From: Microcoleus vaginatus WJT46-NPBG5
GTDB taxonomy: Bacteria; Cyanobacteriota; Cyanobacteriia; Cyanobacteriales; Oscillatoriaceae
DNA length: 64,000 nt
Reading direction: 5' to 3'
Assembly (NCBI GenBank): GCA_019359355.1
Contig: JAHHHM010000015.1
Location: 45,147 to 109,146, forward strand
Part shown: positions 1 through 64,000 of the stretch, one piece after another
How positions within the stretch are numbered: the stretch's first letter is position 1
How the letters are laid out: every line of letters starts with the position of its first letter
The notes under the pieces: generated by a model
What the model was told of the DNA's origin: nothing
Database searches by the model: none
What the model saw: only the letters and a program-made list of their open reading frames with translations
Translations under genes and position numbers: made by a program

Positions 1-357
1 CACCTTACGCCCTTTGTTACCGGCAGCATTCATTAATTTAATTAACCCAGGCTCCAAATTATAGCCGTTGTAGAGAATCAAATCTGCTTTTTCTAAGGCA
101 ACACTATCTGCCGGCACCGGCTCGTAAACGTGAGGATCTGCACCCGGTTGCAAGATGCCGGTGAGCTGTATTTCATCCCCCGCCACTTCTTCCGTTAAAT
201 CCTCAATAATCGTACTCGTAGCTACCACATTTGGCTTATCACTGGTTGATGCTTCACGATTTCCTCCCTGGGGACTACACCCACTAAACCAAAGTCCCAA
301 AACAACCGCAACTGCCGGCAGCCAAAGGTTTCTGATGCTTCGTGTGTGAGTAATCAC
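1..357 (-). CDS. mntC: Metal (Mn/Zn) ABC transporter periplasmic substrate-binding lipoprotein, TroA/MntC-like; N-terminal part only, gene runs off window start
   Basis: Minus-strand frame from GTG at 357-355 reads MITHTRSIRNLWLPAVAVVLGLWFSGCS (signal peptide, lipobox-like FSGC) then KPNVVATSTIIEDLTEEVAGDEIQLTGILQPGADPHVYEPVPADSVALEKADLILYNGYNLEPGLIKL, the conserved N-lobe of cluster-9 metal-binding proteins. In-frame stop lies upstream at 378-376 and none before position 1. Absent from the ORF track, which listed no ORF in this frame. Confidence 0.75.
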   Translation of the reverse strand, partial: MITHTRSIRNLWLPAVAVVLGLWFSGCSPQGGNREASTSDKPNVVATSTIIEDLTEEVAGDEIQLTGILQPGADPHVYEPVPADSVALEKADLILYNGYNLEPGLIKLMNAAGNKGRKV

Positions 358-455
358 TTTTGTATATCTCTCGGATTATTTCTCTTTATAGATTTTTTCA
401 TATTCCTTTCATTTTTGCAGTAGGCTGTAAAGAAAGCATTCCAACAGAGCAGGTT

Positions 456-1265
456 ATGAAGACCGTCAAGTTATCCCGCGATCTTGATATATCCCAACTC
501 GGACATCAATTTAACGACACCCTATTAAGTTCCGATCTCATGATTACCGTTAGTCATTTAGGTGTCCAGTACCGCACGGTAGAGGCGTTGCGTGATGCAA
601 GCTGTGTTGTGCGCGGCGGACGACTCACCGGCATTATTGGGCCAAACGGTGCGGGGAAAAGTACCCTCTTAAAGGCAATGCTGGGATTAGTCCCCGCCAC
701 CAGTGGCCAAGTTCTCTACGGGGAGAAAACCCTGTCAGAACAGTTGCAGCAAGTGGCTTATGTGCCGCAACGTTCGCAAATTGACTGGACTTACCCCGCC
801 ACTGTCTGGGATGTGGTGATGATGGGACGCGTTAGAAAAACCGGCTGGTTTCGCCGCTTCTCTACAGTCAGCCGGCAAGTTGCTGCAAATGCCTTAGATC
901 GCGTTGGCATGAGTGACTACCACAATCGGCGAATTGGCGATCTTTCCGGGGGACAGCAGCAGCGCGTGTTTCTGGCGAGAGCACTCGCTCAAGAAGCAGA
1001 GGTTTTTTGTTTCGATGAGCCGTTTGTTGGCATTGATCAAAAGACTCAAGCGGTAATATTTGATATTTTCCATGAATTAGCATCAAAGGGTAAAATTGTC
1101 CTCGTTGTTAACCATGATCTAGGGGCATCAATTACTCACTTTGATGATTTGATTTTGCTGAATACTGAAGTTGTGGCAACCGGCAGCCGGCAGCAAGTTC
1201 TCAGTCGAGAAAACTTGTATCGCGCCTATGGGGGTAAAGTCATGTTCTTTTCTGAAGCAGCATAA
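456..1265 (+). CDS. mntA: Metal ABC transporter ATP-binding protein (MntA/ZnuC-like)
   Basis: Walker A GPNGAGKST, ABC signature LSGGQQQRV, Walker B VFCFDEP. ORF 360..1265 has an implausible N-extension; the MKTVKLSRD start at 456 gives the typical 270 aa. Confidence 0.85.
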   Translation: MKTVKLSRDLDISQLGHQFNDTLLSSDLMITVSHLGVQYRTVEALRDASCVVRGGRLTGIIGPNGAGKSTLLKAMLGLVPATSGQVLYGEKTLSEQLQQVAYVPQRSQIDWTYPATVWDVVMMGRVRKTGWFRRFSTVSRQVAANALDRVGMSDYHNRRIGDLSGGQQQRVFLARALAQEAEVFCFDEPFVGIDQKTQAVIFDIFHELASKGKIVLVVNHDLGASITHFDDLILLNTEVVATGSRQQVLSRENLYRAYGGKVMFFSEAA

Positions 1266-1331
1266 CTCTCAAACTTTGCGGGTGTACCCGAAACCAAACC
1301 CCAACTCATGCTGTTTTTATCCTAAATTATT

Positions 1332-2228
1332 ATGCTTGAAGCTTTAATTGAGCCGCTACAATATGGATTCATGCAGCGCTCACTTATTATTGCCATTTTA
1401 GTTGGCTCAATTTGCGCTGTTGTTGGCAGTTACTTAATGGTGCAGCGCCTCGCTTTACTGGGTGATGCCATCAGTCATTCTGTGCTGCCGGGGTTGGCGG
1501 TTGCGTTTTTTTTGGGCGTCAATATTTTCGTGGGGGCGTTCATTGCCGGCATTCTCAGCGCAATGGCAATTGCCTGGATTCGCACGCGCTCACCCATCAA
1601 AGAAGATGCGGCAATGGGCATTGTCTTTTCGGCATTTTTTGCCCTTGGAATTACGTTAATTACGGTTATCCAGAAAGATAACAAAATTGATCTCAATCAC
1701 TTTTTGTTTGGCAACATTCTGGGTGTGACAGCGTTGGAAGTTCGAGACACTGCTATCATTGCGGCAATTGTTATGGTGGTTGTGGTGCTGCTGTACAAAG
1801 AATTACTGTTCTATACGTTTGATCCGGCAGGTGCTCAGGCGGCCGGGTTGCCGGTTAATTTACTTAATTTTGGCTTGATGGTATTGATCGCCCTAACAGT
1901 GGTGGCGAGTATGAAATCTGTAGGTGTAATTTTAGTTTTGTCGCTGCTCATTACGCCTGGAGCAACAGCTTATCTGTTAGTTTCTCGCCTTCATCTAGTC
2001 ATGATTTTAGGTGCCGGCATTGGGGTTGTTTCTAGCATTGCCGGTATGTATCTTAGCTATTTTTATAACGTGCCTTCTGGCCCTGCTATTGTTCTCGTTA
2101 CATCCGGGTTGTTTGTGTTAGCGTTGTTGTTTAGTCCGAGTCAGGGCATTTTTACTCAGCGCCGATCAGGTTCGAGGCAGATGCCGGTGTGGCAGGAGTT
2201 GAAAGCTTTAATGCGTTCTCGTTCGTGA
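1332..2228 (+). CDS. mntB: Metal ABC transporter permease (ABC-3 / MntB-ZnuB family)
   Basis: 298 aa polytopic membrane protein immediately after the ATPase; typical ABC-3 permease composition with a Gly/Ala-rich TM core. Confidence 0.8.
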   Translation: MLEALIEPLQYGFMQRSLIIAILVGSICAVVGSYLMVQRLALLGDAISHSVLPGLAVAFFLGVNIFVGAFIAGILSAMAIAWIRTRSPIKEDAAMGIVFSAFFALGITLITVIQKDNKIDLNHFLFGNILGVTALEVRDTAIIAAIVMVVVVLLYKELLFYTFDPAGAQAAGLPVNLLNFGLMVLIALTVVASMKSVGVILVLSLLITPGATAYLLVSRLHLVMILGAGIGVVSSIAGMYLSYFYNVPSGPAIVLVTSGLFVLALLFSPSQGIFTQRRSGSRQMPVWQELKALMRSRS

Positions 2229-2536
2229 AGCGGTTGCCTCCGCTACAAAACCAGATCATTTGTTTCTTAAAAAGTCTAAGTAGATCTTCATAATTATTTG
2301 TAGGTTGGCTTAGCGTAGCGAATTTTTACTCATACAGTCGGCATATTGAGCTGGCAGATGCAGAGGTAGAATTGGATAAATTGGAATTTTCTATATTTGG
2401 CTTAAAGTTGATCGCGGATAAAAGCCAACCGGCACTTGGGAATTTATAAACGCTTTCTTGCTGGCAAGCGTCTAACGAATCGCGGTAGCATAACAAAAGT
2501 TAATATTTTACTCAGATTGAGTAGTAGCGAGGCGCG

Positions 2537-2995
2537 ATGACAGTCAAAGTTGGAGACACTGCTCCCGATTTCACCCTACCTTCTCAAGCCGGCACCCCCG
2601 TCAGCCTCCACGATTTCCGAGGCAAAAAGGCTGTTGTGCTGTATTTTTACCCCAAAGACGACACCCCAGGCTGTACGACTCAATCCTGCGCTTTCCGCGA
2701 TAAGTACGAAGCGTTTAAGGATGCCGGTGCCGAAGTAATTGGCGTCAGCGGCGACTCCCTGGCGTCTCACCAGCAATTTGCCACCAAACACAATCTCCCT
2801 TTCACCCTGTTAAGCGACACCGGCAACCTATTGCGGAAGCTTTTCGGCGTACCGTCAACCTTGGGAATCCTTCCCGGTAGAGTGACTTATGTCATTGATC
2901 GCGATGGCATTGTGCGGCATATCTTTAACTCCCAGATGAACTTTAAAGCTCATATTGAGGAGTCGCTGAAAACGTTGCGGCAAATCCAAGTTTAG
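2537..2995 (+). CDS. bcp: Peroxiredoxin Q / bacterioferritin comigratory protein (thiol peroxidase)
   Basis: 152 aa; Prx active-site motif [15 protein letters not shown] with the resolving Cys five residues later, typical of Bcp/PrxQ. Confidence 0.85.
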
Positions 2996-3014
2996 GAACC
3001 ATTAAGAAGTAAGC

Positions 3015-3062
3015 AGAAGCGAGAAGTGAAAAAGTTATTTCTTTCTTTTCGCTTCTCTTTTG
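3015..3062 (+). terminator. Candidate intrinsic terminator after bcp (possibly bidirectional)
   Basis: agaagcgagaag (3015-3026) pairs with cttttcgcttct (3045-3056), a 12-bp stem with one mismatch, followed by cttt; lies between converging bcp and the 3192..3551 minus-strand gene. Confidence 0.4.
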
Positions 3063-3191
3063 AGAATTAATTGACAATTGTGTACTCAAAAGTGAGCTGG
3101 CCTCTTGTCTGGAGTAAACCAGTGCTTGTATGCGCCAACTTAAACCTCTGGTGCGTTTGCAATTGCCAAAGTTAAAGGTAATAACTGTCAA

Positions 3192-3551
3192 TCAAAATCT
3201 GTTTTCTAATTCTCTCCGAATTTTATATATATACGCTTTTGTTACTTTTAAATACTCCTTAATGGCATCCGCGTGTAATTGTGCAGCTTCAGCGTGTTCC
3301 TCTGCTGATCTCACATACATTTCTGTAGAGTCTGAATTGTTTTCGGGGATTGCTTGAGCAAATTCTTGGGATGACCGAGCGTGTTCCTGTATTCTCTTTC
3401 CGTACTCTTCGATTAACTTTCCCTCTTCTTCTGCGTCTTTTCTCAGATCCTTGATAGCGTTCCCACACTTTTCGACTAACTTGCCATGTTTTTCTGACAA
3501 GCTAGCGTGTTTGTGTGCCGCCTTGGCGTGTTCCTCTGAAATTTCATGCAT
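3192..3551 (-). CDS. Small hypothetical charged protein with three internal EEHA-x-AA repeats
   Basis: 119 aa, Glu/Lys/His-rich, no membrane segment. Repeats EEHAKAAHKH / EHARSSQEFAQ / EEHAEAAQLHAD. No family recognised. Confidence 0.45.
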   Translation of the reverse strand: MHEISEEHAKAAHKHASLSEKHGKLVEKCGNAIKDLRKDAEEEGKLIEEYGKRIQEHARSSQEFAQAIPENNSDSTEMYVRSAEEHAEAAQLHADAIKEYLKVTKAYIYKIRRELENRF

Positions 3552-3812
3552 GAGTCACCTTCCTCTTAGCCTGAGAATCGATCTGTTAGACATTGAAATC
3601 GTTTGATTTTAATACTTGTCTGCCTTAGCGCTCGTCTGACTTAAGATTGATATGCGTTTATCTATTAATCGCGACTAGCAGAGGTTAATGTTGAGCCGGC
3701 TTTATTATTAAATTATTTCAAATTGTCTGTTATATTTGTAAGCCTTGAAATGGGGCCGGCAATGCCCGATCTGCGCTGAGCGAGCGGGCATCACCGGCTG
3801 CTTACTTAGAAC

Positions 3813-4475
3813 TTATATCTGCCCAGATTTTGACTTTTCCGGACTCGCACTATTGCTGTGAGCGGTCTTTCCGTTTTTACCATTGGTCTGGCCATTGCCG
3901 TTACGCGGTTGAATCACCCCATAACCGCCGTGGTGTTTTCGTTCGTATATGACGTTAATCTCCCCGCTTTCGGCATTGCGGAACATATAGAAATCGTGGT
4001 CGATGACCTGTAGCTGTTCTAAGGCTTCAGCAATTGTCATTGCCGGCATGGCGAAATACTTTGTCCGTACCACTTCGCTGGGAAGTTCAGCAGTGCGATC
4101 ACCAATTAAATCGGGCACCACTTGCTCTTGTTCCGGAACCTCCACAGTGGCGGTTGGTTGAACGTTCGTTTTTTGCTCGTGGCGTTTTTCTTTATATTTA
4201 CGCAACTGCCGAGCGATCTTATCCGCGACTAAATCGATGCTGGCATATAAGGTTTCGCTGCTTTCTTCGGCACGGATCACCGTTCCGTTGGCGTAGATCG
4301 TCACTTCAGCCGCTTGATTCGGGGTGATCCGAGGATTTCGAGCTACTGACAGATGCACATCCACTTCCATTGTCAAGTTCTGAAAGTGACTCACCGCTTT
4401 CTCAATCTTTTGATTGACGTACTCACGAATCGCATCGGTGATTTCAATATTTTTGCCGTGGATAACAAGCTTCAT
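3813..4475 (-). CDS. hpf: Ribosome hibernation promoting factor, long form (light-repressed protein A)
   Basis: N-terminus [31 protein letters not shown]... is the canonical HPF/RaiA fold start; 220 aa with a C-terminal dimerisation domain as in the cyanobacterial LrtA. Confidence 0.85.
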
Positions 4476-5056
4476 ATTCTATCTTTCCGCTGAATTCCCC
4501 ATCTGTGGTAAAGGTGTAAGGCAGAAGGTGGAATTAATTGTTTTTCCTTCATCCTTCATCCTTTCAGCGTGGGGGGAAAGCGGGGCGGAGATTACCGCTT
4601 CCCTTGATCCAATGGTTTCGCCCGTTTTCAGGGACTTTTTGTTAAAACCGGAGCTGAGAATGTGGGTAATTCTCTGCTATCAAGGCGTTGGGCTTGATTC
4701 CCATTTTTGCTGTGTTTGTCTTTGCTTGCGCCAGCCTGAGTGAGAGGATTGGCTTCGTGTCCGGCTTAGTGTAGTAACCGGCGATGCGTCGCTCTTTTGT
4801 GTCCTCAGGCGTTCGACCTTGAAGGGTTATGAATTAACCAGGGCAGATTCTTCTACTTGCAACCAGCTCTCCTCAGCGCATTAAGAAGGGGTTGTACCAA
4901 CCAAGTCCTCTCCTCGATAAATTAACCTACCTACACCCTATCACTTTGTATTCTGGTGAACAGTGACTTTTGGTTTCTCTTCAAAATCTGTTGCATTCCT
5001 TGAAAAATCGTGATGTCATTCTATTGACTCTTGCCTGAATTTACGTCAAATTCCTC

Positions 5057-5779
5057 TTGCTTTTTTTCATGGATTCGACTACTTTCTCAATTCCCACCGA
5101 ACACCCACAGCCGCAGCGGTATCGTTGTTGGCTCTATAACGAGGCACAAGTTCCTTACTCGCTTGCCTGGAGGTGGCAGCAGTCACTGGTGGCAGCACGC
5201 CGCGACAACCCTGAGTTAGAAGATGTTTTGATTTTGCTGGAGCATCCGCCGGTGTACACGCTGGGACAGGGTGCGAGTTTGGACTTTCTCAAGTTTGACC
5301 CCACCGGCACCGAGTTTGAAGTTCACCGGGTTGAGCGAGGGGGTGAAGTGACTTACCACTGTCCCGGACAGTTGGTTGGCTATCCAATTCTCAATTTGCG
5401 CCGGCATCGGCAGGACTTGCACTGGTATTTGCGCCAACTAGAGGAAGTTTTAATCCAAGTCTTAGAGACTTACGGACTTAAAGGCGAACGCGTTGCCGGC
5501 ATGACAGGGGTTTGGGTGGAAGGGCGCAAAGTTGCAGCCATTGGCATTAAAGTTAGCCGGTGGATTACCATGCACGGGTTTGCCTTAAACGTCTGTCCCA
5601 GCTTAAAAGGATTTGAGCGCATTGTCCCTTGCGGAATATCAGATAAGCCGGTGGGCAGTTTGGCACAATTTATTCCCGGCATTGAGCTAGACTCAGTGCG
5701 TCAAGAAGTGGCTGCCGGTTTCGCCAGAGTGTTTGACCTGCAACTGATTGAGCAATACGAGCTTGATCAATTGTTTTGA
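5057..5779 (+). CDS. lipB: Octanoyltransferase (lipoyl(octanoyl) transferase)
   Basis: Motifs [50 protein letters not shown] match the LipB BPL/LPL catalytic domain. Start may be 5069 (MDSTT). Confidence 0.8.
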
Positions 5780-6397
5780 TTGAAGCAAAGGTCAAACGTT
5801 GGAGTGTAAATTTTTTTTACAGCAGTGGAGCCGGTTAAAAATCAAACAAAGAATTTTAACGTTCCTTTATTTTCCCAAATTTCTTAAGGATGGGGCTGCC
5901 GGTAAATTCCCGAAAAATTCCTACGCCGCAAATAGCTGAAATCCAGTCTGATTATTGACTTACCCGTTTACAGCCAATCTCAAATTGAAAATTGAAAATT
6001 AATCTGCAGTAAAATGACCTCTAAAGATTGTTTAAAATTGCCCAAACACTGAATACCAGTAGTTTCTGATACAGAAGGCCATTAAACCGGCTTGCTGATT
6101 ATCAGTGTGGGGAGGGTGCATCTACTGGCTGGAACTTTATTGCATAAGACACCAAACGTCAGATTGTTAAGAGCGCTCTTGGCTCAGTAGCATTCTTTTG
6201 TTTAGTTTGATGTTAATTCTTGTTAAAAATCTCTTTTTCTGTGGTCGAATCTGGGACAAAAGCATCCGGATTATAACGGCATTGCAGACAAGCAAGAAGC
6301 AACTGTTTCCAGCCTAAAAATCCATGTTGAAGCCGGCTGTCATTCAGCAAAGTTGCTTTAGCAGTGCTGCGGCGAGTTTTGAGAGCCTTCCCCAATT

Positions 6398-6751
6398 ATG
6401 AGTAAATCTATTGACCGCGTTGACTCAGCCTTAGCTGAGCTAGTTCGTTTCAGTTTGCGAGCGTTGGCGTCTAAACCGGCCAGACGTTTGCGGCACTTTT
6501 TGGGAAAAGAATCGCAAGGCGGGACAGAGGAGCGAACCAGCACACTGAGCAGTGCCGGTGCAGGAATTGGCAGCTACGCCGCACCCCTATCACCTCTGAG
6601 AGAACGAGACACAACGGCCTTGGCAGACTTGTTTGAGCGAGAGGATCTCGATGAAATTGAAGCAGATGTTAGCATCCATCTGCACTGGTTATGGCCTGAG
6701 CCTTGCTGGGAAGAGGAACCGTTGGACTTTTTTTTAGAAGAGTCTTTTTAA
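6398..6751 (+). CDS. Hypothetical acidic protein
   Basis: 117 aa ORF with an acidic C-terminus; no recognisable domain; coding status uncertain. Confidence 0.3.
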   Translation: MSKSIDRVDSALAELVRFSLRALASKPARRLRHFLGKESQGGTEERTSTLSSAGAGIGSYAAPLSPLRERDTTALADLFEREDLDEIEADVSIHLHWLWPEPCWEEEPLDFFLEESF

Positions 6752-6831
6752 AGAAGATAGGAAAGAGGGGGAGAAATACATTTCATCCCTCATCCCTACC
6801 GTTCTTGTTGGCGCAGCCTTGCCGGATTCCC

Positions 6832-7380
6832 CTAAAAAGGAATTTCATCAAGGGGAGAATCTGAATCGCTCTCAGGGGTGGGAGGGATCGGGGCGGGACG
6901 TGATGCCGGCGGTGGAGTTTGGGGATTAGCAGCAGGAGATTGTTGCCATGAGGGCTTTGATTCCCCGCCGGTAGGGGCGTCACTCCAGCGAGGTGCGGGA
7001 GTGGGTGGAGTCCGCGAACCCAAAGGAACCACATTGCTGGGGGCAGATGCGGTAGCGGCAGGAGAACTGAAGCCGGCAGTTCCTAGGCTGTGTATCCGTT
7101 GAGCCGTTAACTCAGCGCGTTTTTCCTTAAACCCTTCAGGCCGGTCAATCGTGTTCATATTCAACCGGCCTTCAATCACAACCTGATCGCCCTGGTGATA
7201 GCGTTCTTGGATTTCTTGGGCCAGATTTCCCCATCCCACCACCTTCAACGTTGCCGGTGGATCTTCTGCACGGCTGCCGGGAAACTGCACCAGCATCTCA
7301 GCAATCGGGATTTGGTTGTCAGGAGTGTAGCGCAATTGCGGATCTTGAATAATCTCCGCCATCAAAATGCAGCTGTTCAT
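6832..7380 (-). CDS. ssb: Single-stranded DNA-binding protein
   Basis: OB-fold N-domain, Pro/Gly-rich linker and acidic tail ending DEIPF, the SSB hallmark. True start probably the MAEIIQD Met at 7362. Confidence 0.85.
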   Translation of the reverse strand: MNSCILMAEIIQDPQLRYTPDNQIPIAEMLVQFPGSRAEDPPATLKVVGWGNLAQEIQERYHQGDQVVIEGRLNMNTIDRPEGFKEKRAELTAQRIHSLGTAGFSSPAATASAPSNVVPLGSRTPPTPAPRWSDAPTGGESKPSWQQSPAANPQTPPPASRPAPIPPTPESDSDSPLDEIPF

Positions 7381-7466
7381 AAACGAGCGTGTTCCTCTTG
7401 CAGTGGCTAGCGGTTAGCTTTTTTGATAGATCAATCCTTATCTCAAGTTTAGTATGGGCTTGCCGG

Positions 7467-9974
7467 TCACGACTCTTGCGCGATAAACACCTGAATGCGG
7501 TTGCGGTAATCCCGCAAGGTTTCATCCACCCATTCTGGACTGTTGCTGTTCGCGAAGATGTGCACCAACGGTTCACCGGCATCGGGCAAAATTAACACCC
7601 AATTATCCCGGCCCCGATCAAAGACCTTCACCCCATCGACTAACTCCAAACTATCAGTAGAGTGGGTTTCCACCAGATGGCGCATCAAAGCCCCTTTGAT
7701 CGTCCAAGGGCAGCGCATGGTGTAGGAACGATGGACAACGCGAGGCAATTCCGAGCGAATTTGGGCCAGGGAACGCTCTTGCAAGGTCAGCATCTCAATT
7801 AACTTGGCAATGCAGAACATCGCATCAAACCCCGGATGCAGTTGCGGGAAAATAAAGCCCATCTCGCCACTGCCGCCTAAAACCACATTCGGATTCATCT
7901 GACACGCCTCCATTAAGGCTGTGGGATTGGCTTTGGTGCGAATCACTCGACCATCGTGCCGGCGGGCAATTTGCTCAACCGCACTTGAGGTGTGAATCGG
8001 CACAACCACTGTTGCCCTGGGATTTACGGTCAAAATCATATTCACCATCATCGCGGTCAGCATTTCCCCGCGAATGGGGCTACCAGATTCATCAACGAGA
8101 ATCAGCTGTTCCCCATTGGCAGATACCTGGACACCAAAATTAGCCCTGAGCGCTTCCACCACATGACCCAGTTGAATGAGCAGGCTCTCCCGGTCGTCTG
8201 TAGAGGGTGCGCTTTGGTTGAGACTGGCATTGAGCACCACCGCATCACAGCCAAATTTTGCCAGCAGTTGCGGCAGCACGGCTCCAGAAACGGCATAAAC
8301 ATAGTCAATCACCACCTTGGCGCGAGTGTGGTGAATCGCTTCTGTATTAAGATTCTTTTCAAAGGCGATGCTGTACAGATCGAGCACTTGACTGGGGTAA
8401 GCCATGTGGCCGATTTCATGAATCTGCGCTCGCCGAAAGTCTTCTTTGAAATAAGCCCCCTCTATTTTTTTCTCGCGGGCTTTGGTGATATTAATGCCGT
8501 TCTCATCAAAGAATTCTATCAAGAGGGAATCAGCCCGATCAGGGTGCACGCGCACATGAATGCCACCGACAACGGATAAGGTGGGGACAACTGTGCGGGT
8601 TACAGGAATCGCTGTGGCTTCTAGGTTTTGGATATTGGTTCCCACAGACATTAAACCGGCAATCAGGGATCGGGAAACCATGCGGGAGATACTGCGCTGA
8701 TCGCGCGATACCGCGACATTGGCACCGGGTTTTAAGGTGGAACCATAAGCGGCTCCTAATTTGACAGCAAATTCTGGGGTGATGTCGATATTGGCCAGTC
8801 CAGAGACGCCGCGCTGGCCAAAAAGATTGCGCTGGGCGGCGTGACCCCAGATTAAGTTGATGTTTAAAGTTGCCCCAGATTCGATATTTTTGCTGGGCCA
8901 GACTCGCACGCCGGGGCTGACTTGGGCTTCTTCTCCGACGCTTGAGAGCGCCCCAACGACGGCACCTTCTAAGACATGAGCACGCCGGTCTACCCGCACT
9001 CCTCTGGCAGTTACACAGGCTCGCAGATGGGCTTCATCGCCAACAATGACGCCATTCCAGATGATGGGGCGCTTGATGTCGGCATCAGCACCGATGGTGA
9101 CGTTGTCGCCAATGACGGTACCGGCATCAATCTGCACCCGAGGGCCGATCCGGCAGTTGCTGCCGATCAGCGCCGGTGTTTCAATGTGAGCGGTAGAATC
9201 GATATAAGTGTTTTGGCCTATCCACAGTCCTACGGAGCGCTCTTCGTAGGCAAAATCGAGTTTGACTTTGTTATGCAGGCCATCGTACTGGGAGGAGCGG
9301 TAAGCGTCTAGGTTCCCGACATCGCACCAGTATCCCTCTGCAATGTAGCCGTACATTGGCTCATCTCGTTCTAAAAGCAGGGGAAATAAATCGTTGGAAA
9401 AGTCGCTTTCTCGATTAGCCGGCAAATAATCTAAAACTTCGGGTTCTAAAATATAGATGCCGGTGTTGACGGTATCGGAAAAAATTTCGCTCGTGGAAGG
9501 TTTTTCTAAAAACCGGCGAATCCGGCCTTCTTTATCGGTAATCACCACGCCGAATTCAATCGGATTGGGAACGTGGGTGAGAACAATGGTAGCTTTTGAC
9601 TTCTTTTGTTTGTGATACTGAATCGCGGCGGCCAAATTAAAGTCGGTGATGCTGTCACCGCTAATCACTAAAAAGGTTTGGTCTAGCAGTTCTGCAATAT
9701 TCTTAACACAGCCGGCGGTTCCTAATGGCTGATCTTCTTCTACGGCATAGGTCATCTGCACGCCAAAGTCGCTGCCATCTTGGAAGTAGTCGCGCATGAC
9801 ATCTGGCAAATAATGCAGTGTCGCAATAATTTCTGTAATATTGTGCCTTCTGAGAAGATTGATGATGTGCTCAGCAATCGGTCGATTCAGGATAGGCACC
9901 ATCGGTTTGGGCAGATCGCAAGTCAGCGGTCTCAGCCGCGTTCCTGAGCCTCCAGCCATTAGCACTGCTCGCAT
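7467..9974 (-). CDS. Bifunctional mannose-1-phosphate guanylyltransferase / phosphomannomutase-type protein
   Basis: 835 aa: N-terminal NTP-transferase ([13 protein letters not shown]), hexapeptide-repeat beta-helix in the middle, C-terminal phosphohexomutase domains. Confidence 0.75.
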
Positions 9975-10613
9975 AATTCCTCCTTAGCTGTTTGCACGCT
10001 TCATTACATCGTGGCGAATTCTGCGCGTTCGGATGGTCGCTCTCTAGTCTCCATCTGAGGTAGAACTCTAGGCTCCTACTCAGATGCGTTCTTGCTTCAG
10101 AATAGGTTGGCTTTTACAGCCGCTCCTCAATATAGATTATCGGATGAATTTACAGCCGTTGTGGGGACGAGATTTGGCCGCTGTGTGACAGGATGAATCA
10201 GATCATGCTTAATCTTTAATATTTATTAAATATTAGTTGGGGTTGGCTGTCGCACAGTTGCGTGTTGAAAGCGCTAGAGTTGCTGGGCATTAAACAACGC
10301 TGAACCTTTGTAGAAGGATAGGGCGGTGTAAAGTTTTCCGGTTTGGGAATAAGACCCAGGCAGACAGGTGGGTAAACTGGATAAACTAGAACAGAAGCTA
10401 AGCTTCTTTGAAGTGTCGCTAAAATTCGCTTGTTAGCGTACCTGAACGAAAACATGAGGCCATTACCGGCCCGCAGGTCGATCCGCGTAGTCAAGCTGTT
10501 GCAGCGAAGGGTTTGAGCCGTTCTCGCTGTAATCTACTCTTACCTGATGGTTAGATTCGGCTTGATGTTTTCAATCTTAATTTCTTTAGTCATTCTGGGA
10601 ATAGATTGTAATT

Positions 10614-10808
10614 ATGGGTCAGTTTATCTTTTTCGCCTTGCTAGTAGGTTATGGAGTGGGGATGTGGAAGTTTTGGAAGGGGTTTGAGCGCACGAATTTT
10701 GAGCGCTCTCTACCCAACCGGCTGAAGTTAGCTCTGTTATGGCCGGGGCTATGGGTGGCAAATCCGTCCTATCGCAAGAATTTCACTAAGGCACTAAAGG
10801 GCCGATAA
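10614..10808 (+). CDS. Small hydrophobic hypothetical protein
   Basis: 64 aa, one predicted TM helix, ends 8 nt before the methyltransferase gene (possible co-transcription). Confidence 0.35.
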   Translation: MGQFIFFALLVGYGVGMWKFWKGFERTNFERSLPNRLKLALLWPGLWVANPSYRKNFTKALKGR

Positions 10809-10815
10809 TGAACTG

Positions 10816-11565
10816 ATGTCTAAAAAGCGCGATTTGCCGTTTCAGGGCGGTAGAGAGATTCCGCCAGAACGTCCCTTTGATTTCAGCCAGACATCAGACA
10901 ACTGGCAATCTCAATTGTCTCAAGTGGCTTTGCGCTTTAACCGGCAGTATCGAAAAGAACCTTTCGATCTGCCGGCAGAAGTTGAAGCGATGCCAATTTT
11001 TCACGAGTGGGCTGCCGGTACTTTACAAACGAAAATTGTTTCTCCTTTCTGGGAAATTGCCCAACCCCAAAAGAATCAGCGCTGCTTGGATGTTGGCTGT
11101 GGTGTTAGCTTTTTAGTCTATCCGTGGCGCGATTGGGAAGCCTATTTTTACGGCCAGGAAATCAGCACTGTAGCGCGGGAGGCTTTAAATGCCCGTGGCC
11201 CCCAACTTAATTCAAAATTGTTTAAAGGGGTAGAACAAGGGCCGGCTCACCAGTTAAAATACGAGCCGGCTCAGTTTGATTTGGCAATTGCGACAGGTTT
11301 TAGCTGTTATTTTTCTCTCGAATATTGGGAGGCGGTGATGGCTGAGGTTAAGCGGGTGCTTAAACCGGGTGGTTTGTTTGTTTTTGATGTGCTCGACCCT
11401 GAGGCACCTTTATCGGAAAATTGGGCGATTTTAGAAACTTATCTGGGGGCTGAAGTGTTTCTCGAACCTGTTGCGGATTGGGAAAAAACAATAAAAGCTG
11501 CCGGTGCTCAGATCGTTAAGCGGCAACCGGGTGAGTTATTTCAATTGTATAAAACTCGATTTTAA
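10816..11565 (+). CDS. Class I SAM-dependent methyltransferase
   Basis: Motif I LDVGCGVSF and post-II VLKPGGLFVFDV are typical Rossmann methyltransferase signatures. Confidence 0.75.
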   Translation: MSKKRDLPFQGGREIPPERPFDFSQTSDNWQSQLSQVALRFNRQYRKEPFDLPAEVEAMPIFHEWAAGTLQTKIVSPFWEIAQPQKNQRCLDVGCGVSFLVYPWRDWEAYFYGQEISTVAREALNARGPQLNSKLFKGVEQGPAHQLKYEPAQFDLAIATGFSCYFSLEYWEAVMAEVKRVLKPGGLFVFDVLDPEAPLSENWAILETYLGAEVFLEPVADWEKTIKAAGAQIVKRQPGELFQLYKTRF

Positions 11566-11689
11566 GAAGTTCTCTGTTCTGCTTCTGTGCCGGCGGTTCT
11601 TGGCACGCTTCTGCTGCTAAGGATTTTCTAAAGGTTAAGATTTTTCTAACCCTAGATGATAGGGCCGCCTCCAGAATGCATACACAAAT

Positions 11690-11756
11690 GTAGGCGATAG
11701 TCTGCCGTTAGGTATAAGCAGATGTTGGTGATAGTCTGGCGTTAGGTATAGGCAGA
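11690..11756. repeat. Two tandem imperfect 33-nt direct repeats upstream of the cobK-like gene
   Basis: gtaggcgatagtctgccgttaggtataagcagat / gttggtgatagtctggcgttaggtataggcagat, ending 12 nt before the ATG at 11769. Confidence 0.6.
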
Positions 11757-11768
11757 TGAATCTAATGG

Positions 11769-12623
11769 TTGATAATGGGTTGTGCAAAAAGTTTGCTGAC
11801 TAGCTCTAATAAGGGTCGCATCTGGCTGATTGGAGGGACTCAGGAAAGTGCGACGCTGGCTAAAATTATTGCTCAGGAGCAATGGCCCTGTACAATTTCT
11901 GTAACGACGGAAGCAGCGATGGCTTTGTACCCACCGGCACCTCTGTTGCGTGTGCGGGTTGGCAAGTTGGACGCATTTCAGTTAGCGCAGTTTTTGCAGA
12001 GTGAGTCAATTTGTGCGATTTTAGATGCTTCCCATCCCTACGCGGTTGAGGTTTCTAAACTTGCGATTGCGACTGCTTGCCAATATCAAATTCCTTATCT
12101 GCGTTATGAACGCCCAAGGTTAGATTTAATCCCGCACGCCGATTATCCAAATTTTCCCGATCTTGGCTTAGAAAATTCTCAAATCTTCACCTGCTTAGAC
12201 AGTTTCGACACGCTGTTAAGAAGTGAAATTTTAACAGGACAGCGAGTGTTGCTAACTGTCGGATACCGGACTCTAGTTTTATTTCAACCTTGGCAGGATA
12301 AATGCACCCTATTTGCCCGGATTTTGCCTTCTGTGCCGGCCCTAGAGGCAGCTTTGGCGGCTGGTTTTACTCCTGATCGTTTGATTGCGCTGCGTCCGCC
12401 GGTTTCATTGGATTTGGAGAGATCCCTATGGCAGCAGTGGCAAATTTCTCTGGTGGTGACAAAGGCGTCTGGGGTTGCCGGTGGTGAGGATGTGAAGCGG
12501 ATCGTTGCCAGTGAGTTGGGTGTGCCGGTGGTGGTGATAGATAGGCCGGCTATTGAGTATCCGCAACAAACGAGTGATGTTGCAACAGCTATGGAATTTT
12601 GCCGGCAGCATCTTACTCTTTAA
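11769..12623 (+). CDS. cobK: Precorrin-6A / cobalt-precorrin-6A reductase-like protein (CobK/CbiJ family)
   Basis: 284 aa with IWLIGGTQESATLAKII near the N-terminus, resembling the CobK/CbiJ nucleotide-binding start; overall assignment by resemblance only. Confidence 0.45.
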   Translation: MIMGCAKSLLTSSNKGRIWLIGGTQESATLAKIIAQEQWPCTISVTTEAAMALYPPAPLLRVRVGKLDAFQLAQFLQSESICAILDASHPYAVEVSKLAIATACQYQIPYLRYERPRLDLIPHADYPNFPDLGLENSQIFTCLDSFDTLLRSEILTGQRVLLTVGYRTLVLFQPWQDKCTLFARILPSVPALEAALAAGFTPDRLIALRPPVSLDLERSLWQQWQISLVVTKASGVAGGEDVKRIVASELGVPVVVIDRPAIEYPQQTSDVATAMEFCRQHLTL

Positions 12624-12893
12624 CAGTCAGGGTAAACGCATCAAAATAATAGCTCAGATTATGCCTCCTCAGATGCAAGGAAAGGGGCAAGAATTTGTAG
12701 CATGAACTGGTCATCGAGTCCGGCTCTATAGCGTTTCATCGCTAAACTGCCCTTTGAGGGTTCCTGACGCAATAAGTTGAGGGCAAAACGACGCAGCAAG
12801 CTTAAGTTACGGGGTGCAGGGTCTTTGCGAACGCGAAAAGCATCTTCGTTGAAGACGACATCAAGGCACCAATGTAGATTGTCCTTGGCCAGA
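12621..12893 (-). mobile_element. C-terminal remnant (about 75 aa) of an ISAs1-family DDE transposase
   Basis: Minus-strand frame reads WVSLAKDNLHWCLDVVFNEDAFRVRKDPAPRNLSLLRRFALNLLRQEPSKGSLAMKRYRAGLDDQFMLQIL, matching the conserved ISAs1 tail (HW.LDV.F.ED.SR.R...AP.N...LRR.ALNLL...KR..A..D..FLL.IL). An in-frame TGA lies just upstream and the rest of the transposase is absent. Confidence 0.7.
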
Positions 12894-12914
12894 CTGACCC
12901 ATCATTGCCCAACC

Positions 12915-13022
12915 TTATCCTTGTGCCACAATCTCAATATCGAGTAGCGCAAGTGCCTGCACATAGAAGGCTTTACTCTGCTCAAAATCATTGATGGCAA
13001 AACCGATGTGGTCAAGGATCAT
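12915..13022 (-). pseudogene. Truncated N-terminus (35 aa) of a VOC/glyoxalase-family gene
   Basis: MILDHIGFAINDFEQSKAFYVQALALLDIEIVAQG* is a typical glyoxalase/bleomycin-resistance fold start; stop 20 nt before the IS remnant. Confidence 0.5.
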
Positions 13023-13529
13023 TACAACCTCCAAGCAAAACTAACGCTGTAGAAGTTGGAAGACAATGTTTCGTCCTAACTTCTGCTCATAGGCTAACTT
13101 GCCCCAAAGTTGCGCCAATGATTCGAGTAAACCAGAGTTGGCTAGTGAACCTGCATCGACTGATTCAACCCTACCAGCTTCTGCCCCTTTTCAATCACGA
13201 TTTGTCAACCCCTTAAACGGTTACCTTCTCAGACACTCTCTAACCTTTTTATACTACCGCAGGGGGAAGACGAACTATTAAAGACCAATGTACAATAACC
13301 AAGGGACTAAGAAAATACGAAATCGTAAGGTGTAATAAGCAAATTCCTGGAAACTACTTTGAATTTACTAATTAATAATCCTCCTCATCTGGCTAAACTA
13401 ATCTTTACAGAATCTTTTCTGATCTTTATAAGCGTAAGCAACAGCCAAATATTTAAGCGATTAAACATACTAGCGTGTGTTTAATTTTTTGTTGTTTTCT
13501 TATACTGGTGAGGTCTTAAAAGGTCGTTC

Positions 13530-14768
13530 ATGACTGTATTCTTGCTGACCTTGACAGGTTTCTATTTATATATTGCTTGGCTTCAGTTGGTTTATCTAGA
13601 CTTTCAGAAGCAACGAGACAAGATTGAGTGGCGAGTTCATGTGAATGGAATTAGAGGAAAATCCACTGTTACTAGGTATGTTACTGCGGTGTTTCGAGAG
13701 ACTGGATACCACACCTTTGGTAAAACCACAGGTAGTGCTGCTCGCATTTTGCGTCCTGACGGACAAGACTATGATTTTGGGCGCAAAGGATATCCAAACG
13801 TAAACGAACAGGTCAAAATGGTTAAGGACTTTAGCCGCCAGAAAGCAGAAGCAGCAGTACTGGAGTGTATGGCAGTGAATCCAGTCTATGCAAAGTGGTT
13901 GGAAGAAAAAGTGATGCGATCGCACATTGGCATTATTACTAATGTGCGTTATGACCATCCAGAATATATGGGAGAAACTCTAGAAGAAATTGCTGAATCA
14001 TTATCCAATACCATTCCTGAAAACGGCATTCTAATTACAGCAGAAACGGAACCTCGTCTGCTCAAGATTTTAAAGAAGAACGCTAAGCGCAAAAACTCCC
14101 TGTTGCTTGTTGCGGATGGACAAACAATAGATGTGAGTGATTTGGCAGGGTTTTCTCACTTTGCGATTGAAGAGAACATTGCCATTGGTTATGAAATTGC
14201 TAGGTTGCTAAAAATACCCAAAAATAGAGCCTTAAAAGCTATGCAGAATGCTGTCGCCGATCCGGGTGCTTTCAGCGTTCAATTTATCAAGTTTCAACAC
14301 TATCAAATTGCATGGGCAAATCTCTTTGCCGTGAATGATCGTGAGAGTTTCGTTCAACTCAGTCAAAAGCTATTTAAGCAATATCCAGAACATCAAAAAG
14401 TTGTCATCCTCAACAATAGACATGACCGCCCTGCTAGAGTAGAACTTTTTGCAAACTTAGCTCATGATTTAGAGTTTAATTGGGTTGTCACTCTTGGAGA
14501 TTACGAAGAAGAAGTTAACAGAGTATTTGATCGGGATAAGACGCGAGTTATTAATTTAGGACACTCCTCGAAATTTAAAGGTGCTTCAGCCACACAGCTT
14601 TTAACTCAAATTACTTCAAAAGCAAATTCAGAAAAAATCCTTTTGATTGGAACCGTTAACATCCATACCGATCAAGCTGAACTACTTCTACATTTCTTTG
14701 AAGAACAGCTTAATCTTGAGACAGCAGCTAGCACTGAGCCGGTTGAAGTAGAAAAAGTTGATGTTTGA
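13530..14768 (+). CDS. pgsB: Poly-gamma-glutamate synthetase catalytic subunit (PgsB/CapB, Mur-ligase-like amide ligase)
   Basis: N-terminal TM helix, then VNGIRGKSTVTRYV, GKTTGSAARI, NVNEQ, ECMAVNPVYA, IGIITNVRYDHPEYMGETLEEIAESLSNTIPENGILIT, DPGAFSV and FAVNDRES. These give block-by-block correspondence to Bacillus PgsB. Confidence 0.9.
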   Translation: MTVFLLTLTGFYLYIAWLQLVYLDFQKQRDKIEWRVHVNGIRGKSTVTRYVTAVFRETGYHTFGKTTGSAARILRPDGQDYDFGRKGYPNVNEQVKMVKDFSRQKAEAAVLECMAVNPVYAKWLEEKVMRSHIGIITNVRYDHPEYMGETLEEIAESLSNTIPENGILITAETEPRLLKILKKNAKRKNSLLLVADGQTIDVSDLAGFSHFAIEENIAIGYEIARLLKIPKNRALKAMQNAVADPGAFSVQFIKFQHYQIAWANLFAVNDRESFVQLSQKLFKQYPEHQKVVILNNRHDRPARVELFANLAHDLEFNWVVTLGDYEEEVNRVFDRDKTRVINLGHSSKFKGASATQLLTQITSKANSEKILLIGTVNIHTDQAELLLHFFEEQLNLETAASTEPVEVEKVDV

Positions 14769-15783
14769 GCTTCCGAATACACCTGAAATACATAGATTGG
14801 CACTGAATGTTGGTGCTTTTGTAGCGATAGCTTATAGAGATCGTTATGGAGTGATACCAGGAGGTGTAATTGTTCCTGGATTTATCATTGTTTTATCTTT
14901 ACTATCACCCATTTGGTGCATCACAAGCTTAGCGTTATCTTTTTTTGTTTACGTTATTTACAAACGTTTCTTACAACAAACAAGTTATAAACGTCGTACA
15001 CCGATGTATATTTTAGCGTTCCTTTCTTTAGCAATCGCTAATTCTATAGGACTGATATACATCAAGTTAGGTTGGTTATATCCTTCTTTAGACAGTCTAT
15101 CTGGAACTTTACTACCCGCTGTTATCGCTTTTACCTTAACTAAACAGAAGTTAAATAGAGTAGTCAGAGCAATAATTATTACTACTTTAATTACGTTTGT
15201 TATTCTTCTAGGAATCTACTCGATAGGTGCATCCTTATTTAATATAGATTTTGACACACTGAGAGCTTATTACCCTAGCAAAGAAATTTTGAAAATTCAT
15301 TATCATTTATTCCAATTTTATGTTGCTTTAGGTGTAAGCTATTTAATATATCGGTTCAAAGATATCCGTTCAGGTGGTTATATGGTAGCACCTGTAGCGG
15401 CAGCTCTATTCGTGAAACCAACAAGCGCCATACTTTTTTTGATTGGTTGTATTACCGTCTATTTAGTTGTCCAAACCATTTGTCAACTTACGTTGTTGAT
15501 AGGATTAAAACGCTATGTTGTGGCATTGTTCTTCAGTACTTTGTTTGTCTGGACTACAGAGTTTCTGTTTATAAATCTTGGTTTTGATATCCTGCCCTTT
15601 CAAGGGGGCAATCTTTTTGTAATTATTGCCATGATGTCGTATGTGAATGATAGTATTTTGTATGCAAACAAAAAAGTTATAAATTACATGACTTTGAATA
15701 TACTAACCGCATTAATTGCTCTTTTTGTAGCTAATACGGTATCAGCTTATTTAGTCCCCCTAGCAACTAAAATTTTGCAATAA
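14758..15783 (+). CDS. pgsC: PgsC/CapC-like membrane protein, tandem duplicated (two PgsC modules fused)
   Basis: Residues about 15-150 carry GVIPGGVIVPGFI, YKRRTP and LLPAVIAFTLTKQKL (Bacillus PgsC: GIVPAGLVVPGYL, YGRRKF, IVPGLIANTIQKQGL). The second half repeats the pattern as GGYMVAPVAAALFV, GLKRYVVALFFS, GGNLFVIIAMMSYVND. Overlaps the pgsB stop by 11 nt. Confidence 0.8.
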   Translation: MMFELPNTPEIHRLALNVGAFVAIAYRDRYGVIPGGVIVPGFIIVLSLLSPIWCITSLALSFFVYVIYKRFLQQTSYKRRTPMYILAFLSLAIANSIGLIYIKLGWLYPSLDSLSGTLLPAVIAFTLTKQKLNRVVRAIIITTLITFVILLGIYSIGASLFNIDFDTLRAYYPSKEILKIHYHLFQFYVALGVSYLIYRFKDIRSGGYMVAPVAAALFVKPTSAILFLIGCITVYLVVQTICQLTLLIGLKRYVVALFFSTLFVWTTEFLFINLGFDILPFQGGNLFVIIAMMSYVNDSILYANKKVINYMTLNILTALIALFVANTVSAYLVPLATKILQ

Positions 15784-15798
15784 AAAAGCGAGTTAACA

Positions 15799-17514
15799 AT
15801 GAACAAAAGAATTGAAGAAAAGAGGCAACATGAGCGTACTAATGAACCTGCTTTGGTACTCATTGAAGAACGCCAGTATAAGGTTGAAAACTGGAGTACA
15901 AATGGGTTCAAGATCGTTGGTTTCGATCAAGATGTGAAGACTGGTGATTGCTTGCCAATCCAGTTACAACTTAATCTGAACAAAGGTGGTAAGGAATTCA
16001 CTAATATTCAAATCACTACTCTAATTGAGGTGATTTGGTTATCTGCTCGCAAAGACAAATTTGGAGCGCACTTTCTCAATCTCACAAAGCTGGAAAAAGA
16101 TTTACTACAGGATACGATTGACCAGATACACAAAGGAAAAATCACGCTTCTAAATCAGCCTAATCAGCTTCCTGAACCTAGCTTTAGTAACTCTCAACGT
16201 TCTCAAGATTCTAATTCTTCATGGCAACCTTTGCGATCCAAGCGCGTACTCTACATCGGCATCTATGTAGTGATTGGGGGTGTTTTGGGATATTTTAGCT
16301 TACAAGCAGTTTATGATTCATTAACAAACTTGCAGATAAAATCAGCAGTTGTCGCTAAACCTACTGGGCCTGTAGTTTCTCCAGTTGAATCTGTAATTGT
16401 TAAAGAACAGGGAATTTTAGATGAGTTTTACGTTTATGAGGGTATGAATGTAAAGCCCGGACAGCCCTTATTCAGCATCAAAAATGATGAGTTAGCGGAA
16501 AGAGATATAGATGCTCTAACTCGGGAAATTCATTCGAGTCGGGTAGAGTTAGCTGAAGCTCAGGCTAATCTAAGAAAAGCTGAATTACTCAACCAACAAG
16601 AGATTGAAAAGCAGAAATCTTATCAAAAAATTAGTCAAACTGAACTTGATTCTGCTCGTGCAGAAGTTGCAGCCCAAACCGAACAACATCAAATAGCAAA
16701 AAAAGATTTAGAAAGATTTGCCAGCCTCGTTCAAGAAGGAGCCGTGAGCCAACAAGCATTTGAATCTACTCAATCTAGATTTGCTGATGTAGAAGCTAAG
16801 CTCAGAAAAGCCCAGTCTCAATATACAGTTGCTCAAATTTCAGTTGAATCTGCACAAAAGGGAAACTTTTACGATGGCGAGAACCTAATTAGTGACTTAC
16901 CCCGCTTTACAGTTGAAGTTGAAAAACAACGTCAACTTGTGCAGATAGCATCAGAAAAAGTTCGTGCTTCAGAACAATTGCTAAATCAACGAGTGCAAGA
17001 ACTGCAAATCTCTGAACCTCAACGCCAATATCTGCTACAGCCTTCGCAAGATAAAACCTTATTTTCTCGTAATTCTTTCTCTGTAGTGTATAAAGCTCCA
17101 ATTCCAGGGTCAGTCGTGAGAGTAACTAAGGCATCGGGTAATCCAGTGAGACCCCGCGAAACAGTCATGGTATTGCAACGAGAACAAGTATCGCCCACTA
17201 TTGATGCTTATTTAACCAAAGATCAAGCCGATCAAATTAGCATTGGCAAACCTGCTACAGTTCTCATTCCTACTATCAATGAAGAGTATCAAGCTCATAT
17301 TACTAAGATTGACCCAGCCATTTCAGCACCCAATTTAATGGGAATCACGCAAACCGAAGATTCAAATAGTAAGCCGGTCTATGTACAATTAACCCTTAAT
17401 AACCTATCCCCCGAAAACAATAATCAACTGATTGCAGCTCGCGGAATGCCTGTAATTCTCAGCATTCCTAAACAGACAAATTTATTTAATCGATTAGCCT
17501 TTTGGCTCAAGTAG
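15799..17514 (+). CDS. Alg44-like c-di-GMP receptor: N-terminal PilZ domain, one TM helix, periplasmic membrane-fusion (HlyD-like) domain
   Basis: PilZ motifs RQHER (aa 9-13) and NWSTNG (aa 31-36) fit RxxxR / (D/N)xSxxG. TM helix VLYIGIYVVIGGVLGYFSL near aa 150. Long coiled-coil stretch then a C-terminal beta-barrel-like region typical of HlyD/MFP proteins. Sits between pgsC and pgsA, 16 nt after pgsC. Confidence 0.75.
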   Translation: MNKRIEEKRQHERTNEPALVLIEERQYKVENWSTNGFKIVGFDQDVKTGDCLPIQLQLNLNKGGKEFTNIQITTLIEVIWLSARKDKFGAHFLNLTKLEKDLLQDTIDQIHKGKITLLNQPNQLPEPSFSNSQRSQDSNSSWQPLRSKRVLYIGIYVVIGGVLGYFSLQAVYDSLTNLQIKSAVVAKPTGPVVSPVESVIVKEQGILDEFYVYEGMNVKPGQPLFSIKNDELAERDIDALTREIHSSRVELAEAQANLRKAELLNQQEIEKQKSYQKISQTELDSARAEVAAQTEQHQIAKKDLERFASLVQEGAVSQQAFESTQSRFADVEAKLRKAQSQYTVAQISVESAQKGNFYDGENLISDLPRFTVEVEKQRQLVQIASEKVRASEQLLNQRVQELQISEPQRQYLLQPSQDKTLFSRNSFSVVYKAPIPGSVVRVTKASGNPVRPRETVMVLQREQVSPTIDAYLTKDQADQISIGKPATVLIPTINEEYQAHITKIDPAISAPNLMGITQTEDSNSKPVYVQLTLNNLSPENNNQLIAARGMPVILSIPKQTNLFNRLAFWLK

Positions 17515-19631
17515 TTCGCCCACTTTTTAGTATGCGTCAACTCTGTATTGCAACATTATCCATTGCACTCTTGTGTTCTGGATGTAAATTAACTTCAACT
17601 GTCTCATCACAGCCGAAAGAGGTAATTAAGGGTCGTGTTGTTAGCCTGGATGGAAAGCCTGTCATTGGAGCATTAGTCACAATATCATCTGGGCAAACCA
17701 AGACTGACTCAAATGGTTGGTTCCAGCTTGCAGTCGCCCAAGCCGATCCGCAATGGGTCACAGTTAAACATACTAGCTTTATTTCACGCACGAGAGCAGC
17801 AGACCCTAGTGCAACCGTGCTTATACGCTTAACGCCTAATGATGGTCAAACCATTGCCCTGCATTTTACCGGCGATGTCATGTTGGGACGCCGCTTCTAC
17901 GATCCCAATGAAGATGGCAACACCCGTGATGGTCTACTACAGCCCAACAGCGGAATTGATGAACACAAGGCACTATTTCAATATGTTCAGCCCCTCTTGG
18001 AGAATGCAGACCTCACTATCAGTAATCTGGAATCTCCCCTGACTAGCCAGCCTTATCTTAACCCTAAGCTTCGCCGCCCTCCACAATTCCATCAGACTAA
18101 AGAGTATGCCTTTGCCAGTGCCCCTATGGCTGCTCAAGCTCTACGTCATGTTGGTATTGATGTGATTGGTCTTGCTAATAACCATCTCTATGATGTGCTA
18201 GAGCAGGGAATTCAGGATACACAAGAGGCTCTTAACCAAGCAGGTTTCCAATCGGGGGTAGGGTACTTTGGTGCCGGTTCAACTGAGCAGCAAGCTTGGA
18301 CACCGGCAGTGGTTAACATACGTGGGCAAGCGGTCGCATTTCTTGGCTGTACTACCATTTCTGGTGCAGAACACCCAGAGACTTATGTTGTGTTAGATGC
18401 TCAGCGCAAAGGGGGAGCGGCAAGTTGCGATGAGAATCAAATTCGCAATTCAATTAGGTCAGCGCAAGCAAGGTATAAAACTGTAGTCTTCATGATTCAC
18501 GGCGGCAACGAGTACCAGCACACACCAAGTGAGAATTTACGCCGGCTGACAATTGCAGCTCGTGAGGCTGGCGCGACATTGGTCATCAATCATCACCCTC
18601 ATGTAGTGGGTGGCTTCAATTGGGATGGTTCATCGCTTGTGGCCTGGACGTTAGGCAACTTTCTTTTTGATCAAACTGTATGGCCGACGTTTGAGTCTTA
18701 CTTATTAGCGGTTCATCTACGAAATGGCAAAGTCGTGCAAGCCTACACTGAACCGCTGATGATAGATGGTTACTTACCGAAAGGCGTCACGGGCGAGCTC
18801 GCTGATTTTGTGGCTAGAGGTGCGGCAGGACGCGATCGCGGCCCCTTCTTAGTTGAAGATGGCGCAATGGAAATTGACGTGAATGATCGTAGAGTCCATC
18901 GCGATGTCACGCTGCCAATTAAAGCTAGTAAAGATAGTATTTTCCGGATGGATCAGGGATGGTGGGTAACCAACTTTTCTGGAACAGGTAGTTTGAGGTT
19001 AGGCCGGGATCTTTTGTGGGTCGGCGGGTTTGAAGATGAGATTGCAGATGAACAACACCAAGGCAAAGCACTTTGGGCATTTACAGGCGTTGACAAATTA
19101 GAAGGCGCTAAATATGCCTATGAAGGTAAAGGAGGAGTACGTCTTCAGCGAAAGGGATTTAATGAATCTGATGTTATTTTGTCGCCTATCCATCGAATTC
19201 TAGTTGAACCCGGTTCAGAACTATCGATAGTCGGAATGATGCGCTCTCGTAAGGATGTACAGTCTAGCTTACAAATCAGCTGGTACTCCCAGACCAGGGG
19301 AAAATCCCAGGCAAAGCAGATGAAACCGCTAATCGTCACACAAGACAATACATGGACACCTTTTCGTCTTAATGTGACGGTACCACGCAACACAGTTGCA
19401 CTTGGACTCTATTTGAGGCTGCAAGCTCCCAAGCAAGGCGAGGCAACAGCAGACTTCGATAATATTCGTATTATTAGGTGGCAGCCTCTAGGTACACCCT
19501 TCAGTCCGCTTTATAACTATGCCAAAGTAACTGGAACAGGAGAATTAACTTTACGCAAAGAGTTCTTACCAGGATCTGAGACATTGGTCAATCTCGACAA
19601 TCCGTCTCCATTAGATTTGTTACACCAGTAA
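17502..19631 (+). CDS. pgsA: PgsA/CapA-family metallophosphatase (PGA synthesis/anchoring subunit) with extra N- and C-terminal domains
   Basis: HFTGDVMLGRRFY, LFQYVQPLLENADLTISNLESP, GLANNHLYDVL, HGGNEYQHTP, INHHPHVVGGFNWDGSSLVAWTLGNFLFDQ mirror Bacillus PgsA. Preceded by a signal peptide ending LLCSGC and a carboxypeptidase-regulatory-like beta-sandwich; followed by a roughly 270 aa unassigned extension. Start overlaps the upstream gene by 13 nt; true start may be MRQLCIA at 17532. Confidence 0.85.
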   Translation: MAQVVRPLFSMRQLCIATLSIALLCSGCKLTSTVSSQPKEVIKGRVVSLDGKPVIGALVTISSGQTKTDSNGWFQLAVAQADPQWVTVKHTSFISRTRAADPSATVLIRLTPNDGQTIALHFTGDVMLGRRFYDPNEDGNTRDGLLQPNSGIDEHKALFQYVQPLLENADLTISNLESPLTSQPYLNPKLRRPPQFHQTKEYAFASAPMAAQALRHVGIDVIGLANNHLYDVLEQGIQDTQEALNQAGFQSGVGYFGAGSTEQQAWTPAVVNIRGQAVAFLGCTTISGAEHPETYVVLDAQRKGGAASCDENQIRNSIRSAQARYKTVVFMIHGGNEYQHTPSENLRRLTIAAREAGATLVINHHPHVVGGFNWDGSSLVAWTLGNFLFDQTVWPTFESYLLAVHLRNGKVVQAYTEPLMIDGYLPKGVTGELADFVARGAAGRDRGPFLVEDGAMEIDVNDRRVHRDVTLPIKASKDSIFRMDQGWWVTNFSGTGSLRLGRDLLWVGGFEDEIADEQHQGKALWAFTGVDKLEGAKYAYEGKGGVRLQRKGFNESDVILSPIHRILVEPGSELSIVGMMRSRKDVQSSLQISWYSQTRGKSQAKQMKPLIVTQDNTWTPFRLNVTVPRNTVALGLYLRLQAPKQGEATADFDNIRIIRWQPLGTPFSPLYNYAKVTGTGELTLRKEFLPGSETLVNLDNPSPLDLLHQ

Positions 19632-19864
19632 GGGAGGGTTAAAAAAACTTCCTACCAGCTCAAAGCGAGATTTGAAAAAGATGAATTTGGATTTTCACAT
19701 GCTCTAGAAGAGCTATAGCGATACTTTTTAGAATTTGAACGGGGTGTAGGGAGAATCCCATGCGTAGGGCAAAGCTATGCCCCCTTTTCACAACTTATCT
19801 CTGATCGCCATAAATCGTGAAAGCTATCTCTCACCTGGAGCTTATGTTATGAGGTTACAACAAT

Positions 19865-29188: not shown

Positions 29189-29464
29189 GTGGATACACTG
29201 ATGGCAGAACCCTCTGATTTTTTATCGCCGCGCAGTCGCTTCTATGGCAAGTTTACGCCCGAAAACTTGGCATTTGACGCGAATTTACAGGAATTCGCGC
29301 AAAAAGTGACGATTATCTGCGCTTTAGAAACAGGTGGCAAAATTTCTCCAGAACAAGCTTATGAAGACATTAAGCGGCTGTGGCGTCAACTGAAAAAATC
29401 TAAAAAGCAGCTAGGAATTGGCGAAACCCCCCCCAATCCAGAAGAGAAGCGGGATGAAACGTGA
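29189..29464 (+). CDS. Small conserved hypothetical protein
   Basis: 91 aa, hydrophilic; no recognisable domain. Confidence 0.35.
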   Translation: MDTLMAEPSDFLSPRSRFYGKFTPENLAFDANLQEFAQKVTIICALETGGKISPEQAYEDIKRLWRQLKKSKKQLGIGETPPNPEEKRDET

Positions 29465-29587
29465 AGCAGAACTGCCGGTGCGGGGGAAAATGGAAAAAGA
29501 AGAATTAAGCGGGAGAATTGAAAATATTCTTCATTCTTAGTTTTTCACGTTCAAGTCTCACTTGAGAGTTGAAACGGACGCACAGGT

Positions 29588-30871
29588 TTGGAAACAGGGA
29601 AGATGGCTATGTTGCCGGTTAAAGAAGCAGAGTCAATCATTTTAGATTTGGTTGAACCTCTCGATCACCAACAGGACGTTGAGGTTGTGGACTTGCTCTC
29701 AGCCCACTCGCGCATCCTAGCCGTGCCGGTGATGAGCCGGCTAGATTTTCCTCACTGGGATAACTCGGCAATGGATGGCTATGCGGTGCGCTATAAAGAT
29801 GTTGCCGGCACCAACGCCCAGCAACCCGCAGCGCTGGAAATTGTCGAAGAGATTCCAGCCGGCTATAAACCCCAAGTCGAGATTAAACCAGGACAAGCCG
29901 CCCGTATCCTCACCGGCTCAATGATGCCAGAGGGTGCAGATACGGTGGTAATCCAGGAAGTAACGCGGCGTGAGGGCGATCGCGTGGTTGTATTAGCCGA
30001 GCCGGCAGAATTGGGCGCGTTTGTGCGCCACCAAGGCTCATTCTACAAAGCCGGCAACCCGCTGCTGCCGGCGGGAATTGCACTTCAGGCACCGGAAATA
30101 GCTGTCCTCGCAGCCGCTCAATGTACTCAAATGACAGTATACCGGCGTCCCCGTGTGGCGATTATCTCCACCGGCAATGAACTGGTAACGCCAGAGCAAC
30201 CGCTGCAACCGGGGCAGATTGTAGACTCCAATCAGTATGCTTTAGCCGCAGCCGTGACAGAAGCCGGTGCAGTGCCGGTGCTGTTAGGGATTGTGCCGGA
30301 TGAACCAGAAGCGCTGAAAGATACGATTGCCAAAGCCGTCGCTACTGCTGACGTGGTTCTCTCCACCGGCGGCGTTTCCGTGGGCGATTATGATTATGTT
30401 GATGAAATTCTGGCAACTTCGGGAGCCAAAATACACATCACCTCGGTTGCTGTTAAACCGGGCAAACCCTTAACCGTTGCAACATTTCCGCCGGCTGCCA
30501 CACAACGCTCAGTTTTGTACTTCGGTTTGCCGGGAAATCCCGTTTCCACCTTAGTTACATTTTGGCGCTTCGTCGAGCCGGCATTGAAAAAGTTAGCCGG
30601 GTTATCTAAAGGTTGGCAGCCCGTGTTTTTGCCGGCGCGAACCCAATATGACTTGCGATCAGATGGCAAGCGGGAAAGCTACCTCTGGGGGCAACTGCAT
30701 TTAATCGATGGCGTGTACAGATTTCAGCTTGCCGGTGGTAGCCACAGCTCAGGGAATTTAATTAATTTAGCCCAAACAACCGGATTAGCCGTCGTGCCGG
30801 TGGGCAAAAAATTGATTTCTGCCGGCGAATGTGTGCAAGTAATGCAACTCGGTTTGCCGGTGAGTCATTAA
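29588..30871 (+). CDS. moeA: Molybdopterin molybdotransferase
   Basis: DNSAMDGYAV motif, MoeA N-terminal and MoCF-binding domain (ISTGNELV, LSTGGVSVGDYDYV). Confidence 0.85.
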   Translation: METGKMAMLPVKEAESIILDLVEPLDHQQDVEVVDLLSAHSRILAVPVMSRLDFPHWDNSAMDGYAVRYKDVAGTNAQQPAALEIVEEIPAGYKPQVEIKPGQAARILTGSMMPEGADTVVIQEVTRREGDRVVVLAEPAELGAFVRHQGSFYKAGNPLLPAGIALQAPEIAVLAAAQCTQMTVYRRPRVAIISTGNELVTPEQPLQPGQIVDSNQYALAAAVTEAGAVPVLLGIVPDEPEALKDTIAKAVATADVVLSTGGVSVGDYDYVDEILATSGAKIHITSVAVKPGKPLTVATFPPAATQRSVLYFGLPGNPVSTLVTFWRFVEPALKKLAGLSKGWQPVFLPARTQYDLRSDGKRESYLWGQLHLIDGVYRFQLAGGSHSSGNLINLAQTTGLAVVPVGKKLISAGECVQVMQLGLPVSH

Positions 30872-31068
30872 ACAGATTCATCTGCCTCTGCCTGCCGGCA
30901 CATTGCACCTACATTAGAAATTTGTAGTGCGGGCATCTTGCCCGCTTGCCTTCATTTTAGGGAGCAAGATGCTCCCACTCCTAATATTTTGCCAATCTGG
31001 GATGCACCCAGTTTAATCAACCCAGCCGGCAGCGAGAGAATTGATTGCCTTTGAAGCAGAAATGCCGG

Positions 31069-31845
31069 CTAAAACACTTGAAAATCAGACGAATCAAGGT
31101 CTGAAGCACTCACCCGATAGATAACCGCTAAATACTCGCCAGTTCTGGTAACTTGAATCACAGAATCTCTTGAATCCGTAGGGCTAGTCGCAATCGTTAA
31201 ATCCCTAACAGTTAAACCATTCGTTAACCCAATCCGATCTCGACCCACCTGAAAGTCCTCAATTAAATCATAACCTGTACCATTTGCAAATAAAAATAGA
31301 TCATTACCATTGCCTCCATTCATATCATCTTGACCAAAACCAGCAATCAGCGTGTCGTCACCATCTTCACCACTCATAAAGTCATTGCCGAAATCGCCGG
31401 ATAGCAGATCATTACCTGATGCCCCGTAAAGAAAATCGTCATTTTGACCGCCGTTTAGGGTATCATTGCCGGCACCGCCCTCAATATCATCATTGCCGAT
31501 ATTGCCATTGAGATAGTCGTTGCCGTCCTCTCCATAAACCTGATCATCGCCTTGCCCGCACAAGAGAATATCGCTGCCGGCACCGCCATAAATTACATCA
31601 TTTCCCTGATTCCCAAACACCCAATCATCGCCCGGATTGCCTTCAAAATAATCGTCTCCATCGAAGCCGATTAATGTATCGTTATTTTCTCCGCCGAATA
31701 CGTTATCATTGCCTTCAGCCGCCTCGATATAATCATTTCCATCCTGCCCGTAGAGGATATCATCGCCTTGAAAGCCGCGAACCAAGTCAGCTTGGGCGCT
31801 GCCTTCGAGCCGGTTGTTGCTATTATCTCCGAATAAATCTGCCAT
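31069..31845 (-). CDS. Small RTX-type calcium-binding repeat protein
   Basis: 258 aa dominated by GxxGNDxL nonapeptide repeats; ends with the same post-RTX module (TGEYLAVIYRVSASDLDSSDFQVF) as the 22272 protein. Confidence 0.7.
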   Translation of the reverse strand: MADLFGDNSNNRLEGSAQADLVRGFQGDDILYGQDGNDYIEAAEGNDNVFGGENNDTLIGFDGDDYFEGNPGDDWVFGNQGNDVIYGGAGSDILLCGQGDDQVYGEDGNDYLNGNIGNDDIEGGAGNDTLNGGQNDDFLYGASGNDLLSGDFGNDFMSGEDGDDTLIAGFGQDDMNGGNGNDLFLFANGTGYDLIEDFQVGRDRIGLTNGLTVRDLTIATSPTDSRDSVIQVTRTGEYLAVIYRVSASDLDSSDFQVF

Positions 31846-31941
31846 CGCTTAGAACCTGAGAATGCAAGTAACACTCTTGCGATCTTAAGCGATTGCATCA
31901 AAATCTCCCATGTATAAAAGCACGGGTTATACAAACTTTAA

Positions 31942-32808
31942 TCAATTCTGGCTCAAAAACTCACGCATATACTGATTTACCAACTGAGGTTGCTCTTGCT
32001 GCACCCAGTGGCTGCAATTGGGAATGTAATGAATTTGAAAATTTCGCACATACGCTTCTGTGCCGTAAGTTAATTCCTTGCCTAGTGCGGTATCCTCTTC
32101 ACCCCAAATCATCAGGGTTGGAACTTCGAGGATTCCCCATTTCTGCGGTTTGAAAAAGCCTTGAAACGCGTTGCGGTAGTAGTTTAGCATCGCAGTTAGC
32201 GCACCCCGTTTGGAAGCAGAATTTTTGTAAGCTTCAATATCTGCCGGCGAAAAGGTGTTTTTATTAACCGCCATACCTGTTAAAGCCGTGGCAATGGCTT
32301 GATAATCATTCCACTGCAACTGTAATTCTGGTAACATCGGCAGTTGGAAGAAAAACACATAGGAACTCTTCAGCAATTGCTGGGGAGTCATTAACCCTTG
32401 AGCAAATTTTGCCGGATGGGGAAGATTGAGAATAATCAATTTTTCCACCATTTCTGGATGTGCGTAGGCAAAACTCCAGGCGATCGCGCCTCCCCAATCA
32501 TGTCCAGCGAGAATGCAGGTTTCATAACCTAAACCTGTGATCATTCCCTTCACATCTTTAATAAATTCCACCATTGTATAAGCGGACTGTTCTTTGGGTT
32601 TGTCGCTGTCATTGTAGCCGCGCAAATCTACGGCAACCACTTTATAATTTTTGGCAAATTCTGGAATTTGATGCCGCCAAGAGTACCAAAACTCTGGAAA
32701 TCCGTGCAGCATCAGCATCAGCCGGCCTTCCCCTTGGGTGACATAATGAAGTTTCACCCCATTAGTGGTGATATATTCGTGCGTCCAAGAACCTTCTAAT
32801 ACAGACAT
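31942..32808 (-). CDS. Alpha/beta-fold hydrolase (epoxide hydrolase / haloalkane dehalogenase-like)
   Basis: HGFPEFWYSWRHQIP oxyanion region and GHDWGGAIAW nucleophile elbow (Asp nucleophile type). Confidence 0.75.
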   Translation of the reverse strand: MSVLEGSWTHEYITTNGVKLHYVTQGEGRLMLMLHGFPEFWYSWRHQIPEFAKNYKVVAVDLRGYNDSDKPKEQSAYTMVEFIKDVKGMITGLGYETCILAGHDWGGAIAWSFAYAHPEMVEKLIILNLPHPAKFAQGLMTPQQLLKSSYVFFFQLPMLPELQLQWNDYQAIATALTGMAVNKNTFSPADIEAYKNSASKRGALTAMLNYYRNAFQGFFKPQKWGILEVPTLMIWGEEDTALGKELTYGTEAYVRNFQIHYIPNCSHWVQQEQPQLVNQYMREFLSQN

Positions 32809-32938
32809 GAATGTTTCCTCAATCTAATTTATATTTAGATTTTCGAGGATTGTTGAATTTTAGGATTCTGTTTTAAGGAGGAATTCTTGATTTTTCTGCT
32901 AAAAATATTAACCCTGCCGGCTGATCATAAACATTCGA

Positions 32939-34024
32939 TCAAACTTGTGGAGTCAGTTGCACCGAAGTCACCGCTTGACTAATTTCCGCTAATTTCTCAG
33001 CAACAGCACCTTTTGTCAGCATCGCTTCAGCCTCAGCAATTCCCGCCGGCATATTTGCACACACACCACAACGCCATAAATAAAACCCACCATTCCAAAT
33101 TGCAGACTGCATCAATTCAGAAGGTTTTCCTTGCAAAACTGCCTGCATTTGTTCCCCAAGCTGAGCGGTAGACTCAAAAGGCACATCACTGCCATCAAAC
33201 CCATAATCACGGGGAGGCAGAAGGATGCGCTCAAAAGGTACATTGGGTTCTTGAATGCCAATAATTGCCGTGCGATCACGGGGTAAGTTACAACTGCCTT
33301 CTAATCCCTTCACAGTTGTAAACCGCTGGATGCCTCGCAACGCCAAAGCGTCTTGAAACATTCCTTCTGTGGGGGGATGGACAAATCCTGCAACAATATG
33401 AGCATCGCCGGCATAAGGGCACCAAATCAACTCCAGCGTCGAGAAGGGGGGACGTTTACCAATTTGGGAACGGTAAGGAACCATTTGATAAGCGTGGGGA
33501 AAATGGTTCGGGAGATAAACAAATCCTAGTCGCGTTTTCTCAAAGACGTGCTGAGCTTGTCCGATATCGAGACGATCCCAGTTAACGCCCAAACCTTGCC
33601 AAATTTCAATTAGAGGAACGCCTTCTTTCGTCGGCATCCGATCCCCTCCATGCAGCACCACCGGCACCCCAGCCGCCGCTAAAATTAAAGCTGTTATCGG
33701 AGTTACCGGCGCATAGCGATCATGCCCATCATAAGGACAGCCTAAAACCGTTACAGGACGGCTAAAACCGGCAGGTTGCAATGTTTGTCCCAGTTCACTA
33801 TAAGCATCTAGCATCCCCGCCAATTCCTCGCCGGTGGGGCGCTTGATCCGGTGGGCGATTAAAAACGCGCCAATCTGAGCCGGTGTTGCTTCTTCTAGCA
33901 ACATCATCCTCGTTGCTGCGGCTGCCTCTTCACGGCTTAAATTTTTGCCGGTGTGGTTGCCACTGCCCACTTTCCGCAGTAATTCCCGAAATGCGTTGCT
34001 CATGCCTGTGACTTTCCCCAACAT
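32939..34024 (-). CDS. Anthranilate phosphoribosyltransferase-family protein (TrpD2-like, glycosyltransferase family 3)
   Basis: 361 aa with N-terminal helical domain and Gly-rich PRT domain (VLGCPYDGHDRY, GVPVVLHGGDRMPTKEG). Confidence 0.6.
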   Translation of the reverse strand: MLGKVTGMSNAFRELLRKVGSGNHTGKNLSREEAAAATRMMLLEEATPAQIGAFLIAHRIKRPTGEELAGMLDAYSELGQTLQPAGFSRPVTVLGCPYDGHDRYAPVTPITALILAAAGVPVVLHGGDRMPTKEGVPLIEIWQGLGVNWDRLDIGQAQHVFEKTRLGFVYLPNHFPHAYQMVPYRSQIGKRPPFSTLELIWCPYAGDAHIVAGFVHPPTEGMFQDALALRGIQRFTTVKGLEGSCNLPRDRTAIIGIQEPNVPFERILLPPRDYGFDGSDVPFESTAQLGEQMQAVLQGKPSELMQSAIWNGGFYLWRCGVCANMPAGIAEAEAMLTKGAVAEKLAEISQAVTSVQLTPQV

Positions 34025-34102
34025 CTAAATACCATTTTGGATCTTTGCAGCTCTTTTGCAAAATGGTAGAAAACACCAAATCGCCTACGCTCGATTAAAG
34101 CA

Positions 34103-35077
34103 TTATGCGACTTGAACAGGTTGTGTCGGGGTTGACTGCTTTTTTCCCGGTAATTGGTTAAAATTCGCCGGCACTAATTCATGCACCAACTCATAGAAGC
34201 GCCGAATGGGCGGAATTTGCAGCCGATCACGAGACGTTACCAGCACCACTTGACGTGTTAAAGCCGGCTCACCCAGCCCATCTTTGTCGGTTTCAATTGA
34301 GCGAATTGCAAGGCTGGGATCGCTTAGCGCCTCAATTAGGGCAGACTTCGGTAACAGCGCAATCATTTCTCCCTGACGCACCACGCCTCGGAAAGCATCC
34401 AGCGTGTTTAACTCCAACGCCGTCTGCAACTTCATTCCCCGCCGTTCAAATTGTTCTTGTACGAGGCGCTGCATTCCGTAACCGTCTTTAAACAGCACTT
34501 GCGGATAACGCCCTAATTCTTTCCAGGGAACCGCTTCATACTGAGTCAGGGGATGATCGCCTGCCATTAATATCTCTAGCGGTTCGTTGTAGAGTACATC
34601 CACCACTAGATCGGGACTCGCCGTTAAAAAGCGGTTATTCATGACGATCGCAATATCCACCAGTCCATCTTTAAGCACTTTCAAGGCGCGATCGCTGCCG
34701 AGGGACGTTACCCGCAACTGCACCTCTGGATAATTTTGACCGAATTTTTGCAACACCGGCGGCAAGGTGTAGGCGCACACCGAGTGAATCGCGGCAACGC
34801 AAAGTTCTGGCTGTTTCCCTGCCAGCAAATCCGCTAATTCTTGCGTGGCATTGTCCCACTCCTGACAGATTTTTCGGGCGTGAGGGAAGAAGCGTTCGCC
34901 TCCTAGAGTTAGCTTAGCCTGCGCTGTTCGGTGAAACAACGGCAAACCCAAGTCGGCTTCTAGCGCCTGTACTTGCCGGCTGATGGTTGATTGGGTAACG
35001 CCGCACTTTCGGGCTGCTTGCTGAAAGCTGCCGGTTTCAGCGACTGCTAAGAAGGCTTGCAACTGCTCTAACCGCAT
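34103..35077 (-). CDS. LysR-family transcriptional regulator
   Basis: N-terminal HTH MRLEQLQAFLAVAETGSFQQAARKCGVTQSTISRQVQALE plus substrate-binding domain. Confidence 0.85.
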   Translation of the reverse strand: MRLEQLQAFLAVAETGSFQQAARKCGVTQSTISRQVQALEADLGLPLFHRTAQAKLTLGGERFFPHARKICQEWDNATQELADLLAGKQPELCVAAIHSVCAYTLPPVLQKFGQNYPEVQLRVTSLGSDRALKVLKDGLVDIAIVMNNRFLTASPDLVVDVLYNEPLEILMAGDHPLTQYEAVPWKELGRYPQVLFKDGYGMQRLVQEQFERRGMKLQTALELNTLDAFRGVVRQGEMIALLPKSALIEALSDPSLAIRSIETDKDGLGEPALTRQVVLVTSRDRLQIPPIRRFYELVHELVPANFNQLPGKKQSTPTQPVQVA

Positions 35078-35747
35078 GGTGGTGTAGCCTAGATCACAAT
35101 TTAGTTCTTTACAAACCTTAGCCGGTTTGCCAAATTACTTCGGTAGAGTTTGATACAGCAAAACCAGGAATTCTCACTTCATCTGCTATCCCTGATCCGT
35201 TATCCCGCTTCCCTTTAAGTTTTTATTAAATAAACATTTTGAATTTGAATATACAAAATACCGTTTTTTTCACAGGAACCTAACTCATTATTTCCTGCCG
35301 GCACAACCATTTCAGAAAAACTGAGATATGGTAGAAAATATTAATATTTTTTTGAGAATGATGGCAACAGATTTCTGTGATTTTTAGAAAAATCTGTGCC
35401 AGCAAACTTCAATTTCGCTGACTTCCACTAATTTTTGTTAAGCAAATTCTCTGGAGACATAAAAATCCTACATAGGGTGTAATATTTCTAGCTGGCACGA
35501 GGCCGGCTGAAAGGCTTGTGGTGCCGGCAGCGGCAAACCATTGCAAAATCAGCTATAGCGTAGCCGAATCGGAGCCACATCGGAGCAGTCCTCAGTCTCT
35601 TTGTTCAACTAATAAACTTATTTCTCTAACAGCTAATTGTGGGATTTGTTGCGGACATTACAAAAAGCCCCGATCTCAAACTTACTGATTAATACCGATG
35701 ACAGCAAATACATAAATGAGTTCTCTTAAAAACAGGACAAAAAACAA

Positions 35748-38700
35748 GTGATGCAACTGAACAAGCTGTCTTTCAATTGGCCCACTATAGAATCGGCAAT
35801 TAACCGGCTTCCTTTGCGCGTTGCCTCTGACACGCCGGTGCTAGATGTCTTGGGGCTGATGAGCCAATCTCAGCAACCCGAACAAGTTGTGCTGGCAGAG
35901 TTCAACCGTCAACCGCTTTCACGGGGTATTTTTACTCAGGCAGATGTACTGAAGCTAATTGCTGCCGGCAGAAATTTAGCACAAGTCAAGCTAGGCGAAG
36001 CGATTGATCAACCGGCAGTTACTCTGACGCTGACTGATCATCAAGATATTTCCACTGCCGTATCGTTATTACACCGGCATCGGGTTGATAAACTGCCGAT
36101 TTTGGACAATTCTGGCGCATTGATCGGCGCAATCACGCCGGAAACCATTCTGCAAGTGGTGGAAGGGGCTGATCTCCTTAAGGGGGTGCCCGTTGAGGCA
36201 GTGATGTCAAGGCAGATCATAACCGCGCCAATGAATGCGCCGGTGCAGAAGATTGCTCAACTGATGATAAAACATCAAGTCAGTTGGGTTGCCATCGCCT
36301 CAGAAAGCGAATCGGCAGATATGCAGCCAATCCCACTAGGAATTATTACAGAGTCGGACATCGTGCAAGCTGGGGTGCAATTGCTCGATCTCGCCACAAC
36401 ACCGGCTTGTGCACTGATGAGAATGCCGGCAAATATCCTAACTCCACAAGATTCTCTGCTGGCAGCGTATCAGCAATTACAACACCGGCAGCCGGTTTTT
36501 GTCACGGCGCGAGAAAATATTCAGGAAATTTTGCTGGGGACTGTTACAGCAATTGACTTGCTTCAAATTTTTGAGCCGGCGCAAACATACAAAATTGTAA
36601 AAATCTCTCAGCCTGCCGGTGTTCAACTTCAACCTAAAAGAATTGAAGTGCTGTTGCGTCGCAACAACGAATTCACAAAACATCTGCAACAGCGTGTAGC
36701 CCATGCCCAAGCGAACTTCCGGCAAGTTCAGCAAGAATCTCAAAAACTGAAGCGACAAGCCCAGCAAACCCGAATGCTTGAGTGTATTAGCAAAGCTATC
36801 CGCAAGCAAGTTCCCTTGGATGACATTCTGCAAACAACCGCCAACCAGCTGCAAAAAGCGCTCGAAGCTAGCCGCTGCCTGATTTTTTGGCCAGATTCCC
36901 GCCATCAGATGGTGACTTGCCAGATGTCAGAAACGACAGCCCAACCTGACAGTCTTGCCGGCACCCATTGTAATTTTTCTGGGAATTATCACCCAACTTT
37001 AGCGCAAGGCGAACCCCTCATTTTGCCGCGCATTGATGACTCGCTAGCGCCGGCACTTCAGCAATCCGCTAATGAGTGTGGCATTCGCGCACTTTTGATT
37101 GTGCCCCTGATCGGGCAGCAATCTTATTTAGGCGAGATCGCCTTGCATCAGTGCGAGGGTGAACGAATCTGGGATTCAGATGAAGTAAGATTTGTCAAGT
37201 CACTTGCAGATCGATGCGCCCTCGCCATCGAGCAAGTCCAACTCAGTGAGCAGGTGCAAACCGCACAGCGGGATAGACAACGGGTGGAAAAGTCTTTGCA
37301 AGAAAGCGAAGCCAAATATCGCAGCATCTTCGAGAATGCGATTGAAGGCATCTTCCAAACCACACCGGATGGAAGCTACATCAGCGCTAATCCTAGCCTC
37401 GCCGGCATTTATGGCTACAACTCGCCGGCAGAACTCATTGCCAACCTCACAGATATTGGACGGCAGCTATACGTCGATCCAGCGCGACGCGACGAGTTCA
37501 TGGCACTCATACAAGAGGACGGGAGTGTATCCGAGTTTGAGTCTCAAGTTTATCGCGCTGACGGCAGCATCATTTGGATTTCCGAGAATGCCCACGCTGT
37601 AAGGAATGCCGAGGGCGCACTGCTTTACTGCGAAGGCACTGTTCTGAATATTAGCAAGCGCAAGCAGGCGGAATTGGCTTTAAAAGAACAACAAGAGTTT
37701 CTGCGTCAGGTCATTGATACCAACCCAAATTTGATTTTTGTTAAAGATTGGGAAGGAAAATTTACCTTAGTCAACCAAGCACTTGCCAATATTTATGAAA
37801 CAACGGTTGAAGATTTACTCGGCAAGAAAGATGCAGATTTTAATTTGAATACCGCAGAAGTTGAAGAGGTTTTGGCTGCTGATCAACAAGTTATGAGCGC
37901 ATTGCAGCCTAAAATTATTGCAGAAGAAACTGTTAGCAGTCCCAATGGAAAGGTTCGCTGGTTTCAAACCATTAAGACACCGCTGCTATCTCCAGACGGT
38001 CAAGCCCGTCATATCCTCGCTGTTTGCAACGATATCACCGAGCGCAAGCAAACTGAGAAAGCACTGCAAGAGTCAAAGCAGATGCTGCAATTAGTGATGG
38101 ATAACATTCCGCAGCTAATATTCTGGAAAGATAGAAATTCTGTTTATTTGGGTTGCAACCGTAACTTTGCACGCGCTGCCGGTGTCGGGACTCCTGAAGA
38201 AATTGCCGGCAAAACAGATTACGATTTGGCCTGGAAAAAAGAGGAATCTGACTGGTTCCGCGAGTGCGATGCGCGTGTGATGGAGACCGATACGCCCGAA
38301 TTCCATATCATCGAAACCCAGCGTCAAGCGGATGGCAAAGAATCTTGGGCAGATACGAATAAAATTCCCCTGCATGACAGTGCCGGCAATGTGGTAGGAA
38401 TTATCGGCACTTATGAGGATGTTACGTTTATTAAACAGGCAGAAGAAGCACTGCAAAAAGTCAACCAAGCCTTAGAACTACGGGTGCAAGAGCGCACAGC
38501 AGAGTTGAGCGAGACGAACGAACAATTACGCAGGGAAATTGCCGAAAAATTGCAGGTGGAAGAAGCACTGCGAAAATCAGAAGATCGCTTTCGCAATTTG
38601 ATTGAAACGACTAGCGACTGGGTGTGGGAAATTGATGAAAATGCTGTCTACACCTACGCCAGCCCTAAAGTGCGCGACCTGTTGGGCTACGAACCTGAAG

Positions 38701-41429
38701 ATGTCCTGGGTAAAACACCTTTTGACTTAATGCCTTCAGAAGAGGCTTTTCGCGTTTCTACGATTTTTGGGCCGCTGGTTGCAACTCAACAGCCCTTACT
38801 CTGTGTGGAAAACACAAACATTCACAAAGATGGCCGGCAGGTTATTCTTGAAACCAGTGGAGCGCCAGTTTTTGATGCAGAGGGGGTGTTCCGGGGTTAT
38901 CGCGGCATGGATCGCGATATTACCGACCGCAAACGGGCAGAGGCGGCCCTGCGAGAAAGTGAGGAACGTTATCGGTTGATGGCCGATCATGCGACTGATA
39001 TGATTGGCCGGCATACCCCAGAGGGCGTTTATCTCTACACCTCGCCGGCGTGCCGCACCTTGCTAGGATACGAGCCAGAGGAACTTGTGGGACACTCGGC
39101 GTATGAGTTTTTCCACCCAGAAGATGTGCCGACTATCCAAACGTGCCAAGCCAACATCCTAGAGCAGCCGGATACCTATACCGTCACCTATCGCATCCGC
39201 CGCAAAGATAATCGTTATATCTGGTTTGAATCCACCGGCAGGAGTGTTCGCAACCCAGACACTGATGAGGTTGAGGCACTTGTAACCGTTTCTCGCGATG
39301 TCACCGAGCGCAAGCAAGCAGAAGAGGCGCTGCGTGAGAGTGAGTTGCGGCTGCGGCTGGCGCTAAAGGTGGCGCAGATGGGTACTTGGGATTGGAATGC
39401 TGAAATTGGAAGGATCACTTGGTCTGAGAAAACCGAATCAATTTTTGGGTTTGCACCCGACACATTCCCTGAAACTTGGGAGGCTTATTTCACTCGTATC
39501 CATCCAGAGGATCGCGAGTATCTCAATGAGGCGATCTCTGGCAGTTGGGAGGAAAGAAAATCCTATGATGTCGAACATCGCATTCTTTGGCCCGATGGTA
39601 GCCTCCGCTGGGTTGCTGCTAAGGGTCACGTTCTGTGTCACCCGACAGGCCGGACTGTGGGAATGAGTGGGGTGGTGATGGACATTACTGAGCGCAAGCA
39701 GGCTGAGGAGGCGCTACAGCGACAGTTAGCGGCGGTGGAAGCGGCAATGGATGGCATCGCTATTCTTAATAGTGAAGGTAAATATATCTACATGAATGCC
39801 GCTCACGTCAAAATATTTGGATATGACAGCGTCAGTCAACTTGCCGGCAAAACATGGCAAGAAATTTATTACCCAGATGAAATTAAGCGATTCGAGGTCG
39901 ATATTTTACCCGGACTTTGGCAAAAGGGAAATTGGCAAGGAGAAGCAACGGGCAAAAAACACAATGGCACGACATTTTTAGCAGACGTTTCCCTAACTGT
40001 CATTGCAGATGGTGGGTTAATTTGTGTCTGTCGCGACCTCAGTGAGCGCAAGCAGGTGGAGGAGATTTTAAAAGTACAGGAACGGGCAATTGCAGCCAGC
40101 AGCAATGGAATTGCGATTTCCGATGCCAGATTACCGGATACACCGTTGATTTATGTTAATCCTGCTTTCGAGCGCATGACGGGTTACAGCGCAGCAGAAG
40201 TCATTGGAAAAAATTGCCGTTTTCTGCAAGGCAGAGAGACTAATCAAGTAGGTTTAAAAGAAGTGCGGCGTGCGCTTAAAGAAGGCAAAGAGTGCAGCGT
40301 TATTTTACGCAACTACCGCAAAGATGGATCTTTATTTTGGAATGAGTTAAGCGTTGCACCCATTTACGATGATCGCGGCAATCTCACTCACTTTATTGGC
40401 ATTGAAACAGACATTACTGAGCGCAAGCAAGCAGAGGAAGCGCTACAGGCTGCTAAGGCTCAATTGCGGGCGGTTTTAGATGCTGTGCCGGGTTTTGTTT
40501 CTTGGATAAGTTCAGATTTGCAATATCTCGGTGTGAACCGGCATCTGGCTGCTGCTGTTAATTTGTCTCCAGAAGCGTTTGCCGGTCAAGAACTCGGCTT
40601 TTTTGAGAGTGGCTTAGCGTTTGGTGAATTTATGCGTCAGTTTTTTGCCGGTTCTAAGCTAGCCGCCAACCAAGTGATTGACGCACAAGTGAATGGTAGC
40701 CGGCGCAGTTACCTGATCGCCGCTCAGAAATACCAGGAAGGCGCTGCTGCTGTCTCGGTGGCGATTGATATTACCGAACGCCAACAGGCACAGGAGCAAC
40801 TAAAAGTTTCCCTGAAAGAGAAAGAGGTGCTGCTTAAAGAAATTCACCACCGGGTTAAAAACAATTTGCAGATTATTTCCAGTCTGCTTAAGTTGCAATC
40901 GTCATACCTTAAGGATATTGAGGCGCAGACGCTGTTTAAGGACAGCTACAACCGGGTTCGTTCAATGGCGCTCATACATGAAAAATTGTATCGCTCCTCT
41001 GATTTAGCTAAAATTGATTTAGCCGACTATATCCGCAACCTCTTAGGAAATTTATTTAGTTCCTATGGGGTTTCTTCCCAGGCGATTGAGTTGAAATTAA
41101 AGGTGGATAATATTTCACTTGATGTTGATACAGCAATTCCTTGTGGATTAATCATTAATGAATTGGTTTCTAATTCTATTAAATACGCATTTACCCCTGG
41201 CTTACGTGGGAAAATTTGTGTTGAATTTTACTTAAAAAGAGAAAATGAATATATTTTACTGATCAGCGATAATGGAGTAGGTTTGCCTTCAGGCTTTGAT
41301 TTAGAGCAAACCGATTCATTAGGGTTGCAGTTGGTTTTTAATTTGGCTGAACAACTTGGAGGAAGCATTAATTTAAATACAGATAATGGGACTAAATTTA
41401 AAATTAAATTTGAAAAAATTAATAAATAG
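35748..41429 (+). CDS. Multi-sensor signal transduction histidine kinase (CBS pair, GAF, about 8 PAS/PAC, HisKA_2/HWE-type kinase core)
   Basis: 1893 aa; repeated PAS-linker motif [12 protein letters not shown] about 8 times; phospho-acceptor block [15 protein letters not shown] typical of HisKA_2; C-terminal ATPase G-boxes (DNGVGLP, GLQLV). Confidence 0.85.
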
Positions 41430-41438
41430 GAACGAATA

Positions 41439-42542
41439 ATGGCTAAGGCAAGTATTATTATCGTCGAAGACGAGAGAATCATTGCTCTCGATCTAAAGAA
41501 TAGTTTAAAGAATTTAGGATATGCGGTGGCTGCCATTGTTTCTTCTGGAGAAAAAGCGATAGAGAAAGTTGCTGAAATTCATCCAGATTTAGTGTTGATG
41601 GATATTATGCTGCAAGGAAAAATGGATGGCGTAGAAGCGGCTGAAGTGATTCGCACACTCTATCAGGTTCCCGTGGTATTTTTAACTTCTCATACGGATG
41701 AAACAACTTTAGAAAAAGCCAAAAAAACTCAACCTTTTGGCTATATTGTCAAGCCTTTTGAAGAAAGAGATTTACACACCACTTTAGAGATTGCTTTGGC
41801 AAGAGCCAAGGCGGAAGCAGAAGTTTGTAAAGCGTTGGAAAAAGAAAAGGAACTGAATGAGCTGAAGTCTCGCTTTGTCTCGATGGTTTCCCATGAGTTC
41901 CGTACTCCCATGTCTACGATTCTTTTTTCCGCGACTTTACTGGAAAATTATGGAAATCGATGGACAGAGGAGAAAAAAGTCACTCATTTACATCGAATTC
42001 AAATCGCTATCAAGCAGATGACTGAAATGTTAGATTACATTTTGGTGATTGGTCAAGCGGATGCCGGCAAACTAGAATTTAACCCAACTTGTGTAGAGTT
42101 AAAAAAATTTTGCGGAGAAATCATGGAAGAAATGCAACTCACCACGGAGCATCAGCACCCCATCGATTGGATTTGCCAAGGGGACTGTACTGAAGCCAAA
42201 GTGGATGAAAAACTGCTACGACATATTCTCAGTAATTTGCTTTCTAATGCCATTAAGTATTCTCCCCCAAACAGCCCGATTAAGTTTGAACTCACCTGTG
42301 AGAAGGATCAGGCAGTTTTTCACATTGAAGACAAAGGGATCGGTATTACCGCAGAAGATCAAAAACGTCTGTTTGAGACTTTCCACCGAGGAACAAACGT
42401 TGGGACTATTTCTGGAACCGGCCTGGGATTGGCCATTGTTAAAAGAGCTGTGGACTTGCACGGTGGGGAGATATCGTGTCAAAGTGAAGTGGGTGCCGGC
42501 ACTGCATTTACTGTGACGCTGCCAATGAGAAACCATGTTTAG
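41439..42542 (+). CDS. Hybrid response regulator / histidine kinase (REC-HisKA-HATPase)
   Basis: REC with D at MDIML, H-box SHEFRTPMSTI, G-boxes GIGITAEDQ and GTGLGLAIVK. Starts 10 nt after the big kinase. Confidence 0.8.
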   Translation: MAKASIIIVEDERIIALDLKNSLKNLGYAVAAIVSSGEKAIEKVAEIHPDLVLMDIMLQGKMDGVEAAEVIRTLYQVPVVFLTSHTDETTLEKAKKTQPFGYIVKPFEERDLHTTLEIALARAKAEAEVCKALEKEKELNELKSRFVSMVSHEFRTPMSTILFSATLLENYGNRWTEEKKVTHLHRIQIAIKQMTEMLDYILVIGQADAGKLEFNPTCVELKKFCGEIMEEMQLTTEHQHPIDWICQGDCTEAKVDEKLLRHILSNLLSNAIKYSPPNSPIKFELTCEKDQAVFHIEDKGIGITAEDQKRLFETFHRGTNVGTISGTGLGLAIVKRAVDLHGGEISCQSEVGAGTAFTVTLPMRNHV

Positions 42543-42566
42543 TTTGGAGCTTTCCCACTCTGAAAA

Positions 42567-43289
42567 ATGAAAAAAATCTTAGTAATTGAAGACGAAGAAG
42601 TGGTTCGCACTAACATTTTAGAATTATTAGATGCAGAAAATTTTGAGGCGCTTGAGGCAAGTAATGGCCTGCTAGGCATTCAGTTAGCGCAAAAAAATTT
42701 GCCCGATTTAATTATTTGCGACATTATGATGCCAAACCTTGATGGTTATGCCGTTTTGGCCGCTTTAAGAAGTGAGCCGATGACGGCTACAATTCCCTTA
42801 ATTTTTCTCACTGCTAAAGATGACAGAAGTTCTACGAGAAAAGGAATGGAGTTAGGAGCAGACGATTATTTAACGAAACCATGTACTGCAAATGAATTGC
42901 TAAAAGCGATTTCAATTCGCCTAGAAAAACACGCTGCTTATAAGCAACAGTACGCGGTTGAACGAGAGCGAGCCAAAGGGCTGCAGCAAAGAGTACGAGA
43001 GCTTCAGCAGGTAAATACTACCGCAGAAGATTTGCTCCACAGCCTTTCTCAGGAATTGCGCGATCCGCTGTCGAATATCACGATGGCAATTCAGATGCTA
43101 AAAATTGCTCCAACTGAAGAAGCTCGCACTCGCTATCTCAAAATTTTGCAAGAAGAGTGCGCCCGCGAAATTGCCATCATTAACCAGCTTGCGAACTTGC
43201 AAGATTTGCTCACGCCTGAAAATGTTAAGCTGCTGAGTCGAATAAATTTTATCAGAACGTTTAATTCTAATTCAAATTCCAGTTTGTAG
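42567..43289 (+). CDS. Response regulator (REC) with C-terminal coiled-coil / degenerate HisKA-like segment
   Basis: REC MKKILVIEDEEVVRTNILELL...CDIMMPNLDG...TKPC; C-terminal region has H-box-like LSQELRDPLSNI without an ATPase domain. Confidence 0.7.
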   Translation: MKKILVIEDEEVVRTNILELLDAENFEALEASNGLLGIQLAQKNLPDLIICDIMMPNLDGYAVLAALRSEPMTATIPLIFLTAKDDRSSTRKGMELGADDYLTKPCTANELLKAISIRLEKHAAYKQQYAVERERAKGLQQRVRELQQVNTTAEDLLHSLSQELRDPLSNITMAIQMLKIAPTEEARTRYLKILQEECAREIAIINQLANLQDLLTPENVKLLSRINFIRTFNSNSNSSL

Positions 43290-43363
43290 TATTCTTAGAG
43301 AAAATTGCCGAAAGTTTAAGTGAATTGAGCGAAGTTGAACTTTGTTAAAAATTTACAAGAAGT

Positions 43364-45136
43364 ATGCCAAAAATTCTAGTCATAGAAGATGAAAAATTAA
43401 TCCGGGAAAACATTTTAGAACTACTGGAGCTAGAGGCGTTTGAAGCCATTGGAGCGGAAAATGGCCGAGCAGGTTTGCAGATAGCAACTGAAAAATTGCC
43501 AGATTTGATTATTTGCGATGTGATGATGCCAGAAATTGATGGCTTCAGTGTCTTGAATGCGTTAAGAAATGATCCCCGTACGGCAACCATTCCTTTTATC
43601 TTTCTGACTGCCAGAACCGACCGGCTTGATGTGCGTGCCGGCATGGAGCTGGGTGCGGATGATTATATTACCAAACCGTGTACACCGGATGAACTGCTGA
43701 GGGCAATCGCCACGCGGCTGAAAAAATCCGCAGCTTGGCAAAAGCAGTACAATACACAACTAAACCAGGCATCAGATCGGCTGAATAATTTGCTTTATTT
43801 TGACGGCTTAACCAACGTACCAAATCGGCTGTCTTTGCAAGATCGGTTTAATCAAATGATTGCTGCACTCGCTGCAAAAGACCCTGATAAATTTCCAACA
43901 AAAAACTTGGAATCTTTAACGGTACCAATTTTGTGTGTAGGGCTAGACCGCTTTAGCCGAATTAATGAGACGCTAGGATATGAATTCGGTGATTTATTGC
44001 TAAAAGCTGTGGCTGACCGGCTGACAAGCAAAGTTGGTGACGGCAGCACAGTTGCTCGCTTAAATGCCGATCAATTTGCCATTCTTTTAGCGCCTGTTGC
44101 TCACAAAAAAGCGGCTGCCGAATCTATTCAAATTCTGCAACATAATTTATGCCGACCTTTCTTTATAAACGGTAGAGAAGTTTTTGTTACTGCTAGCATT
44201 GGTGTCGCTTTTTATCCTCGTCATGGCAGCGAGCTGGATAAATTACTGCAATATGCCAAAAAGGCGATGGATCGGGTGAAGCACCAGGGGGGAAATGGCT
44301 ATGAATTTTACAAGCGGGCTTTTCCTGTTGGAGATTCTGATCAGCTAGCCCTAGAAACCGACCTACGCTATGCCTTAGAAGGCGAAGAACTTGCATTACA
44401 CTACCAGCCCCAAGTGAGCCTGCAGACCGGCAAAATTGTTGGCTGCGAAGCACTTTTGCGTTGGCATCATCCCCAACGTGGCTCTATTTCGCCGGCAAAA
44501 TTTATTCCGCTGGCTGAAGAAACCGGCTTGATTGAACCGATTGGGGAATGGGTTTTAAGTACCGCTTGCCGGCAAGGCAAAGCGTGGCAGGCTAATGGGT
44601 ATGGATCTTTACGCGTGGCGGTAAATTTATCAGGCCGGCAATTCACTCAACTCAATTTGCGCCAACGCGTTGTGGAGATATTAGCTCAAACAAATTTCAA
44701 TCCTGAGTGTTTAGATTTAGAGCTGACTGAAGGGATACTCGTGCAAAATGCAGAGGTAGCAATCCGCCAGTTAAATGCTTTAAAAGCGATTGGGGTGCAG
44801 ATAGCAATTGATGACTTTGGCACAGGTTACTCGTCATTAAGTTATTTGCGACAATTCCCATTTGATATTTTAAAAATCGACCGCTCCTTTGTCAGTAATC
44901 TTCACAAAGATGCTAAAAATACAGCGATTACGACCGCTTTAATTCAACTAGCTCATCAGCTAAACTTAAAGGTAATTGCAGAAGGGGTAGAAACCGAAGC
45001 CGAACTGACTTTCTTATCCCAGCATCAATGTGATGAAATTCAAGGCTATTATTTTAGCCGACCTGTGCCAAGTTTCGAGTTTGAGAAATTACTAGCCGGC
45101 GCTAATCGATTGCAACTTTCACAAAATTATATCTGA
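43364..45136 (+). CDS. Response regulator with degenerate GGDEF and intact EAL domain (probable c-di-GMP phosphodiesterase)
   Basis: REC paralogue, then a GGDEF fold where the active site reads NADQF (not GG[D/E]EF), then EAL with ECEALLRWHHPQRG, DDFGTGYSSL, KIDRSFV, EGVET. Confidence 0.85.
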   Translation: MPKILVIEDEKLIRENILELLELEAFEAIGAENGRAGLQIATEKLPDLIICDVMMPEIDGFSVLNALRNDPRTATIPFIFLTARTDRLDVRAGMELGADDYITKPCTPDELLRAIATRLKKSAAWQKQYNTQLNQASDRLNNLLYFDGLTNVPNRLSLQDRFNQMIAALAAKDPDKFPTKNLESLTVPILCVGLDRFSRINETLGYEFGDLLLKAVADRLTSKVGDGSTVARLNADQFAILLAPVAHKKAAAESIQILQHNLCRPFFINGREVFVTASIGVAFYPRHGSELDKLLQYAKKAMDRVKHQGGNGYEFYKRAFPVGDSDQLALETDLRYALEGEELALHYQPQVSLQTGKIVGCEALLRWHHPQRGSISPAKFIPLAEETGLIEPIGEWVLSTACRQGKAWQANGYGSLRVAVNLSGRQFTQLNLRQRVVEILAQTNFNPECLDLELTEGILVQNAEVAIRQLNALKAIGVQIAIDDFGTGYSSLSYLRQFPFDILKIDRSFVSNLHKDAKNTAITTALIQLAHQLNLKVIAEGVETEAELTFLSQHQCDEIQGYYFSRPVPSFEFEKLLAGANRLQLSQNYI

Positions 45137-45311
45137 ACAATGATGAGTCATGAGCGAATAACTAAGGGTAGAACTTCTCAAATTTGTAATGAGCAATGAG
45201 CAACTGATCGTTATACAGGAGAAGATTCGTATGGGATAAATTTAAAAACAGATTCAGAGGTTGATTTTCCCTTAATTATGACCCTACTAACTAACAAATG
45301 ATAGCCAACAA

Positions 45312-46400
45312 ATGATCAAAATTTTAATCATTGAAGACGAAAGTGAAATCCGCGAGAACATTATAGAATTGCTTGAGGCGGAAAATTTCAAAGCAATCGG
45401 GGCGGAAACCGGCAAAATTGGCCTCAAACTGGCTGCCGAGCATTTGCCAGATTTAATTTTGTGCGATGTGATGATGCCAGAAATTGATGGTTATGCCGTA
45501 CTGGAAGCATTGCGTCAAGATCCACTGACAGCAACAATTCCCTTCATTTTTCTGACTGCTTTTGCTGACAAAGCACAAACTCGGAAGGGAATGGAACTGG
45601 GTGCAGACGATTATGTATCCAAACCGTGTAGCATTAAAGAATTGCTGAGAACAATTACCACTCGGCTCGAAAAGCAAGCAGCCATTGAGCGGCAACAAAC
45701 CCAAAAGCTTGAGAAATTACGCAGTAATATTATTTTATCGTTGCCCCATGAACTGCGAACTCCCCTGAATGGAATTCTTGCTTTTTCAGAACTTCTTCTT
45801 GAGGATTACGAATCTCTCGAAAGGTCAGAAGTTCAAGAAATGTTAGAGCATATTTATCGATCTGGAAAGCGATTATATCGGCTGACTCAAAATTTTTTGC
45901 TGTATGCCGAACTTGAGCTAATTGCCACCGATCCAGAAAGAGTCAAAGGACTGAAAAACAGCGAGACAAGTTTTGTCAAGAGCATTATTAAAAATGCTGC
46001 GGCTACTCACGCTAAACAAGTCTGTCGCGCCACCGATCTGCATTTAGATATTGAAGAAACAAGCGTGAAAATATCACCAGAGCGACTGATGAAACTCGTT
46101 GAAGAACTAGTGGATAATGCTTTTAAGTTTTCCGAAACCGGCACACCCGTGAAAGTTGCTAGCCGCATTGAAAATAATCAGTTTATTTTATCTGTCACGA
46201 ATCAGGGACGGGGTATGAAAGCGCAACAAATTGCTGAGGTGGGAGCTTATATGCAATTTGAGCGTAAGATATATGAACAGCAAGGCACGGGGTTAGGGCT
46301 AAGCCTCTCTAAACGCTTAGCAGAATTACACGGAGGGGGATTAACGATTGAGAGTGTACCTGATCAAGAAACCACAGTTTTTGTAACGCTTCCCTGCTGA
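45312..46400 (+). CDS. Hybrid response regulator / histidine kinase (REC-HisKA-HATPase)
   Basis: Third paralogous REC (MIKILIIEDESEIRENIIELLEAENF), H-box LPHELRTPLNGI, G2 GTGLGLSLSKRLAELHGG. Confidence 0.8.
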   Translation: MIKILIIEDESEIRENIIELLEAENFKAIGAETGKIGLKLAAEHLPDLILCDVMMPEIDGYAVLEALRQDPLTATIPFIFLTAFADKAQTRKGMELGADDYVSKPCSIKELLRTITTRLEKQAAIERQQTQKLEKLRSNIILSLPHELRTPLNGILAFSELLLEDYESLERSEVQEMLEHIYRSGKRLYRLTQNFLLYAELELIATDPERVKGLKNSETSFVKSIIKNAAATHAKQVCRATDLHLDIEETSVKISPERLMKLVEELVDNAFKFSETGTPVKVASRIENNQFILSVTNQGRGMKAQQIAEVGAYMQFERKIYEQQGTGLGLSLSKRLAELHGGGLTIESVPDQETTVFVTLPC

Positions 46401-46574
46401 AGAGTGCCGGTTTTAACTTCTCTTATTTTTTTGTGGGTTTCTTTTTTCAAGGTGTTAATTTCTTGTAAAATTGCAGTCTAAATCATAATTTAATATCACA
46501 GGCAATGCCCATATATGCTCCGCCAACGTAAAATAAGGGATTGGAAGTTTCTAGCCTAAGTCCCCCAATAAAAA

Positions 46575-47483
46575 ATGAATCTAAAATCCTTAAACTCTAG
46601 TACTAATTGGCAGCGCCTCACGCCTTACCTGTTTTTGCTTCCCGCCTTGTTGTTGCTGGGACTAACTGTTTTTTGGCCGGCATTTCAAGCTTTTTATCTC
46701 AGCTTCACCCGCTTTGAATATGATTTAACTGAAGCACCGCAGTGGGTGGGATTGGCTAATTTCCAGAAATTATTCGCTGATCCGATTTTTTTACAAACCC
46801 TTTGGAATACTCTACTTTATCTGCTCTGTGTCGTGCCGGTTTTGGTTGCGGCACCTCTGGGACTTGCAATTTTGGTGAATCAAAAATTGCGCGGCATCGC
46901 TTGGTTTCGCGCGGCTTATTATACGCCGGTGGTGATTTCAATGGTGGTTGCCGGCATTGCTTGGAAGTGGCTTTATGCAGAAACTGGCTTGCTAAATCAA
47001 CTGCTTCAACTGCTTGGTTTGGTGCGTGCCGGCGAGGAAATTCCCTGGCTGACTAGCCCCAAGTTTGCCCTTTTTAGCGTCATGGCGGTTACGATTTGGA
47101 AGGGTTTGGGATATTACATGGTAATTTATTTAGCCGGCTTACAAGCGATTCCTGCTGAGTTGTATGAAGCCGGTGCTATTGATGGTTCAGATGGCATTCG
47201 TAAGCATTGGGATATTACCGTTCCCTTAATGAAACCTTATTTATTATTGGTAGCAGTGATATCGGCAATTTCTGCAACCAAAGTGTTTGAAGAAGTTTAT
47301 ATTATGACTCAAGGAGGGCCACGGAGCAGTTCTAAAACCATTGTATATTATCTTTATGAAAAGGCTTTTCGAGAATTGGAAATGAGCTATGCTTGTACAA
47401 TTGGTTTAGTGCTGTTTTTACTGATTTTGGGTTTGTCTGTTATTAATTTAAAGCTAGCAGATATACGCGGAAGAGTCAGTTAG
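46575..47483 (+). CDS. Sugar ABC transporter permease (MalF/UgpA-type)
   Basis: Six TM segments and the EAA-like loop YEAGAIDGSDGIRKHWDITVPL of binding-protein-dependent permeases. Confidence 0.8.
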   Translation: MNLKSLNSSTNWQRLTPYLFLLPALLLLGLTVFWPAFQAFYLSFTRFEYDLTEAPQWVGLANFQKLFADPIFLQTLWNTLLYLLCVVPVLVAAPLGLAILVNQKLRGIAWFRAAYYTPVVISMVVAGIAWKWLYAETGLLNQLLQLLGLVRAGEEIPWLTSPKFALFSVMAVTIWKGLGYYMVIYLAGLQAIPAELYEAGAIDGSDGIRKHWDITVPLMKPYLLLVAVISAISATKVFEEVYIMTQGGPRSSSKTIVYYLYEKAFRELEMSYACTIGLVLFLLILGLSVINLKLADIRGRVS

Positions 47484-47588
47484 GTGCTTGGTAAAACTTG
47501 AAGATTCTTTAGAGAAATATTCCGTTTCTCTGTAGAATATGGTAATAACGTCTCTATTCTGAAATAAAATAGAAATATAAAGGAAAAA

Positions 47589-48359
47589 TTGATGGCGAGA
47601 CGTGTTGAAGGCAAAGTTGCTCTCGTAACAGGAGGTGCTTCAGGAATTGGCAAAGCGACTGTTGAAATGTTGGTACGTGAAGGCGCTCAAGTTGTCATAA
47701 CCGATATGAATGAGAGCGAAGGTAAAACGCTTATTGAAGAAATTCCCGGCACAATTTTTCTGTGGCATAATGTAACGAATGAAACTCTTTGGGAGTCGGT
47801 AATTTCTGAAACGATCACTGAGTTTGGAAAGTTAGATATTTTGGTGAATTGTGCGGGAGTAACCGGCATGAAAGCTCCACAAAATCCAGAAAACACAACT
47901 TTAGATACTTGGCGTCAGGTAATGAGTGTGAATATGGAAGGCGTGTTTCTTGGCTGTAAACACGCGATTCCTGCGATGAAAGAAAAGGGAGGCGGTTCAA
48001 TTGTGAATGTGTCCTCCTATGCCGGCATCATTGGCACTCCGTTTGCGACGGCTTATGGTGCGAGTAAAGCCGGTGTTCAGCAATTCTCTAAATCTATCGC
48101 CCTGTATTGTGCCCAGCAAGGCTATAAAATTCGCTGCAATTCTATTCTACCTGGAGCAATTTTAACACCTTTGTGGGAGCCATTTCTGAGCGGAGAAGAA
48201 CGCGAGGAACGCATGAAGCAGGTGGTAAAAGATATTCCTCTTAAAGTGTGGGGAGAACCCGATGATGTTGCTTATGCAATTCTTTACCTTGCTTCAGATG
48301 AATCTAAGTTTGTAACAGGATCTGAGATTGTGGTAGATGGGGGGCAATCTGCTGTTTAA
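47589..48359 (+). CDS. SDR-family oxidoreductase
   Basis: TGGASGIGKAT cofactor motif, NCAG, catalytic YGASK. Confidence 0.85.
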   Translation: MMARRVEGKVALVTGGASGIGKATVEMLVREGAQVVITDMNESEGKTLIEEIPGTIFLWHNVTNETLWESVISETITEFGKLDILVNCAGVTGMKAPQNPENTTLDTWRQVMSVNMEGVFLGCKHAIPAMKEKGGGSIVNVSSYAGIIGTPFATAYGASKAGVQQFSKSIALYCAQQGYKIRCNSILPGAILTPLWEPFLSGEEREERMKQVVKDIPLKVWGEPDDVAYAILYLASDESKFVTGSEIVVDGGQSAV

Positions 48360-48530
48360 CCAGGAAAAAAGATTTAATCGATGGCATCGTTAACGCAATG
48401 CTTAAGGTGACTCAAAAAAATATTCGGAACTGGTTTGCTCATTGTTGCTACTGTACCTCATGATTTCGAGAATTGCTAAAATTAATTTGTAGATAGCTTC
48501 TAGTACGTCCTCCTTGAGGCATAACTCCTA

Positions 48531-49988
48531 TCAGATTTTTTTAAGTCGTGGATAAAGGGATTGATATCGAAACCAAGCCTCTTCTAGGGTTGGATCAACT
48601 GATTGCGGACTTGCAGCAAGCGTTGGTGTGGCTGCCAGTTTGATGGTGTCATTAGCATCTGCGTATACGCCAATTCCGATACCCGCCAGTAGAGCAGCAC
48701 CACGTCCAGAAGCCGCAGCAACTGTAGTTGAATAGAGGGGTATTCTCAATACATCACTCAGTAATTGTTTCCAAGGCATTTCTGCCGTTCCACCGCCGGC
48801 TAAACGCAGTTCTGTCGCCTTAAAACCTGTTGCCTCCAGTGCCTCAAAACCTTGTCGCAAGGCAAAAGCAACTCCCTCTAAAGCCGCCCGCATCAGGTGC
48901 GCCTGTGTGTGATGAAGTCCAAGCCCCACCCATGCCCCCCGTACATAGGGGTCGAGGTGTGGAGTTCGCTCACCTGTGAGGTATGGCAAAAATGTCAACC
49001 CTTCACATCCTGGGGGAACAGAAAACGCTTTAGTATAGACTTCCTGCCAGCTCAAACCGAGGATACCTCGCACCCACTCAAGCGCTAACCCGGCATTTTG
49101 CATTGCGGCAAGGGTATACCACTGGTTAGGTACGGCGGTTCGATAGAGATGTGTACGACCATGAGGATCGATAATGGGTTGCGATCGAGGTGTAATGATT
49201 TGAGCGCCTGTGCCGATGGTTAGTTGAACCAAACCAGGCTCTAGTAGTCCGTTACCAAGTGCCGCCGCTGCGGTATCCGCAGCACCAGCGATCACGGGTA
49301 AGCCAACTCTTAAGCCAAGATGCTCTGAAGCAATAGTTGTTAGGTAGCCGGCGATCGCACTAGAGGGGATAATTTCTGGTAACCAATCACCACGTAGATT
49401 CAGCGCCGAGATTGCATCCTCAGCCCAGTTGTCCGACACAACATCGTAAAGCAAAGTACCACTAGCATCAGATGGTTCGGTTGCAACTTCTCCAGTCATC
49501 CGTAACCGCAGCCAATCTTTTGGCTGAAGTGCCCAACGCGCTTCGGTGTAGACAGTAGCCTCGTGTTCTCGTAGCCACAACAAAGTGGGGCCGGCCATTC
49601 CAGCCGTAATCGGGTTGCCCAATCGCTCTAGAATAGCGGCATCGAGCGCATGATAAGCGCTAAGCGTGGCACTAGAGCGAGTATCTGCCCAGAGAATAGC
49701 AGGACGCAGAGGCTGACCCGACTCCGAAGCTAGAACAACACCATGCATCTGTCCTGAAAGTGAGATGGCTTGTACTCGATCGGCATAATTTCCTACAGCC
49801 TTCCTCACAGCCGAGGCAACAGCTAACCACCAATCCCCTGGCTCAGACTCAGCCCATCCAGGGTGGGGTGCATGAACAGGATAGGAGCTTGATGCTTCAC
49901 CTATAGCGGTTCCGTCTGTGGCTAGGAGCAATGCCTTAGCAGAGCCTGTTCCTAAATCTATTCCAAGCAGCATTAGGCTAATCCTCAA
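48531..49988 (-). CDS. FGGY-family carbohydrate kinase (xylulokinase-like)
   Basis: N-terminal LGIDLGTGSAKALL actin-like ATPase motif and FGGY C-domain (GGGTAEMPWKQLLSDVL). Start possibly the MLLGIDLG Met at 49970. Confidence 0.75.
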   Translation of the reverse strand: MRISLMLLGIDLGTGSAKALLLATDGTAIGEASSSYPVHAPHPGWAESEPGDWWLAVASAVRKAVGNYADRVQAISLSGQMHGVVLASESGQPLRPAILWADTRSSATLSAYHALDAAILERLGNPITAGMAGPTLLWLREHEATVYTEARWALQPKDWLRLRMTGEVATEPSDASGTLLYDVVSDNWAEDAISALNLRGDWLPEIIPSSAIAGYLTTIASEHLGLRVGLPVIAGAADTAAAALGNGLLEPGLVQLTIGTGAQIITPRSQPIIDPHGRTHLYRTAVPNQWYTLAAMQNAGLALEWVRGILGLSWQEVYTKAFSVPPGCEGLTFLPYLTGERTPHLDPYVRGAWVGLGLHHTQAHLMRAALEGVAFALRQGFEALEATGFKATELRLAGGGTAEMPWKQLLSDVLRIPLYSTTVAAASGRGAALLAGIGIGVYADANDTIKLAATPTLAASPQSVDPTLEEAWFRYQSLYPRLKKI

Positions 49989-50203
49989 ATACTTTATCGT
50001 TTCTCCTTAAGTTTGCTACAGATGATTGACACGGGGACGCTCCGGACGCGGAGACCGTGATACTTCTACATAATTGGTGCCGCCGAACACTTCTTTTTTG
50101 TCCAAAGCCCAATACTAATGGTATATCTACCCCTTCTAAACGGTCAAGCTTTTTCTACCATTCGGCAGGGGCTTCAGCTTGAAAAATTTTTTATGATTGT
50201 TAT

Positions 50204-51409
50204 GTGCAAAACCTGCCTTTATCTCTCTTTAATTTCACCTTAATAAATAATATGAGCTTCCTTTCGATCGAAGAACTGAAAGAACTCGTCGAACAGCCGC
50301 AAGGGCTATGTGTATCGATCTACATGCCGACCGTGCAGCTTGGGTCAGAAATTCAGCAAAACTCTGTCCGCTTTAAGAATCTCATTCGGCAGGCGGAAGC
50401 AGCGTTAGAAAAATATGAATCACCTCCGGCTAATCCAGAGCAATTTCTTCAGCCGGCAATGATGTTGGATGAAGATGACTTTTGGCAGCATCAGGACGCA
50501 GGTTTAGCTTTATTCATTTCAGAAGGGTTCTTCCGCTTCTATCGTGTACCAATCGACATGATTGAATTGGTGGTGGTGAATACTCGCTTTCATCTCAAGC
50601 CGTTAATTCCGCTGTTGAGTGGAGATGACCGCTTCTATATTCTCACGCTCGGTCAACGTGATGTGCGCCTTGTGGAAGCTAACCGCTACGGCATCACCCG
50701 TGAAGTCGAAATCGAAGGCTTGCCGAAGAGTATGGATGAAGCCTTGCAGTATGATGAAACGGCGAAAGATGAACAGCGACGTCAGGGCGCGGGCGCAGGT
50801 CGTTCAGCTTTGCAAGCAGGTGGTTCCTATCACGGACAGGGCGGCGAACGCGAAAACGTTAAGGAAGATTTGCTGCAATATTTCCTGTTAGTTGATAAAA
50901 GCTTGCATGACTTCTTTCGCAACCGCCGCTCGCCACTTGTGCTAGCTGGGGTTAACTATTTACTGCCGATTTACCAAGAGGCGAATACCTACAATTTCAT
51001 TGTAGAAGAAGGAATTCAACACAACACAAAGGAGCGAACAGCACAAGAACTTCATGCAGAAGCCTGGGCGATTGTGGAGCCGCTATTTCAAGCAGACCAG
51101 CAAAAAGCGATTGATTACTATCATGAGTCGATCGCCGCTGGCAAAGGATCAAAGGACTTGGACGAAGTTATTCAAGGCGCGTTTTATGGTCGAGTAGAAC
51201 AGCTTTTTGTTCCGGTCGGTGTGCAAAAATGGGGGCATTTTGATCCGGACTCAATGGAGCTTGAAAGGCACGATGAGGCTCAACCGGGCGATGAAGATTT
51301 GCTGAATGCAGCAGCCATTCAAACGATCTTTCATGGGGGCACGGTGTACGCCGTTGAACCGGGAGCAGTGCCAGATGAGGCACCTGTTGCAGCAGTCTTT
51401 CGCTACTAA
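50204..51409 (+). CDS. Conserved hypothetical protein (possibly an eRF1/Pelota-like baeRF-type fold; unverified)
   Basis: About 385 aa hydrophilic protein with a Gly-rich loop (GGSYHGQGGERE) and C-terminus AAIQTIFHGGTVYAV...VAAVFRY; no firm family. True start probably MSFLSIEEL at 50252. Confidence 0.4.
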   Translation: MQNLPLSLFNFTLINNMSFLSIEELKELVEQPQGLCVSIYMPTVQLGSEIQQNSVRFKNLIRQAEAALEKYESPPANPEQFLQPAMMLDEDDFWQHQDAGLALFISEGFFRFYRVPIDMIELVVVNTRFHLKPLIPLLSGDDRFYILTLGQRDVRLVEANRYGITREVEIEGLPKSMDEALQYDETAKDEQRRQGAGAGRSALQAGGSYHGQGGERENVKEDLLQYFLLVDKSLHDFFRNRRSPLVLAGVNYLLPIYQEANTYNFIVEEGIQHNTKERTAQELHAEAWAIVEPLFQADQQKAIDYYHESIAAGKGSKDLDEVIQGAFYGRVEQLFVPVGVQKWGHFDPDSMELERHDEAQPGDEDLLNAAAIQTIFHGGTVYAVEPGAVPDEAPVAAVFRY

Positions 51410-51644
51410 TTGGCCCAATGTTAAGTGGATGCCTAAGCCAGGAAGTCACTCTCCTGGCTCGGCTACAAAACCGTGCATGAATCGTTAGATTCACACGGCT
51501 CCTCAATGACTTGGTGCTTGTCAAACACACCTATAAATTCCGAGTTAGAAGGGATTACGGTTGAAGGGACTTCAGAAAATACAGCGGTTCCCGCTGTAAG
51601 AGCTGTATATTTTATTTCTTGGAAGTCCCTAAACTACATTGTAA

Positions 51645-53150
51645 TTAATGGAGTTTGCAGACACGCTCTAGCGTTCCTTTAGTACCAAACTCATGCAAAC
51701 TGCTCAACTTGTCAGCAACAGTTTCGACGAAACGTAGCGACTGTCCTAAATCTCCAAAAATTTCAAAGATGCTGAGGAAGGGTGTGGGATCTGTTTTACC
51801 TGAGCCGGCTTGTTGAGTGAGGATATCAGCTAAGGGGTCATCAATGATGATAGGACGGTTCTGGTCGTCATAACCATTAAGATAGTGACACCAAGCAGCA
51901 ATCGTCAAACTTAGGTAATCAATCGCACCTCCAAGTTGTAATTTATCGCGGATCGAACCCAAAACAAACTTAGGAAGTTTGGCCGATCCATTCAGGCATA
52001 GGCGCGGAAGTTGATCGCGAATTTTGGGATTGGAAAACCGTTCAATTAAAGTCTTTTTATAATCGTCTAAATCAATTCCAGGAACGGGTTGGAGCGTTGG
52101 TGTCACCTCGTCCATCAGGTTAGCGACTGCTTGCCGGAATAACGGGTCTGCCATGACTTCATAAACGTATGTATAACCGGCCACAGAGCCGAGATAGCCA
52201 ATCAACATATGACTGGCGTTGAGCAGCCGAATTTTCATCATCTCGTAGGGATGAACGTCGTTAGTCATCTGTACGCCAACGGATTCCCAATCGGGTCTGC
52301 CGGCACAAAAAGTATCTTCAATTACCCACTGGATGAAAGGCTCCGCGACGCCTGGAAACGCATCATTAATCCCAAACTGTTCCGCCACCATTTTGATATC
52401 TGCTGGGGTTGTCATCGGAGTAATGCGATCAACCATGCAGTTGGGAAACGCAACGTGTTCAGCAATCCAACGTCCTAACTCTGGATCGCGCATTTCGGCA
52501 AATGTCGTTAGCATTTTCCGCACCATCTTGCCATTGCCCTGGATATTGTCGCAGGACAGTACGGTAAAGGGTGCTAACCCCTGTTGACGCCGCTTTTCGA
52601 GTGCGGCTGTCAAAAAACCGTATGTCCCGATTGGTTGGTCAGGATGTTGCAAATCGTGCTGAATCGTGGGGTGGTTCACATCAAATTCGCCACTTCCTTC
52701 AATGTAGTAGTAGCCGCTTTCAGTGATCGTTAGAGTCACAATTCGGCATTTGGGATCTGCTAATGCTTCAATAACTGCTTGACGATTGTCAGGTGCAAAC
52801 AGGTAGCGAGTGATTGAACCGATGATTCGAGCGTGATCGCCTTCTAGCGAGCGCTCAACTAAGGTATACAAACAATTTTGGGATAGAAGCGCATCCCGCA
52901 TACGCCTGTCATAGTCATAGTCCAGCAATCCAACACCACAAATGCCCCAATCACTACCCGGATTCTGATGGAAATAATCATCCAGATAAAGCGCTTGATG
53001 CGATTTATGAAATCCACCAACCCCAATATGCACAATTCCATTAGTAATTTGCCGGCGATCGTACTGGGGTACGCGCACGTTTCCAGGTAAACGAGACAGG
53101 GATGCTTGATTCAGCTTGATTGTTGAGCCGGTGCTGGTATTGCTGTTCAT
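51645..53150 (-). CDS. Long-chain mannitol dehydrogenase family oxidoreductase (mannitol 2-DH / fructuronate or mannonate reductase type)
   Basis: NGIVHIGVGGFHKSHQALY Rossmann start plus a 500-aa two-domain layout typical of the M2DH family. Confidence 0.75.
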   Translation of the reverse strand: MNSNTSTGSTIKLNQASLSRLPGNVRVPQYDRRQITNGIVHIGVGGFHKSHQALYLDDYFHQNPGSDWGICGVGLLDYDYDRRMRDALLSQNCLYTLVERSLEGDHARIIGSITRYLFAPDNRQAVIEALADPKCRIVTLTITESGYYYIEGSGEFDVNHPTIQHDLQHPDQPIGTYGFLTAALEKRRQQGLAPFTVLSCDNIQGNGKMVRKMLTTFAEMRDPELGRWIAEHVAFPNCMVDRITPMTTPADIKMVAEQFGINDAFPGVAEPFIQWVIEDTFCAGRPDWESVGVQMTNDVHPYEMMKIRLLNASHMLIGYLGSVAGYTYVYEVMADPLFRQAVANLMDEVTPTLQPVPGIDLDDYKKTLIERFSNPKIRDQLPRLCLNGSAKLPKFVLGSIRDKLQLGGAIDYLSLTIAAWCHYLNGYDDQNRPIIIDDPLADILTQQAGSGKTDPTPFLSIFEIFGDLGQSLRFVETVADKLSSLHEFGTKGTLERVCKLH

Positions 53151-53355
53151 CTTAATTTATGACCTTGTGATGACGCCTTATTATCGGTATTGCAGGAAGT
53201 GTGAAAAAGGTGGAGTCAATTTTGGCGGCTCTGCATGGCAGGTTGAGGGCAAGACTGATCTCCGATGAAGTTGTCGCCCAGGCTATTCTTAACAAAATCT
53301 GACTTTTCACACATCCTGCTAAGGGCATCAAGCGATCGCCTGATGCCCCATGTCC

Positions 53356-54099
53356 TTACACTAGCGTTGCTGATAATAAGCCGATAAGGTCGTGCATCCG
53401 CTCGATAACTTGGTGGGCACCAGCCGACTGAAGAGCATCGGCACGGCTGCTTCGTTCTTCCTCGCTGATATGAGTTCCCCCTACATAACCGATAATCTGC
53501 CCAATTCCAGCGGCAACGGCAGACGTTACCCCACTGAGAGAATCTTCAACAGCGACGCAATCCGAAACTTCAGCGTCCAGGCACTTCACGGCATATAGGT
53601 AGATGTCAGGAAGCGGCTTGGGACGCGAAAAGGGGAGAGAGTCGTGAGCGCTAAATATCTGATCATTGGGGAAATAGTCGGTCAAGGCAGCTGCACCAAG
53701 GCAAGCACTCAGTCGCTGTAAGCTGCTGTTACTTACTAGCGCATATTCAAATCCGTCGTCGCGCAGGGAAGAGAGCACTTCAGGCGTTCCTTCAGTCGCT
53801 TTTGCCTCTACACTAAGCCGATCAATGGCTCTCTTTTCTTCTTGAGCCACTAGCGTGTCAATATCGCGCTCATTAAGACTGGTTAATGAATCTGGGTAGA
53901 GCTTTTTGAGTATTTCCCTGTAGGGTTTGCCGGCGAAGCTTTTAACAAACTCCTCAAGCTCATAGTGTTGAGCGCCAGGGAACTCACGAGCCACTTCATT
54001 TGTCAGCTTCCACGCGCTCTTAAGCGCTATGGTTTCACTATCAACGACAGTTCCATCATGATCGAAAAGTACCATCTTAGGATGCTGAAGCGGTTTCAT
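53356..54099 (-). CDS. HAD-superfamily hydrolase (beta-phosphoglucomutase-like sugar phosphatase)
   Basis: Motif I MVLFDHDGTVVDSE, motif II LVSNS, motif IV near VEDSLSG. Start most likely the second Met (54075), which butts against the upstream gene's stop. Confidence 0.75.
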   Translation of the reverse strand: MKPLQHPKMVLFDHDGTVVDSETIALKSAWKLTNEVAREFPGAQHYELEEFVKSFAGKPYREILKKLYPDSLTSLNERDIDTLVAQEEKRAIDRLSVEAKATEGTPEVLSSLRDDGFEYALVSNSSLQRLSACLGAAALTDYFPNDQIFSAHDSLPFSRPKPLPDIYLYAVKCLDAEVSDCVAVEDSLSGVTSAVAAGIGQIIGYVGGTHISEEERSSRADALQSAGAHQVIERMHDLIGLLSATLV

Positions 54100-55582
54100 T
54101 TAAAAAGCCTCCCTCACTGTAATTCTTAAGCGTAGTCAATAGTCCGTGGGTCTGAAGATCTTGCAAAGCTTGGTGGCATTCATTATCAACGACCTCTGTC
54201 TGTTCGCAATTCTCCAATTCCAGAATCCCGCTAATCACTGCGCCTTCTTGAATCGCTGTAATTGCGCTTTCGGTATCCTTGGCATGATAGGGCTGACCAG
54301 ACTCGCTCGCCCCTTCTCTGACTGCAAGAAGCCACGCCGCAACGGGAAGTACAATCCGCTTGATGCTGACCTTTCGGCTATAAGCATCCTCAAGTATCGG
54401 AAATATATACTTGCCTACTTTCCTCGCTGTTTCTGAAGCGATTCTCTCAGTAGTATCGGGAAGCTTCTCGTTACTCAGTCTTAGTAACACCTGCTCCATA
54501 TATTGTTCACACATCTCGCGAGGCACGGGTGTTGCTGCTGCGATATCGCTCATCAAAAGCCGAGTAAACAACTCAAATTCCGGTTGCCTGATCGCCTCAT
54601 GCATATACTCTATACCTGCTCTTACCGCTAAACAGGCTATGAAGGAGTGTACCGCATTCAAGAATCTCGACTTCATATACAGAAAGGGAGTGATGTCTTT
54701 CGTCATAATGACTCCCACATCTTCCCACTTGGGTCGCTCACCTGTGAAGTTGTCTTCCACGACAAACTGCCAAAATGGCTCTGTAACAATAGGTGCGCGA
54801 GCGCGAACTTGCAACAGTCGCCTAGGGTAGTTATAGTCGGATTCTTGCTCTTGAGGCACAATCCTGTCTACAACCGTATTAGGGAAGGTCGCGTTATCCC
54901 TGATGTATTCTGCAAGCTGAGGATCGATCAGGTCAGCATAAGCTAGCACGCCTTTTCGCAGGATCTCCCCATTTCTTGGGAGGTTGTCGCAAGAAACGGT
55001 GGTGAAAGGGTTCATTGCGAGATCGCGTCGTCGGCGTAGCGCCTCTACGATAAAGCCAATTGCAGTGATAGGAGTGGAAGGATTTTGCAGATCGTGCGCG
55101 ATGTCTTCATTCGCTGTGTCGAGATTAAAACTCTTGTCTAGATGGTAGCCTCCTTGAGTAATTGTCAGAGTCACAAGGTGCACAGAGGAAGATGTCATCT
55201 TTTCAAGCACATAGTCGCACTTCTCTCTACCATTAACGATTTCTTTGATAGAACCGATAACTTCTGCTTCCTCACGCTTTTTAGCGGAACTAGAGTGTTT
55301 GGTCAAAGTGTAAAGGAATGTCTGCGGTTTCAACCTATTAATGGTGCGTTGGCTCTTGAGGCTAACCCCACAAATCCCCCATTTCTGCTCTTGAGAACCC
55401 TTCTGTACAAGATAGTTATGTATTATGTAGGCGAGGTGACCCCTAAAAAAACGACCTGGGCCGAAATGGACGATACCAGTATTAAGCGCGCTTCTGTCGT
55501 AAGGAGACTGTTCCTCCCACAAACCCGTTACAGTACCGAGGCGAGAACTTGAAACACTGGGCGGTCTGAGTAAGTTAACCAT
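54077..55582 (-). CDS. Second long-chain mannitol dehydrogenase family oxidoreductase (paralogue)
   Basis: GIVHFGPGRFFRGHLAYI start; same length (501 aa) and block order as the 51645 gene (for example NASHMLIGYL vs NAVHSFIACL). Confidence 0.75.
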   Translation of the reverse strand: MVNLLRPPSVSSSRLGTVTGLWEEQSPYDRSALNTGIVHFGPGRFFRGHLAYIIHNYLVQKGSQEQKWGICGVSLKSQRTINRLKPQTFLYTLTKHSSSAKKREEAEVIGSIKEIVNGREKCDYVLEKMTSSSVHLVTLTITQGGYHLDKSFNLDTANEDIAHDLQNPSTPITAIGFIVEALRRRRDLAMNPFTTVSCDNLPRNGEILRKGVLAYADLIDPQLAEYIRDNATFPNTVVDRIVPQEQESDYNYPRRLLQVRARAPIVTEPFWQFVVEDNFTGERPKWEDVGVIMTKDITPFLYMKSRFLNAVHSFIACLAVRAGIEYMHEAIRQPEFELFTRLLMSDIAAATPVPREMCEQYMEQVLLRLSNEKLPDTTERIASETARKVGKYIFPILEDAYSRKVSIKRIVLPVAAWLLAVREGASESGQPYHAKDTESAITAIQEGAVISGILELENCEQTEVVDNECHQALQDLQTHGLLTTLKNYSEGGFLNETASAS

Positions 55583-56165
55583 TAGAGTTCTTAGATAAGT
55601 GGATAATGAGGTAAAATCAAACTAGGTCACTCTGGGTAAAGCGAATGACCTACAAACAGCACAAATCTTTCAAAGTGCGAAAATTTTGAGCCTCTTCTGT
55701 AGCATCTACAAAGAAGCGTATTACCACAAAGTAATTGGGGTCTGATAGGTAAAGCAGAGAAAGAAAAAATCAGGTAAACCTAATTAGAATCAAAGATCTA
55801 TTAGTCATTAACCTGAAGTAAGGCACAAGAGTATGCCGCATACTGCCACTTTGTTCAGCTTTGGCAATTGCGTAAGTCGAATGTCTGTCCTGTAAGGCGC
55901 AAATATACTGCTTTTAAATTCTGCTTTGAGATTCCCCAATAACTCTGTACACGCTCATCTTATTTCCCTTGGTTGCTGCTAGGCTCCGTCTTCAGGAGAA
56001 TCTAAAACAAATTCTTTAGAGGGAGTTATATCAATAATCAAGGTATACTTCGCTACAAGCAGTTAAGTTAGAGTTTGGCGTTTGTGTAGCCAGCCTCCAA
56101 AAAACAACGCTTGCGTTGAAAAGTCCTGTCTGTAGCTGATGGCTGATACAGCACTGCTAGTCCGT

Positions 56166-56520
56166 TTCAGTCTCTCCAGAAATTTTTAAAGTTTCCTAAC
56201 TCACAACTCGGATCTGCACTCCTCTTGAGCAAATCCTCCATAGATACCTGACAATCTGGAAATGCCGAAGGTGCGATTAAATCGGACTCTGCCAATACAA
56301 CCTGGCTAGCATAACCCTCTGCCCCAAGCTCCCGAAAAACATACAATCGACGGGCATTGATATTTAGAATCCAATACTCCCTAATTCCTCGATTTTTGGT
56401 TGCTTTTTAAAGTAATAATATAGCCCGCTTCTTGCTCGTTAATTAACTTGTCAATATCTTTTTGGTAGCCCCTAGCATTGATCGTGACAATACAGCCAGC
56501 CAGGTCTAAAACTTGATGAG
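56166..56520 (-). pseudogene. Frameshifted remnant of a Uma2-family (DUF820) endonuclease gene
   Basis: Minus-strand frames read ...VLDLAGCIVTINARGYQKDIDKLINEQEAGY then (frameshift) IREYWILNINARRLYVFRELGAEGYASQVVLAESDLIAPSAFPDCQVSMEDLL. This fits the Uma2 C-terminal pattern (Y..AG..EYWIVD....V.VY.L..G.Y.......L.S..FP.L.L.L..IF). No intact ORF. Confidence 0.45.
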
Positions 56521-56764
56521 TTCAGTAATAGCGGTAATATCGTTCTCAATGTTATTATAATTATTGGCCCTGAGGAAAACCTCTGTGAACAAAAGTTGAG
56601 GAATGAATGGTCTCTCTGAGAATGAGGATCAACGCGTATAGACAAGGGGAAACACCAGAAAACCTGGCTTTTCCCCTAATGATCTGATGATTATTCTATC
56701 CAACCTAGAAAATTTTGGGCTTGTTGAGAATAGGACGGCAATATCAGTTTGTAGAAAGTTTGGT

Positions 56765-57343
56765 TCACTCAATCGCTCGAACAGAACCATGAATTGTTTG
56801 AATGATTGGGAGGGATGAGTTATTTTTTTGGTAGTAACTTTTCAGAAAAAGTGTTTCAGTTTTGTTGTAACAAATTAAGGTAACCATTGTATTGGTGTTT
56901 GCGCCGGCAAACCAAAGTCTTACGGCTTCTCGCCCGCCCACTTTCGTTTTCCCTCTGCGAGTTAACCGAGTTCCGGGTTCAACAGAGTTGAGCATTTGAT
57001 TGACAACCGTTTCCAAATTATCAGGTTCAATGGCGATATCCGTCTTAATTAAATTGGACGGAACTCTGCCACCGCCAAGGGTTGGTTTTAGATTGGTGAT
57101 AATGAGCAATTCTCTAGGCGTCGCGCCGGCAGGTTGCGGACTTCTTTCTAAAAACCAGCTTGATGGGTAGCGAATTGAAAATTCATTGGGAATTTGATAA
57201 GTTTGCCAGCTTTTGACTTCAGCACTATTTTGAGCGAAACTTGGGTTAATTCCTAATTGACTGGGCAGCGGAAAAGCGGTTAAAATAACTAAATTTGCGA
57301 TGGCAATTGCCAGCAAAACTTTGAATTTGATTTTAAGCGTCAT
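56765..57343 (-). CDS. Secreted hypothetical protein
   Basis: 192 aa with N-terminal signal peptide MTLKIKFKVLLAIAIANLVILTAFPLPSQLG; no recognised domain. Confidence 0.5.
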   Translation of the reverse strand: MTLKIKFKVLLAIAIANLVILTAFPLPSQLGINPSFAQNSAEVKSWQTYQIPNEFSIRYPSSWFLERSPQPAGATPRELLIITNLKPTLGGGRVPSNLIKTDIAIEPDNLETVVNQMLNSVEPGTRLTRRGKTKVGGREAVRLWFAGANTNTMVTLICYNKTETLFLKSYYQKNNSSLPIIQTIHGSVRAIE

Positions 57344-57507
57344 AATTAAGTCCAGGTAGAGGACAATTCGGAAATAGTAGAAACCGGCACCCCTTCAATG
57401 GCGGGGATATTTTACCTTACGGTGCCGGCACACACAGCTTCAGGACGAATTAGAAAATCCTCAGTTCCAGTCTTAAGACTCAAAACCCTCAAGTTTTCAG
57501 GACTATT

Positions 57508-57960
57508 TTAAACTAAATTAAATTCTTTGAGTGCCGGCAAGAAGTTATTATTTTCATGTCCGGAACGGCTGAGTTTGATTAAGGCAAATCGTCGCAGCGG
57601 AGTCAGGGAAGCCCATTGCGCCGGCAGCAAATTTACGCCACATTCTTCTGCCTTTTCCTGAACACTTGCCGGCACAGTTTTTTCATCCATCCAAGCGGGA
57701 TTTTCCTCAACCGGCAAATCTGATGCCGGTGTGCCGGTGCGTTTCACTACTAAATCGTGCAACCAATCTCGGTAAGCTTGAATGTCTGCCGGTGTTGTAC
57801 AAGGATGATCAACCAATGCTTGCCGTTCCTCTTGGTTAAACTTATGCCAATGGGGAAGTTTTAGCTTAACTCCACAAGTATCTAACTTGAGACGTACCTG
57901 CATAGGAATGCAGCGCAGGGACTCTACAAAATCTTCTTCAAATTGAAAAAACTCAGTCAT
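57508..57960 (-). CDS. narM: Nitrate reductase-associated protein (NarM-like)
   Basis: 150 aa starting MTEFFQFEEDFVESLRCIPMQVRLKLDTCGVKL, as recalled for the small protein family found next to cyanobacterial narB; position immediately downstream of narB supports the call. Confidence 0.5.
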   Translation of the reverse strand: MTEFFQFEEDFVESLRCIPMQVRLKLDTCGVKLKLPHWHKFNQEERQALVDHPCTTPADIQAYRDWLHDLVVKRTGTPASDLPVEENPAWMDEKTVPASVQEKAEECGVNLLPAQWASLTPLRRFALIKLSRSGHENNNFLPALKEFNLV

Positions 57961-58055
57961 TGAATTGCAAATAACGAATTCCCGATTTTCATGATTAATT
58001 ATCCTTCATCCTTTGATTTTTTTGACTTAATAGTAGGGTACATGACTCACGAACC

Positions 58056-60305
58056 CTACTGAGTCGAAGCAACTGGAGAAAGTACGCGCGGCTGCACTTC
58101 AACCTCAACACCGGCAGCCTTTATCTGTGCGCCAACCGGCATTAACTGCACCGCACAGGCTTTTAATTCCGGTTGTTTCGACTCTGGGCAAAAAACTGGA
58201 TGGGTGAGGGCATTGGCTTCTGCATCGTCTGCCCATAAAAAACCCCAATGGATCGGTACAAATAAAGTGCCGGCGGTAATCGCTTTTGTGATTTTTGCTG
58301 GGAAACGGGCTTTTCCGCGACGGGATCGCACCTCAACCCAATCATTCTCCTGAATGCCGAGTTTCTGGGCATCACGGGGATGAATTTCGATAAACGGGTT
58401 AGGGTGCATTGCTGCCGTTTTCTCAATCCGTCCTGTGCGCGTCAGGGTGTGCCAGTGTCCATACAGCCGGCCATTTGTCAAGACAAACGGATAGTCGGGA
58501 TCGGGCGGTTCCGCGAGTCCCCGCGAGTGATAAGCGCCAAATCGTGCCCGTCCATCCGGCGTGTGGAAGCGTAAATCGGTGTAAAGCCGTTTAGATGAAG
58601 CCGCCGGGGAACGATGCAATGACATCACACCCCCATTTTCCCTCTCTTCTTCCGGGCATGGCCATTGCATTGGGCCTTCTGTTTTCAATCGGCTGTGACT
58701 AATGCCGGTTTGATCACAGGGGCGATCACGGGTTAACTGCACGTATTCTGCATAAACTTCTGCGGCATTTTTGAAAGAAAATTGCTGGGTAAAGCCCAAC
58801 CGGCGGCCCACTTCTGCAAACACTTCCCAGTCTGCTTTCGCTTCTCCCGGTGGGGTGCGAAATGCTGGACACAGGGTAACGACGCGTTCAGAATTGGTCA
58901 TCGTGCCGCTTTTTTCACTCCACTGGGCTGCCGGCAGCAACAGGTGGGCATAAGCAGCGGTTTCCGTGGGATAGTACGCCTCAGAATAGACGGTAAAGGG
59001 GGATTGGCGCAAAGCTGCTTTCGTGCGTTCTAAATCGGGCATACTCACCAGCGGATTGGTGGCGACAACCCATAGAAATTCAACGTCCCCAGCTTCTATG
59101 CCGGTGATAATATCCCATGCAGAACGACCCGGTTTGGGTGCAATTTGCCCCGCTGGTAGATTCCAAAACTGTTCAACTTCCTGCCGGTGTTGGGGATTGG
59201 TGACAAAACGGTAGCCCGGAAGCAATAGAGAAAGCCCGCCGGCTTCTCGTCCGCCCATTGCATTGGGCTGGCCGGTGAGGGAAAATGGCCCTGCCCCAGG
59301 CTTGCCAATTTGAGCGGTCATTAGGTGCAAATTAATAATCGTGCGGGCTTTGGCGGTTCCCTCACTCGATTGATTAATCCCCATCGACCATAACGACAAA
59401 ACACGCCCAGATTCGCCCCAGTAACGGGCTGCGGTTTCTAGATCATCCATGCGAATGCCGCATTTTCTGGCAACCAGTTCCGGGGGATAGTGGCGAATGA
59501 CTTCTGCATAGTCGGGAAAACCGCTGGTGCATTCGTCAATGAATACGCTATCGATGTAACCCCAGCGCATTAATAAATGGGCGATGCCATTCATTAAATC
59601 GATATCGGTTCCTGGGTGAATGGCTAAGTGTAAATCGGCGGCTTCTGCGGTGGTGGTGCGACGCGGATCGACGACAATTAATTTGACATTCTGATTTTTT
59701 TTGTGATGTTTTCGTAGCCGGTTGAAGATAATCGGGTGACACTCTGCGGTATTGGTGCCAATTAAAAAAGCACAATCTGTCAGTTCCAAATCGTCATAGC
59801 AACAGGGAGGGCCATCGTAACCAAAACTTTGGATATAAGCGGCTACTGCACTCGACATACATAAGCGGGAATTGGCATCAAAATTATTCGTGCCAATACA
59901 GCCTTTTAAGAGTTTTTGAGCAGTGTAATAATCCTCCGTTTGTAGTTGCCCAGAACCATAAAAACAGATGGCATCTGCGCCTCGGCTAGTGCGAATCTTT
60001 TGGATGCGATTGACAATTTTATTGAAGGCTTCCTCCCAACTCACCCGTTGGAAGGGTTGATCAAGGGAATCTCGCATCATTGGGTGAAGCAGCCGGTCTT
60101 TTCCTAAAGACTCGGCAATCGTGGCACCTTTAACACAAACCATGCCTTGACTGGAAGGATGGCTGCGATCTCCTTGTACTTTCCAAAGCGGATTTCCTTG
60201 AGCATCCCGATTGGTGGGTTTATTCGCTTGCGCCGGCGGGGAAACTTCTAAACCACAACCCACCCCGCAGTAAGGGCAGAGAGTTTTAATTGATTCACTC
60301 ATCAC
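58056..60305 (-). CDS. narB: Assimilatory ferredoxin-nitrate reductase (molybdopterin oxidoreductase)
   Basis: N-terminal 4Fe-4S motif [13 protein letters not shown]-binding domains, 749 aa. GTG start at 60305 or ATG at 60302; overlaps the nirA stop. Confidence 0.9.
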
Positions 60306-61974
60306 TGTTTTCCCCGTCTATTTCTGCCATCGCAATCGGAGGTTTGTAATATTCTGATTGCCTCGGTTGTGCGCCAAAGTTTTCGATTAGCAAGTTTCGC
60401 AACACCGGCATCAAATCTTCACAGGGAATTCCTTGCATGACTCGTTCCCCTAAATGAGCGTCTTTCCCAACTTTTCCCCCCATCCAGATGTCAGCCGCTT
60501 CCACAACTTGACCGTTTTTGCGTCCTTTTGTCCCCATCAAACCAATGTCCGCAACTTGTGGTTGTCCACAAGAATTTGGGCAACCTGTCCAATGAATTCG
60601 CACAGGTTCAGGCAGCGTTAATTCTGCTTCCAAAGCTTTAATCATGGCTAAGGCGCGATTTTTCGTTTCTATGAGGGCAAAGCCGCAAAATTGACTGCCG
60701 GTGCAAGAAACTAACCAGCGGGAAACGTTATCGGGATTGATGGTAAACCGTTCTTGCAATAAAGGTTCTTTTAAGAACGCTTCCATGCGGGAATCTGGAA
60801 TATTGGGAATCAGCAAATTTTGCTCAACCGTCAGGCGAATTTCCCCACTGCCGTAGACATCTGCGATTCGGGCAATTTCAAACATTTCATTGGCATATAA
60901 CCGCCCGATGGGAACGTGCAAACCGACATAATTTAATCCCGGTTGTTTTTGTTTAAAAAGGCCGATATGGTCCCGTTTATCCCAATTGACTTCATCTTTT
61001 TCCGCTGCCGGTTCTAGGGAATGACCGAGTTGTTTCTCAACTTCTTCTCGAAACTTTTCAACTCCCCATTCATCAATGAGATACATCAGCCGAGACTTTT
61101 GCCGATTTGCCCTTAATCCGTGATTACGAAATACGAGCAAAACAGCTTCACAAACCGCAACAACATCTTCCGGAGTCACCCAAGCATTGAGAGGAATAGC
61201 TTCAACATATCGCTTCGGAGAAAACATCCCACCCACGATGATATTAAAGCCGATTTGATCTTCCTTATAAGCTGGAATAAAGGCAAGATCGTTGGTTTCC
61301 GCATGAACAGAATTGTCCCGACAGCCGGCAATGGCAATATTAAATTTTCGGGGTAAATTTGTAAATTGTGGATTGCCTTTTCCCATGCCGGTGATCATAT
61401 CTTGAACCGCACGGCACAAGCCTTGCGTATCGATCAATTCATCAGCTTCAAGTCCAGCAAGGGGGGAACCTGTTACATTCCGTACATTATCCATGCCGGT
61501 TTGAACACTTGTCATTCCATATTGATGAAACCGGCGAAAAATATCGGGAACATCTTCAATCCGAATTCCCCGAAGTTGCATATTTTGCCGCGTGGTGATG
61601 TCAGCGTTGCCTTCATCTCCATAGCGTTGCACTACCTCAGCGTACACTCTCATGTGGCTGCTGGGTAAAATGCCATTGGCGGTTCGCATCCGCATCATAA
61701 ATTTGCCAGGAGTGACGGTGCGATAAAACAAACCTAACCATTTTAATCGGGCATCCCGGTCAATTTCATCAATGGCTTCCCAGCCAATTTTGGCAAAATA
61801 ATCTACTTCGTCTTTGAGTGCTAAACCATCTTTTTCGGCTTTAAATCTTTCAAATTTGTTAACATTTTTAGCCGGCGCGGTGGCGCTGGTCATGTTTTCA
61901 AATTTATTGATAACTGCTGGAGAATTCTCGACTTCTGGCATGGATTTACCCTCCTTGCTTAGTTGCATGGGCAA
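60295..61974 (-). CDS. nirA: Ferredoxin-nitrite reductase
   Basis: Sirohaem/4Fe-4S cysteine clusters [16 protein letters not shown] and [17 protein letters not shown]; duplicated NiR/SiR half-domains. Conserved core starts around [13 protein letters not shown], so the start may be 61941 or 61893 rather than 61974. Confidence 0.9.
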
Positions 61975-62050
61975 TCACATTGGTATTGACTGTGCCTGAT
62001 ACCAATTTGAAAAATGATTGCTACATGATGCCGGTTGGGTTGATCAACCC

Positions 62051-62183
62051 AACATCTCAAATGCTTATAAATGTTGGGTGTCGCTATCGCTTTACCCAAC
62101 CGAATTGGCTTGTAGTTGAGTTTTTAACCCAACCTCTTAAATGCGTGTAGGTGTTGGGTGTCGCTATCGCTCTACCAAACCTA
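62051..62183. repeat. Two tandem 56-nt direct repeats, each with a cccaac/gttggg hairpin, in the nirA leader
   Basis: Copy A 62051-62106: aacccaacatctcaaatgcttataaatgttgggtgtcgctatcgctttacccaacc. Copy B 62128-62183: aacccaacctcttaaatgcgtgtaggtgttgggtgtcgctatcgctctaccaaacc. A palindrome ggttgggttgatcaacccaac sits just upstream at 62036. Confidence 0.7.
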
Positions 62184-62201
62184 CGGCTATGCTTTTTTGT
62201 T

Positions 62202-62243
62202 AGATTACTCAGGTAGATAAACGAACTTCGTATTGTCTGTTAC
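62202..62243 (-). promoter_or_regulatory. Candidate NtcA-activated promoter for nirA-narB-narM
   Basis: GTA-N8-TAC box (gtattgtctgttac, 62230-62243; TGTA-N8-TACg on minus), 22-nt spacer, then TAATCT on the minus strand (complement at 62202-62207). This is the class II NtcA geometry; predicted TSS about 62195, leader about 220 nt. Confidence 0.55.
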
Positions 62244-62500
62244 AAACAAGGTGTTTAAACCGGCAAATCTATCTGAAGAAGTATTCAGTTTATTTTTTAT
62301 ATAATCGTGGAGGCCGGCTAAGGTATTATTTCTGTTTGACTTTTAAAAGTTTATCGACCGGGTTTTAAAATAAGCTGGGTTTCCATTGCTCCGATTGGCA
62401 GTCCTAAATATGTAAAGCATCAATTCACTTGAGAATCTCAGTCTAGACATTTTCTAGGCGGATATTTCTTAGGACTGCCCAGATTTTATCGATTGCGCTT

Positions 62501-64000
62501 TCACACAGAAAGAGACGGAGAGCGACTCGCTAAAGTAGACTGATGTGCCGGCTCAGAGTAAACAGGCTCAGCAGAAACCGGCACCACCCGCACCGCACAG
62601 GCTTTTAATTCCGGTTGCAGAGAGTCGGGACAAGATTCGGGATGAGTAAGGGCGTTTGCCTCGGCATTGTCTGCCCATAAAAAACCCCAGTGCATCGGCA
62701 CAAATAGGGTGCCGGGGGCAATCGCTTTGGTAATTTTGGCTGGGAAGCGAGCAAAGCCACGGCGGGATCGCACTTCCACGCAAACGTTTTCTTGAATACC
62801 GAGTTTTTGGGCATCACGGGGATGAATTTCGATAAACGGGTTGGGGTGCATTCCTGCCGTCTTTTGAATCCGTCCGGTGCGCGTCAGGGTGTGCCAGTGC
62901 CCATAAAGCCGGCCAGTTGTCAGGACAAATGGGTAGTCAGGATCGGGGGGTTCAGCCAGTCCTTTAGAATGAAAAGCCCCAAATCGCGCCCGTCCATCCG
63001 GCGTATTAAACCGGCAATCGGTATAAAGACGTTTCGCTGAAGTTTTCTGGGAACGGTGCAAAGCGGGTAAACCATGATTCTGTCCCTCTGCTTCCGGGCA
63101 GGGCCACTGAATTGGGCCTTCTGCCTGTAGCCGGCTGTAATTCAGTCCAGACATATCACAAGGACGACTTTTTGTTACCTTAACGAACTCAGCATGAACT
63201 TCAGCGGAATTGGCAAAATTAAAGTGTTCCGTAAAGCCCAACCGGCGACCCACTTCCGCGAAAATTTCCCAGTCAGGGCGAGCTGTACCGGGCGGTTCCC
63301 GAAATGCAGGACACAGCGTAACAACTCGCTCAGAGTTGGTCATCGTGCCGGTTTTTTCGCTCCACTGAGCTGCCGGCAGCAGGACGTGAGCGTATTCTGC
63401 GGTTTCCGTGGGATAGTAAGCGTCCTGATACACCGTGAAGGGAGAGCGAAGCAGTGCCGCCTTGGTGCGCTCCAAATCTGGCATACTCACGGCTGGATTC
63501 GTGGCGGCAACCCACAAGAAACCGACCTCACCCGTTTCTAAGCCGGTGATCATCTCCCACGCAGTAAGACCTCGTTCCGATGCAATTTGGCCGGCCGGCA
63601 GTCCCCACAATTGTTCAAGCTCAGCTCGGTGTTGCGGATTTTTCACCAACCGATAACCGGGTAAGATGTGGCAAAGCCCGCCGGCTTCTCGTCCGCCCAT
63701 TGCATTGGGCTGGCCGGTGAGGGAAAATGGCCCAGCTCCCGGTTTACCAATTTGAGCCGTCATCAGGTGCAAATTGATAATGGTTCGCACCTTAGCGGTT
63801 CCTTCCGAGGACTGGTTGACCCCCATCGACCATAAAGACAAAACGCGCTGGGATTCGCCCCAGTAACGGGCTGCGGTTTCCAGCTCATCAATGCGGATGC
63901 CACAGCGTCTGGCGACCATTTCCGGGGGATATTGGGCAATCACCTCTGCATAGTCTGGGAAGTTCGCCGTGCATTCGTCAATAAAGGCGCTATCGATATA
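62501..64000 (-). CDS. narB: Second assimilatory nitrate reductase paralogue (C-terminal two thirds; gene continues beyond window end)
   Basis: Collinear with narB copy 1 from about residue 250 ([50 protein letters not shown] vs [50 protein letters not shown]). The frame stays open to position 64000, so the apparent start at 63943 is an internal Val codon. Confidence 0.85.

Follow-up and report, generated by a model that had tools for sequence, protein, structure and literature searches.

A PilZ-domain membrane-fusion protein encoded in a cyanobacterial pgs operon, a candidate c-di-GMP-responsive partner of a poly-gamma-glutamate-type synthase

The window analyzed here, the whole 64,000-nucleotide stretch of DNA from Microcoleus vaginatus WJT46-NPBG5, contains an operon for a poly-gamma-glutamate (PGA)-type synthase, within which lies a gene for a PilZ-domain membrane-fusion protein (MFP) (Table 1). 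The ligase subunit PgsB scores well above the cut-off of the curated PgsB equivalog model (320.7 bits vs. 222.7, E 1.1e-95), with a membrane anchor at residues 3-21 by hydropathy followed by a cytoplasmic Mur-ligase-type domain. The adjacent PgsC is a tandem fusion. The CapC family (PF14102) matches its N-terminal half at 6.1e-19 (69 bits vs. 27), and the C-terminal half, scanned alone, also passes the gathering threshold (29.6 bits vs. 27). BLASTP is blind to this internal duplication, which the half-by-half CapC scan reveals, and the tandem CapC-CapC form is common to about 120 cyanobacterial clusters. Against the NCBIfam PgsC equivalog, the protein reaches only 37.4 bits and falls under the cut-off of 96.45. 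The mechanical open reading frame of pgsC begins at TTG 14758, but ATG 14761 is the likelier start, and the gene overlaps the end of pgsB.

Table 1. Features of the pgs operon and of the protein encoded by its PilZ-MFP gene (positions in the window)
Feature	Position	Strand	Basis or remarks
pgsB, poly-gamma-glutamate synthase ligase subunit	13530..14768	+	TIGR04012 PgsB equivalog, Mur_ligase_M, hydropathy
pgsC, double length (340 aa), tandem CapC-CapC, polytopic membrane protein	14761..15783	+	PF14102 in both halves
PilZ-TM-MFP protein gene, Alg44-family co-polymerase/adaptor candidate	15799..17514	+	ATG start, 571 aa
PilZ domain, cytoplasmic (residues 1-111)	15799..16131	+	beta-barrel 18-92, C-terminal helix 97-111, motifs R9xxxR13 and N31xSxxG36
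Single transmembrane helix (residues 148-176)	16240..16326	+	hydropathy, AF2 helix 148-176, sequence
Periplasmic MFP region (residues 177-571)	16327..17511	+	HlyD_3, DevB-family MFP, Foldseek matches
pgsA/capA-like, 699 aa	17532..19631	+	PGA_cap, CarboxypepD_reg, signal/lipobox-like N-terminus
orf276, papain-like (NlpC/P60-CHAP clan), secreted or anchored	19865..20695	+	DCSGF...GH motif, homologues at MFP loci

Downstream of the PilZ-MFP gene, the pgsA product contains a PGA_cap domain (PF09587, 7.7e-57, 193 bits) and a CarboxypepD_reg domain (8.1e-9), and its C-terminal ~300 amino acids gave no match in the Pfam scan. The mechanical frame starts at TTG 17502; the likelier start is ATG 17532 (M11), ahead of an LLCSGC signal/lipobox-like stretch. 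These starts bear on the junctions that the initial annotation had used to place the PilZ-MFP gene in the complex. The 16-nt junction it claimed with pgsC is in fact a gap of 15 nt from the pgsC stop to the ATG, and the 13-nt overlap with pgsA rests on the mechanical TTG, the ATG giving a 17-nt gap instead. Next in line, orf276 lies where pgdS is found in Bacillus and encodes a candidate gamma-glutamyl hydrolase, an activity that is inferred. Its homologue adjoins the MFP gene in Synechococcus (2e-13) and at three further loci (L002, L011, L015), the NLPC_P60 and CHAP matches on homologues being weak, and at another locus (L003) the cassette is followed by a genuine NLPC_P60 gene.

Searches for further elements of the system returned little. 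No part of the window matched an Rfam model at the gathering threshold, so the region in front of the operon holds no known c-di-GMP riboswitch. A promoter and terminator scan of 12600-22300 performed no better than on shuffled sequence and leaves the operon boundaries uninformed. Neither the locus nor the rest of the 64-kb window was found to encode an outer-membrane factor (OEP/TolC), which does not exclude an unlinked TolC. A REC-GGDEF-EAL gene with a degenerate GGDEF domain does exist at 43364-45136, where the initial annotation had pointed to it. We reject it as a dedicated partner: it lies 26 kb away within a separate two-component/phosphorelay cluster, its GGDEF motif reads NADQF, and nothing was found that links it to the pgs operon.

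From N- to C-terminus, the 571-amino acid protein comprises a cytoplasmic PilZ domain, one transmembrane helix, and a membrane-fusion region in the periplasm that contains a long alpha-helical hairpin. This is the layout that the initial annotation had read from sequence alone, together with RQHER at residues 9-13 and NWSTNG at residues 31-36, and both claims held. Hydropathy finds one hydrophobic segment, at ~150-171, within the helix modeled by AF2, and the basic residues RSKR on the N-terminal side of this helix fit an N-in orientation. The periplasmic region is made up of a lipoyl/barrel-sandwich domain, the hairpin (helices 230-312, 318-353, and 367-413 in the AF2 secondary structure), and a beta-barrel. 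It matches HlyD_3 over threshold (2.4e-7, 31.9 bits vs. 22.2), and Foldseek places it closest to EmrA (4TKO, 1.5e-16), MacA (7e-12), and HlyD (5C21, 2.5e-10). The NCBIfam DevB, RND-MFP, and type I HlyD models give E-values from 1e-16 to 4e-12, with the DevB family at 1.2e-16, and all remain far under their cut-offs.

For the N-terminal domain a PilZ fold is predicted, although this one sequence falls below the gathering threshold of the Pfam profile. Pfam PilZ (PF07238) aligns to residues 7-107, covering model positions 1-100 of 102, but the window protein scores 18.4-19.5 bits (E 0.001-0.003) against a gathering threshold of 22.5. Across the family, the profile matches 15 of 16 N-termini at E<=1, with a best E of 6.7e-6. 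The predicted structure is a six-stranded beta-barrel with a C-terminal helix, as expected of a PilZ fold; its best structural match is Alg44, and every one of the nearest structures is a PilZ domain with c-di-GMP bound. R9QHER13 aligns to Alg44 QRQFAR, and N31WSTNG36 aligns to Alg44 DLSAGG. While the family sequences are only 35-40% identical overall and mean column identity is 49%, R13, W32, and G36 are invariant in the alignment and S33 is nearly so. RxxxR is intact in 29 of the 33 full-length members and [DN]xSxxG in 30, with both present in 26; the first arginine is lost in four members and [DN]xSxxG is altered in three, leaving 7/33 without one of the motifs. The position aligned with Alg44 R95 is variable. 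In Synechococcus relatives, the MFP is retained in the pgs locus with both PilZ motifs gone, which suggests that in some lineages the adaptor role does not need c-di-GMP.

The likeness to Alg44 reflects homology and not mere resemblance: searching with the family profile brings up many further PilZ-TM-MFP proteins, a non-cyanobacterial and uncharacterized sister family found beside glycosyltransferase 2 (GT2) synthase or polysaccharide lyase genes. These proteins (188 representatives at E<=1e-30, ~520-550 aa) come from Myxococcota, Acidobacteriota, and Pseudomonas, for example MEW5850737.1 (Myxococcota) and MBI2840573.1 (Acidobacteriota). The homology extends from the PilZ domain through the transmembrane helix into the MFP region, most of which it covers (profile positions ~5-405, E 1e-40 to 1e-108), and the PilZ motifs of the sister family are canonical. 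Three sister loci were looked up. In two, the immediate neighbor is a Glyco_tranf_2_3 (GT2) synthase gene; in the third, it is a polysaccharide lyase gene. Genes for a sugar-nucleotide dehydrogenase or a polysaccharide lyase are found close by in each of the three, and pgs genes in none. Some sister-family members also carry a fused alginate lyase domain. By analogy, this is the setting of an Alg44-type co-polymerase. A profile built from pgs-clade PilZ domains alone (A2) had no significant match in the PDB; it took a profile broadened by sister-family sequences (A4) to reach Alg44, whose PilZ domain it matched at 2.4e-9. The homology rests on the A4 profile for the PilZ domain and on the sister family for the whole protein, the periplasmic part being outside the direct comparison with Alg44. 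There is no GT2 gene in the pgs operon, and we therefore class the protein as a member of the wider Alg44 family that would act in the manner of Alg44, and not as part of an alginate system.

In every locus recovered, the PilZ-MFP gene is an operon partner of pgsB and/or the double-length pgsC. One or both adjoin the homologue at all 15 other loci (one on a plasmid, the other 14 from metagenomes or genomes), even though the genes come in four different orders and identity ranges from 31 to 96%. An efflux adaptor without pgs co-occurrence in other genomes, the outcome that the initial annotation held would refute its reading, is therefore not what was found. The sample is modest: all loci are cyanobacterial and represent roughly 10 distinct lineages, and the metagenome and genome pattern scans contributed 3 and 4 loci only. 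No transporter gene is a conserved neighbor at the recovered loci. Identity to the window proteins also changes together across nine loci, with a rank correlation between PgsC and the MFP of rho 0.95 and between PgsB and the MFP of rho 0.87. Among the carriers of the cassette is a cultured strain, Chroococcidiopsis thermalis PCC 7203, in which it resides on the conjugative plasmid pCHRO.01 (WP_015163217 to WP_015163220).

Other parts of the cassette are less constant. In many of the 15 loci, pgsA is missing or the gene order is changed, and about half lack PgsA and have instead a protein of 344-384 aa (protein X). This protein has no Pfam match even at E<=10 and no PDB sequence match, and it is unlike PgsA and orf276. 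The downstream "metallophosphoesterase" of C. thermalis was considered as a cryptic PgsA and rejected, its similarity being limited to a superfamily motif. The more distant pgsB-pgsC loci of Crinalium and Okeania show no PilZ-MFP gene in the available DNA, and the protein is thus an accessory part and not universal; a Snowella contig stops directly after pgsC and is uninformative on this point. In the databases, the gene is named "HlyD family efflux transporter periplasmic adaptor" or "multidrug resistance efflux pump".

Taken together, we lean toward the view that this protein is a co-polymerase and export adaptor of the Alg44 family, taken over by a PGA-type synthase, which it gates in response to c-di-GMP. 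The initial annotation had proposed such gating, and the interpretation is supported; binding, gating, and an outer-membrane-channel route are all inferred, there are no binding or genetic data, and the identity of the polymer is itself an inference. In this model, the PilZ domain and the ATP-dependent ligase domain of PgsB would both face the cytoplasm, a topology supported by the basic residues before the transmembrane helix and by the N-terminal anchor of PgsB. PilZ is predicted to bind c-di-GMP through R9xxxR13 and N31xSxxG36, and the bound form would allow the PgsB-PgsC(-PgsA) complex to polymerize and translocate its product. Above the synthase, the MFP region may oligomerize in the periplasm and link the synthase to an outer-membrane factor, probably of TolC type and encoded at another locus, giving the anionic polymer a path across the periplasm and outer membrane of the diderm cell. 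The papain-like hydrolase encoded downstream may then trim or release the polymer.

Three other readings deserve consideration. The protein could be an export adaptor of the pgs machinery whose PilZ domain does not sense c-di-GMP, serving instead as a docking site or scaffold for PgsB/PgsC or binding another ligand. In favor of this are the sub-threshold Pfam score of the window sequence, the seven members that lack a motif, the lack of conservation at the Alg44 R95 equivalent, and the Synechococcus clade that keeps a motif-less protein in the pgs locus; PilZ domains that do not bind c-di-GMP also exist, for example XC1028 (3DSG). We consider this unlikely, given the invariance of R13, W32, and G36 (and near-invariance of S33) at such low overall identity, the retention of both motifs in most members, and the c-di-GMP-bound state of all the closest structures. 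It is also possible that the module works as proposed but that its product is not classical gamma-PGA, making it a c-di-GMP-gated exporter of a different or modified polyamide, an uncharacterized cyanobacterial polymer produced by a divergent PgsB together with the tandem PgsC. The tandem PgsC with its low score on the PgsC equivalog, the extra domains of PgsA, and the loci where protein X stands in place of PgsA all speak for this, and no report of cyanobacterial gamma-PGA was found in the literature searched, which excludes most subscription journals. Against it, PgsB clears the threshold of its curated equivalog model with some 100 bits to spare, some bacteria are considered able to make PGA without CapA (PMC5542703), and a papain-like NlpC/P60-type hydrolase accompanies the cassette. 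Enzymes of this class cleave gamma-glutamyl bonds, as does PgdS in Bacillus. On balance, a product other than gamma-PGA also seems improbable.

The least probable alternative, and in our view a very unlikely one, is that the protein serves as the MFP of some unrelated exporter, either a tripartite efflux pump or a type I secretion system, with the inner-membrane transporter of that system encoded at another site, and that its placement among pgs genes has no functional meaning for the polymer. The database names support this reading, as do the DevB, RND, and type I models that are its best NCBIfam matches. Two loci (L009 and L010) have a divergent ABC exporter gene ~1 kb upstream of pgsB, and the window encodes RTX proteins, which are type I substrates, at 22272-25376 and 31069-31845. 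These points are set against adjacency to pgsB/pgsC at every other locus through rearrangement and divergence, NCBIfam matches far below cut-off, the absence of a conserved transporter neighbor, the co-divergence of the MFP with PgsC, and a sister family that pairs with polymer synthases and not with pumps.

If a c-di-GMP-gated co-polymerase of a PGA-type synthase is confirmed, c-di-GMP control would extend to a polypeptide-like polymer, and the Alg44 module, to date known only from sugar-polymer synthases of the alginate type, would be independent of polymerase chemistry. The well-studied cases of direct c-di-GMP action on exopolymer synthases (cellulose BcsA, alginate Alg44, Pel PelD, and PNAG PgaCD) always concern polysaccharides. 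A bolder version, which we judge could as readily prove wrong as right, is that PilZ-TM-MFP is a portable second-messenger gate and periplasmic conduit used on chemically unrelated polymer synthases, that PGA is the first non-polysaccharide exopolymer gated post-translationally by c-di-GMP, and that a synthase-MFP-TolC machine is the missing route for PGA in diderm cells. The proposal offers a testable answer to how gamma-PGA could be exported from Gram-negative-type cells, for which the Bacillus model has no outer-membrane route. We found no description of a PilZ-MFP protein in a pgs operon in the literature searched, which leaves out most subscription journals. The generic HlyD-family adaptor label in RefSeq points to an annotation gap, as does a 2015 phylum-wide survey reporting that proteins of Alg44 architecture (PilZ with HlyD_3) are absent from cyanobacteria (PMC4594306). 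C. thermalis PCC 7203 provides a cultured strain with the cassette, and the degenerate-PilZ variant in Synechococcus a built-in control. Microcoleus vaginatus is a key builder of soil crusts, where a water-binding, anionic polymer under regulatory control would be ecologically important, and a switchable PGA secretion module in phototrophs would be of biotechnological interest.

Besides the sister family, the proposed machinery can be compared with four known systems. With MFPs of the DevB/HlyD/EmrA type, the window protein shares the periplasmic fold (lipoyl domain, long hairpin, and beta-barrel) and a single N-terminal transmembrane anchor, but differs in its N-terminal PilZ domain, in having no conserved adjacent ABC, MFS, or RND gene, and in its low scores on the curated models. 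The Bacillus PgsBCA(E)/CapBCADE system resembles the window operon in its PgsB equivalog, CapC-type subunit, and PGA_cap protein, and the downstream cell-wall-hydrolase-type peptidase gene is like Bacillus pgdS. The Bacillus synthase has no PilZ domain, no MFP, and a monoderm envelope; in the window, PgsC is duplicated in tandem, PgsA has added domains, and no PgsE was identified, and in many cyanobacterial loci pgsA is dispensable for the cassette. The alginate co-polymerase Alg44 of Pseudomonas aeruginosa (PilZ structures 4RT0 and 4XRN) has the same layout of cytoplasmic PilZ, single transmembrane helix, and periplasmic MFP-like part. Alg44 is 389 aa long. The window protein, at 571 aa, differs in its long EmrA/HlyD-like helical hairpin and in lacking a conserved R95 equivalent, and its locus has no AlgK/AlgE-type outer-membrane parts. 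Alg44 works with the GT2 glycosyltransferase Alg8 to make a polysaccharide, whereas the window protein is paired with the ATP-dependent amide ligase PgsB and a CapC-type subunit, whose product is inferred to be a polyamide. A precedent is cyanobacterial cellulose, for which a tripartite synthase-MFP-TolC arrangement of XcsA, the HlyD-like XcsB, and TolC has been proposed (PMC12430437, citing Maeda et al., 2018). Each system brings together a polymer synthase and an HlyD-like MFP with a hydrolase and a TolC-type channel encoded elsewhere (inferred for the window system), and both would take c-di-GMP input through a PilZ domain, although binding in the window system is likewise inferred. The two differ in where this domain resides: in Xcs it belongs to the synthase and is missing from the MFP, while in the window system it is carried by the MFP, alongside a synthase that is not a glycosyltransferase.

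The PilZ-MFP protein, in which a PilZ domain and a transmembrane (TM) helix precede a membrane fusion protein (MFP), is encoded within five close-packed plus-strand ORFs at 13530-20695 (see the table). PF14102 is matched by each half of PgsC separately, and the PgsC protein is therefore a tandem CapC-CapC fusion, whereas Bacillus PgsC is 149 aa. This ~330-aa form is common to ~120 protein clusters, of which every named one is cyanobacterial, and suggests that the membrane subunit is a covalent pseudo-dimer. An identical PgsC sequence is present in the MAG Microcoleus vaginatus WJT46-NPBG5, which assigns the window to a filamentous cyanobacterium of soil crusts. The C-terminal ~300 aa of PgsA carry no domain assignment. 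The papain-like orf276 product has no Pfam match; it contains a catalytic-cysteine motif with GH farther downstream, and its homologues travel with the cassette in four other loci (L002, L007, L011 and L015). It is likely a divergent NlpC/P60-CHAP clan amidase acting on the polymer, an assignment that, activity included, is inferred from sequence. The 900-nt gap 5′ of pgsB yielded no Rfam family and no promoter signal over background; short ORF fragments there resemble the remnants of a disrupted gene.

Features of the pgs operon, its surroundings in the window, and related genes at other loci (L numbers)
Feature	Position	Strand	Remarks
ORF fragments	12640-13030	-	in gap 5′ of pgsB
pgsB	13530-14768	+	PgsB equivalog TIGR04012, 320.7 bits vs cut-off 222.7; N-terminal hydrophobic anchor
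pgsC (CapC/PgsC)	14758/14761-15783	+	340 aa
PilZ-MFP gene	15799-17514	+	571 aa
pgsA/capA (PGA_cap)	17502/17532-19631	+	PGA_cap 7.7e-57; extra CarboxypepD_reg domain
orf276	19865-20695	+	276 aa; DCSGF...GH motif
RTX-repeat protein	22272-25376	+
RTX-repeat protein	31069-31845	-
Signalling cluster	35748-47483
baeRF-like protein	50204-51409		family 3/7/6
Protein X, L003	8890-9936
Protein X, L004	8799-9953
Protein X, L005	6901-7935
Protein X, L006	6930-7970
Protein X, L021	7882-8925
Protein X, L009	12940-14253
Relaxase, integrase, transposase, L003	3142-4137, 14244-15833
REC-GGDEF gene, L006	1224-2651
Synechococcus MFP, L007/L008	8001-9497		498 aa (P0035, P0036; MAGs)
Cassette, L021	NC_019699.1 342204-347386		plasmid pCHRO.01

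The architecture of PilZ domain, single TM helix and MFP proposed in the initial annotation is upheld by profiles, hydropathy, the AF2 model and fold matches. The PilZ motif residues that it quoted, R9-Q-H-E-R13 and N31-W-S-T-N-G36, are correct. The N-terminus of the window protein alone scores 18.4-19.5 bits, narrowly missing the Pfam PilZ gathering score of 22.5, although the match is nearly end-to-end (model positions 1-100 of 102), and 15 of 16 sampled homologue N-termini match PilZ (best 6.7e-6). With the family alignment as input, AF2 confidently models residues 1-116 as a beta-barrel followed by a helix (pLDDT 85.8). Mean column identity in the family alignment is 49%, with R13, W32 and G36 invariant and S33 nearly so, and 26 of the 33 full-length members retain both motifs; this conservation supports a functional c-di-GMP site, an inference from sequence without binding data.

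A single hydrophobic segment (~150-171; helix 148-176 in the AF2 model) comes next, with RSKR before it, an orientation that puts the PilZ domain on the cytoplasmic side. The remainder matches HlyD_3 above threshold, while the DevB, RND-MFP and type I HlyD models match at 1e-16 to 4e-12, under their own cut-offs. The fold of the full-length model matches EmrA (1.5e-16), MacA and HlyD, and helices 230-312, 318-353 and 367-413 build a long hairpin, predicted to be on the order of 120 Å at ~1.5 Å per residue. The whole-protein pTM is low (0.33) because the relative domain orientation is undefined.

Database searching recovered 34 homologues spanning nearly the whole query at 35-96% identity (one N-terminally truncated, 434 aa), and two shorter Synechococcus relatives. 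We compared 15 loci from ~10 lineages, many on short contigs: four from species-representative genomes, three from metagenome contigs, seven from exact-protein look-ups and one from a complete plasmid. The inference from operon position that the protein belongs to the pgs complex held as far as linkage is concerned: pgsB and/or pgsC directly adjoin the homologue in 15/15 loci (tblastn table and plasmid annotation), so the absence of co-occurrence that would have refuted it is not seen. The spacing was less accurate. The reported 16-nt junction with pgsC is a 15-nt gap to the ATG, and the 13-nt overlap with pgsA assumes a mechanically called TTG start that we do not favour; the ATG at 17532, preceding a signal/lipobox-like MRQLCIATLSIALLCSGC, is the more plausible pgsA start and leaves a 17-nt gap.

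Four gene orders occur. The window order, pgsB-pgsC-MFP-pgsA(-orf276), is shared by L002, L009/L010 and L011, with L001, a 2-kb fragment, covering MFP-pgsA alone; pgsB-pgsC-X-MFP without a PGA_cap gene is found in L003-L006, L013, L014 and L021, MFP-pgsB in L012, and pgsC-pgsB divergent from pgsA-MFP-orf276-like in Synechococcus L007/L008. Across nine distinct loci, identities to the window proteins co-vary (Spearman rho 0.95 for PgsC/MFP and 0.87 for PgsB/MFP), which fits inheritance of the three genes as one unit, the MFP diverging fastest. The recovered loci have no neighbouring ABC, MFS or RND transporter gene in common; a divergent ABC exporter gene lies upstream in the L009/L010 lineage alone. 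From this pattern, PgsB, double PgsC and the PilZ-MFP protein form the stable core and PgsA is exchangeable; CapA, too, is treated as an accessory part in models of the PGA capsule (PMC5542703). The PilZ-MFP protein is not universal to cyanobacterial pgsB-pgsC loci, with no homologue in the available DNA of the more distant Crinalium and Okeania loci; the Snowella contig stops directly after pgsC.

In the clade without PGA_cap, the gene between pgsC and the PilZ-MFP gene encodes the conserved protein X (344-384 aa, 47-68% identity between loci), which matches nothing in Pfam or among PDB sequences and whose invariant motifs include PH..FD.FSEEI, GAHRNANG, ADVC and WQIHGF. In L009/L010 its gene lies downstream of pgsA. 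Protein X might be a functional replacement or partner of PgsA, or a hydrolase. One metagenomic locus of this clade, L006, has a REC-GGDEF gene two genes 5′ of pgsB, a single occurrence and a conceivable local c-di-GMP source. The cassette looks mobile, given its setting on the 371-kb conjugative plasmid of cultured Chroococcidiopsis thermalis PCC 7203, among relaxase, integrase and transposase genes in a Chroococcidiopsidaceae MAG (L003), and between IS elements at several other loci.

Elsewhere in the window, one of two RTX-repeat proteins near the operon (1034 aa) has HemolysinCabind repeats together with right-handed beta-helix (pectate-lyase-like) domains and may be either a type I substrate or a secreted enzyme that modifies polymer. 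The signalling cluster begins with a 1893-aa CBS-GAF-multi-PAS histidine kinase, followed by REC-HisKA-HATPase, REC-HisKA, REC-GGDEF-EAL and another REC-HisKA-HATPase proteins. The GGDEF of the REC-GGDEF-EAL protein is degenerate (NADQF) and its EAL is intact, and thus it is probably a phosphodiesterase, as inferred from motifs. A bacterial archaeo-eukaryotic release factor-like protein is also encoded; baeRF proteins often belong to conflict or ribosome-rescue systems.

An exhaustive profile search over 1.84 billion representatives found 188 proteins at E<=1e-30, mostly 520-550 aa and matched from the PilZ domain through ~profile position 405. Named members of this non-cyanobacterial sister family belong to Myxococcota, Acidobacteriota and Pseudomonas marincola, with the textbook motifs (R)RxxxR and DWSLGG. 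In two of three loci examined the next gene downstream encodes a Glyco_tranf_2_3 (Alg8/BcsA-type) synthase, and in the third a polysaccharide lyase gene follows; all three have UDP-glucose/GDP-mannose dehydrogenase or polysaccharide lyase genes nearby. Fusions to an alginate lyase domain occur in the family; several of P0161, P0170, P0174 and P0310 bear such a domain at the C-terminus (PF05426-like, 870-1047 aa in total), and P0161 (738 aa) has three tandem PilZ domains ahead of TM-MFP. Gene surroundings of this kind are those of Alg44-type co-polymerases. Alg44 is also the sole significant PDB match (2.4e-9) of a profile joining the pgs-linked clade and the sister family, RxxxR pairing with QRQFAR and [DN]WSxxG with DLSAGG, and the Alg44 likeness originally claimed therefore holds.

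It remains possible, though unlikely, that the protein is an export adaptor with a PilZ domain blind to c-di-GMP. The first arginine is missing from four members, the second motif is altered in three, and the position aligned to Alg44 R95 is variable. The Synechococcus MFP, retained in a rearranged pgs locus, has an N-domain only weakly collinear with PilZ (hhalign E 0.011) that keeps GDCL and has lost both RxxxR and [DN]xSxxG; we infer from sequence an apparently degenerate PilZ, a natural c-di-GMP-blind variant, showing that the protein can go on serving as an adaptor with no c-di-GMP input. A generally low number of c-di-GMP enzymes in picocyanobacteria would fit. Against this reading stand the invariant and near-invariant motif residues and the large majority of members with both motifs intact. 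An unrelated efflux adaptor, in the operon by chance, is very unlikely given that linkage to pgsB and/or pgsC is complete in the 15 loci and that no transporter gene is conserved beside it. That the product is not classical gamma-PGA is unlikely and independent of gating. The gamma-glutamyl hydrolase PgdS lies downstream of Bacillus pgsBCAE; orf276 and its relatives, papain-like NlpC/P60-CHAP candidates, hold the equivalent place, which supports a gamma-glutamyl product.

No paper in the open-access literature searched links PilZ, HlyD or post-translational c-di-GMP control to PgsB/PgsC; in B. velezensis, transcription of the PGA gene ywtB is unchanged in c-di-GMP mutants (PMC9589206). A phylum-wide survey found the Alg44 PilZ+HlyD_3 architecture in no cyanobacterial protein (PMC4594306), a miss likely explained by a PilZ domain near or below the Pfam threshold, and RefSeq calls the C. 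thermalis orthologue nothing more specific than 'HlyD family efflux transporter periplasmic adaptor subunit'. All components are of known kinds; their combination is new. If gating is true, direct c-di-GMP control reaches beyond polysaccharides, with a proposed PGA route across a diderm envelope, and it is testable at once in C. thermalis PCC 7203.

Gating of the polymer synthase is a proposal by analogy, without binding, genetic or polymer data. Alginate polymerisation requires c-di-GMP bound to the PilZ domain of Alg44 (PMC4594306 and PDB titles). The PilZ domain and the PgsB ligase domain would both lie on the cytoplasmic side, and c-di-GMP at R9/R13 and N31/S33/G36 would license PgsB-PgsC activity. 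For the MFP part the proposal is a periplasmic conduit to an unlinked, unidentified TolC-type channel, a PgsBC-MFP-TolC-type route resembling the XcsA-XcsB-TolC system modelled for cellulose in cyanobacteria (PMC12430437). Given the setting of the sister family, the pgs-linked proteins of cyanobacteria belong to the Alg44-like family as a branch whose partner is now an amide-ligase synthase, rather than the glycosyltransferase of their Alg44-type relatives.

Follow-up and report, generated by a model that had tools for sequence, protein, structure and literature searches.

Two adjacent nir units in one locus

In the soil cyanobacterium represented by the MAG 'Microcoleus vaginatus WJT46-NPBG5', nitrate assimilation genes form what we propose to be a 10-gene supercluster of two adjacent, co-oriented transcription units in which two nir lineages have merged, an account to which, taken whole, we assign a probability of roughly 0.7. 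Unit 1 is a canonical operon, comprising nirA-Fer2, nrtA-nrtB-nrtC-nrtD, a NarK-family MFS nitrate/nitrite transporter gene and narB2. Directly after it comes unit 2, a compact, transporter-less nirA2-narB1-narM. The enzymes of unit 2 are an old pair, intact and diverged to an unusual degree, and the locus is a rare variant of a well-known pathway, unsurprising as such.

The window, that is, the whole 64,000-nt stretch of this genome that was analyzed, ends within unit 1. Its open reading frames bear out a preliminary description, made from the window alone, in which two minus-strand narB copies flank nirA. The 3' two-thirds of narB2 (residues 249 to 747 of 747), the ferredoxin-nitrate reductase gene that is last in operon 1, occupies positions 62501 to 64000 and continues past the window end, with 500 open codons up to that point. 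Beyond a 559-bp spacer (61942 to 62500, minus strand) holding the predicted promoter and leader of operon 2, nirA2 (60295 to 61941, minus strand) is the first gene of that operon and encodes a 548-aa ferredoxin-nitrite reductase without a ferredoxin extension. Its longest open reading frame spans 60295 to 61974, the likely start being the ATG at 61941, which is preceded by AAGGAGG. The 748-aa ferredoxin-nitrate reductase paralogue is encoded by narB1 (58056 to 60302, minus strand; longest open reading frame 58056 to 60305), whose ATG at 60302 overlaps the nirA2 TGA (60297 to 60295) by 8 nt, ATGAGTGA; the direct abutment described earlier is thus real, and from this overlap translation of narB1 is likely coupled to that of nirA2. 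After a further 95 bp comes narM (57508 to 57960, minus strand), encoding a 150-aa nitrate reductase maturation/associated protein, which probably closes operon 2 as its last gene. In all three genomes available for comparison (the MAG, FACHB-672 and FACHB-68), there is a sole narM for the two narB genes, and unit 2 would supply it to both NarB enzymes.

Downstream of narM, orf192 (56765 to 57343, minus strand) encodes a conserved hypothetical protein with a hydrophobic segment at its N terminus, and Pfam and NCBIfam profile searches with it gave no match. Homologues follow narM in FACHB-672 (85% identity) and FACHB-68 (188 aa) and in none of the other loci surveyed; membership of orf192 in operon 2 is uncertain.

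The sequence past position 64000 comes from a contig (L163) that overlaps the window at 63704 to 64000 with 100% identity and supplies the 5' part of narB2 and the genes upstream, in the order HPP(-), nirA-Fer2, nrtA-D, NarK-type MFS and narB2. The nrtABCD genes, whose whereabouts had been in question, therefore lie just upstream, within operon 1. With nirA-Fer2, nrtABCD and the NarK-type MFS gene ahead of narB2 and an NtcA-type promoter candidate of its own ahead of nirA2, the earlier suggestion of two tandem nir operons holds. The same description had called a nirA-narB junction without transporters atypical, which was overstated. Transporter genes, a feature of canonical nirA operons, are absent between the overlapping nirA2 and narB1 genes but present between nirA and narB in unit 1, and a direct nirA-narB junction occurs in 8 of ~160 other cyanobacterial narB loci, often with narM next. 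What stands is the presence of two narB genes in one cluster, found within 10 kb in none of those ~160 loci and a genuinely unusual trait. Nitrate and nitrite import for unit 2 would be provided by unit 1.

Could a collapsed or chimeric repeat have joined separate loci during assembly or binning? Short-read unitigs do break in narB exactly at shared identical runs of 61 nt and 35 nt, with Logan contigs stopping at narB nt 1041 and resuming at nt 1908. Against this, two isolates, FACHB-672 and FACHB-68, have the identical 10-gene order (contigs of 210 kb and 968 kb), and GenBank accession spacing in the three genomes is consistent with a single gene separating the two narB copies. An independent 3.6-kb Logan contig (L001, run SRR35147778) matches window positions 59262 to 62837 at 100% identity, carrying narB2 3'-spacer-nirA2-narB1 5' and so spanning positions 61975 to 62500, where read support had been in doubt; another contig covers MFS-narB2 5'. 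As runs of 61 nt and 35 nt fall well short of what would fool paired-end or scaffolded assemblies identically three times, we regard an artefact as extremely improbable.

Enzyme families and comparison with known systems

NarB1 and NarB2 are, by domains, motifs and similarity, cyanobacterial ferredoxin-nitrate reductases of the NarB type, with predicted activity. NarB1 (MBW4681628.1) contains the Fe4S4, Molybdopterin and Molydop_binding domains; the window part of NarB2 contains the latter two, and the full-length 747-aa protein (P0001, MBW4681630.1; 100% identical to the window part) has all three, including Fe4S4, in precomputed annotation. The [4Fe-4S] cysteines CxxCxxxC...C (CPYCGVGC...MVCVKG) and the SRLCMSS motif are intact in both copies and also in FACHB-672, the Mo-ligand Cys presumably being the one homologous to NapA Cys140. 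Identity to hundreds of cyanobacterial NarB proteins is 74 to 80%, and to Phormidium chalybeum NarB (Q51328) it is 78% for NarB1 and 74% for NarB2; no NCBIfam equivalog model attains its cut-off with either copy. The closest solved structure is NapA of Desulfovibrio desulfuricans (PDB 2NAP/2JIO; residues 5 to 720 alignable, E = 3e-145), which shares the monomeric Mo-bisMGD nitrate reductase fold, and no cyanobacterial NarB structure is among the structure matches. NapA is periplasmic and respiratory, whereas NarB is cytoplasmic, assimilatory and ferredoxin dependent.

NirA2 carries NIR_SIR and NIR_SIR_ferr domains and scores 859 bits against the NCBIfam ferredoxin-nitrite reductase equivalog NF007125 (cut-off, 594), for which NirA1-Fer2 scores 910 bits. 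The siroheme/[4Fe-4S] cluster cysteines are kept as CTGSQFC and CPNSC in NirA2, and as CTG(S/A)QFC and CPNSC across the NirA pair; the nearest solved structures are plant NiR (E = 1e-172). The 626-aa unit 1 NirA has a plant-type [2Fe-2S] ferredoxin domain at residues 548 to 624, so the organism is predicted to have a nitrite reductase of each kind, fused and unfused. In Plectonema boryanum, NirA reportedly has such a [2Fe-2S] ferredoxin-like extension at its C terminus; unit 1 NirA resembles that protein and NirA2, lacking the extension, does not; ~19 of 102 sampled NirA proteins are similarly long to the fused form. NarM matches TIGR02664 (192.8 bits; cut-off, 110) and PF09655 (226 bits; cut-off, 25), and narM lies downstream of narB in most other loci surveyed.

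The canonical cyanobacterial nirA operon, as in Synechococcus elongatus PCC 7942 and Anabaena PCC 7120, is nirA-nrtABCD-narB. Unit 1 has the same order, NtcA-type sites upstream and the same enzyme families, with the NarK-type MFS gene added ahead of narB2; the further difference is the second nirA-narB-narM unit with its own putative promoter, giving two NarB and two NirA. Modules resembling unit 2, with nirA directly before narB and narM next where the contig continues, were found at L079, L012 (Allocoleopsis sp.), L005 (Waterburya sp.), L059, L064, L082, L089 and L152. There the nirA/narB pair is the sole one seen, and the two genes are separated by 36 to 282 bp (L059 shows an apparent HSP overlap) as opposed to the 8-nt overlap here. 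NarB1 shows no special closeness to the NarB proteins of these loci.

Candidate promoter and predicted leader of unit 2

Past the narB2 stop, the first ~190 bp of the spacer differs among the three genomes in both length and content. The 370 bp ahead of the nirA2 ATG is ~94% identical in the three-genome alignment, compared with ~71% at synonymous positions in the neighbouring genes, and holds a candidate NtcA-activated promoter (62202 to 62243, minus strand) consisting of GTAACAGACAATAC (62243 to 62230), 22 nt and TAATCT (62207 to 62202). The pattern GTAN8TAC-N22-TAN3T has two matches in the 64-kb window against 0.19 expected, one of them in the spacer and on the correct strand, and GTAN8TAC-N22-TAATCT is invariant across all three genomes. 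The motif points to NtcA control of unit 2, and because of this apparent promoter of its own, unit 2 should respond like other nir operons, with nitrogen limitation or 2-oxoglutarate inducing it. GTAN8TAC sites also lie in the region upstream of unit 1, one with TAACTT 22 nt on, and comparison of the unit 1 and unit 2 promoter regions revealed no similarity. As we found no convincing intrinsic terminator on the minus strand after narB2, transcription of narB2 may also read through into nirA2.

With its start placed from the -10 box, the unit 2 transcript would bear a conserved, structured 5' leader of ~260 nt (61942 to 62200, minus strand). Two copies of a ~55-nt hairpin repeat with the core GGTTGGGTAGAGCGATAGCGACACCCAAC (62153 to 62181 and 62073 to 62101) lie in it and nowhere else in the window, along with a perfect 20-nt palindrome, GTTGGGTTGATCAACCCAAC, at about 62034 to 62053. 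The predicted minimum free energy is -82.2 kcal/mol (z = -4.7 relative to shuffles), and a search against Rfam families gave no match to the leader. The repeat is kept in FACHB-672 and FACHB-68, with extra copies there just past the narB2 stop.

Divergence and selection

The two NarB proteins align collinearly and without gaps, with 79% identity across 478 residues within the window and 81.5% when 726 residues of the complete proteins are compared, and their tails are unrelated past about residue 727, in keeping with the C-terminal divergence first described. At the DNA level, narB1 and narB2 are 0.772 identical, with a dS of 1.03 and a dN/dS of 0.13; NirA1 and NirA2 share 68% of their amino acids, and dS is saturated. 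A recent narB duplication leaving near-redundant copies, as the preliminary description suggested, would fit the gapless collinearity across 726 residues but is refuted by the divergence (81.5% amino acid and 77% nucleotide identity, dS of about 1.0). The two copies had, moreover, already separated into their own orthologue pairs by the time the three genomes split, NarB orthologues being 94 to 97% identical versus 81% for the paralogues. We give this explanation next to no weight.

Between orthologues, dN/dS is 0.082 for narB1, 0.056 for narB2 and 0.043 for nirA2 (overall range, 0.04 to 0.11). Since neither reductase pair is damaged and purifying selection acts on each, two NarB and two NirA isoenzymes are most likely produced in the cell. 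The possibility that narB2 is a pseudogene is excluded by its full-length 747-aa frame and its dN/dS.

At 365 family columns at least 97% conserved, NarB1 has 11 deviations in common with FACHB-672 and NarB2 has no shared deviation, while NirA2 departs from the consensus at 13 of the 230 columns with conservation of 95% or more (median 1 and maximum 12 in the other NirA proteins). Within the sample, no member of either family is more derived than NarB1 or NirA2, respectively, and such substitution counts, the largest or near-largest at conserved positions, are what might be expected if one reductase set were in decay, no longer functional or silent, and heading for loss. Yet in three genomes the reading frames are unbroken, dN/dS between orthologues is low for both narB1 and nirA2, every metal-ligand motif is kept, the substitutions are mostly conservative, and the candidate promoter and predicted leader ahead of nirA2 are better conserved than synonymous sites, making decay very unlikely.

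Origin of the locus

We suggest that the locus formed by merger of two nir-cluster lineages and not by copying of one operon. One partner would be a nirA-led operon of the ABC type; the other, a nirA-narB-narM module such as other cyanobacteria have downstream of nrtABCD. Gene conversion would afterwards have partly homogenised the narB paralogues. The principal competitor, which we consider unlikely, is an ancient in-lineage tandem duplication of the operon, or just of narB, after which the second set lost its transporter genes and the two sets diverged, the second one faster.

Neighbor-joining trees from simple distances, with moderate support (60 to 82%), never make NirA2 the sister of NirA1 (0 of 200 bootstraps). 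NirA2 sits instead in a different NirA clade, joining in ~70% of bootstraps the NirA genes downstream of nrtABCD, including those of nirA-narB-narM loci (L079, L012, L005, L082). In 82% of bootstraps NarB2 pairs with the narB from a different organism (L002) to the exclusion of NarB1, and in alignment columns 351 to 560 the two NarB are mutual nearest relatives in 0 of 100, although segment trees are weak. The lack of similarity between the promoter regions also argues against duplication, as does GC3, which is 0.51 to 0.59 in unit 1 genes and 0.40 in nirA2 and narM; this gap could, however, reflect expression level and not origin.

For duplication speaks the finding that, among 5.8 billion proteins, the closest non-orthologous relative of NarB1 is NarB2 (82%; all others at most 79%), which counts against a merger and, alone, favors in-lineage narB duplication. 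Likewise, narB1-narB2 DNA identity exceeds that of either copy to outgroups (0.73 to 0.75), and faster change of NarB1 and NirA2 at conserved sites is as expected of a redundant copy. Duplication of modules inside nir clusters has a precedent in Kastovskya adunca ATA6-11-RM4 (L026/L112), also a soil-crust cyanobacterium, where the order is nirA-MFS-nirA-MFS-narB. Its duplicated unit differs in being nirA-MFS with a single narB, and its two NirA proteins split, one per NirA clade.

The homogenisation that forms part of the merger account, and that would explain why NarB2 is so close to NarB1, has a visible trace. The 61-nt tract is identical between the narB copies, and its synonymous variants co-vary within genomes, which directly demonstrates gene conversion for this single short tract; along narB the phylogenetic signal is mosaic, as read from weak segment trees. 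The closest complete genome has only nirA-Fer2...MFS-narB-narM.

Gene layout of the nitrate assimilation region

ORFs were listed over window positions 52000 to 64000, and family identity was assigned by profile searches. On the minus strand, a molybdopterin oxidoreductase ORF (narB2) is open throughout its 500 codons from base 64000 to 62501 and is followed, after a 559-bp spacer, by nirA2 (60295 to 61974; likely start ATG at 61941, preceded by AAGGAGG), narB1 (58056 to 60305; 749 codons), and narM (57508 to 57960; 150 codons; TIGR02664, 193 bits against a cut-off of 110). The nirA2 product is a ferredoxin-nitrite reductase (NF007125, 859 bits; cut-off, 594). Both large ORFs encode Mo-bisMGD enzymes of the assimilatory nitrate reductase, NapA, and formate dehydrogenase group, and their 74 to 80% identity to hundreds of cyanobacterial NarB or ferredoxin-nitrate reductase proteins settles the assignment as NarB. 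The nirA2 stop codon (60297 to 60295) and the narB1 ATG (60302) overlap in ATGAGTGA. NarB1 and NarB2 align collinearly and without gaps, with C-terminal tails that are unrelated beyond about residue 727. The layout given for 58056 to 64000 in the preliminary description is correct in every particular.

A single narM is present, after narB1; Maeda and Omata reportedly found NarM to be required for NarB activity in Synechococcus. The window also contains moeA, encoding molybdopterin molybdotransferase (29588 to 30871, plus strand), about 27 kb from narB1; MoeA is needed for the NarB cofactor. A cobalamin adenosyltransferase gene (28103 to 28771, minus strand) adjoins moeA, and a cbiJ/cobK gene lies farther off (11769 to 12623, plus strand).

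A canonical nir operon ends in narB2

The window part of NarB2 is 100% identical to a 747-residue protein (P0001, MBW4681630.1) encoded on a 173,146-bp contig of the metagenome-assembled genome Microcoleus vaginatus WJT46-NPBG5; the accession of NarB1, MBW4681628.1, differs by two. As NarB2 is thus full length, a pseudogene is ruled out. The region upstream of base 64000 was reached from the 94%-identical NarB1 orthologue of the isolate Microcoleus sp. FACHB-672 (P0013) via the NrtC of that isolate, which led to protein records P0122 and P0121 and from them to contigs L163 and L164. The source organism's NrtC, 97% identical to that of FACHB-672, is encoded on L163, a 29.8-kb Logan contig whose final 297 bases perfectly match window positions 64000 to 63704.

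On L163, narB2 comes last in a series that starts with nirA1-Fer2, whose 626-residue product ends in a plant-type [2Fe-2S] ferredoxin domain (NF007125, 910 bits), and continues with nrtA, nrtB, nrtC (670 residues), nrtD (12089 to 13486; 465 residues; TIGR01184 above cut-off), and a NarK-family MFS transporter gene (TIGR00886, 356 bits; cut-off, 312); the contig includes the first 347 codons of narB2. The preliminary description had left open what precedes this narB copy, and the idea that the organism lacks transporter genes is rejected, as nrtABCD and the MFS gene are found here. narB2 therefore closes a canonical nir operon that includes transporter genes (unit 1), and nirA2-narB1-narM forms a second unit directly behind it. 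Upstream of unit 1, a divergent HPP-family gene (L163 3300 to 3968, minus strand), also found in FACHB-672, encodes a membrane protein and is separated from nirA1 by 1.67 kb; nitrite transport has been reported for other proteins of the HPP family.

NrtD, usually about 280 residues long, has 465 residues in the source organism and 531 in a related complete genome (L165 4901 to 6496). Its ATPase domain is followed by a low-complexity linker and a hydrophobic segment, and the C-terminal ~110 residues match no family.

The tandem arrangement is genuine

Two isolates, FACHB-672 (on a 210-kb contig) and FACHB-68 (on a 968-kb contig), have the same 10-gene order. Past orf192 (56765 to 57343), which follows narM, gene content differs between the source and FACHB-68. 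Moreover, a 3.6-kb Logan contig (L001, run SRR35147778) is 100% identical to window positions 59262 to 62837 and runs from the 3' end of narB2 through the spacer and nirA2 into the 5' end of narB1. The concern that positions 61975 to 62500 might reflect an assembly artefact is thereby dismissed, since an independent contig spans the junction and two isolates share the gene order.

Within narB, the Logan contigs break off at nucleotide 1041 and resume at nucleotide 1908. Both breakpoints fall exactly within the two longest identical stretches that the paralogues share (61 nt, 1012 to 1072; 35 nt, 1903 to 1937), which explains the unitig fragmentation and counts against a chimera. As short-read assemblies break at such shared runs, paralogues of this kind may be lost, fragmented, or under-counted in metagenome-assembled genomes.

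Both gene sets are old and constrained

Pairwise comparison of the narB copies, proposed in the preliminary description, gives 81.5% protein identity over 726 aligned residues (80.5% over 742 codon-aligned positions), 77% DNA identity, a dS of 1.03, and a dN/dS of 0.13. NirA1-Fer2 and NirA2 are 68% identical, with saturated synonymous sites. Between the source and FACHB-672, orthologues are 94% (narB1), 97% (narB2), 97% (nirA2), 96% (nirA1), and 97% (narM) identical, with dN/dS values of 0.082, 0.056, 0.043, 0.112, and 0.025, respectively. These values indicate that both sets are under purifying selection and are older than the split of the three genomes, which excludes the recent duplication suggested earlier.

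The cysteine motifs for the [4Fe-4S] cluster, the Mo ligand, and the siroheme cluster are all intact. Among 365 columns with 97% or higher conservation across 151 other cyanobacterial NarB proteins, NarB1 deviates at 11, both in the source and in FACHB-672, and NarB2 at none; at the 90% conservation level NarB1 has 24 deviations (median, 6; maximum, 27). NirA2 deviates at 13 of 230 columns with at least 95% conservation (median, 1; maximum among others, 12), compared with 6 for NirA1-Fer2. Most changes at conserved columns of NarB1 and NirA2 are conservative. Judged by these alignments, the enzymes of the second unit are the derived pair, yet strongly constrained.

Distribution of tandem nir units

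Scanning genome and metagenome contigs with NarB2 (best matches, 80 to 82% identical) gave a comparison set of about 160 narB loci, drawn from metagenomes and GTDB species representatives and each including up to 10 kb of flanking sequence. Among them, two narB genes in one locus were found only in the loci of FACHB-672. The NarB1 type forms a single 90% cluster in a collection of 5.8 billion proteins, its members being the three genomes and a 42-residue fragment. The direct nirA-narB junction, previously considered atypical, is not unique: it recurs in loci L005, L012, L059, L064, L079, L082, L089, and L152, with the order (nrtABCD-)MFS-nirA-narB-narM in L079, L012, and L005. The closest complete genome, JGI Ga0573898_002 (NrtC, 84%, and NarB, 82% identical), has nirA-Fer2-nrtABCD-MFS-narB-narM and no second nirA or narB set. 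Kastovskya adunca ATA6-11-RM4 (L026/L112) has nrtC-nrtD-nirA-MFS-nirA-MFS-narB, with the nirA-MFS module duplicated.

ABC and MFS nitrate transporters are usually presented as alternatives. Across loci L002 to L161, a NarK-type MFS gene directly precedes narB in most nrtABCD clusters (about 36 loci), versus about 8 in which nrtD adjoins narB.

All genes here belong to well-known families and already carry GenBank annotation, and unit 1 follows the textbook operon. What is new is the stable coexistence in tandem of two diverged NarB/NirA pairs, confined, as far as seen, to one small lineage, together with a second pair that by alignment ranks among the most derived of its families in the sample yet is strongly constrained, and with evidence that gene conversion has acted on the two narB genes. 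Searches of an incomplete literature collection turned up no report of paralogous narB genes, or of two narB genes, in any cyanobacterium.

Origin of the two sets

Neighbor-joining trees of NarB and NirA were generated with 200 bootstraps. NarB2 groups with the NarB of locus L002 in 82% of bootstraps, with NarB1 outside that pair (five-sequence clade, 60%), and exclusive monophyly of NarB1 and NarB2 is recovered in 14%. NirA2 groups in about 70% of replicates with nirA genes downstream of nrtABCD, nirA-narB-narM loci included, and NirA1-Fer2 groups with operon-leading nirA genes; each of these clades also contains one of the two NirA proteins of K. adunca. The promoter regions of the two units lack similarity. 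GC3 is 0.51 to 0.59 in all unit 1 genes, 0.40 in nirA2 and narM, and 0.48 in narB1, against a background of 0.44 ± 0.07 (18 genes); the high unit 1 values could reflect either foreign composition or bias from high expression.

The main alternative is that an old duplication within the lineage gave rise to both sets. NirA1 and NirA2 are sisters in 0 of 200 bootstraps, contrary to this expectation, although the nearest non-orthologous relative of NarB1 anywhere in the 5.8-billion-protein collection is NarB2 (82%, versus at most 79% for others), as a duplication would predict. The narB signal is itself a mosaic: the N-terminal 150 columns favor NarB2 with L002, columns 351 to 560 pair NarB1 with NarB2 in 0 of 100 replicates, and the remaining segments weakly favor that pair. 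Within the 61-nt identical tract (window positions ~59231 to 59291 and ~63673 to 63733), two synonymous sites read CCC/CGA in both source paralogues, whereas FACHB-672 and FACHB-68 each have CCA/CGG in both copies. Source narB2 also agrees with narB1, and not with its own orthologues, at a third site. Such covariation within genomes indicates recent gene conversion, which likely reconciles the tree signal with the closeness of NarB1 to NarB2. We thus favor a scenario in which two nir-cluster lineages would have merged, followed by partial homogenization of narB through gene conversion.

Putative regulation of the second unit

The NtcA-type pattern GTAN8TAC-N22-TAN3T has two matches in the 64 kb, against 0.19 expected. 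One, GTAACAGACAATAC-N22-TAATCT (62243 to 62202, minus strand), lies in the narB2-nirA2 spacer and is identical in the three genomes, as are about 60 bp upstream, including an inverted repeat, TGAATACTTCTTCA, that could be a LysR/NtcB site. Identity over the 370 bp leading up to the nirA2 ATG is ~94%, compared with ~71% at synonymous sites, and a predicted leader of ~260 nt is conserved; directly after the narB2 stop, both length and sequence are variable. GTAN8TAC sites of unit 1 itself occur 325 and 134 nt ahead of the ATG, the first followed by TAACTT after 22 nt. A generic sigma-70 and terminator scan stayed at background level. No clear intrinsic terminator was seen after narB2, so some read-through is possible.

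The nirA2 leader carries two copies of a ~55-nt hairpin repeat, GGTTGGGT-N14-ACCCAAC (62034 to 62181; also L164 17818 to 18098), plus a perfect 20-nt palindrome; the predicted fold of the leader has z = -4.7. Rfam gave no match at the gathering threshold in the whole window and no more than a chance-level match in the spacer. The FACHB strains have one further copy just 3' of the narB2 stop. The repeat may act in RNA stability or processing, or may be a small mobile repeat. Anabaena catenula has a similar element between nrtA and nrtB (L077 3576 to 3604).

The other full NtcA-type match (35156 to 35115, minus strand) lies ahead of a LysR-family regulator gene (34103 to 35077), itself directly upstream of a TrpD-like gene (32939 to 34024; 535 bits to NCBIfam PRK07394, "hypothetical protein"). 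Some 27 kb separate the two genes from the nir cluster. Homologues 67 to 78% identical adjoin nirA in other loci (LysR in 17, TrpD-like in 13), suggesting that the pair is probably ntcB and a conserved partner. The TrpD-like protein is possibly NirB of Synechococcus.

Possible specialization of the two enzyme pairs

Cyanobacterial nitrate assimilation is usually described with a single NarB and a single NirA in each cell. The present lineage, of which FACHB-672 and FACHB-68 are culturable isolates, stably retains two diverged pairs side by side, with ferredoxin-fused versus unfused NirA and conventional versus derived NarB. It offers a natural system for studying limits on pathway flux and specificity, how tandem paralogues escape or undergo gene conversion, and modular assembly of nir clusters. 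Nothing in the locus implies a new enzyme family or mechanism, and the significance would be greater only if the two sets prove functionally specialized. That NirA2 and NarB1 are a specialized isoenzyme pair rather than a spare is a speculative reading, to which we give a probability of roughly 15%. Kinetics, electron-donor preference, or expression window would then be tuned, for example to brief wetting pulses or iron/redox conditions in desert soil crusts, with posttranscriptional control via the hairpin-repeat leader and gene conversion keeping only parts of the narB pair alike.

Other features of the window

Just downstream of the nir genes, a sugar-alcohol cluster (48531 to 55582, minus strand), syntenic in FACHB-672 but not FACHB-68, has a HAD phosphatase gene between two mannitol-dehydrogenase-family paralogues (501 residues each), with an FGGY kinase gene near. 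At 35748 to 46400 (plus strand), a 1,893-residue ORF precedes four consecutive response-regulator-containing signaling proteins: two hybrid histidine kinases, one REC-HisKA, and one REC-GGDEF-EAL protein. Four co-oriented genes at 13530 to 19631 (plus strand) resemble a poly-gamma-glutamate capsule system, encoding a Mur-ligase-like CapB, CapC, an HlyD-like protein, and a PGA_cap/CapA protein with a CarboxypepD_reg domain; this set, unexpected in a filamentous cyanobacterium, may be linked to sheath or exopolymer formation.
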